Sequence record: SRR20825006_3074
Length of the DNA: 35,587 nt
Reading direction: 5' to 3' (one strand)
In this document: positions 1 through 35,587 of the stretch, one piece after another
Position numbering within the stretch: position 1 is the stretch's first letter
How the letters are laid out: the number at the start of each line of letters is the position of its first letter
Notes under the pieces: generated by a model
What the model was told of the DNA's origin: nothing
What the model saw: the letters and a program-made list of their open reading frames with translations, nothing else
The model's database searches: none
Position numbers and translations under genes: made by a program

Positions 1-93
1 TCCGCCACCCAGGTCGGGAAAAATCACGGCGCCTTACTTTCGCGAGCCGCTTCGGTGAACATCTTTTGGGAGACCCAAAAACAAGGAGATCGC

Positions 94-891
94 ATGGATC
101 GCGAGAGCGCACAGAAGATGTGGACTGTTGGAGACTACAACGTCGTCGCCGAGTGGATCGGGGCGGCGTCAAAGGATTGCCTGTACGACATCGACGTGGA
201 AGGAAAGCGCGTGCTGGATGTGGCGTGCGGCACGGGCACCATCGCCATCGAGGCTGCCTCGCAGGGAGCGCATGTGACAGGTGTCGACCTCACGCCGAAG
301 ATGCTCGAGATCGCACAGCATCGCGCGAACAAAGCGGGCGTGAACGTCAACTGGCAGGAAGGTTCATTCACCGACCTGGGAGGGTTGGGAAAGTTCGACC
401 TCGTGACGAGTGGTTTTGGCGTCATCTTCGCGGGCGAGCAGGCAGCCGAGGTCGCAGGTCAGCTTTTGGACGCGTGCCTGAGTGGAGGGATCGTCTCGCT
501 GACGACCTGGGACATGGGAGGCGCGTTCTCGATGCCAGCATCGCTCGTGGAGCTTTTGGGCGTGGACAATGAATATGGCCCTTCGAAGTGGGGAGACCCG
601 AAGAACGTGCGGCGGTATTTCGAGGAATCAGGTCGCGAGCATATCTTCCACGAGGAGCTCTACGATCGCGTCGAGATCAGGTTCGAGTCCGTGGAGCAAT
701 CCTTTGACAGGTTGTGCGAGGTCTCTGGGCCCTGGCAAATGCTGCTCGGGCACTTCGACAGCCAGGGTCAGGGCGAACAAGCGCGCGAGATCATCCTCGA
801 ACACCTTCGTAGTCGCGTCAGGGAGCCAGAAAGTGGCGAGGGCATCGCCTACCGGGTCGGCTACTACATCTTGCGCATCGAGGCGGTGTGA
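94..891 (+). CDS. Class I SAM-dependent methyltransferase (UbiE/Methyltransf_25-like)
   Basis: SAM motif I VLDVACGTG, GVDLTPKML, FDLVTSGFGVIF. ATG at 94 follows AAGGAG, preferred over the GTG at 55. Confidence 0.88.
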   Translation: MDRESAQKMWTVGDYNVVAEWIGAASKDCLYDIDVEGKRVLDVACGTGTIAIEAASQGAHVTGVDLTPKMLEIAQHRANKAGVNVNWQEGSFTDLGGLGKFDLVTSGFGVIFAGEQAAEVAGQLLDACLSGGIVSLTTWDMGGAFSMPASLVELLGVDNEYGPSKWGDPKNVRRYFEESGREHIFHEELYDRVEIRFESVEQSFDRLCEVSGPWQMLLGHFDSQGQGEQAREIILEHLRSRVREPESGEGIAYRVGYYILRIEAV

Positions 892-899
892 GCACCTGC

Positions 900-1742
900 T
901 CACTCCTCTTCCATCACATCCTCACCGAAGCCGAGCATACCCAGAACAGCCTGCGCGATTTCGACCGCCTGCGTCTTCTGGATGTTGTGGCCACCTTCAT
1001 CGAAGCAAAGCCTCGGGCCTTTGGGGACGCGCGCGACGAGCGGCTCGATAAACTTCGGGGGGATCACGCGATCATCTTTTGCCCACGCGACGAGCGTGGG
1101 CTGCGTCATCTGCTCGAGGTTGTGCGCGTGCGTCTCGAAGTTCTTCGCGCCCGCATCGAGCGATGAATAGATCCGCTCGTCGTCGCTCAGATAACTCGGA
1201 AACCCGGTGCGCATGAAGATGTAAGAGAGCACGGGCTTCATCAGCGCCCGCGTTGGCGCAGCGAGCAGCAACAAGTTCAACCACTTGTAGGCATCCACGG
1301 CGTAGTGTGCCATCGGCCCGGGGGGCGCGATAAACACGACATGCGAGACGCGCTCCGGGTGTGTGACGGCGAGCTGCGCGGCCACCGTGCATCCCGAGGA
1401 GTGACCCACGAGGACGACCTGTTCGAGCCCTCGCAGATCGAGGAACTCGAGCACGGCGTCGGCGCGCTCCTCGATGGTCATGGCGCGATAACCTCGGCGC
1501 TCGGACTCGCCATACCCAGGCAAATCAAGGCGGAGCAAGCGCACCCCTTTCCTGTTGCCCTTCACACCGTCGACCAACGCGGGCGCGATCCAGCGAAAGT
1601 CTCGCGAAGTTCCGGGCAGGCCGGGGATGGCGACGAGCGTCGTGGCGCCCTCTCCTTCTCCCTCCTCCGTATAAGCGAGCTTCATTTGGTTGGCGCGACG
1701 CACGTGATGGCGCGTCGGATCACTCGGTTGTTCGGGTCGCAT
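900..1742 (-). CDS. Alpha/beta fold hydrolase
   Basis: IPGLPG, DLPGYGES, nucleophile elbow GHSSG, WAKDDRVIP (Asp), GGHNI (His). ATG at 1742 follows AAGGAG. Confidence 0.88.
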   Translation of the reverse strand: MRPEQPSDPTRHHVRRANQMKLAYTEEGEGEGATTLVAIPGLPGTSRDFRWIAPALVDGVKGNRKGVRLLRLDLPGYGESERRGYRAMTIEERADAVLEFLDLRGLEQVVLVGHSSGCTVAAQLAVTHPERVSHVVFIAPPGPMAHYAVDAYKWLNLLLLAAPTRALMKPVLSYIFMRTGFPSYLSDDERIYSSLDAGAKNFETHAHNLEQMTQPTLVAWAKDDRVIPPKFIEPLVARVPKGPRLCFDEGGHNIQKTQAVEIAQAVLGMLGFGEDVMEEE

Positions 1743-1925
1743 CCTCACTCCTTTTTTTCTCACCAAAGCACTGCGCGATGCTCTACCACCAGATGTCCGT
1801 GGCCGCGAGTGGTTTCCATGCTCGAGGTGAAAACCTCGTCACCAGCGACGAAGCTGCTATGTTGAAGCCAACGCGCCTTGTTTCGATGCAAGCTGCGATG
1901 ATTTCTCGATCGAAGGTAGGAAGCC

Positions 1926-2282
1926 ATGGAAACGGAAGTGTTGGCACGACGCGCAGCGCAGCGACAACTCGACGCCTACAACGCGCATGACGTCGAGGCG
2001 TTCGTCGCATGTTACAGCGAAGATGTGGAGTTGTTTGATTTGAAGAGCGGTGAACGCACGGGACAGGGACGCGGTCAGCTTCGCGCCGACTACAAGTCGC
2101 TGTTCGCGCGCTCGCCAAATATCCACGCCAGGGTCACCACGCGAACGATCGTGGGGAACATGGTGTTTGACCACGAGATCGTCACCGGGCTCGGGCACAA
2201 CACCCCGGTGCTTTATGCGATGGCGATTTATGAGGTCGGCGAGGATGGGTTGATCCAGCGCGCCTGGTTCGTGACCGCGTGA
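1926..2282 (+). CDS. SnoaL-like / NTF2 family protein
   Basis: QRQLDAYNAHDVEAFVACYSEDV, VFDHEIVTG and AIYEVGEDGLIQRAWF are typical of the SnoaL-like fold; 118 aa. Confidence 0.85.
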   Translation: METEVLARRAAQRQLDAYNAHDVEAFVACYSEDVELFDLKSGERTGQGRGQLRADYKSLFARSPNIHARVTTRTIVGNMVFDHEIVTGLGHNTPVLYAMAIYEVGEDGLIQRAWFVTA

Positions 2283-2292
2283 AGCGCGGTCT

Positions 2293-3108
2293 TTAGCGCG
2301 TGCAGATCAAGCACGCGGCCTTGACCGAGGTCGTGAACGTGCGCTCGTGAAAGTAGGTGTCGATCGCGTCGGCGATGTAGCGCAACACGTACTCGCGATC
2401 CGCCGAGCGGATCGCGCCGAGCCATTGCGAGAAGAAGGTCTCGTGAAGCAGCGGTGACATCAACACATCACGGCCCGAGTCGAAGGCGACCTCCCAGGAG
2501 GCGACCCCGATCGAGAGATCGTGTAGGCCGAGCTCTCGGGCGCTAGCGAGCAGGACGTTCTCACGCAAGAACGTCTCGCGAAGATCGAGGAGGCGTTTGG
2601 CGACGTCATCGAGTTTGTGAGCGCGCAGCGCCTCGTCGAACATATCGTACATCTCGGGGAAGCTCTCCATGGTCGGCACAGCGAGCAGGAGTTTTCCGCC
2701 CGGCTCGACCACGCGCGCGAGCTCGGCGAGCCCCTCCTGGAGTTGCAGCCGGGTGGAGACGCCGTTGAGACATACCGCGCCCTTGAAGACGCCATCGGCG
2801 TAGGAGAGCTTGTTGATCCTCTGGGGCACGAAGAAGATGCGCCGCTGCAAGTCCTCGTCGATGCGCTGGCGCGCCTGATCGAGCATCGAGCGCGAAGGAT
2901 CGAGCGCGATGATACGCGTCGACTCTCCGAGTTGGTGCACCCATTTGGATGGGATGTATCCACAGCGCGCCTCGGCGACGAGCACGGTCGAGCCCTGGGC
3001 CGCGGGGAACTCGTCGAGGTATGCGTCGACGAGCGGCTCGGTCCAGAGCTTCTCCATGATCGCCTTGTGCGCGACCGCCTCTTGATGTTCGTTGAGACGA
3101 ACTTTCAT
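2293..3108 (-). CDS. Class I SAM-dependent methyltransferase-like protein with degenerate motif I
   Basis: IIALDPSRSMLDQAR, LSYADGVF, LAELARVVEPGGKLLL. Motif I reads VLVAEARCGY. ATGA overlap with the thiL stop. Confidence 0.75.
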   Translation of the reverse strand: MKVRLNEHQEAVAHKAIMEKLWTEPLVDAYLDEFPAAQGSTVLVAEARCGYIPSKWVHQLGESTRIIALDPSRSMLDQARQRIDEDLQRRIFFVPQRINKLSYADGVFKGAVCLNGVSTRLQLQEGLAELARVVEPGGKLLLAVPTMESFPEMYDMFDEALRAHKLDDVAKRLLDLRETFLRENVLLASARELGLHDLSIGVASWEVAFDSGRDVLMSPLLHETFFSQWLGAIRSADREYVLRYIADAIDTYFHERTFTTSVKAACLICTR

Positions 3109-4118
3109 CCAGGCTCCCCACCGTCAAAGTGTCGGTAGCCGGACTTCTCGAGTTCGATAAGTTCACCGCGAGGATCGAGCAGACGCAACCCTTCATTGCG
3201 GTCACGCACCTCGCCGATATCGTAGACATCCCACTGATAACGTCTGGCGAGCTCCCAGAGCTTGGGCATGCGCGCGGGAGGGACCGTCATCAAGAGCTCG
3301 TAGTCATCCCCGCCGGACAACATCCAGGGCAGGAGATCCACGCCGGTGGCCTCGTGCAAGGCGACGAGCTCGGGGTGACGCGGGAGGCCATGGGTTTCGA
3401 TCGCGGCCCCGACGCGAGAGCTGGTGAGGATGTGTTGCAGATCCTGCGCGAGCCCATCGCTGATATCGATCAGACTGGATGGGATGCCGTGCAAACCGAG
3501 CATGGCGCCAGCATGTACCCTTGGCATCGGGCGCCGATGCGCCTTTAGCAGCGAAGGGAAATCACTCGCGTCGACCTCGACCTCACCGGACAGGATCGCC
3601 AACCCGGCGGCGCTCATCCCGACAGCACCGAGCAAGATCACGCGATCACCAGGGACCGCGCCTCGCCGGAGCACCGGACCAGCGGGAGAGGACTCCCCGA
3701 GCAACGTGATCGAGATCACGAGCGGGCCATCGATGCGGGTGACATCGCCACCGCCGACGGATACCTGGAAGCTGTCCGGGACAAGCTCGTCGCACGCCTG
3801 CTTCATCCCCTGCAAGATCCCCTGGAGGAACTCGAAGTCCTCGTCCTCGGGGATGCACAGGCTCAGGATAAAGACCCCAGGGCCGCCGCCCATGGCGGCG
3901 ACATCGCTGAGGTTGGTCGCGAGCGCCTTCCACCCGATGTCCTCGGCCGAGCTGTAGCTGCGATCGAAGTGAACCCCCTCGACCAGCGTATCCGCGGTGA
4001 CGAGATCAAAACGTCCGGGATCGAGCACGGCGCCATCATCACCGATGCCGAGCGTGACGCCTTCAGGGGTGTCGAAGAGGGACGCGATATGCGCGATGAG
4101 ATCGAACTCCGAGATCAT
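3105..4118 (-). CDS. thiL: Thiamine-monophosphate kinase
   Basis: EFDLI, GIGDDGA, DTLVEGVHF, IGWKALATNLSDVAAMGG, GGDV, IDISDGLAQDL, GGDDYELL, GYRHF. Confidence 0.96.
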   Translation of the reverse strand: MISEFDLIAHIASLFDTPEGVTLGIGDDGAVLDPGRFDLVTADTLVEGVHFDRSYSSAEDIGWKALATNLSDVAAMGGGPGVFILSLCIPEDEDFEFLQGILQGMKQACDELVPDSFQVSVGGGDVTRIDGPLVISITLLGESSPAGPVLRRGAVPGDRVILLGAVGMSAAGLAILSGEVEVDASDFPSLLKAHRRPMPRVHAGAMLGLHGIPSSLIDISDGLAQDLQHILTSSRVGAAIETHGLPRHPELVALHEATGVDLLPWMLSGGDDYELLMTVPPARMPKLWELARRYQWDVYDIGEVRDRNEGLRLLDPRGELIELEKSGYRHFDGGEPG

Positions 4119-4193
4119 CAATACAAGCTTCCTAGCTCGAGCATGCCACTCGAATCGTGGCGGGTGTAGGACCCCAGCTTAAAGGGGAAAGTA

Positions 4194-5081
4194 TTAACCG
4201 CAATTATTCATGAAGATGAACAGAAACAACAAGAAGATCCCGATCCAGAAGATGACCGTCGCGCCGACAATCGCCGCGCGCGTTTTCGCGACCCCTTCGC
4301 CGAACTGTTGAGCGCTGGCCTCGGCCTGTGCTCTGGCGACGACCACGCGAGATTGCATCATCGACACGAGTTCTTGCAAGTGTGCGACGGCGCGCCTGTC
4401 TTCTGGATGTTCGGCGAGCCGAAAGCGAAGCAGGCGAATCCCCAGCTCGTAGAGCTTCTCCTCGCGCACGAAGGCGGCGAAGTTATCGAGCCGCTCCTCG
4501 CTCCATTGCTCGCTGACCGAGGCCCACAACAACATCGCTTGCTCGAACGCGGCCTCCTGCCCTTTCGGAGGACGCTCCCAGGGAGCGTCCCCTTCGGCGT
4601 AGCGATGAGACTCGGCGATATCGAGACCACAGCGGCGGCAATTGGTGTCCGAAGGATCGAGCAAATGCGCACATTTGCGGCAGCGCGCCCCCTCGCCCTG
4701 TTCCGGGATCAGACGCTCCATCATCTTCTCCGAGATCTCCTCGATGTAGGAGGCCTCGGACTGCCTGTTGCGCGCCTTCTCGGCGTTGGCGAAGGCGCGC
4801 GCGCGATCGATGTCGATCTCACCAGACTTCCTGAAGCCACCGACCGAGGCAGCCTCGGCTGGCGCCGCCGCGAGCGACGGCTCGGCTCGCTTTGGCCTTG
4901 CTTCAGCGGGCGACGCGGTCGAAGCAGATGCAGGTCGCGTGGACTCCTCACCTTGCGTCGCGCCGACGTCGAGAGGATTGGCGTGTCCGCAGTTTGCACA
5001 GATCAACTCGACACCGGAAGTGGTGGGTCGCACCTCAGCCGCGGGACCGATATGTTGGCAATTCTTGCAGCGGATATCCAA
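4194..5081 (-). CDS. Hypothetical protein with two zinc-ribbon motifs and a C-terminal transmembrane helix
   Basis: CKNC..CANC and CRKC..CRRC pairs, Ala/Pro/Glu-rich linker, hydrophobic tail IVGATVIFWIGIFLLFLFIFM. TTG start after GAGGAG. Confidence 0.75.
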   Translation of the reverse strand: MDIRCKNCQHIGPAAEVRPTTSGVELICANCGHANPLDVGATQGEESTRPASASTASPAEARPKRAEPSLAAAPAEAASVGGFRKSGEIDIDRARAFANAEKARNRQSEASYIEEISEKMMERLIPEQGEGARCRKCAHLLDPSDTNCRRCGLDIAESHRYAEGDAPWERPPKGQEAAFEQAMLLWASVSEQWSEERLDNFAAFVREEKLYELGIRLLRFRLAEHPEDRRAVAHLQELVSMMQSRVVVARAQAEASAQQFGEGVAKTRAAIVGATVIFWIGIFLLFLFIFMNNCG

Positions 5082-5240
5082 ACGTTACTCCTCGAGTCAT
5101 CCAGAGGAAGACTTTCACACCAGACCGGCGAGGGGTTCACACGAGCCATCGCAGATCATCTCGGCATGAAGCTGTCGTTCAAATTGTCATGGGAGGGCAT
5201 CGGGGGCAAGTCTCCAGACTCGCAAGAACAGCGCGCTGGC

Positions 5241-6218
5241 CTACTGAAGGTAGCCAAGGAGCGCGTCGAGCAACGTCGGCCCCACGATCGGCTGCGGCGT
5301 GAAGGTCAGCACGAACATCACCAGCGAGGCGATCGCCAGCCAGAGATCCTTCCCTCTGACAAAGCCACCTCGAATAATATCCGGGTGCTCGGGGCGCATC
5401 CTCCAGAGCAGCGCGGCGAGCAACAACCAACCGGGGAAACCGACCACTCCCGCCACGATCAAGGCGTAGAAGAAGAATGGCGCCACGCGGTTAAACCGCT
5501 CCCCGAAGACGCTGTAGGCGATATGCCCGCCGTCGAGTTGCCCGATGGGCAAGAGGTTAAACGCGGTCAAGAAGCCACCTGTCCACCCCGCCATCGCGAC
5601 AGGGTGCAAGAAGACATCGTGCCCCTCGGGGATATTCGGGAAGAAGATCGCCTCGCCGAGCAACAACAACAGCGTATCGCCAAGGCGCATGACCCCCTCG
5701 ACATCCTGCTCGGCGGGCAAGGGACGCACATCCGAGAGCGCGTACCCGAGCATCAGCACGGGCACCGTGACGATAAAGCCAGCGAGCGGCCCCCAGGCGC
5801 CAATATCGAGGAGTTTCTTCGCGCCGAGCGGACGCAGCTCCATGCGTATGAACGCGCCGAACGTGCCCATCAACGGAATCACTCCGACGAATGGGATCGG
5901 CAGCCCGGGCAGGAAATATGGGGGTGAGACGGGCACCTTGTGCTTGAGCGCCCAGAGATAATGGCCCATCTCGTGGGCGAAGATGATCGCCATCACCGCC
6001 ACAGAGAAGCTCGCGCCGCGCATGACGAGCGCGCCATCCTTCCAGGTCTCCAGCGCGAAGGGATCTCCCTCGGCGAACACGATCCCTGCCAGCAGCGTCG
6101 TCCCGCACGCCAGGAAAAAGAGGAGTATATGAACCCACCAACGCACCGGCATGGCCTCGTCCCATGACCACTCGAGGTCATCGGGGCTCTGGCTCGAGCG
6201 CACTTCGGGATCAGACAT
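5241..6218 (-). CDS. Site-2 protease family (peptidase M50) intramembrane zinc metalloprotease
   Basis: HEMGH zinc motif, GTFGAFIR, GPLAG, NLLPIGQLDGGHI; multiple TM segments. Confidence 0.93.
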   Translation of the reverse strand: MSDPEVRSSQSPDDLEWSWDEAMPVRWWVHILLFFLACGTTLLAGIVFAEGDPFALETWKDGALVMRGASFSVAVMAIIFAHEMGHYLWALKHKVPVSPPYFLPGLPIPFVGVIPLMGTFGAFIRMELRPLGAKKLLDIGAWGPLAGFIVTVPVLMLGYALSDVRPLPAEQDVEGVMRLGDTLLLLLGEAIFFPNIPEGHDVFLHPVAMAGWTGGFLTAFNLLPIGQLDGGHIAYSVFGERFNRVAPFFFYALIVAGVVGFPGWLLLAALLWRMRPEHPDIIRGGFVRGKDLWLAIASLVMFVLTFTPQPIVGPTLLDALLGYLQ

Positions 6219-6284
6219 GAGAGCAACCTGTTCGCGAGAATCATTCAGCAGCGTGGCCGTGCAAGCATAAACACCAACCCCGCA

Positions 6285-7565
6285 TCAGTCGACGAGCATC
6301 ACCGCGCCATCCACATCGAAGCGATAGAGCGAGAGCCCACGCGTCGGCGTCCCTCGCGCGTCGAAGGCCCAGTCTCCACAGACACCGCGCCATGGTCGCT
6401 TTGGCCCTGGCAAATCCGCGACGATCTTCGTCCGCACCGCGCGGATATCAGGCTTGCCCGTGAGCGACCAGTGCTTGCTCGCGGTGCGCGCGAGCAGTGA
6501 GATCGCGTCGAACACCTCGGCCTCGAGATCCACGGGGCGGCGGCCTGTGTTGCTCTCGAAGAGGAGCGCGAACTCCTCGGCGCGGCCGCCTGTGTTTTCT
6601 CCGCCATAAGGATCGAAGTAGAGCGCTCCCGCCGCGTGCGCCCTGGTCAGCCGCATCTGCTCGCCATGCCATCCAGGCATCCCCAACAGCTGCACGGCGA
6701 CGCCCTTCCCTCCCGCGCCAGATTGCATCCCCGCCGTCGAGAGCAGCGGCAGGATCTTCGAGACGCGCGTGTGGAAGTCGGGGATAAACAGCGCCTGGAA
6801 GTCGACCCCCTTGCCGCGCGCTGGCGCCCCTTTGAGCGAGACGTAGCCATCGCGGTCACCGCGCCGACCATCGACCTTGACGCCGCGTCCGACCCAGAGC
6901 TTTCGACCGACGAGCTCCTCGAGTGGTTTTCGAAAATCCTCGAGCTCGGGGCTGTAGCGCACCGCGGCGGCGATCTTCTTTTTTTGCTCGGTGAAGGTCT
7001 GAACAAACGCGAGCGCAGCCTGGTCGCCATAGTCATTGCCAGGGAACATCACCGCGGCGGTGTCGATCTCGAGCTTGGTGGCGGCTTCTCGGGCGATCAT
7101 CGCGCCGAGCTCTCCTGGAGAGAGCCTGAGGCGAAAGACCCAGTTGGAGACAAACTCGGTGCGTTCGACGCTCGCGAGCATGAGCAATGGGACAGCAGCG
7201 TGGCTCGCGCGCGCGGCGGCGGCTCTGGATGTCCGCGCGCCGAGCGGGCCGATAATGCCCACGAGCCTAGGGTCGCTGGCGAGCTTCGCGACCGCAGCGC
7301 TTGCCTTGCCTGGATCGCTGGCGGAGTCGACCACTTCGAGGTCGACGCGTGCATCCTTTGCCGCGAGCGTCGCCGCGTCGACGAGTTGCTCGCCGACCGC
7401 GCCGAGTTCACCCGAGAGCGGGACGAGCAACCCGATGAGAGGGAGCGTGCGTGTTGTATCGAGAGGTTGTGCGAACGCAGACCCGGGGCTCAACCCCAGC
7501 GCGGAGGCGCCGAGGAGCATGCGCGAGAGCAACGCGCGGCGGGTCAGGCGATCGTCGGAAAACAT
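6285..7565 (-). CDS. Periplasmic binding protein type 1 fold protein (LpoA C-domain / LivJ-like) with twin-arginine signal
   Basis: TRRALL followed by a hydrophobic stretch and AFA cleavage site; IGLLVPLSG, IIGPL, VFRL, NDYG, FQALFIPD, GVCGDWAFD. Start overlaps the dnaJ stop (TGATG). Confidence 0.8.
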   Translation of the reverse strand: MFSDDRLTRRALLSRMLLGASALGLSPGSAFAQPLDTTRTLPLIGLLVPLSGELGAVGEQLVDAATLAAKDARVDLEVVDSASDPGKASAAVAKLASDPRLVGIIGPLGARTSRAAAARASHAAVPLLMLASVERTEFVSNWVFRLRLSPGELGAMIAREAATKLEIDTAAVMFPGNDYGDQAALAFVQTFTEQKKKIAAAVRYSPELEDFRKPLEELVGRKLWVGRGVKVDGRRGDRDGYVSLKGAPARGKGVDFQALFIPDFHTRVSKILPLLSTAGMQSGAGGKGVAVQLLGMPGWHGEQMRLTRAHAAGALYFDPYGGENTGGRAEEFALLFESNTGRRPVDLEAEVFDAISLLARTASKHWSLTGKPDIRAVRTKIVADLPGPKRPWRGVCGDWAFDARGTPTRGLSLYRFDVDGAVMLVD

Positions 7566-8698
7566 CAGTCGAAGATGTCCTTGAGGCGCTGGAAGAAGGA
7601 GCGCTTCTCGGGGTGGACATCATCGCCGCTGAGTTCAGCGAACTGCACGAGCAGTTCGCGCTGCTCCTCATCGAGGTTGACGGGGGTCTCGATGACCACC
7701 TCGACGAGCTGATCGCCGCGAGAGGAACCTCCATCGAGGCCAGGGAAGCCCTTGCCACGCAGGCGGAAGATCTTTCCAGTCTGGGTTCCCGCGGGGATGT
7801 TCATCTTGACCTTACCATCGAGCGTGGGGACCTCGACCTTGCCGCCGAGCGCGGCCTGGGTGAAGCTGATCGGCACCACGCAGATGATGTTCTTGTTGTC
7901 GCGCTCGAAGAGCGTGTGATCCTCGAGGCGCACGACGATGTAGAGGTCTCCGGGAGGGCCTCCCTGCTCGCCAGGGGCGCCCTTGCCAACCCAACGGAGT
8001 TGTTGGCCATCGGAGATGCCCGCGGGGATGTCGATCTCGAGCATCTCCATCTCGCGCTGGTGCCCCTTTCCATCGCAAGTCTTGCAAGGATCGGTGATGA
8101 TGGTCCCATCGCCATCACATCTGGGGCAGGTGCGCTGCATGGTGAAGAAGCCCTGCTGCTGGCGCACGACGCCAGCGCCAGCACACATGGTGCAGGTCTG
8201 AGGCTTGGTGCCTTCCGCAGCGCCGGTGCCATCACAGGTCTCGCAGTCCTTGTAGGTCGGGACTTCGATCTCGCGCTTGGCGCCAGCGGCGACCTCCTGG
8301 AAGGTGACCTCGAGCTCCATCTGGAAGTTCGCGCCACGGCGTCCGCGACCTGCGCCGCCAAAACCACCGAAGCCACCGCCACCGCCGCCACCGAAGACGC
8401 TGTTGATCACGTCGAACAGGTCGCCAAAGCCACCCGCGCCGCCGCCAAAGCCTCCAGGACCGCCGGCGCCAAAGGGGTTGCCATTGGTCGATCCGAAGCG
8501 GTCGTAAGCCTGACGCTTTTCGGGGTCGCTCAGGACCTCATAGGCGGTGCTGATCTTTTTGAACTTCTCTTCGGCTTCAGGATTGTCAGGGTTGCGATCA
8601 GGGTGCCACTCCTTGGCCAATTTCCTGTATGCACTCTTGAGCTCTTGTGCAGAGGCGTCCTTGTTAACGCCCAGAACTTCGTACAAATCCGCTGCCAT
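7565..8698 (-). CDS. dnaJ: Class A DnaJ co-chaperone
   Basis: J domain with HPD, G/F-rich region, four CxxCxGxG repeats ([32 protein letters not shown]), C-terminal GDLYIV and [14 protein letters not shown]. Confidence 0.98.
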
Positions 8699-8886
8699 CT
8701 CACATCCTCACTGCCACGCGTTCTCATCATCCGCGGCATCTTCGACTTTATGCCTGAAACATTTTGCTCGCACTCTTCGAAGGCCCATTCCAGGGAACCT
8801 CGGGCGAAGCTCTCGTTCCGGTATGATTTCGTCTCGAAGGCGTGACGCCTCTTCTTCGAGGGGGCACGCCAAATCATTTCGAGCAA

Positions 8887-8915
8887 ACATGGGACCGGAA
8901 GGTTGGAACGTCAAC
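8887..8915 (-). promoter_or_regulatory. Possible sigma32(RpoH)-like promoter upstream of dnaJ
   Basis: Minus strand reads GTTGACG-N15-CCCATGT, resembling CTTGAA-N13..17-CCCCATNT. Pattern match only. Confidence 0.35.
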
Positions 8916-8974
8916 TCTGCGAGAAGACGTCGAGATCCCGGTCCGGGTAGTCGCAAACTTTGAGCCAAACGTCA

Positions 8975-9011
8975 AGCGGAGCGCGGTGAGTCCAGCTCAC
9001 CGCGCTCCGCT
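8975..9011. repeat. Perfect 16-bp inverted repeat 28 nt downstream of the dnaK stop (mRNA-stabilising hairpin or atypical terminator)
   Basis: AGCGGAGCGCGGTGAG-TCCAG-CTCACCGCGCTCCGCT; no clean U-tract. Confidence 0.75.
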
Positions 9012-9039
9012 ATATGATTTCGAGGCTCACGCCGGGCGC

Positions 9040-10893
9040 TTACTCTTCAGGAGCAGGCTCACCACCCTGGGGCTGGTCGCTCATCGAGGCGTACATGATC
9101 TCGGCGATCCTGTAGGCGGTGCTCTCGAGCGACGAGATGATGGTGGTCAACTCGTCGACGGTCGCGCCCTCGAGCAGTTCGTTGATGGTGGCGACATCTT
9201 GCGCCATCTCCTCGCGCTCTTGCGGCGGGAGCATATGACCGTAGTCATTGATGGAGCGCTCGGTCGAGTAGAGCAGGCCCATGGCCTGGTTGCGCTTCTC
9301 GGCGACCTGGGCCTGGAGCGCGTCCTGCTCTTCGTGCGCGGCGGCCTCTTCGACCATGCGCTCGATCTCGTTCTCGGAGAGGCCACCATCGGCGACCACG
9401 CGCACGGTTTGTTCGATCCCCGTGCCGATATCCTTTGCCGAGACGGACACGATGCCGTTCTCGTCGATGTTAAAGGTGACCTGAATCTCTGGGACGCCGC
9501 GAGGTGCTGGGGGGATACCGTGCATCTCGAACTTGGCGAGGCTCTTGTTCCCGGCGACCATCTGGCGCTCGCCCTGGAGGACGTGCACGCGCACCATCTG
9601 CTGGTTATCCCGAGCGGTGGTGAAGGTCTCCATATAGGAGCAAGGGATCGTGGTGTTGCGAGGAATCAATGGCGTGAAGACGCCACCGGCGGTCTCGATA
9701 CCGAGCGTGAGCGGCGTGACATCGAGGAGCAACACATCGGTGAGCTCGCCGCGGACGATGCTCGATTGCACCGCAGCGCCCATGGCCACGACCTCGTCGG
9801 GGTTGACGGAAGTGTCGGGCTCCTTCTCGAAGAAGGCGCTGACTTCACGGCGCACCATCGGGGTGCGCGTCATACCACCGACGAGCAAGACGACATCGAT
9901 CTCGGACTTGGCAAGGCCAGCGTCTTCGAGCGCCTTTTGACATGGCGTCATGGTGCGCTCGACGAGGTCCGTGATCATCTCCTCGTACTGATCGCGCGTG
10001 ATGGACGCCTCGAGGTGCTTTGGACCGGTGGCGTCAGCGTGAATGAAGGGGAGCGAGATGCTGGTGTCCTCGCGGCTCGAGAGCTCGCACTTGGCGCGCT
10101 CTGCCTCTTCCTTGAGGCGCTGGAGCGCCATCTTGTTCTCGCGCAGGTCGACGCCGTGCTCCTCGTTGAACTGGTCCGCGAGCATGTCGATGATGCGATA
10201 GTCGAAGTCCTCGCCACCAAGGAAGGTATCCCCCGAGGTCGAGAGGACGCTGAAGACGCCATCGGCGAGCTCGAGGATGGACACATCGAAGGTGCCGCCG
10301 CCGAGATCGTATACGGCCACGCGGTGTTGCCCCGAGGTATCGGCCATGCCGAGGCCGTAGGCGAGCGCAGCGGCGGTGGGCTCGTTGACGATGCGCAGGA
10401 CATTGAGGCCGGCGATACGCCCGGCGTCCTTGGTGGCCTGGCGCTGTGCGTCGTTGAAGTAGGCGGGGACCGTGATCACGACGTCGGTGACTTCTTCACC
10501 GAGGTAATCCTCGGCCTGCCCCTTGAGCTCGCGCAGGATGAAAGAGGACACCTCGCTCGGCGAGTAGTCCTTGCCGCGAAGGTGCACCCAGGCGTCCCCT
10601 TTGGGGGAGCCCACGACCTTGAAAGGAGAGGATTCGATGACGCGCTTGACGTCTTCTTCTTCAAAACGCCTGCCGATCAAACGCTTGACCGCGTAGACGG
10701 TGTTCTCGGCGTTGGTCTCGCCCTGACGCTTCGCGAGGTGGCCGACGAGGCGCTGGCCATTCTCGGTCAGCGCGACGACCGAAGGGGTCGTGCGCGCGCC
10801 TTCGGAGTTGGGGATCACGACCCGTTCATCGCCATCGATAAAACAGACGCAAGAGTTGGTCGTACCCAGGTCGATTCCGATTGTTTTGCCCAT
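9040..10893 (-). CDS. dnaK: Hsp70 chaperone DnaK
   Basis: [61 protein letters not shown], linker [20 protein letters not shown]; 617 aa. Confidence 0.98.
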
Positions 10894-10988
10894 AGTATCT
10901 TATCCTCTCTGGCCTAAAAGCCGCCGTTCTAACATGGTCTATTGCGAGACGCCCCCGCCAAGCGCGCCCTCAGGTTGTAGCAACGCAG

Positions 10989-12041
10989 TCAAGCCTGTGC
11001 CTGGCTCGTCTCTCCGCCAAGGCCAGCGTCGACACTGGGCTCCTCGAAAGATGCGTCGTCCTGCTCGGTCGCGGCGTCCTCTTCGGGGGCTGGCGCATCC
11101 TCTTTAGGCGCAGACTCTGGCGTCGCCTCGGGCTCGACCTCGGCCTCTGGCTCGGGCTCGACCTCCGCGGGGGGAGGATCGATGCGCTTCGCCACGACGG
11201 TGAGCGCGGGACGCAGGAGCCTGTCATGGATGAAGTAGCCCTTCTGGAACTCCTGCATCACGACGTTGGTGTCGAACTCGGTCGTCTCGATCTGCTGGAT
11301 CGCCTCGTGGCGTTGTGGATCAAACTTCTCACCGACAGACTCGAAGCTCTGGATGCCGTGCTTCTCGAGCGAGCTGATGAGTTGGCGATGCACCATGCGC
11401 ACGCCGTCCGAGATCGAGGACTCCTCGGCAGTCTTCTCCGCGTGCTCGAGCGCGCGCTCGAGGTTGTCGACGGCGGGCAAAAGATCGGAGACGATCTTGT
11501 CCGAGCCGTACTTGCGGAGCTCTTCCTTCTCGCGCTCCTTGCGCTTGCGGAAGTTATCCATATCCGCAGCGCTCCTGAGCAAGCGCGCCTTGAGGTCATC
11601 GCGCTCGCGCTGGAGGCCGGTGATCTCTTCATCGTTCGCGCTCACGCGCTCCTCGAGCTCCGCGAGGCGGCGCTCGAGTTCTTCGATGCGCTCGTCCTTG
11701 GCGTCCTTGACAGGAGGCGCATCGAGCACCTCGATCACAGGCTTCGAGCCAGTCGCCTCGAAGACCTCGCCTTCGTCATCCTCGGGGCTCAAGAAGAGTG
11801 GATCCTCTTCCTCAGGCTCGGTGTTGACGGAGTCGTCGGTCTCGATCTCTGGCTCTTCATCTGCCGAGTCGGACTCTTCCGAATCCTCGTCGCCATCAGG
11901 GGTAGCCTCGGCGTCCACTTCAGGAGCCTCGACCTCTTCCTCGCTCCCGCTTTCTTCAGCGGGCTGCTCGACTTCTTCGGGATTGTTCACCACCTCCTCG
12001 GATGGCGTCTCCTCCTGAACCGCGTCTTCGTTCTGACTCAA
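10989..12041 (-). CDS. grpE: Nucleotide exchange factor GrpE with long acidic N- and C-terminal extensions
   Basis: LLRSAADMDNFRKR, DLLPAVDNLERAL, GEKFDPQRHEAI, QKGYFIHDRLLRPALTVV. TTG start at 12041 follows GAGGAG, preferred over 12206. Confidence 0.95.
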   Translation of the reverse strand: MSQNEDAVQEETPSEEVVNNPEEVEQPAEESGSEEEVEAPEVDAEATPDGDEDSEESDSADEEPEIETDDSVNTEPEEEDPLFLSPEDDEGEVFEATGSKPVIEVLDAPPVKDAKDERIEELERRLAELEERVSANDEEITGLQRERDDLKARLLRSAADMDNFRKRKEREKEELRKYGSDKIVSDLLPAVDNLERALEHAEKTAEESSISDGVRMVHRQLISSLEKHGIQSFESVGEKFDPQRHEAIQQIETTEFDTNVVMQEFQKGYFIHDRLLRPALTVVAKRIDPPPAEVEPEPEAEVEPEATPESAPKEDAPAPEEDAATEQDDASFEEPSVDAGLGGETSQAQA

Positions 12042-12122
12042 TGTCTCCTCCAAACAGAGCTCGGGTGATGCCTGTGTGGGCAAAATCGCCACGTCGCGGC
12101 ATCTCTCATGGGTGAAGAGGGC

Positions 12123-12150
12123 AAAAGGGGTGTATTTCTCGCATTTCACG
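12123..12150 (-). promoter_or_regulatory. Possible sigma32-like promoter upstream of grpE
   Basis: Minus strand reads CGTGAAA-N13-CCCCTTTT versus consensus CTTGAAA-N13..17-CCCCATNT. Weak match in an AT-richer intergenic patch. Confidence 0.25.
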
Positions 12151-12281
12151 AGATAGAGGAATATCTCGACACCACTGATTTGCCTTACTTCATCTCGACG
12201 CCACAAACCTAGCGCGCTTGTCTATCTCTGGCAAGACGCAAGAAGGGCGCGTTCTGCGGCCATCTATCAGCCTGCCATGCG

Positions 12282-13325
12282 TCACTTATTCTGGTTCCCA
12301 AGGTAGCTCGAGAGCGCCAGCGCGGTCTGGTGAATCAGCGGCAAGATGCGCTCGTAGTCCACGCGAGATGGACCGATCACGCCGAGCAATCCGCTCGCTT
12401 CATCCTGCTGTCCGTAACCACAGACGATCAAGCTGACCTCATCGCCAAGTCCGAGCCCGAGATCGAGCTCCGGACCGAGCAACACCGTGGGGCGCTGCCC
12501 CTCGTCGAAACCATCGAGCAGCTCGAGGACCTGTTCCTTCTCCTCGAGGAGCTCGAGGAGATGTTTTAAACGCTCGGTGTCGGCGGTCAACTCATCGTAG
12601 TCGAAGACGTTGAACTTTCCCTCGACGACGACCTTGGGTTGCGTCGATTCGATGGCGCGCGCGCCGATCTCGAGCGCGAGCCGCACGAGCTCGTTTGCCT
12701 GGCGCGCCAGGACGAGCATCTCCCGGCGAACCTTCGTGCGCACCTCCTCGAGCGTCAACCCCAGGGCGAGCTCGGAGAGGTAGTCCTGGATGCGCTTTAA
12801 CTGCGTGCGGTCGAGCTCCTGATTCATCGGGACGACCTGGTGGTAGACCCGCGCGTCACTCGCGACGAGGATGGCGAGGATGCGCCGCTCGGAGAGCGGC
12901 GAGAGGTGGATGTCTTCGAGTCGGATCGAGCCGAGGCTCGGGGTCGAGACGATGCTCGTCAGGCGCACCAGATCACTGAGCAGGCTGCCGACGGTATGCG
13001 CGGCCTGCTCCATGTCCTTCCCCTCCATCGCGCCGAGCTCGCCCTGGATATGCACCAGCGCAGGATCGCCGATGGGGAGCCCCTCGACCGAGAGCGCGTC
13101 GATAAACAGGCGCAGCCCGCCTGGCGTGGGGACGCGCCCTGCCGATGTGTGCGGTTGACGCAGGAGCCCCTGCGCCTCGAGATCTCCCATCACATTGCGG
13201 ATCGTCGCGGAGCTGACATCGACCACGCCGCTGCGAGCGATGTGCGAGCTGCTCACAGGCTCACCGTTCGAGACGTAGCTGCGGATGACCTGAAATAAGA
13301 CCGACTGTTGCCTGGCGTTAAGCAT
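12282..13325 (-). CDS. hrcA: Heat-inducible transcription repressor HrcA
   Basis: GEPVSS, SSATIRNVMGDLE, QPHTSAGRVPT, LGVIGPSRVDY; located upstream of grpE-dnaK-dnaJ. Confidence 0.96.
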   Translation of the reverse strand: MLNARQQSVLFQVIRSYVSNGEPVSSSHIARSGVVDVSSATIRNVMGDLEAQGLLRQPHTSAGRVPTPGGLRLFIDALSVEGLPIGDPALVHIQGELGAMEGKDMEQAAHTVGSLLSDLVRLTSIVSTPSLGSIRLEDIHLSPLSERRILAILVASDARVYHQVVPMNQELDRTQLKRIQDYLSELALGLTLEEVRTKVRREMLVLARQANELVRLALEIGARAIESTQPKVVVEGKFNVFDYDELTADTERLKHLLELLEEKEQVLELLDGFDEGQRPTVLLGPELDLGLGLGDEVSLIVCGYGQQDEASGLLGVIGPSRVDYERILPLIHQTALALSSYLGNQNK

Positions 13326-13463
13326 CGCTTCTTTTCTCGACCTCGCTCGAGTCTTGTCACAAGCACGAACTCACTCGAGGAGGGAGCCCTGCTCCCATCC
13401 TCTTCGGATCGCTCATGAATCTACCAACCTGCACCGGCTCAAGGCAAGCGAGCACGCGCGCGC

Positions 13464-14495
13464 TCATTCTGCCTGCGCGGCGGCCTGCTCGGAGAGTCGG
13501 ATGAGGTTGCGGCTCTCGGGATCAAACCACATCACCAGGACGCCTGGCGTGACGATGACGACAAATTGCAGCACGTGCACCGTGGCCGCCAGCGCGGCGA
13601 CCTGCGCGCCAAAGACCTCGAGCACCACGAAGAGCCCGAGCGCGCGGGAGAAGAAGAACTCGAAGTTGCCCGCCATCGCTGGCCCCGCCGGGATCATGAT
13701 CCCGATCACGAGCAAGGCAAGCACCGTGGCCATATCCCAGAGGCTGACGTCGAGGCCAAAACCATACCGCGCGAGCAACCACATCGAGACGACGTTGCTC
13801 CCCCAGTAGAGCGCCGTCAGCGCCAGAAAACGCCCCAGCGAGCGCGCCTCGATGAGCGCGCGGAAGCCGTCGATGAAACCTTCGAGGAGCCCTGATAATT
13901 TCTCGGCCAACCCCTTGGAGATAAAACCGAAGACCTTCTCGACCATGCCGATGGTCCACGACTTGCTCCAGAGCGCGAGCAGGCAGGTCACCAGCGCGCC
14001 GATAAAGATCCCGGCGCTCAACGCGCCGGTGGTGTACGCGAACGTCGTGCTCTGCTCACCCGAGTACGTCGCCAACGTGACAAAGAGCAGGCCAGTGATA
14101 ATGAGCCCGTCGATGACGCGCTCGACGACCGCCGTGCCGAGCACGGCGCTCATCGAAAACGGCGTTCGCCTCGAGAGCAGGTATGGCCGCACCAGCTCGC
14201 CAAGGCGCAAGGGGAGCAACAAAATCGCCGTGAACCCCACCACGCAGACGCGGTGGACGAGCTTGCCGTCGACCTCTCCGAGCGGGCGCACCAGATCATA
14301 CCATCGCACGATCCTCGCGCCATGGCAGATGATATAGACCGCCACATAGATCGCGCCCCACGTGAGCAAGTGCGTGGTGTCCGCTTGCTCGAAGTAAGCC
14401 TCGAGCTGGTCTGTAGGCAATCCGCTCCAGGCCAGATAGAGGAAGAAGGCGCCGATGAGGTTGGCGATCAGGAAGGAGACAATAAAGCGGGTCAC
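13464..14495 (-). CDS. Flippase-like membrane protein (LPG_synthase_TM / UPF0104 family)
   Basis: About 8 TM helices; RIVRW, LLPLRLGELVRPYLL, VVERVID, IPAGPAMAGNFE motifs. GTG start overlaps the upstream TAG stop. Confidence 0.88.
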   Translation of the reverse strand: MTRFIVSFLIANLIGAFFLYLAWSGLPTDQLEAYFEQADTTHLLTWGAIYVAVYIICHGARIVRWYDLVRPLGEVDGKLVHRVCVVGFTAILLLPLRLGELVRPYLLSRRTPFSMSAVLGTAVVERVIDGLIITGLLFVTLATYSGEQSTTFAYTTGALSAGIFIGALVTCLLALWSKSWTIGMVEKVFGFISKGLAEKLSGLLEGFIDGFRALIEARSLGRFLALTALYWGSNVVSMWLLARYGFGLDVSLWDMATVLALLVIGIMIPAGPAMAGNFEFFFSRALGLFVVLEVFGAQVAALAATVHVLQFVVIVTPGVLVMWFDPESRNLIRLSEQAAAQAE

Positions 14496-16249
14496 TATTC
14501 ACCGAGTTCGCGCGAGATCTTGTCGCGGAGCGAGTCGAGCTCGCGATCCTCTTCCATCTTGCGGAAGCGACGCTCGACCTCGGAGAGGCGCGATCCGCCG
14601 CCAGCGCCACCGCCAGCACCCGAAGGTCCTCGGCCACCGCCGCCGGCGGCCTCCTTGAGCTTGGCCTTCTGGCGGCGCACATCCTGGAGCTCCTGCTGGA
14701 GCGGCTCGGCCTCGCGCAGGTAACCTCGAAGGATCCCTTCAGCCTCCTCGGCCAGATCCTCTTCATTCCATTCGCGCGCCAGATCGAGCCGGTTTCGCCA
14801 ACGCTGCTGCTCCTTGCCGAGCTCGCCGAGCCTGCGATCGAGCTCGCGCTCGGCGAGGATAAGCTGCGCGAGCTGCTCCTTTGCCTCGGCCTTGGAGATG
14901 CCGACAAACTCGTTGGCGTCGCGACCGCCACCGCCACCAGAACCAGAACCTCCGGTGCTTCCGCCAGATGAAGAGCTCGACCCCGAGGAGTCCGAGGAGG
15001 AGCTACCGCCACCGCGCGAGCCTCCGATCGACTCGAACGGGCCACCAAAGCCCTTGCGCTCGTTGTTTCCGCCACCCTGATCAGAGCCAGCGTCGCCGCC
15101 CTGCTCTTCCTCGCCGCCGCCCGGGTTGTTCACCTGGCGCCACTCGGGGGCATGAATCAATGCTCTTGCCATCGCCTCGGCGACCTCTTTCGAGCCACCT
15201 GGCAAGCCGATGCTGCCAGCGGCCTCGGCGTAACGCGCGAGGTTATCCTCGAGCAGGAAGCGCTCGATCTCGGCGCCGAGGCGGATCATATCCGAGACGT
15301 GGCGCCCGAGCTCGTGTCGCTCGAAGAAGGCCGCCTGAGCGCTCGCGTCACCGGCGTCTCCGACCATCATCACCGGCAAGCCGAGCGCGCTGATCTCGGG
15401 GATCATCGGATCGCTGGCGGTGGTGATGACCATATCGCCGACGGCGAGGTAGCGCTCGAGTTGATCGACTCGCCCGAACATCACGGCGTCGAAGCCGTGA
15501 TCATTGGCCGCGCGGCGCAAGGTCGCCGCGGCGCTGTTATCACCGTTGTGGTGGAACAGGAAGCGCACGTTGCCTTCGACGAGCTTTGCCTGGAACATCA
15601 TCTTCTCGAGCGAAGCGACGTCGAAGTTCTCAGCGCGCGCGATGACGAGTTTCTCCGAGTGAGAGAAGCCGAACTCATCGCGGAGCGCGCCCTTGTCGAG
15701 CTCTCTGGCGAAGCCAGGCTGCACCGCCGGACCGGCCACGAGCACGCGATCGGCGGGGACCTGAGCGCGCGCGAAGCGATCCGCGAGCTCCTCGTGCGGG
15801 ACGATAAAGGCGTGCAGGCCGCTCTTGAGCCAGGCGTCATGGAGGTTGAAGTCCGGCATGACGCCGACCTGCAGGGCAGGAATTCCGGTCAGCCCTTCGA
15901 GCACCGAGAGCGCGCGGACGTGGCGCGGATTGGTCACGGCGAGCAGGTCTGGCTTGACGCGACGGACGGCGCCGATGAGATCCTCGTCGGAGTGTCCCTG
16001 GACGGCGACGCGGAGACCGCGAAGCAAGCGCTCCGCGCTACCGGCGAGCGCGCCTCTGGCCATCGTCCCGATCACCTCGGAGATGGTCACGATCTCGGCG
16101 CGGGCGCCGCGCTCCTGAAGATGTCCCGCCACCGAAGCGAAGGCCTCGGCGCGCGCGGAGTGATCCACGAGAATCCAGACGAGTGAATCTTCTGGAATCG
16201 GTCCAAGCTCTTCGCGTTGCTCTTGCTGCTCGGTCTGCTCCTCGCTCAC
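14495..16249 (-). CDS. GT-B glycosyltransferase of MGDG-synthase/UgtP type fused through a Gly/Ser linker to a PspA/IM30-like coiled coil
   Basis: N-terminal part: KPDLLAVTNP, VMPDFNLHDAW, RVLVAGPAVQPGF, LRDEFG, FGRVDQLERYLAVGDMVIT, EISALGLPV. C-terminal part: WRNRLDLAREWNEEDLAEEA and ELDSLRDKI. GTG start at 16249 follows GGGAG, preferred over 16501. Confidence 0.8.
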   Translation of the reverse strand: MSEEQTEQQEQREELGPIPEDSLVWILVDHSARAEAFASVAGHLQERGARAEIVTISEVIGTMARGALAGSAERLLRGLRVAVQGHSDEDLIGAVRRVKPDLLAVTNPRHVRALSVLEGLTGIPALQVGVMPDFNLHDAWLKSGLHAFIVPHEELADRFARAQVPADRVLVAGPAVQPGFARELDKGALRDEFGFSHSEKLVIARAENFDVASLEKMMFQAKLVEGNVRFLFHHNGDNSAAATLRRAANDHGFDAVMFGRVDQLERYLAVGDMVITTASDPMIPEISALGLPVMMVGDAGDASAQAAFFERHELGRHVSDMIRLGAEIERFLLEDNLARYAEAAGSIGLPGGSKEVAEAMARALIHAPEWRQVNNPGGGEEEQGGDAGSDQGGGNNERKGFGGPFESIGGSRGGGSSSSDSSGSSSSSGGSTGGSGSGGGGGRDANEFVGISKAEAKEQLAQLILAERELDRRLGELGKEQQRWRNRLDLAREWNEEDLAEEAEGILRGYLREAEPLQQELQDVRRQKAKLKEAAGGGGRGPSGAGGGAGGGSRLSEVERRFRKMEEDRELDSLRDKISRELGE

Positions 16250-16605
16250 ATTCGACTCCCGGGCTTGGGGGCAAAAGAAGGTTGCCCTGTTAAAGCGGTC
16301 GACGCGCTCGCCCTCATGCTCTGACCGCCGACCTGCCGCCCGAACCTGTAGAAAAGGGGGGGCACAGGACTGTCGAGTATTCGGGGAATGCGTGCGCGCG
16401 ACCCTGGGTAAAAAAGATGGCCTGGAGCAATGCCCCAAAAAGAAACCTCTCGCGTTCAGGAGATCCTCGCCCCGTACACGTACACGAACAAAAGGGAGCA
16501 AGGATCGCCCAGGGTTGCCATCCGATGCCTTGTTGTACCAAGAGTGGATGGTTCACCCAAGAGAGAAGCGCAAGGATCTCTGGACAGAGAAGGCGCGGGG
16601 AGGGC

Positions 16606-16980
16606 TCAGTATTCGTAGAAGTTGTCGAGGAATTCCGCGATCTGGCTGACATCCATCGACTTGCAGAAATAGCCGTTGATGTCGTTCTCGATGCAAAACT
16701 CCTGGAGCTGCTCGGCCTCCTCGTCGCTAAACAGGACGATGACGAGGTCCTCGTAGTCCGGGGAGGCGCGCAATGTCTCGAGGAGTTCGGGGACATTGAG
16801 GCGAGGCATGTTCAAATCGAGGAGCAAGATCTCGGGGTTCTCATACTCGATCTTGGAGAGCGCGCCGTTTGGCGAAGAGAGAGTGACCACACCGTAGCCA
16901 CCTTCCTTGAGGTATCCCTCGGCCTCCATAACATCGAGGATGTTATCATCCAGGATCATCACCTTTCGGATCGCATCCAT
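16606..16980 (-). CDS. Single-domain (CheY-like) response regulator
   Basis: VMILDDN acidic pocket, LLLDLNMP phosphoacceptor Asp, LFSD, FCKS lysine; no output domain. ATG at 16980 follows AGGAG. Confidence 0.9.
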   Translation of the reverse strand: MDAIRKVMILDDNILDVMEAEGYLKEGGYGVVTLSSPNGALSKIEYENPEILLLDLNMPRLNVPELLETLRASPDYEDLVIVLFSDEEAEQLQEFCIENDINGYFCKSMDVSQIAEFLDNFYEY

Positions 16981-17265
16981 CAAACTGCTCCTGCTCGCGA
17001 AATCTTCAGACGTCCTGGCATCCAAACACCAGAGACCGTCGCGCTGCCACACTTCATATACAAGCCGACGCGGCACTCTTGAAGAAGATTCTTCGAGCAC
17101 TGCGCGTTCATGACTACAGATGAAGAGGTTTTGATCACCCTAAAATCAGGATAAACCTCGAAAAGTCAGCGGTCAATCGCCACGAACACTCCCCCACCGG
17201 GCTCTGACCGACACACGCTGACGTGATCCACATCGCCATGAAAGTGGCCGCCTGTCAAAAAACTC

Positions 17266-17309
17266 AAAAAAAAGACCCTGACTTCTTTATGGGAAGTCAG
17301 GGTCTTTTT
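17266..17309 (-). terminator. Rho-independent terminator of the tRNA (potentially bidirectional)
   Basis: AAAAAGACCCTGACTTC-TTTATGG-GAAGTCAGGGTCTTTTT, with a T8 run after the stem on the minus strand, immediately 3' of the tRNA. Confidence 0.9.
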
Positions 17310-17315
17310 CTTAGG

Positions 17316-17389
17316 AGGCCGCGACCGGATTCGAACCGGTGAATGGTGGTTTTGCAAACCACTGCCTTGGACCTCTTGGCTACGCGGCC
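17316..17389 (-). tRNA. tRNA-Cys (GCA)
   Basis: GGCCGCGTAGCCAAGAGGTCCAAGGCAGTGGTTTGCAAAACCACCATTCACCGGTTCGAATCCGGTCGCGGCCT: 7-bp acceptor stem, anticodon stem GTGGT/ACCAC with loop TTGCAAA, TTCGAAT T-loop, U discriminator. Confidence 0.97.
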
Positions 17390-17405
17390 ATCTCCAGGGT
17401 CAATG

Positions 17406-17434
17406 GGTATATCCCCGAGCCCTGATGGTGTCAA
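17406..17434 (-). promoter_or_regulatory. Sigma70-type promoter for tRNA-Cys
   Basis: Minus strand TTGACA (17434-17429), 17-nt spacer, TATACC (17411-17406), ending 16 nt before the mature tRNA 5' end. Confidence 0.7.
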
Positions 17435-17655
17435 GACGGTTTGTGAGGTTTTTGCCTACCTCTCCTCACGCGCCCCGTTCGGGCGCTCTCCGGCGAGCGG
17501 TCGTGGCAGACCTCGCGCTGGGTCGTGAGGTTTTTGTTTTTGGAGCCCGCGCGCCACCCGCGAAACGCAAACCTCCTTGCGACGCGTGGATACAGTGATA
17601 GAGTGCGTGCGGAGTTTGGCGCGTTGTTTTCTGCGCCGTGTGAACAAAGGGTTAG

Positions 17656-18396
17656 ATGATGGGTTGGATTCTTGCTGGTCTGGTATTTCTGGTGGCCGCC
17701 ATCGCGTTGTCTCAACAGCGCGCGAGCCACTCGAAGACCGTGCAATCCCTGCGCGAGATCAACGCGCGAAAGCTCGAGGAGCAGCAAACCGAAGCGTCTC
17801 ACAAGATCGAGGAGCTCGAGAAACGACTCGGGAGGCTCAAGCGAGAACAGGAGACGACCGCCGCGCGCGCGCACCTGCCGCTGGCAAAGGAGCTCCTCTC
17901 GGGGCTCGATGACCTGGAGCGCGCCATCGAGCTCGCGAGACAAAAGGAAGAAGGCGCCGAGCAGCAGGATCTGACAAAGGGGCTCGAGATGGTCTCGACG
18001 AGCTTCCATAAGGCGCTCGCCAGGCATGGCATCACGCCGATTTCGCCCGAGAAGTCGACCGAGTTCGACCCCGCCATCCATGAGGCCATCACGGTCACCG
18101 AGGACGCCGAGCTGCCTCACAACTCCGTCCATCAACTCCTTCGCACAGGCTGGCAACACGACACCCAGCTGCTCCGTCCGGCGATGGTCCAGATCAGCCA
18201 GCAGCCTGTCCACGAGGACTCCTTCGAGAAGACCATGCCCGAGATTCCCTCGAGCAAATCTCAGGAGGTCACCTTCTCTTTCGAGCAAGTCGAAGAGGAA
18301 GAGGCGGCGGCGAGCGCAGCATCGGATGATGTGGAGACCTCAGAAGAATCAGAGGAAGTGAAAGAGGTCGTCGAAGAGGTCGTCGAGCGAGGTTAG
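17656..18396 (+). CDS. Second GrpE-family protein with an N-terminal transmembrane helix or signal anchor
   Basis: ELLSGLDDLERAI, KGLEMV, EFDPAIHEAI, RTGWQHDTQLLRPAMVQI match the GrpE core; N-terminus MMGWILAGLVFLVAAIALS; acidic tail. Confidence 0.88.
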   Translation: MMGWILAGLVFLVAAIALSQQRASHSKTVQSLREINARKLEEQQTEASHKIEELEKRLGRLKREQETTAARAHLPLAKELLSGLDDLERAIELARQKEEGAEQQDLTKGLEMVSTSFHKALARHGITPISPEKSTEFDPAIHEAITVTEDAELPHNSVHQLLRTGWQHDTQLLRPAMVQISQQPVHEDSFEKTMPEIPSSKSQEVTFSFEQVEEEEAAASAASDDVETSEESEEVKEVVEEVVERG

Positions 18397-18404
18397 CCCG
18401 CGGC

Positions 18405-19304
18405 TCACTCCTCTTCGCCAGCGCCCATCTCGTCGTTCCTCGACGGCTCCTCGGCGCCCTGCTCTTCGATCGCATCATCGAGCTCTCGATCGCGATCCGC
18501 CTGCTCTTCTGGCTGCGAGTTGGCCTCTGTCGAGGCTTGCGTGAGCACGTGGGGCTCGATCATATCGATCGGGTTATCCTCTTCCTTGCCGCTGCCGGTG
18601 TCGGCGCGCACCGAGTACATGTCCATCTCGGCCAGCGCGTCCTGGTATTGAGACGTCTGGAGCGCCGAGATCGGCCCGCAGGATACCGCCCAGCGAATAA
18701 GCTCGTCCCCGAGAATCAACGCGTCCTCGATCAGGCGCTCGAGCTCGCTCTCGCGCACGACGTCATCGAGGCGAATGTAGAAGGCTTGATCGGTGAGTTG
18801 GAAGTCCTCCACGCGATCTCTGAGGCTGATCAGGAGCATGCGAAGCGGCCCGGTGATGAGCGCCTTGAGGCGCTCATCATCCTTGGCCATCAGGATAAAG
18901 CGGTCATCGATCTCGGGGTCCGCGATCTCGGCCTCGTGCATACTGAGCAACCACCCTCGAAAACCCGCGCCCTCCTCGCACAAGATCTGGATGCCCTGGT
19001 GCAAGGGTTCGGTGAAGCTACAGATCAGGCGTGTATAATCGAGCCCATCGCCATCACAGAACTCGAGGTCGAGTGTGAGGTGCTCGCGCTCGACGCGAGT
19101 CCACATCGTTCGCGCGCGAAACAATGGACGCTCGCGAAGGGGGTAGAAGCCGATCTGTTGGAGTTGGTGATCCATCGCCTCGAGCGTGCTCGCTTCGATC
19201 AAGCTCCTGGCATCGACGCTGTAATAACGACGCCAGAGCATCCCCATCAACCAGATCAGAAAGGTCACGATGACCGCGACGATGATGAGGGGGATCAGTT
19301 TCAT
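18405..19304 (-). CDS. Hypothetical protein with N-terminal membrane anchor and acidic C-terminal tail
   Basis: MKLIPLIIVAVIVTFLIWLMGMLWRR followed by a globular-looking domain; codon usage like neighbours. Confidence 0.7.
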   Translation of the reverse strand: MKLIPLIIVAVIVTFLIWLMGMLWRRYYSVDARSLIEASTLEAMDHQLQQIGFYPLRERPLFRARTMWTRVEREHLTLDLEFCDGDGLDYTRLICSFTEPLHQGIQILCEEGAGFRGWLLSMHEAEIADPEIDDRFILMAKDDERLKALITGPLRMLLISLRDRVEDFQLTDQAFYIRLDDVVRESELERLIEDALILGDELIRWAVSCGPISALQTSQYQDALAEMDMYSVRADTGSGKEEDNPIDMIEPHVLTQASTEANSQPEEQADRDRELDDAIEEQGAEEPSRNDEMGAGEEE

Positions 19305-19328
19305 CGAATAAAGCTCACCGGAGTGGCA

Positions 19329-20303
19329 TCAGGGGGTGGCGTTTGCGTCTGCACCGGGCTGGGCGTTGATCTCTTCGCTGACGCCGAGGCCGGGTTGCTC
19401 CTTCTTGAAGAGCACGCTGCCCGTCCCGGAGGGCTTCTCGAGCGAAGGCTCGCGAAGCTTGAAGCCGTTGGCGCCAGGCGTTGGCCTCGGGCGGCGAGGC
19501 GGAGCGCCGAGGCCGTCGAGCTTGAGGCGAAAGCTCCCCGAGCCAAGGTTGACGTCATCCATATCCGCGCTGTCCATGTCAGCGTCAGCGCTATCGTGCC
19601 CCATATCGGCCGAGTGTGAACCCCCATGTCCGGCGTCCGCCTCGTGAGCATGATCTCCAGGATCATGCTCGGGCGTCTTTGGCGCGTGGGGATGCTCGAA
19701 GCCGAGCGCTGCCCGAAGCGCATGCGCTTCGGGTGAGGTGTCCTTGTCGGTGAGGCGCTTGTCGATACGAGTCTTATGGTCGTTGAGGAGTTTTGCAGAG
19801 AGCGCGACGAGCGCGCGCATGGCGCGCTCTCTTACGATCTGCGCCTTTGCCTTCCCCTCGTCATCCTCGGCCGACGCCTCGAGCGCATCGATAGCAGGCT
19901 CGAGCGCCGCATCACCCTGAGCCACGGCGCCATCGACGGCGTCCCGCTCCTCGCCCATCCAGAGATGGTGCTCCGCCTGAAAGCGCGGGTCCAACTTGGT
20001 GAGGCACCCGAGTTCCTTGGCGACGGGGGTGACGCGGTTGCGATCGGCGCGCGTCTTCTCGGCGAGCTGTTGGTTGAGGAGCTTCAGGTTCTGCTGAGTG
20101 TTGCAGAGCGTGCGCAGCCCTCGCTCGAGGCGCTCGCGATCATCGAGATCCTCGATCGCGTCGAGGTGCGCGTTGTTCTCGACCATGGGGCCCACGGCAA
20201 AGAAGACGAAGGCGCCCAGCGCCACGCTCAACGCGAGGATGCCAAAGCCTGTAAAGCGCCCGGGGGCGACAAGATCTCTTTGTGGTTCGCTATCTCTTCG
20301 CAT
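19329..20303 (-). CDS. Hypothetical membrane-anchored protein, helical domain plus His/Asp-rich linker
   Basis: TM segment FGILALSVALGAFVFFAVG; a possible HEAT-like helix pair (AALEPAIDAL..VRERAMRALVAL); low-complexity C-terminal part. Confidence 0.7.
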   Translation of the reverse strand: MRRDSEPQRDLVAPGRFTGFGILALSVALGAFVFFAVGPMVENNAHLDAIEDLDDRERLERGLRTLCNTQQNLKLLNQQLAEKTRADRNRVTPVAKELGCLTKLDPRFQAEHHLWMGEERDAVDGAVAQGDAALEPAIDALEASAEDDEGKAKAQIVRERAMRALVALSAKLLNDHKTRIDKRLTDKDTSPEAHALRAALGFEHPHAPKTPEHDPGDHAHEADAGHGGSHSADMGHDSADADMDSADMDDVNLGSGSFRLKLDGLGAPPRRPRPTPGANGFKLREPSLEKPSGTGSVLFKKEQPGLGVSEEINAQPGADANATP

Positions 20304-20383
20304 CTTCTACTCGTCAACCACCCATGCAGTCATGCAATCAAAACACGACAAATAAGAAAACCGCCTCCACTTGTGCCATTCCC

Positions 20384-22240
20384 TCAGGCAGATGGCAACA
20401 GCGGGAGGATAATGCGGAAGGTCGTCCCCTCACCAGGCGTGCTCTCGAGCTCCACGCTTCCGCCATGCCGCTCGACCAACGTGCGCACCAATGGAAGCCC
20501 GAGCCCCGAGCCCCCGGTGGCTTTGCGCGTCGTGAAGAATGGCTCGAAGATGCGCTCGACGGTTCCCTCGTCCATCCCCACGCCATCATCGATCACGGCG
20601 CAGATGACGTGTTCTCCGCGCACGCTCGTCATCAACTCGATCGAGCCGCCCTCCTCGGGCATCGCGCTCGCGGCGTTGGTGAGCAGGTTGACAAAGACCT
20701 GCACGAGCTGGCCATCGACGGCGAGCACGTGCGAGCGTGTGGCGGCGAAGGACTCGGTGATGCGGACGCCATGTTGCTCGATGATGACCTCGCATAACAT
20801 GATCGCGCGGCGCATGATCTCGTGGATGTCGACGCGCTCGGGCGGCAGGTCTTGGCCGTGAGGTTTGGCGAGCGTGACCAGATCGCGGATGAAGTGATCC
20901 ATGCGCTCGACCCCTTCGATGATGCGCATCAAGCGTTCGGAGTCGCGCTTCTCGAAGAACTGGTCGCGGTACTTCTGGAGCAGGTAGTCGGCGTAATTCA
21001 GGATGCTGGTGAGCGGGTTCTTGAGCTCGTGAGCGACGCCGCTGGCGAGCTGTCCGAGCTGCATCAACTGCTCCGCGCGCATGAACTCTTCCTCGAGCGC
21101 GCGCAGGCTCGCGGCGCTCGGCTGCGCGATCACCCAGAAGCCACCCATCGAGTGGTCTCCCTCTCCCGGATCGCCCTCCCCCACCGGCGTCACGCGCAAG
21201 GTGATCGCGCGCCCCTGTTCGCCGGTCGAGAGCGTCAGCGGCTCGGGGTGAGCGCCGGACATCGCCGCGGCGGCTGACGAGCGCAACTTGGCGTGCAATT
21301 CAGCGTCGAAGAACCCGATCACGTCCTGCCCCGCGATCCCCTCCGTGGGCGCCTGCACCATGCGCGCGAACGCCTCGTTGCAGCTCCTCACCACGCGGCG
21401 GCGATCGCAAAGCGCGACGCCCGCCTCGAGCTGTTCGAGGATCGGGCCGAGCACCTCGATGCTCGGCTCATCCTTTGCCAGGTAGCGCTGGCAAATGAAC
21501 GAGAAGAAGTTCATGAAGATTTCGAGCGCCTCGATCTCGGCATCCGTCAGGCCGCGAGAGCGCGTGGTCTCGACCTGGAGGCCCGCGCGCAACCCCTCGC
21601 CAGCGCGCGACCAGATCACGAAACCAGTGCGCGAAGCGCGCCAGAGCAGCTCCTGTGACTCGGGCTTTCCGGCGCTGGCGAGGATCTGATCGACGGCGCC
21701 GCGCCCCGGGTCGAGGTCGTAGGGGAACTCGTGAGCGCCGAGCAGCTCCTGTTGATGACGAAGCTCGAGGCGCCACGCGTAATCGGGGAAGACCTCGCTG
21801 ATGCAGGACCCGAAGAGCGTCAGCATCTCGAGCGGATCATCGAAGATGGCCGCGTGCTCTGTGACCTCGCTGAGCGCGCGCAGAAGGCGCACCGAAGGAG
21901 AGCCCTTGGCTGCGCCATCCTCGATAAAGGTCACGCGATAGCCGCCAAAATCGAGCGGCGTGACAGAGAGCGAGACAGAATCCTGGACCGAGCCCTCGAC
22001 GGGCACATCGGCCATGTAGAACTCCATCACGCCGCCGCGAGGGCTCACCTTCATCGACGAGAAGGTGTCGCGATCGGAGAGGCCGAGGCTGATCCCATCG
22101 ATCGACTCTGTGCCGAGGAAGCGCCGCGCGGCCTTGTTGGCCACGAGCACCGCTCCATCAGGATCACAGACCGCGAGCGGTTGCGGGAGACCGGCGAAGA
22201 TCTCGTCAAAGTTGACTTCGTACTCGTGCGATTTGGACAT
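20384..22240 (-). CDS. Cytoplasmic PAS-domain sensor histidine kinase (NtrB-like HisKA + HATPase)
   Basis: H-box GVAHELKNPL, N-box QVFVNLLTNA, G1 DDGVGM, F-box IFEPFFTT, G2 GSGLGL; two PAS-like segments, no TM helix. ATG at 22240 follows AGAGGAG. Confidence 0.93.
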   Translation of the reverse strand: MSKSHEYEVNFDEIFAGLPQPLAVCDPDGAVLVANKAARRFLGTESIDGISLGLSDRDTFSSMKVSPRGGVMEFYMADVPVEGSVQDSVSLSVTPLDFGGYRVTFIEDGAAKGSPSVRLLRALSEVTEHAAIFDDPLEMLTLFGSCISEVFPDYAWRLELRHQQELLGAHEFPYDLDPGRGAVDQILASAGKPESQELLWRASRTGFVIWSRAGEGLRAGLQVETTRSRGLTDAEIEALEIFMNFFSFICQRYLAKDEPSIEVLGPILEQLEAGVALCDRRRVVRSCNEAFARMVQAPTEGIAGQDVIGFFDAELHAKLRSSAAAAMSGAHPEPLTLSTGEQGRAITLRVTPVGEGDPGEGDHSMGGFWVIAQPSAASLRALEEEFMRAEQLMQLGQLASGVAHELKNPLTSILNYADYLLQKYRDQFFEKRDSERLMRIIEGVERMDHFIRDLVTLAKPHGQDLPPERVDIHEIMRRAIMLCEVIIEQHGVRITESFAATRSHVLAVDGQLVQVFVNLLTNAASAMPEEGGSIELMTSVRGEHVICAVIDDGVGMDEGTVERIFEPFFTTRKATGGSGLGLPLVRTLVERHGGSVELESTPGEGTTFRIILPLLPSA

Positions 22241-22337
22241 CGACTCCTCTCGAAGCCTCGAGGCGGCAAACGATTTGCGTTTGCTGCGTTCGAGGCATGG
22301 GATCATGCAACGCGGGCGTTGACCAGGTCAACCTCGC

Positions 22338-23990
22338 TCACTCGGACTCACCGTCCAGTTCCATGATGCGCGCTCCCCCCACATAGTCGCGCGTGCGATA
22401 GCGCGTGATCTTTCCGATCTTGCGCACGATCTCCGCGATCGACTCCGCCTCTCGCTCGATGACCTCGGCCGCGCGCCGAGCGCGCGGCGAGAGATCCTGT
22501 GTGGCGGAGAGCAGCTCCGCGTAGTTGAGCAGGCTGGTGAGCGGCTGGTTGAGCTCATGCGCGGTGGCGCCTGCGAGCTCGGCCATCATCGCCTGCTCTC
22601 TGCTCCGCTCGAGATCCTCGGTCGCGCGTTGGAGGCGCTCCTCGATAAGGAGCTGCTGCCGAAGATCGGTGAACACTCCGACCGAGCCGATCTCCTGGCC
22701 GTCCTCTTCGTAGAGGATCGCGGCGGCGATATTGACCGGGATCGCCTCGCCATCGCGATCGAGCAGGTGCTCCTCGCTCGAACTCAGGCGCCCCATGCTC
22801 CCCTCCTCCGAGGATCGCATCCTGCGCATGATCGCCTCGGCGCCGCCTGGAGGATAGAGCATCCTCACGTTGCGCCCGAGCGCGTCCTCTCGGGGGATCT
22901 TCAAGATGCGCTCGGCGGCGCCATTGAAGAGCACGATCTCTCCATCACTCGCGCTGGCGACGATCGCATCGGGGGAAGCCTCGATCACGCTCGCGAGATA
23001 GTCGCGCGTTCTGGCGAGCGTGCGCTCGTTCTCGCGGACCTCGTTATGGCGCTTTTGCAGTCGCTTGACGAGTCTTATGCGCTCGATGGCGAGCGCGGCC
23101 ATCTCGACGGCGACGCGCAAGGTGTCGACGACGCGACCATCGCAGATATGGCTCGAGGGACCGACGAGCAAGAAGGCGCCGGTCAGCTTCTGGTCGTGCA
23201 CGGTGGGGACGAGCAACCCTCTCGACTCGCGCGACTCGCGCACGCCGAGGATACCGAGCTGCTCGAGCTCGTAGCCCGTGAGCTGTGTATGCCTCCTCGC
23301 CGCGAGCGACTCCATCGCCTGAGGGCTCCCGTCCAGCGAGAGCGGTGCTCGATCGTGCCGCGACACCAACTCGCCGCGCGCCCTATCCTGAATGTAGAAC
23401 AAGCAGTGCGAGCAATCGAAGACGTGGCACACCTTCTCCTGGAAGATCGCGATCACATCGTCGAGGTCGATCGAGTGATCGAGCTCGCGAGAGAGGTCGA
23501 GCAACAACGTGAGCGTGTCACCGCGCCGTCGCATATCCGAGAGCGTCGAGGACTCTCCGAGACGCCAGCGCAGGCGCGCCATCAACTCGGTCACGGCGAA
23601 CGGCTTGCGGATAAGGTCGACCGCGCCCGCCTCGAAGGCGTTGATCAGGACCGACTCGCTGTGGAGCGCGGTCAACACGATGACAGGAGGCGATGGCCAC
23701 GCGGAGTGCGCGCGCAATGCCTTGAGCATCTCGTGGCCGTTAAGTTCAGGTAGCATCCAGTCGAGGATGAGCGCCTCGGGCAAGCTCACACCCTCGCCGT
23801 CCTCGCTCGATGCGCCCTCGATGGCATCGAGGGCAGCGAGCAGCTTTCCAGGTTCGAGGAAGCCGCGAAAGCGATACCCCCCCTCTGACATGATACGATC
23901 GAGGAGCTCGATGATCTCGAAGTCATCGTCGAGCGCCCAGATCAAAGGCCCCTCCTCAAGTACGGAGGGCTCGTCTCCAAGCAAACTCAT
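22338..23990 (-). CDS. REC-GAF-PAS-HisKA protein without an HATPase domain
   Basis: ALDDD, LILDWMLP, IRKPF (REC); GAF-like middle region; SPDAIVA..LFNGAAERIL (PAS); AHELNQPL H-box, with the stop about 60 aa later. Start position uncertain. Confidence 0.88.
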   Translation of the reverse strand: MSLLGDEPSVLEEGPLIWALDDDFEIIELLDRIMSEGGYRFRGFLEPGKLLAALDAIEGASSEDGEGVSLPEALILDWMLPELNGHEMLKALRAHSAWPSPPVIVLTALHSESVLINAFEAGAVDLIRKPFAVTELMARLRWRLGESSTLSDMRRRGDTLTLLLDLSRELDHSIDLDDVIAIFQEKVCHVFDCSHCLFYIQDRARGELVSRHDRAPLSLDGSPQAMESLAARRHTQLTGYELEQLGILGVRESRESRGLLVPTVHDQKLTGAFLLVGPSSHICDGRVVDTLRVAVEMAALAIERIRLVKRLQKRHNEVRENERTLARTRDYLASVIEASPDAIVASASDGEIVLFNGAAERILKIPREDALGRNVRMLYPPGGAEAIMRRMRSSEEGSMGRLSSSEEHLLDRDGEAIPVNIAAAILYEEDGQEIGSVGVFTDLRQQLLIEERLQRATEDLERSREQAMMAELAGATAHELNQPLTSLLNYAELLSATQDLSPRARRAAEVIEREAESIAEIVRKIGKITRYRTRDYVGGARIMELDGESE

Positions 23991-24254
23991 CGCAGGCGCT
24001 TCTCCGGGGAATTCGAGCCTCGAGGCCGCATGCGACGCACCTATCAGCGTCAGTCCATGGAGCCAGGCGGCGGTTATCACAGGGAGCGAGCCTATCACGC
24101 GAGGCAGATACGGGCCAACCGATCGCGCGCAGTGGGCGATGTGATACTTGCGCCAGAGGGAACTTCGCGGATAGCGTTGCGCACGATCTCGTATGGAGGT
24201 TTTGCGCGGGCGCCTGCTCGATATCCATGCTCAACCAAAGAATTTCGGGTCGGG

Positions 24255-26642
24255 ATGCCTGGAGCACACACACAACTCGAAGCGATACATATCGCCGGGA
24301 AGCTCTCGCTGTGCCAACTGTGGCGCGAGCGACTCTTGCTCCTGCTGCTCTCGTGTGGACTCTTCCTGACGGCCATCACCACGGTCGGGTGCGCGAGGTT
24401 TCGCGAGGAAGAGAAGAAAGAGAACAAGGCGCCGACGTATGTCCCCCCAGGTCAGACCGATCGCCGCATCGTCGAGCTCCGCTTCAAGGGCGTCGAGCAG
24501 ATCGATGAGCAGGCGCTAAGGGATGGCCTCTCGAACCAGGCAGATCCCGGCTGGAGAGCGTCCGACAGAATCCGCAAGGTCCCCGTCCTCGGCGCAGAGC
24601 CACGCTACTACAACAAGCTCGCATGGGAGCGCGATCAGGAGCGCATCCTGGCGTATTACAGGTCGCAGGGCTTTTTCGACGCCACGGTCTCATCTCGCGA
24701 ATCGAAGAGCGAGGACCCCTACGGCATGATCCTCGTCGTCACGGTCAACGAGGGCGAGCCGACGCGCGTCTCCAACGTGATCATCGAGGGGCTGGAGTCG
24801 ACCAAGCTCGACGTGAGAGAGATCCGAGGAGATTTGCCGCTCAAGGAAGGCAACATCTTCACGCAAAGTGGCTACCTCGAGGCCAAGGCGACCGTGGAGC
24901 GCGAGCTCAAGTCGCGCTCGTATGCCTACGCGCAGGTCAAGGGGCGCGTGGTCGTGGACCCCAAGAAGCGCACCGCCGAGATCTCGATCCTTGCCGACCC
25001 TGGCCCGAAGACCGTCTTTGGAGAGGTAGAGATCCAGGGGCTCGCGCGCGTCGATGAAGAGTACGTGCGCGACGCGGTCGCCATCCGAAAAGGAGAGCTC
25101 TACTCGAGCGAGGATATCCAGGAGACTCAGGAGAACATCTACGACCTCGGGGTCTTTAGCCTCGTGACGGTGCAGCCCGAGTTCGAGTACGGCCAACAGA
25201 GCGATGAGCGGCAGACAGGAAGGCGCAAGGGCCAGCTCGAAGAGGGTGAGGTCGGCGCGCTGGGGATCTCGGAGATGCTCGCCCAAGCTCAGGAGAACGC
25301 CGCGCAGCGCTCTGCGCTGCCGACCGAGGTCAAGATCGTGATCAAGGTCAAGGAGGCAAAGAACTGGAGCGTGAGGCCCGGCGCCGGTTTCTCCATCAAC
25401 TCCAACCGCCAGGACATACACGGCGCGGTCAACCTCCAGAGCCGTAACTTCTTCGGGACGCTCGGCAAACTCGAGCAATTCAACACGTTAGGCTACGCGC
25501 TCACGCCGGGGATCTTCTCGCTCAACGCGACCGCCGAGGATGGCATCTCGATCGATGACTTCGGCTATCGCGGGGTTTATTTCAATACGCAGCTTCGCTA
25601 CTCGCAGCCGCAACTGATCGGCCGCAAGACCACGGGCTTCCTCTTTATCAACGTCGAGCGCGACATCCAGGAGGCCTACATCGGCCTCATCCCATCGGCA
25701 TCGATCGGTCTTCGGCGACCGCTGTTCACGCGAAAGCTGACCGGCGAGGTCTCCTACAACGTGCTCTATATCCTGTACCAGGCGTTCGACGAGCAATACG
25801 GGGCGGAGTTGCTCGCGCAGGGGCTCGATCCGAACACGCGCAACCCCTCGCTGCTGCTCGAGTATCTGGAGCAAAAGATCATCTACGATGGTCGCGACAA
25901 CCCGCTCAACCCGACCAAGGGCCTGCGCGCGCAGATCTCGATGCAAGAGGCCAGGCGCTATATCGTTGGCGGCGAGTACGCGTTCTTGAAGCCGAGGATC
26001 CAGTTCGATGGATACATCCCGCTCGGCAAGAACTACGTGACGGCGCTTCGCGCTGGTGGGGGGTCGATCTACAACCTGAACGAGCCGCAAGGGGACGCCA
26101 CGCGAGGCATCCCGCTCCAGAGCAGGTTGTACGCTGGCGGCAAGGGTTCGATCAGGAGCTTCGGGCCGCGCTACTTCGGGTTCTTCACCGATGATCTCGT
26201 CAACCCGGCGCCGATCGGCTCGATCTCCCTTATAGAAACAGGCGTCGAGCAGCGCATGCGCCTGAGGCGCAACCTGCTCGATGTCGGCGACCTCTGGGGC
26301 GCGCTTTATCTGGACTCGGGGACGTTCTTCGAGCAGCAGCTCTTCTTCGACACGGAGGCCAACTCGACGGGGTCGGTGAGTGTGGATGATATTCGCGGCA
26401 CGTTTATCCACGGCGTCGGGCTCGGCGCGTTCTGGCTCACGCCTATCGGGCCTGTGCGCGCGGACTTTGCCTACACGCTCAACAACATCCGCCGTGACTT
26501 CCGCTACACCGCTGATCCGACCGTGGTCGATGATCCAGACACGCCGCGCAACGAGCTCTACACCGAGTATCAATACGCCGCCGCGGTCAGGAACAAGCTG
26601 CGCCGCTTCGACTTCTACCTCGGCATCGGGCACTCGTTCTGA
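24255..26642 (+). CDS. tamA: Omp85-family outer membrane protein, TamA/TamL-like (3 POTRA domains + beta-barrel)
   Basis: YYRSQGFFDA, VNEGEPTRV, GPKTVFGEV POTRA motifs; YDGRDNPLNPTKG, LYAGG, TPIGPVRADFAY, terminal IGHSF; adjacent to tamB; possible lipobox TVGC. Start uncertain. Confidence 0.87.
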   Translation: MPGAHTQLEAIHIAGKLSLCQLWRERLLLLLLSCGLFLTAITTVGCARFREEEKKENKAPTYVPPGQTDRRIVELRFKGVEQIDEQALRDGLSNQADPGWRASDRIRKVPVLGAEPRYYNKLAWERDQERILAYYRSQGFFDATVSSRESKSEDPYGMILVVTVNEGEPTRVSNVIIEGLESTKLDVREIRGDLPLKEGNIFTQSGYLEAKATVERELKSRSYAYAQVKGRVVVDPKKRTAEISILADPGPKTVFGEVEIQGLARVDEEYVRDAVAIRKGELYSSEDIQETQENIYDLGVFSLVTVQPEFEYGQQSDERQTGRRKGQLEEGEVGALGISEMLAQAQENAAQRSALPTEVKIVIKVKEAKNWSVRPGAGFSINSNRQDIHGAVNLQSRNFFGTLGKLEQFNTLGYALTPGIFSLNATAEDGISIDDFGYRGVYFNTQLRYSQPQLIGRKTTGFLFINVERDIQEAYIGLIPSASIGLRRPLFTRKLTGEVSYNVLYILYQAFDEQYGAELLAQGLDPNTRNPSLLLEYLEQKIIYDGRDNPLNPTKGLRAQISMQEARRYIVGGEYAFLKPRIQFDGYIPLGKNYVTALRAGGGSIYNLNEPQGDATRGIPLQSRLYAGGKGSIRSFGPRYFGFFTDDLVNPAPIGSISLIETGVEQRMRLRRNLLDVGDLWGALYLDSGTFFEQQLFFDTEANSTGSVSVDDIRGTFIHGVGLGAFWLTPIGPVRADFAYTLNNIRRDFRYTADPTVVDDPDTPRNELYTEYQYAAAVRNKLRRFDFYLGIGHSF

Positions 26643-26820
26643 GGCTCCTCACGCATCGAGGGGTGACAGCCGATCGCTGCGCGTGAGGAGTGAGTAATAC
26701 TGGCAAATTGGTCGGGTTGTGTGCACAATCGAGCACATTCGGCACGTCTTAAAAAGTGCCCTCTTGAGACACGAGACAAGCCGAGGCCACAGGCGCGAAG
26801 ATGCAGGATGATCGAGGAGC

Positions 26821-29800
26821 ATGAGCGAGGAAGACGAAATATCATCTGGTGATGGGAGCCAGGATGAAGAAGCGGTCCCGGCGACCGATTCATCTGAAGC
26901 ATCGCCCGCATCGGGCTCCGACGCGAAGGGAGGGGGATTCTGGCGTAAACTGCGAAAGCGCACGCTCCAGTTTTTGCTCATCCTCGTGGTCTTGCTCGTC
27001 GCCTTCGGGATCTTCTCGCAGACCAGCTACTTCCGAAATGACATCCTGCGTCCGCAGGTCGAGTCCGCGACGAACAACGCGATCGAGGGGTCTCTGAAGA
27101 TCGGCTCCATCGAGGGGAACCTCTTCACGCATGTCGCCGCCAACGACGTCGAGGTTTACGACGCGAAGGGGAACCTCGCGGCCTCTATCCATCGCGCCGA
27201 GGTCGCCTACGACCTGATGCCGTTGATCGACTTCGAGCTCCCGATTTCCCGCGTCAAGCTCGTGCGCCCGCTGGGCATCGTGCGCACGAACAAGGATGGC
27301 GAGCTCAACCTCGCCACGTTGGTCAAACCGAGCGAGGAGCCCGAAGAGGAAGGCAAGCCCTTCGGATTGAGCATCAGCAACATCGATATCGAGCAAGGGG
27401 TGCTCTTCTACATCGACGAGCGCGAGCTCGCGCCAAACGATGACACGAGCAGCCAGGCGATAAAGGATGTCGAGGCGCTTCTCTCGGACGCCGAGCAGCT
27501 CGCCGATGGCAAGCTGCCCGCGCACTTGCACAACATGTTGCGCTCGTTAAACACGGCGACGATCGGTCCAGTGCCGGGCGCGGCGCTCATCGATGACATC
27601 TCGGTCAAGGGGAACTTCTCGCTCGATAAGGCGTCGATGATGACCGTCGATCTGTCGAGCTTTGGCGCCACGCTCGATGCCAACACCTGGGTCGAGCAGC
27701 AGCGCGCCGAGAGCAAGGAGCTCCTCGTCAAGTACGGGCCCGAGGTCCTCAGGATCACTCACGAGCGCCTCTCACTCGGCGAGGAGAGCGGCTGGGAAGA
27801 CCTCAAGCTCGGGGTCAACCTGCTGCCTCCCCCTGGCGATGATCCTGAAAAAGCACCGGAGCCGCTCCTCTTCCACGCATCCACCCCGGCGCTCACGGTC
27901 ACCCGCGAGCTGTTGCTCGCTGTGGCGCCCTCGATCGATATCCGCGATGGCGTCCGCGCCCAGATCGTCGCCGCGGGGACGCCGCAGGATGCGCGCGCGA
28001 TGCTCAAGGGAGAGCTGATCGAATCACAGGGCAAATTCCACGCGTATGGAAGGATCGAGAAGCTGCTCTCGCAGTTATTGGCGGGGACGCTCTCGTTCGA
28101 AGAGACGAACAAGCTCGCGCCCTCTTATGTAGTCGATGTCGACTTGCGAGGTTTTGATCCTGGCGCGGTGGTCCCCGACGTGCCGAGGTTGCTGCTCGAT
28201 GGCAACCTGCATGTCGAAGGGAGCGGCGTGACCATCGACAGCGCTGATGTCACCGCATTACTCGATATGGGAGAGACAAAGGCGCTCGAGCAATACGAGC
28301 TCCGGAGCGCGCGCGTCGAGGCGAGCTTCAAGAACAAGAAGCTGACGATCGCCCCCTCTCATATCAGGTCCCCCTACCTCGACGCCGAGCTCGAAGGCAC
28401 CGCCGAGCTCGGCGGGACGCTCGACCTGAAGGCGAAGCTCGTCGCCGACGAAACGCACGATCGCAGCGTCACCATCCCGGGGCTCGGCAAGGTCTCGCAG
28501 GAGCACCTCTTCCTCGATGTGAGCGCCAAGGGATCGCTCGATGTCGAGGCGAGCGATCCGCTCGTGATGACCAAACAGGCAGACATCGACCTCACGTGGG
28601 ACATCAAGGGCCTGCAAGTCGTCGATGACAAGGTCGGCGCCTCCAAGGCGGACATCAAGCTCGGCCTGACCTCGCCGTCAGAAGATCGCCGATTGCTCGA
28701 TTATGACATCGACGTGCTCGCCACAGGCGTGGACGCGCCGACCGCAGAGGTCCGCGCAGACCTCGCAGATGTGGACGCGGAGGGGACGATGATCATCCCC
28801 ATACCGCTCGAGGATCCGCTCTCGTTGCTCGACCGGCTGACCGCAGACGCGGACGTTCGCGTGCGTGGTCTGAATGCACCTGGTGTTCGTCTCTCGAGCA
28901 CCAACGCCAGGGTCGAGCTCGAACCAAATGGAAACGGGAGGATGCGTTACTCGTTGAGCGCGGCGCTCGGGGGGTTGCGTTTGTCGGACGCGAACCTCTC
29001 GTTGGGAGGAGGTTCGACAGATCTCGAGGGGACCTTCTCACTCGACAGTGAAGGCGCGCCGAACTACCTGAGCGCCAGGGGCAAGGCAAAGGTTCGCGCG
29101 CTCTCGGCGTCAGGGACAAAGGTTGGAGAGGGCGAGGTCGAGCTCGATGTGGCGGGCGTACCGCCAAACCTTCGCGGCAAGGCCGAGATCGACGCGCGCG
29201 ATATCGCCGTCGGCGACCAGAAGCTCGAGGACGCCAAGCTGACCGCGAATATTCGCCCGGACAACTCCTTTGACGTCGAGGGGGGTATCACGCGCGAGGA
29301 CGCCGAGCCCAAACGCCTCGCGGTGAGAGCGTCGGGCAAGTTGGGCGAGGATCTCGATGAGGTTCGCGATCTCGAGGCGGACCTCTACAACCTCGACGCG
29401 GATGGCGACGAGCCGATCTGGAAGATCAAGAATGCCACCGTGGTCGCGCGCGGCGGCGAGGTTCGCTTCGAGGATGTGGAGTTGGTCAATGACGAGCAAC
29501 GTTTGACGGTCGTCGGGACCTACCGCGAGCGTGGAGAGCAAGATTTAACAGCGAGCGCGACCAACATCGATCTGGGGCAGCTCAGGTCAGACCTGGGGTT
29601 GCAGAACTTCTTGCCAGACATCTCTGGCCAGGTCGAAACGATCGACTTCAAGCTCCGAGGAACGAGCGCAGATCCCGAGATCGAGCTCGATGTCGTGATC
29701 AAGGAGTTCATGTACGAGGGCACGGGGCCCTTCAAATTGATCCTCAAGGGGCGCTACCGCAACAGCAAGCTGACCGTGAACCGGATGGAGCTCGAAGGAT

Positions 29801-32800
29801 GGGGACAGCAGCTTGTTTCGGCGCAAGCGCGCGTGCCGATAAAGCTCGACCTCGAGGGGAACTTCGACATCTTCTGGCGCGAGCCGATTTTGATGAGCTT
29901 GCTGGTGCCCGAGATCGATCTCGGCGAGCTCACGCCAAAGATCAAACAGCTCGAGGATTACACCATCCGCGGCATGGTCAAGGGGGGCGGGATCATCAAC
30001 GGAACGCTCGAGAAGCCACTGCTCGACCTGAACGTCGGGATCGCCTCGATCGGGTTCAAGTCAAAGCTTGGCAAGACCGCGATCGACATGAACAGCTTCG
30101 CGATGACCTCGCGCTTTTCCTACGAGCCGCCCTCCTCCAGCGGCGGCGGCTTCAAGACGCTCACGAAGCTCAAGGCGATGCCTCCGAAGTATGCCGAGCG
30201 TGACCTGGTGACCATCGAAGCAGAATCACCGCTCCCGATCGCCGAGTGGCTCTACCGCACGATCGAGCGCGGCGAAGTGGTGGATTACGCCAGAGAGGTC
30301 TTCGCGCAACCCTTCGCGATGACGGTGAAGCTCGACAAGATCAAGCTCAAGCAGCTCAATGACACGGGGCTTATCAAGTCCCCGAGGTTTACTGGCGAGG
30401 TCGACTTCGCGCTGGCGACGGCGGGGACATTCGGCGACCCGAGCGCGCGCTTCGATCTGCACATCGATGATGTCGCAATCCGCGGGGACCTGGAGGGTCA
30501 GCGCGTGGACCTTCGAAAGATCAACTCCGACATCGCGCTGACCTTTGGGCCGCTCCAGGGAAGCGCCAACCAGCTGACCTACACGGGCACCTTCGCCATG
30601 GGCGGGTACCAGTTGATCGACTCCAACGGCTTCCTCGAGTTGCCGCTGCGGAGCTGGTTTAGCGATGTGGCGATCAAGGGAAAGGAGCTCGATCTGATCG
30701 ACGAACTCCTGAGCAAGAGGTTCGAGTTTGACCTCACCGTCAAGGAGCTCGACCTCGAGCAGATCGCCATCGCGCCGTTGTTCACCGAGCCCGAGATCGC
30801 GGGCATCGTCAACCTGGAGTTCTCCTCCGAGGGCGTCGTCGCAGATCCAGTGGCGAGCCTGAGCCTCGACATTGGCGAGCGAGCGTTGATTCAGGGCAAG
30901 GAGGAGAGCAAGGGTGGGCTCGGTTATAACCGCTATCGCGATATCATCATCAGTACGCGCGCCAACATCAAGAGCAAGGTGCTCACGCTCGAAAAGTTCA
31001 GCATCAATTGGGACTCCACCGACATCCTGAGCGCGCGCGGCAAGGTCCCGCTCCCCGTCGACACATTGCTCGCCGAGAAAGAGCTCGAAGATCTCCCGAT
31101 CGACTTCGACCTGGAGATTCACCCGATGCCGCTCAACAAGCTCGGCGCGATCGACTACGGGTTGTTTGGCGGGCTCACCGGCGTGATCAACGGACACGCC
31201 ATCGGGCGAGGATCGCTGCGCGACCCGAAGCTCTCGGGGAGGATGGCGCTCGTGGACACGAAGCTCTCTCAGTACGAGAAGGGCACCATCGCCGCAGAGT
31301 TCGAGGTGCGCGAAGGGATCGCGCGCGCCTACACCGAGCTCTGCCAGGACAAGTTCAAGATGCTCACAGCCGAGGCTCATGCGCGGCTGAACACCGATGT
31401 GTTGGCGGTGAGCAAGGGCGCAGATCCACTGGCGCCACCAGGAGAGCTCAGGCGGCCGATCGACGCGCTCTCCACGGACAAGGACCTGAGGTTCAAGGTC
31501 AACACTCGCGATGGCAGACCGATCGATCTGGGGCGCGCGTTGCCGCAGAAGCTGATCAAAAAATACGCCAAGGATATCGAGGGGATGCTCGCCATCAACC
31601 TCGACCTCTCGGGGAGCTACGAAGCGGTCACCGCGCAGGGCACCATCAAACTCGACGATGGCGCCATCACGCTCGAGAGCTACGGGCGTCGCTTCGAAGA
31701 GATCATGGTCGATACATGGATGGATAGCCGCTCGTTCAACATCCGCGAGTTTAGCCTGGATGAAGGGGACGCGGCGCTTTTGCTTACAGGGAGCATCAAG
31801 CACGAGAACCTCACCCCTGGCGAGGTCGACCTCGAGCTCGAAGCCGACACGTTCAACTTCGGTGACTTCGTGGACTTCCCCTTCTTCGCCAGCGGTGACG
31901 TGAAGATGACCGGGCAGCTCGATGCGGAGCCGATGGATTTGACCGTGGATCTGAAGGGGCTGGATGTGGCGCTCACAGAGGAGATCTCGAACGATCTTCA
32001 CGCCACAGAGCTCGACGAGGAGATCATCATCCTGCGCGAACAGACGAGCTCGACCGCACAAATCGCAGAGGATGAAGTCACTGGCGCGGACGCGGAGTTG
32101 TTTGGCGAAGCGAGCGGCACGATGAGCGCGCTCAATATGAACGTGCGCGTGATCATCCGCGATGACTCCTGGGTGCGTCACCCCTATGGAGATGTGAACG
32201 TCAAGGGGGACTTCACCACCAAGCTCTCGGGCTCATCGCTGGCGATGACAGGGCAAATCCAGACCTTGCGTGGACAGGTCGAGTTCCTCGAGAAGACCTT
32301 CACGGTCACGCGGGGAATCATCACCTTCACGGGGCTCGATCCTCCCGACCCGCGCCTTCAAATCGAGGCGTCGTACATTTTGGACAGGAGCGTGACCTCT
32401 TCGCTCGGACCAGCCTCGGATGGGGAACCTCGCGTGATCGTGGCGGTGGAGGGCTCGGCAAATGATCCCGTGCTCAGGTTAAGGAGTGATCCTTCCATGA
32501 GCGAGACAGACATCCTGTACGTGCTGGCCACAGGCCAGCCCCCCTCCTCTGCTGACGTGGGTCAGGATTCGTCGGTGGCCTCCGCTGCGCTCAGCGCAGC
32601 GAGCGGCGTGGTTCTGGGGATGTTGCGCGACGAGCTCTCGGACACCTTGCCGCTCGACTTCTTCGACGTACTGCGCGTGGACACCTCCAACCTCGAGGTT
32701 GGCAAGTACGTCAACAACGGCAAGATCTACCTCTCCTACCGCTACCTGTTTGGCGGCGCGGATCAGAGCGGCGAGAGCGTGTACGAGTTCGAGTATCACT

Positions 32801-32889
32801 TCGCGCCGAAGTGGACGCTCGAGGCGCAAGGGAGGGACTCGGATCAGGGCGGGCAGTTTAACTTCAACGTCTTCTGGGATGCGTACTAA
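26821..32889 (+). CDS. tamB: Translocation and assembly module TamB-like protein (2022 aa)
   Basis: N-terminal TM anchor, LKIGSIEGNL, long beta-rich body, C-terminal DUF490-like region (RGIITFTG..DPRLQIEA, GSANDPVLRLRSDPSMSETDILYVLATG, LEVGKYV, FEYHF). Confidence 0.9.
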   Translation: MSEEDEISSGDGSQDEEAVPATDSSEASPASGSDAKGGGFWRKLRKRTLQFLLILVVLLVAFGIFSQTSYFRNDILRPQVESATNNAIEGSLKIGSIEGNLFTHVAANDVEVYDAKGNLAASIHRAEVAYDLMPLIDFELPISRVKLVRPLGIVRTNKDGELNLATLVKPSEEPEEEGKPFGLSISNIDIEQGVLFYIDERELAPNDDTSSQAIKDVEALLSDAEQLADGKLPAHLHNMLRSLNTATIGPVPGAALIDDISVKGNFSLDKASMMTVDLSSFGATLDANTWVEQQRAESKELLVKYGPEVLRITHERLSLGEESGWEDLKLGVNLLPPPGDDPEKAPEPLLFHASTPALTVTRELLLAVAPSIDIRDGVRAQIVAAGTPQDARAMLKGELIESQGKFHAYGRIEKLLSQLLAGTLSFEETNKLAPSYVVDVDLRGFDPGAVVPDVPRLLLDGNLHVEGSGVTIDSADVTALLDMGETKALEQYELRSARVEASFKNKKLTIAPSHIRSPYLDAELEGTAELGGTLDLKAKLVADETHDRSVTIPGLGKVSQEHLFLDVSAKGSLDVEASDPLVMTKQADIDLTWDIKGLQVVDDKVGASKADIKLGLTSPSEDRRLLDYDIDVLATGVDAPTAEVRADLADVDAEGTMIIPIPLEDPLSLLDRLTADADVRVRGLNAPGVRLSSTNARVELEPNGNGRMRYSLSAALGGLRLSDANLSLGGGSTDLEGTFSLDSEGAPNYLSARGKAKVRALSASGTKVGEGEVELDVAGVPPNLRGKAEIDARDIAVGDQKLEDAKLTANIRPDNSFDVEGGITREDAEPKRLAVRASGKLGEDLDEVRDLEADLYNLDADGDEPIWKIKNATVVARGGEVRFEDVELVNDEQRLTVVGTYRERGEQDLTASATNIDLGQLRSDLGLQNFLPDISGQVETIDFKLRGTSADPEIELDVVIKEFMYEGTGPFKLILKGRYRNSKLTVNRMELEGWGQQLVSAQARVPIKLDLEGNFDIFWREPILMSLLVPEIDLGELTPKIKQLEDYTIRGMVKGGGIINGTLEKPLLDLNVGIASIGFKSKLGKTAIDMNSFAMTSRFSYEPPSSSGGGFKTLTKLKAMPPKYAERDLVTIEAESPLPIAEWLYRTIERGEVVDYAREVFAQPFAMTVKLDKIKLKQLNDTGLIKSPRFTGEVDFALATAGTFGDPSARFDLHIDDVAIRGDLEGQRVDLRKINSDIALTFGPLQGSANQLTYTGTFAMGGYQLIDSNGFLELPLRSWFSDVAIKGKELDLIDELLSKRFEFDLTVKELDLEQIAIAPLFTEPEIAGIVNLEFSSEGVVADPVASLSLDIGERALIQGKEESKGGLGYNRYRDIIISTRANIKSKVLTLEKFSINWDSTDILSARGKVPLPVDTLLAEKELEDLPIDFDLEIHPMPLNKLGAIDYGLFGGLTGVINGHAIGRGSLRDPKLSGRMALVDTKLSQYEKGTIAAEFEVREGIARAYTELCQDKFKMLTAEAHARLNTDVLAVSKGADPLAPPGELRRPIDALSTDKDLRFKVNTRDGRPIDLGRALPQKLIKKYAKDIEGMLAINLDLSGSYEAVTAQGTIKLDDGAITLESYGRRFEEIMVDTWMDSRSFNIREFSLDEGDAALLLTGSIKHENLTPGEVDLELEADTFNFGDFVDFPFFASGDVKMTGQLDAEPMDLTVDLKGLDVALTEEISNDLHATELDEEIIILREQTSSTAQIAEDEVTGADAELFGEASGTMSALNMNVRVIIRDDSWVRHPYGDVNVKGDFTTKLSGSSLAMTGQIQTLRGQVEFLEKTFTVTRGIITFTGLDPPDPRLQIEASYILDRSVTSSLGPASDGEPRVIVAVEGSANDPVLRLRSDPSMSETDILYVLATGQPPSSADVGQDSSVASAALSAASGVVLGMLRDELSDTLPLDFFDVLRVDTSNLEVGKYVNNGKIYLSYRYLFGGADQSGESVYEFEYHFAPKWTLEAQGRDSDQGGQFNFNVFWDAY

Positions 32890-32890
32890 G

Positions 32891-33214
32891 TCACCTCTTG
32901 CGCGCGTCCAGCGCGCGCTTGGCGCCGCGCCAGAAGCCGACGGTCAGCGTCCCCAAAAAGAACGTCGCCAGCCACACCACAAGCGTGAGCCGTATGGCCC
33001 GAACTCCAGACGCAGTAATAAGGATGATGCCTGTCAGAAGCGCGCAGGCAAAGAGGACCGTCGTCACGCTCGCCACGACCACCATGATGCGAGGATCCCC
33101 CGAGCGACGTCGGTCATCCTCGGCTGCCAACGATTTGTCACATAGCGAACAAAACTTTGCAGTAAGCACATTGAGCGTCCCGCACGCATCGCATTCGAGC
33201 CTATCCGAGCTCAT
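32891..33214 (-). CDS. Small zinc-ribbon membrane protein
   Basis: CDACGTLN..KFCSLC followed by two TM helices; AGGAG upstream; 8 nt after the nfo stop. Confidence 0.7.
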   Translation of the reverse strand: MSSDRLECDACGTLNVLTAKFCSLCDKSLAAEDDRRRSGDPRIMVVVASVTTVLFACALLTGIILITASGVRAIRLTLVVWLATFFLGTLTVGFWRGAKRALDARKR

Positions 33215-33222
33215 CCTGACTC

Positions 33223-34083
33223 CTATTCAGCGTTCTCTCTCATGTTCTTGAGCAACGCGATCTCATCCGCGTAGCCGTTTTCCTTATCCATCGGCGTCTC
33301 GAGCGTCGCGGGCACACCCGCGAACCTCGCGTCGTTGACCAGGAACTCGAAGACGGACTTTCCGATCTCGCCGTCGCCGATGTTTTCGTGGCGATCCTTT
33401 CGCGAGCCGAGCGGTTTCTTCGAATCGTTGAGGTGGAACGCCTTGACACGCTCCACACCGATCAACGCGTCGAACTCCCGCCAAAAGTCCTCGTAGAGCT
33501 CCTCAGTGGTCAAGTCGTACCCTGCCGCGTGCGCGTGGCAGGTGTCAAAGCAGATGCCAAAGCGCGAAGGATCGTGAACAACGTCGAACAGCGCGACCAG
33601 GTGATCGAGCGAGTGGCCGAGGTTGGTGCCCTGCCCCGCCGTGTTCTCGAACAAGAGCGTGACGTCCTTCCAGGCGTCGTTCTTCTCGCGAGCGTAGACC
33701 GCCTCGAGGTTCTCGGCGATGAGTTTGATGCCCTCTTCTTCTCCCTGGCCGACGTGGCTGCCAGGGTGCATCACGAGGTAAGGGACGCCGAGCTTGGCGC
33801 AGCGATCGAGCTCGTCCTCGAGCGCGTCGATGCTCTTCTCGATGGTCGCGTCCTTATCCGAGCAGAGGTTGATCAAGTAAGACGTATGCGCCACCAGACC
33901 TTCCAGGCCGCTCTCGTCGTATGCCTTCCTGAAGGTCTCGATTTCGTCCTCGCGCCAGTCGCGCTGTTTCCATCGGTTGTTGTTTTTGACAAAAACTTGA
34001 ACTGATTCACAATTGTCAGCGATGGCGCGCTCGACAGCGCGGTGCAGTCCGCCCGAGGCGGATTCGTGGGCTCCGATCTTCAC
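33223..34083 (-). CDS. nfo: Endonuclease IV (AP endonuclease)
   Basis: IGAHES, HTSYLINL, MHPGS, ENTAGQG, CFDTCHAHAAGYD, HLNDSK..DRHENIG, LETP. Confidence 0.97.
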   Translation of the reverse strand: MKIGAHESASGGLHRAVERAIADNCESVQVFVKNNNRWKQRDWREDEIETFRKAYDESGLEGLVAHTSYLINLCSDKDATIEKSIDALEDELDRCAKLGVPYLVMHPGSHVGQGEEEGIKLIAENLEAVYAREKNDAWKDVTLLFENTAGQGTNLGHSLDHLVALFDVVHDPSRFGICFDTCHAHAAGYDLTTEELYEDFWREFDALIGVERVKAFHLNDSKKPLGSRKDRHENIGDGEIGKSVFEFLVNDARFAGVPATLETPMDKENGYADEIALLKNMRENAE

Positions 34084-34119
34084 GTCAGTGTCTCTTCATC
34101 GAAAAGAAATATGGGGTCG

Positions 34120-34169
34120 ACGCGCATCGAGCCAGCGCCGCCAGTTGGCGGCGCTGGCTCGATGCGCGT
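34120..34169. repeat. Perfect 24-bp-arm palindrome between the cystathionine synthase gene and nfo
   Basis: ACGCGCATCGAGCCAGCGCCGCCA-GT-TGGCGGCGCTGGCTCGATGCGCGT. Confidence 0.85.
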
Positions 34170-34196
34170 GAAACTTATGCGAACAGCTGGGAGTGT

Positions 34197-35369
34197 TCAG
34201 ATGGCATCGAGCGCTTGCTCGAGGTCGGCCATCAAATCATCCAGGTCCTCGATCCCCACAGAGAGGCGAATCAACCCATCGCTGATGCCGAGCTCGGCGC
34301 GAACCTCTGGCGGCACCGACGCGTGCGTCATGATGGCGGGGTGCTCGATCAAGGACTCGACGCCGCCGAGGCTCTCGGCGAGCGCGAAGACGCGCACCGA
34401 CTCGAGCATCACGCGGGAGGCCTCGAGGCCTCCCTTCAAGAAGAAGGTGATCATGCCGCCAGGGCCGTTCATTTGCTCCTGAGCGATGGCATACTGAGGG
34501 TGTGATTCGAGGCCGGGGAAGACCACGCGTTCGACCTTCTCGTGAGCTTCGAGCCAGGACGCGATCTCGACGGCGTTGGCCGCGTGCTGGCGCATGCGCA
34601 CGCCGAGGGTTTTGACGCCGCGCAAGGTCAGCCAGCAATCCATCGGCGCGGGCACAGCGCCCATGGAGTTCTGCAGGAAGTGAAGCTTCTTGGCGATCTC
34701 CGCGTCGTTGGTGATCGCCACGCCGCCGACCACGTCGGAGTGCCCGTTGATAAACTTCGTGGTCGAGTGCACGACCATATCCGCCCCGAGCGAGAGCGGC
34801 TGCTGGAAGTACGGGCTCATAAAGGTGTTATCCACGACAGCGATCGCGCCCTTGCTGTGCGCGATCTCACATGCCTTGCGGATATCCGTGATCTTGAGCA
34901 GCGGGTTTGTCGGAGACTCCAGCCAGAGCATCTTCGTCTCGGGCGTGAACGCCGCCTCGAGCGCCTCGAGGTCGGTGGTGTCCACGAACGTATAGTCGAG
35001 GCCCATCTCGGCGAACACACGCGTGAACACGCGATAGGTTCCGCCATAGACATCATCACCGCAGACGATGTGATCGCCAGCCTTTAACGTGTGCATGATC
35101 GTCGAGGTCGCCGCGCAACCCGACGCGAACGCCACGCCGTACTCACCACCCTCCAAGCTCGCCAGGCAATCCTCGAGCGCGTGACGCGTCGGGTTCTGCG
35201 TGCGGCTATACTCGTAGCCCGTGTGCACGCCAGGGCTCGATTGCACGTAGGTCGAGGTCTGGAAGATCGGCGTCATGATCGCGCCAGTGGTCGGCTCAGG
35301 TTCTTGCCCGGCATGAATGGCGCGGGTGTCGAAACCTTTGGACTTGTAGCTGTGCTCGGGCTTGTGCAT
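34197..35369 (-). CDS. Cystathionine gamma-synthase / gamma-lyase (PLP-dependent transsulfuration enzyme; MetB/MccB-like)
   Basis: IFQTSTY, YSRTQNPTR, YGGTYR, ESPTNP, VDNTF, HSTTKFINGHSD (PLP lysine), AESLGGVESL, RLSVGIED. ATG at 35369 follows AGAGG. Confidence 0.95.
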   Translation of the reverse strand: MHKPEHSYKSKGFDTRAIHAGQEPEPTTGAIMTPIFQTSTYVQSSPGVHTGYEYSRTQNPTRHALEDCLASLEGGEYGVAFASGCAATSTIMHTLKAGDHIVCGDDVYGGTYRVFTRVFAEMGLDYTFVDTTDLEALEAAFTPETKMLWLESPTNPLLKITDIRKACEIAHSKGAIAVVDNTFMSPYFQQPLSLGADMVVHSTTKFINGHSDVVGGVAITNDAEIAKKLHFLQNSMGAVPAPMDCWLTLRGVKTLGVRMRQHAANAVEIASWLEAHEKVERVVFPGLESHPQYAIAQEQMNGPGGMITFFLKGGLEASRVMLESVRVFALAESLGGVESLIEHPAIMTHASVPPEVRAELGISDGLIRLSVGIEDLDDLMADLEQALDAI

Positions 35370-35587
35370 CGAAGGACCTCTTTTTACTGGCACTTGGCGC
35401 GGTGGATCATTGATATCTTGCTCTTCGCTCGCCGCGGATTCGTTTTTGTGTCGCGGCGCGTGCGCCACCCTAAACCATCATATTTAAAAATGCACCCCCT
35501 GCGGTCTGCGACAGTCTTGCAGAACATGAGGACGAGCCCCGCGCCTTCGGCGCGGTACCCCTTCTCGACCTGCGGTCTCGGCCGGGC

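Follow-up and report, generated by a model that had tools for sequence, protein, structure and literature searches.

A conserved Bradymonadales protein joining a glycosyltransferase-like GT-B domain to a truncated PspA/Vipp1 module suggests that lipid handling may be tied to PspA membrane repair

Can a lipid-synthase-like domain and parts of the membrane-repair protein PspA be joined in one polypeptide, and what might the PspA part do there? The question is raised by a gene on the minus strand of a 35,587-nucleotide stretch of DNA (record SRR20825006_3074, here called the window), which an initial annotation had described as a glycolipid-synthase-like glycosyltransferase fused to a truncated PspA/Vipp1 module. 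The product is a conserved three-part chain of the Bradymonadales, consisting of a cytoplasmic GT-B domain of GT28 lipid-glycosyltransferase descent, a linker with an invariant F-E-x-I-G motif and a mini-PspA, and the fusion suggests that lipid handling and the repair of membranes by PspA may be directly linked.

Gene and protein organization

The coordinates and strand given in the annotation were right: 14495–16249 (minus strand) translates as a single stop-free gene of 584 aa. It starts with GTG at 16249, preceded by GGGAG 8 nt upstream; the frame can formally be extended to a TTG at 16501, and alignments with homologues begin only at residue ~2–24. The TAG stop (14497–14495) shares 1 nt with the GTG at which the next gene begins (TAGTG). 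All the segments that had been quoted were found again, namely the glycosyltransferase (GT)-like part, a Gly/Ser linker of 72 aa, the hairpin, a second Gly linker and the terminal helix. The features of the locus are as follows.

14495..16249, minus strand: fusion gene, 584 aa (GT28-like domain, linker and mini-PspA module)
15134..16186, minus strand: GT-B fold domain, MGDG-synthase/UgtP/MurG-like, residues 22–372, with non-canonical catalytic and donor motifs
14909..15124, minus strand: disordered Gly/Ser-rich linker, residues 376–447 (pLDDT <50)
15023..15037, minus strand: F-E-S-I-G motif within the linker, residues 405–409 (column conservation)
14645..14893, minus strand: helical hairpin, residues 453–535, by homology the tip-proximal half of PspA/Vipp1 alpha1-alpha2
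14594..14644, minus strand: second Gly-rich linker, residues 536–552 (low pLDDT; gap in hhalign)
14504..14593, minus strand: terminal helix SRLSEVERRFRKMEEDRELDSLRDKISREL, residues 553–582, PspA alpha5-like (helix in the AF2 model)
13464..14495, minus strand: gene for a PplT / LPG_synthase_TM (UPF0104) flippase-like membrane protein (PF03706, E 1.4e-28, 100.7 bits; TIGR00374)
16606..17100, minus strand: upstream gene for a receiver-only response regulator (PF00072, E 3.8e-13)
12282–13325, minus strand: hrcA (Pfam)
10989–12206, minus strand: grpE (Pfam)
9040–10893, minus strand: dnaK (Pfam)
7565–8698, minus strand: dnaJ (Pfam)

Genomic context

The fusion gene is translationally coupled to the gene for the PplT/LPG_synthase_TM flippase-like protein. 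This partner lies directly downstream (at most 300 bp) in 33 of the 35 informative loci; at one locus it is 3 kb off, and in the remaining one no such gene was found downstream. A response regulator gene stands upstream on the same strand in 28/31 informative loci, and in 22 of 32 the flippase-like gene is followed directly by hrcA. The usual setting thus has a receiver-only response regulator on one side and hrcA-grpE-dnaK on the other. No CIRCE operator was found within three mismatches in the whole window, and upstream of the fusion gene there are weak terminator-like sites; heat-shock co-regulation is thus suggested by gene order alone.

The glycosyltransferase-like domain

The annotation had expected matches to MGDG_synth, Glyco_tran_28_C and PspA_IM30. 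The first was obtained above threshold (PF06925, E 9.4e-8; 32.8 bits, the cut-off being 25), spanning only profile positions 78–169 of 169; the second (PF04101) was not detected in the window protein by the Pfam search at E≤1, and the third appeared in register and below threshold, as described further on. NF010135 (UgtP) matched with an E-value of 1.5e-16, yet far under its own cut-off. In a profile search of the PDB, UgtP (9wde) was best by sequence (2e-15), MurG and MGD1 also being matched. The AF2 model has pLDDT >90 across residues 22–372, and its best Foldseek matches by fold are the MGD1 entries 4wyi/4x1t (E ~1e-13 to 3.5e-14, TM 0.75–0.77), with MurG 3s2u at TM 0.69. The domain therefore has the two-Rossmann GT-B fold of the GT28 enzymes by both AF2 and Foldseek, and shares it with MGD1, UgtP/YpfP and MurG of CAZy family GT28.

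The active-site motifs are another matter. A distant fusion, P0148, keeps the canonical GT28 motifs GSGH-RR, TKPGG and PGQEERNA together with a significant MGDG_synth match and Glyco_tran_28_C at 2.1e-6, whereas the family of the window protein aligns DHSAR, T-T-A-S-D-P and A-G-D-A-S-A-Q-A-A-F with those sites, an alignment at 20–25% identity that may be a few residues off. Column counts over 94 sequences agree that the catalytic-His G-loop, KPGG and PGQE..NA have been replaced. His155 of the G-loop is described as the catalytic base of MGD1 (PMC7419546); at or beside this position no His is conserved among the 94 sequences, H30, the only one nearby, being present in 69/94 (R33 in 87/94), and there is no Gly loop. 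KPGG has become a variable A/S-P-x-D/E-P, and of PGQE..NA only Q305 is left (71/94). Retained from the GT28 enzymes are the W of the N-domain 'H-x-x-W' motif and the donor-ribose-site Glu (E285, ribose-binding-type, 86/94). E73, R74, R77, R112, R205, H233, D237 and R245 are invariant (94/94); R205 and an invariant F-H-H-N-G-D motif set the family apart from GT28, as does the C-terminal mini-PspA tail, which is new in it.

Since the canonical catalytic and donor motifs are replaced, glycolipid synthesis is doubtful and a role as lipid synthase uncertain. Of the proposed "lipid-binding or glycolipid-making domain" the GT28-like fold has held up, and the glycolipid-making part has been weakened, both by these replacements and by the undetected Glyco_tran_28_C. 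We give close to an even chance to the reading that the domain is a pseudo-glycosyltransferase, that is, a lipid- or nucleotide-binding regulator or scaffold of the PplT flippase-like protein, which the mini-PspA tail localises. The motifs lost relative to P0148, the want of a conserved His at the MGD1 His155 position and the missing PF04101 match all favour it. It sits less well with the strong constraint on the eight invariant residues and with the persistence of E285 and Q305; that a flippase-like gene is so tightly coupled to it agrees with an active enzyme of lipid modification, as in gpgSDF, and the possible offset of a few residues in the motif alignment also counts against it.

The C-terminal module

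Both PF04012 (Pfam) and TIGR02977 (NCBIfam) align residues 454–534, without gaps and below threshold, with profile positions ~40–120 (E 0.0044 and 0.002, respectively), which bears out the gap-free hairpin alignment that had been made by eye. The PF04012 score is 17.1 bits for the full protein and 20.0 for the C-terminal piece, under the gathering threshold of 33.9 bits. A profile built from 35 C-terminal pieces had eight Vipp1/PspA chains as its top eight matches in the PDB (best E 2.2e-4); the full-length family profile retrieved no PspA/Vipp1 chain at E≤1. The register agrees across methods (Pfam 40–120, TIGR02977 42–120, Vipp1 43–121, hhalign 38–112). AF2 predicts helices at 453–493 and 497–535 (pLDDT 94–98); nine of the top ten Foldseek matches of the module model are Vipp1/PspA, and the model superimposes on E. 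coli PspA(1–144) (4whe) with an rmsd of 0.8 A over 83 columns. In structure comparison, helical hairpins of unrelated proteins score equal to those of ESCRT-III proteins.

The sequence similarity goes beyond chance and beyond that of a generic coiled coil, and makes the hairpin a homologue of PspA/Vipp1 alpha1-alpha2 in its tip-proximal half. The hairpin tip motif of PspA is present for this half alone, and the module shares the tip signature W-x3-[AL]-x2-A ... [DE]-[DE]-L-A-x-E-A with PspA/Vipp1 (IM30) of the bacterial ESCRT-III superfamily. In hhalign the module covers PspA columns 37–116 and 212–245 of 264, coordinates that confirm the annotation's view that the N-terminal amphipathic helix and the middle helices are missing. 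Thus alpha0, the amphipathic membrane-binding helix, is absent, all matches starting at PspA ~37–43 after the disordered linker, and the distal alpha2/alpha3 and alpha4 with their hinges are absent too (columns ~117–211 unmatched). Compared with PspA/Vipp1, the module comprises ~115 of ~220 residues, lacks in addition the first ~15 residues of alpha1, and sits behind an enzyme-like domain of 370 aa.

At the level of sequence, the terminal helix matches PspA alpha5. It carries R-F-x-x-M-E (alpha5N-type) followed by L-x-x-L-[KR] (alpha5C-type), and the invariant F562-x-x-M565-E566 aligns with the F-x-x-L-E motif of PspA. The terminal segment alone gave an hhalign match of 83% (E 8.9e-6, score 33.5) to columns 212–245, against 13.7 for the reversed control and at most 20.2 for block shuffles, and this match is co-linear with that of the hairpin. 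The spacer inside the module's alpha5 is four residues shorter than in PspA/Vipp1. The identities that had been proposed for both domains are supported, a GT28/MGDG-synthase-like GT-B domain and a truncated PspA/Vipp1 consisting of hairpin and terminal helix.

In the Vipp1 structural work of PMC8281802, alpha5 of Vipp1/PspA (alpha5N F-x-x-L-E, alpha5C L-x-x-L-K) is described as binding hairpin tips, and mutation of F197/L200 of the N. punctiforme protein, which lie in F-x-x-L-E, as severely inhibiting self-assembly. alpha5C contacts subunit j+3 at its hairpin tip, and rings and filaments are abolished without alpha5/6. Judged by its motifs, then, the module appears to have kept exactly the two PspA pieces that make the hairpin-tip/alpha5 interfaces in Vipp1 polymers.

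Possible role of the module

The same design also occurs without an enzyme. Stand-alone mini-PspAs of ~140–180 aa (P0159, P0162, P0187, P0199 and P0210 among the examples) are found in other lineages, one of them in a Spirochaetia MAG, and show full-length homology to the fusion module (hhalign 99.5%, E 1.6e-22); eight of the ten examined match PF04012 below threshold over profile positions 40–~122. Like the fusion module they consist of a short hairpin and a terminal L-x-x-L-K helix, but no enzyme is fused to them and an extra conserved V-D-x-E-x-L-L lies between the two elements. Two canonical PspA paralogues were present in all five related genomes examined, the module matching the diverged one at 85.7% and the main one at 43.1%; there is no PspA gene within the window.

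The best explanation, which we hold with some confidence, is that of a conserved GT-like/mini-PspA protein coupled to a flippase-like partner, the module serving for docking or assembly where the membrane is stressed or marked by PspA. Because the module keeps only two complementary elements it is most likely a device for this purpose and not a membrane-remodelling subunit; with alpha0 and most of the lateral hairpin-packing surface missing, it cannot take the place of a regular subunit in the polymer. We infer from the retained motifs that it would dock on PspA polymers or self-associate through the hairpin-tip/alpha5 contact. The alpha5-like helix of the fusion would plug onto hairpin tips of the cell's PspA paralogues while its own tip would accept their alpha5; alternatively, fusion molecules might make the same contact with one another or internally. 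In both cases the GT-like domain would accumulate, together with the flippase-like partner, where the membrane is stressed or carries PspA, and there the two would work in the manner of MprF or GpgSDF, as a "lipid synthase/binder + flippase" unit.

It is possible, though on the improbable side, that the module never contacts PspA and is a self-contained device. The alpha5-like helix would then fold onto its own hairpin tip, giving a closed, autoinhibited protein like the ESCRT-III monomers, or would swap onto a second fusion molecule's hairpin, so that the GT-like domain is clustered or activated at the membrane. Both complementary elements do lie within one chain, with a flexible 17-residue Gly linker between them; in ESCRT-III the alpha5/hairpin contact keeps the monomer closed as well as serving the polymer; and the existence of stand-alone proteins of ~150 aa with the same design in other lineages suggests an autonomous unit. 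Against this, the tip has kept its PspA-like residues (W, L-A, A), and F-x-x-[LM]-E and L-x-x-L-K persist in alpha5, which is more than a private contact would require; in addition, the five related genomes examined all keep two PspA paralogues.

The docking reading has a more specific form, tentative and rather unlikely as it stands, in which the mini-PspA is a dedicated PspA-polymer adaptor (an "Interface-1 cassette") recruiting the GT28-derived domain and the PplT flippase to damaged membrane. The cassette would plug into hairpin tips and alpha5 helices that lie exposed on the outside of PspA coats. If this were true, PspA-mediated repair would here go beyond coating and involve targeted lipid supply or flipping; the stand-alone mini-PspAs would use the same contact as free caps or regulators; and the fusion would, like a Rosetta stone, connect PspA/Vipp1 with MGDG-synthase-type enzymes, a connection that reviews of thylakoid biogenesis raise only as a possibility.

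Relation to described systems

The annotation knew of no described fusion of this type, and our literature search likewise found no paper describing a GT28-like/mini-PspA fusion. Its parts do have parallels. Operons and fusions of a glycosyltransferase with a UPF0104 flippase are reported for gpgSDF and for PplT-GT fusions (PMC12713373; bioRxiv 10.1101/2022.03.11.483950), the PF03706-type protein being presented there as the flippase, proven or predicted, of the lipid that its partner makes. As in MprF, the GpgS-GpgD-GpgF unit of P. aeruginosa and the GT-PplT fusions so described, a cytoplasmic GT-type gene is coupled to PF03706 at the window locus; unlike GpgS, a GT4 enzyme, the domain here is GT28-like, is without canonical motifs and carries a PspA-derived tail, and a deacetylase gene is absent.

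Ravi et al. (mSystems 2024; PMC11237479) describe a rare PspA_IM30-NlpC/P60 fusion (<2% of homologues), predicted there to change membrane composition, which is similar in that a PspA sequence is fused to a lipid-active enzyme domain. It differs in the enzyme family and in that the PspA part of the window protein is heavily truncated. The terms 'glycosyl' and 'MGDG' are absent from the main text of PMC11237479; with its PspA part truncated and below the Pfam threshold, the GT28-like/mini-PspA fusion would be missed by a domain-architecture survey.

Specificity of the match to PspA

The annotation would have been undone by a C-terminal region scoring only as a generic coiled coil, its resemblance to PspA being due to chance. 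This we regard as very improbable. It could draw on the sub-threshold PF04012 score, on the equal structural scores of unrelated hairpins and on weak matches to other coiled-coil families, of which FapA, the next in line, was matched by 12 of 35 C-terminal pieces from relatives. PF04012, however, was matched by 31 of these 35 at E≤0.1 (best 4.6e-7). Aligned with nine Bradymonadales PspAs by hhalign, the module reached 93.6% (E 2.2e-7, score 51.0), against 17.2 and 18.1 for reversed controls, at most 19.6 for 30 column shuffles and at most 25.9 for 30 heptad-block shuffles. A search of 1.84e9 representatives recovered, in register and at E ~4e-4, the proteins P0235 and P0240, which are PspAs of canonical length. 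The common register of independent sequence methods and the second, co-linear match of the terminal helix to alpha5 likewise speak against chance.

Occurrence and integrity of the fusion

A survey of homologues found the fusion in related genomes, where its absence would have told against the annotation. Among 97 database homologues, 93 cover at least 96% of the query, and 42 loci were collected from genomes of Bradymonadales, Lujinxingia, Persicimonas and Microvenator, one of them that of the isolate L. vulgaris TMQ2; the fusion ORF is unbroken in 35 or more genomes. Across the phylum, the module is present in 24 of 201 sampled genomes, mostly inside frames of 526–645 aa. That assembly or gene calling has falsely joined two neighbouring genes, an idea whose sole support is that low-complexity Gly/Ser linkers can mask frameshifts, is rejected as next to impossible, since the frame is uninterrupted in the window and free of internal stops in 36 full-length loci, among them a complete chromosome (L007) and an isolate genome (L020), and since the module is C-terminal in 70 fusion-length representatives.

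The first linker (72 aa) differs in both length and sequence between homologues, and F405, E406, I408 and G409 within it are identical in 94/94 sequences. The second linker, of 17 residues, occupies the place of the PspA distal alpha2/alpha3 and alpha4, the hhalign gap over columns ~117–211 falling there. All the distant fusions that were aligned carry the motif of the first linker as [F/L/Y]-[E/Q]-x-[I/V/L]-G, with two copies in P0149 and P0182.

The fusion gene and its predicted structure

The fusion gene (14495–16249, minus strand) is, on translation, a single open frame of 584 codons. It starts with a GTG at 16249, preceded by GGGAG, and ends with a TAG at 14497–14495, the last base of which is also the first of the next gene's GTG start. 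A longer frame reaching back to a TTG at 16501 is unsupported because homologues align from residue ~2–24 onwards only. The window coordinates of all parts of the protein were confirmed by translation, and every segment quoted in the initial annotation was found in its place. An AlphaFold2 model based on 94 homologues (mean pLDDT 83.3, pTM 0.73) resolved the following parts.

Parts of the fusion protein in the AlphaFold2 model
Residues 22–372: GT-B domain of two Rossmann folds, pLDDT >90
Residues 376–447: disordered stretch
Residues 453–493 and 497–535: the two long helices of the hairpin, pLDDT 94–98
Between the hairpin and the last helix: short disordered Gly stretch
Residues 553–582: last helix, pLDDT 69–88

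Within the otherwise variable disordered linker lies the motif F-E-S-I-G (residues 405–409; 15023–15037, minus strand), the F, E, I and G of which are identical in 94/94 homologues. Every distant fusion aligned possesses the form [F/L/Y]-[E/Q]-x-[I/V/L]-G, and the database proteins P0149 and P0182 have two copies each. The motif resembles a short linear docking motif.

Conservation of the fusion

Database searching revealed 97 homologues, 93 of which cover at least 96% of the query; named records are from Bradymonadaceae, Lujinxingia and Persicimonas. Species-representative genomes yielded 42 fusion loci, among them one on a complete chromosome and one in the isolate L. vulgaris TMQ2, and no internal stops were found in 36 fusion loci. 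Among 201 sampled genomes of the phylum, 24 had a match to the module at E≤1e-8, nearly all in frames of 526–645 aa. More distant fusions (P0148, P0149, P0166, P0182, P0194 and P0098) are likewise composed of a GT-like domain, [F/L/Y]-E-x-[I/L/V]-G, a hairpin and a terminal helix. The fusion described in the initial annotation is genuine and conserved.

The C-terminal module

The window protein alone gave weak, in-register evidence of PspA: PF04012 (E 0.0044; residues 454–534 to profile positions 40–120) in Pfam, and TIGR02977 (E 0.002; residues 455–533 to 42–120) in NCBIfam. A profile of the full-length family alignment (A1, 94 sequences) matched GT28 enzymes only in the PDB, with no PspA/Vipp1 chain at E≤1, and a C-terminal-only profile (A2) was therefore needed. 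It was made from the C-terminal ~140 residues of the window protein and 34 related loci, cut by DNA reference. In a Pfam scan of these 35 pieces, which stood in for all 94 members of A1, 31 matched PF04012 at E≤0.1, with a best value of 4.6e-7; FapA came second (12/35). The eight best PDB chains for A2 were all Vipp1/PspA (best 8qhx, E 2.2e-4), and profile positions 12–92 align to Vipp1 43–121 without a gap. When A2 was compared by hhalign with nine PspAs of related genomes (A3), the probability was 93.6% (E 2.2e-7, score 51.0); reversed alignments scored 17.2 and 18.1, 30 column shuffles at most 19.6 and 30 heptad-block shuffles at most 25.9. Against 1.84 billion representatives A2 matched 156 proteins at E≤1e-3, and the PspA-length, in-register matches were P0235 (260 aa, 39–119) and P0240 (227 aa, 41–136), both with a library-wide E of ~4e-4.

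Foldseek with a model of the module only returned nothing at E≤1e-3, so the case for homology rests on sequence rather than on fold; 9 of its 10 best matches were Vipp1/PspA, and E. coli PspA(1–144) superposed on the module model at 0.8 A over 83 columns. PspA ancestry followed by truncation, as the initial annotation had proposed for this region, is very probably correct.

Under permissive hhalign settings the PspA match runs on co-linearly into the terminal helix, where E-x-R-F-r-k-M-E ... D-L-x-x-L-K-d-R-I lines up, across one 4-residue deletion, with L-x-x-x-F-x-x-L-E ... d-d-L-a-x-L-K-x-k-m at the C-terminus of PspA. The terminal segment alone matched PspA at 83% (E 8.9e-6, score 33.5), the reversed control scoring 13.7 and shuffled controls at most 20.2. 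The module covers positions ~37–116 and ~212–245 of the 264-column alignment. The amphipathic helix alpha0, which binds membrane, is absent, as are the beginning of alpha1, distal alpha2/alpha3 and alpha4, in agreement with the N-terminal amphipathic and middle helices having been noted as missing from the start. The module is best described as a PspA-derived partial domain that falls below the Pfam PF04012 threshold and differs from PspA/IM30 (PF04012) in lacking three of that family's structural elements. Those residues that make up the tip signature (W484, A491, L499, A500, A503) and the alpha5 motif (F562, M565, E566, L571, L574) are invariant or nearly so.

The hairpin-tip/alpha5 contacts are described by Liu et al. 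2021 (PMC8281802) and in a review of 2025 (PMC7619361): in Vipp1, Interface 3 binds alpha5N to the hairpin tip one rung down, rings and filaments are abolished when alpha5/6 is deleted, and self-assembly is severely inhibited by F197K/L200K in the F-x-x-L-E motif. Since the hairpin tip and alpha5 are retained and the other helices are missing, the module keeps two complementary interface halves and little else.

The N-terminal domain

The initial annotation had anticipated MGDG_synth and Glyco_tran_28_C matches in the N-terminal half; the former was found in Pfam (E 9.4e-8, second half of the model only), and Glyco_tran_28_C gave no match in the window's fusion protein. The NCBIfam UgtP model matched at E 1.5e-16, its score of 60 bits being well under the cut-off of 500. 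PDB matches of the A1 profile included UgtP (9wde, 2e-15), MurG (3s2u, 1.7e-6) and MGD1 (4wyi, 5.2e-6), and MGD1 ranked first in Foldseek (E 3.5e-14, TM 0.75–0.77). On the strength of these sequence and structure matches the domain is GT28 by fold and ancestry.

Its catalytic apparatus, judged from aligned residues, is non-canonical and does not preserve the GT28 catalytic motifs. P0148, a distant member of the fusion family with significant matches to both MGDG_synth (2.2e-24) and Glyco_tran_28_C (2.1e-6), keeps G-S-G-H-R-R, T-K-P-G-G and P-G-Q-E-E-R-N-A; opposite these the window protein has D-H-S-A-R, T-T-A-S-D-P and A-G-D-A-S-A-Q-A-A-F, in an alignment of 20–25% identity in which misplacement by a few residues is possible. 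In MGD1 the catalytic base is His155 of the G-loop (PMC7419546). In 87 of the 94 family members an Arg occupies the position aligned with that His, and the sole nearby His (H30) is present in 69/94. The Gly loops are lost across the 94-member family, and only Q305 (71/94) is left of the last donor motif. E73, R74, R77, R112, R205, F232, H233, D237 and R245 are identical in 94/94, and E285 in 86/94, and this invariance of polar and other residues counts against simple decay. With motifs lost on one side and residues invariant on the other, the domain may therefore be, at roughly even odds, an enzyme whose chemistry has changed or a pseudo-enzyme that binds a ligand, and the prospects of its retaining glycosyltransferase activity appear evenly balanced.

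Gene neighbourhood

The product of the next gene belongs to PF03706 (LPG_synthase_TM / PplT / UPF0104; E 1.4e-28). This flippase-like gene lies within 300 bp downstream of the fusion gene in 33 of 35 informative loci; in one it is 3 kb off and in one none was found downstream. A receiver-only response regulator is encoded upstream in 28/31 loci, and hrcA follows the flippase-like gene in 22/32. In the window the gene order continues from hrcA with grpE, dnaK and dnaJ. This position ahead of a heat-shock operon is compatible with a stress role, and proves nothing. The HrcA operator, CIRCE, has the consensus TTAGCACTC-N9-GAGTGCTAA; at up to three mismatches it was absent from the whole 35.6-kb window, including the regions upstream of hrcA, grpE and dnaK, and the intergenic regions held no convincing inverted repeat. 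Other features of the window are as follows.

Further genes of the window
10989–12206 (minus): GrpE gene of the hrcA-grpE-dnaK row; its longest frame adds ~170 acidic aa at the N-terminus
12282–13463: stretch containing hrcA, with no CIRCE operator found
17656–18396 (plus): second, divergently oriented GrpE gene (246 aa, N-terminal hydrophobic segment), upstream of the response regulator, its synteny kept in most related loci
24030–26642: Omp85/POTRA (BamA-like) gene
26821–32889 (plus): very large ORF (2022 aa) downstream of the Omp85/POTRA gene

PspA paralogues and possible function

No PspA gene lies within the window, and candidate partners were drawn from related genomes. All five searched (5/5) contain two canonical PspA paralogues, scoring ~190 and ~60 bits and situated 5–10 kb apart. 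The module is closer to the diverged paralogue (85.7%) than to the main PspA (43.1%). The diverged Bradymonadales paralogue (loci L049–L052; 257–299 aa, ~60 bits; main pspA at L043 and L045–L047) has its alpha3 and alpha4 separated by a long insert rich in Pro, Ser and Arg, and its C-terminus, L-E-x-R-F-x-x-L-E ... D-D-L-A-D-L-K-x-K-F, is nearer to the terminal helix of the fusion than is that of the main PspA.

The module probably acts as a docking or assembly device by way of the hairpin-tip/alpha5 contact. It could dock on the cell's PspA polymers; in the Vipp1 rings described in PMC8281802, hairpin tips and alpha5 lie at the spike tips, on the outer side. Such physical docking is a tentative proposal, falling a little short of an even chance. 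The contact might instead be made between fusion molecules, or, in a closed state, inside a single molecule; in eukaryotic ESCRT-III the alpha5/hairpin contact also locks the closed monomer (PMC8281802, PMC7619361). Self-contact independent of PspA is the less probable of these readings and, on balance, unlikely. The mini-PspA tail would place at the stressed membrane a "lipid enzyme/binder + flippase" unit formed by the PplT protein together with the GT-like domain, a kind of unit with precedents in MprF, GpgSDF and GT-PplT fusions.

To our knowledge, PspA/Vipp1 has very few known direct partners apart from the Psp and Lia regulators. The fusion may be regarded as a natural experiment in which PspA has been stripped to the elements that form the conserved hairpin-tip/alpha5 contacts and joined to a lipid-enzyme-like domain operonic with a flippase-like protein. 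It would offer a minimal interaction cassette for PspA/ESCRT-III-type assembly, and may physically connect lipid metabolism or flipping with membrane repair. This candidate link uses the MGDG synthase family, which is named beside Vipp1 in thylakoid-biogenesis reviews, and galactolipid reviews say no more of IM30/VIPP1 than that it might partner the MGD1-MGDG platform (PMC5809773). According to the main text of the large PSP survey by Ravi et al. (PMC11237479), >98% of PspA homologues are single-domain; the fusions named there are with NlpC/P60, with PspAA and in tandem. The terms "glycosyl" and "MGDG" are absent from that main text, to which the supplements could add a GT fusion. Full-text literature searches found no description of a GT28-like/mini-PspA fusion. 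Experiments are feasible because cultured relatives exist, with records for Lujinxingia vulgaris and L. litoralis.

Stand-alone mini-PspA proteins

Among the 150 best representatives, 70 were of fusion length, 52 were apparently complete stand-alone proteins of 114–241 aa spanning the whole module, 7 were short and without an M start, and 21 had other forms, mostly N-terminally cut fusions together with the two PspAs. Some of the top-scoring short representatives may be fragments of fusions; the lower-scoring group of ~145–160 aa is a separate family. By hhalign the stand-alone group matched the module at 99.5% (E 1.6e-22) and PspA at 95.6%, and 8 of 10 stand-alone proteins tested matched PF04012 below threshold. 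These proteins, which include P0159, P0162, P0185, P0187, P0196, P0199 and P0210, consist of a short hairpin and a terminal L-x-x-L-K helix, with V-D-x-E-x-L-L between them; one comes from a Spirochaetia MAG, and a few carry the PspA name from their source records. Truncated, sub-threshold PspA modules, both fused and stand-alone, are missed by Pfam-based censuses. In a search for loci related to P0159, the sole match was an irrelevant coiled coil inside a large 631-aa ORF.

A second mini type, of 180–255 aa, is encoded at L054 3985–4752 (+), L055 4004–4546 (+) and L056 ~3930–4362 (+), and is also represented by P0173, P0186 and P0188. Its N-terminus, M-x-x-I-x-H-A-E-M-A-L-L-I-R-R-E-K-E, opens directly at the hairpin (..H-A-E-M-A-L-L-I-R-R-E-K-E..W..R..L-A...G.D-E-L-A), after which come R-R-P-S-G-x-E-V and an acidic tail. 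The genomes in which it occurs belong to the same phylum and bear the fusion too.
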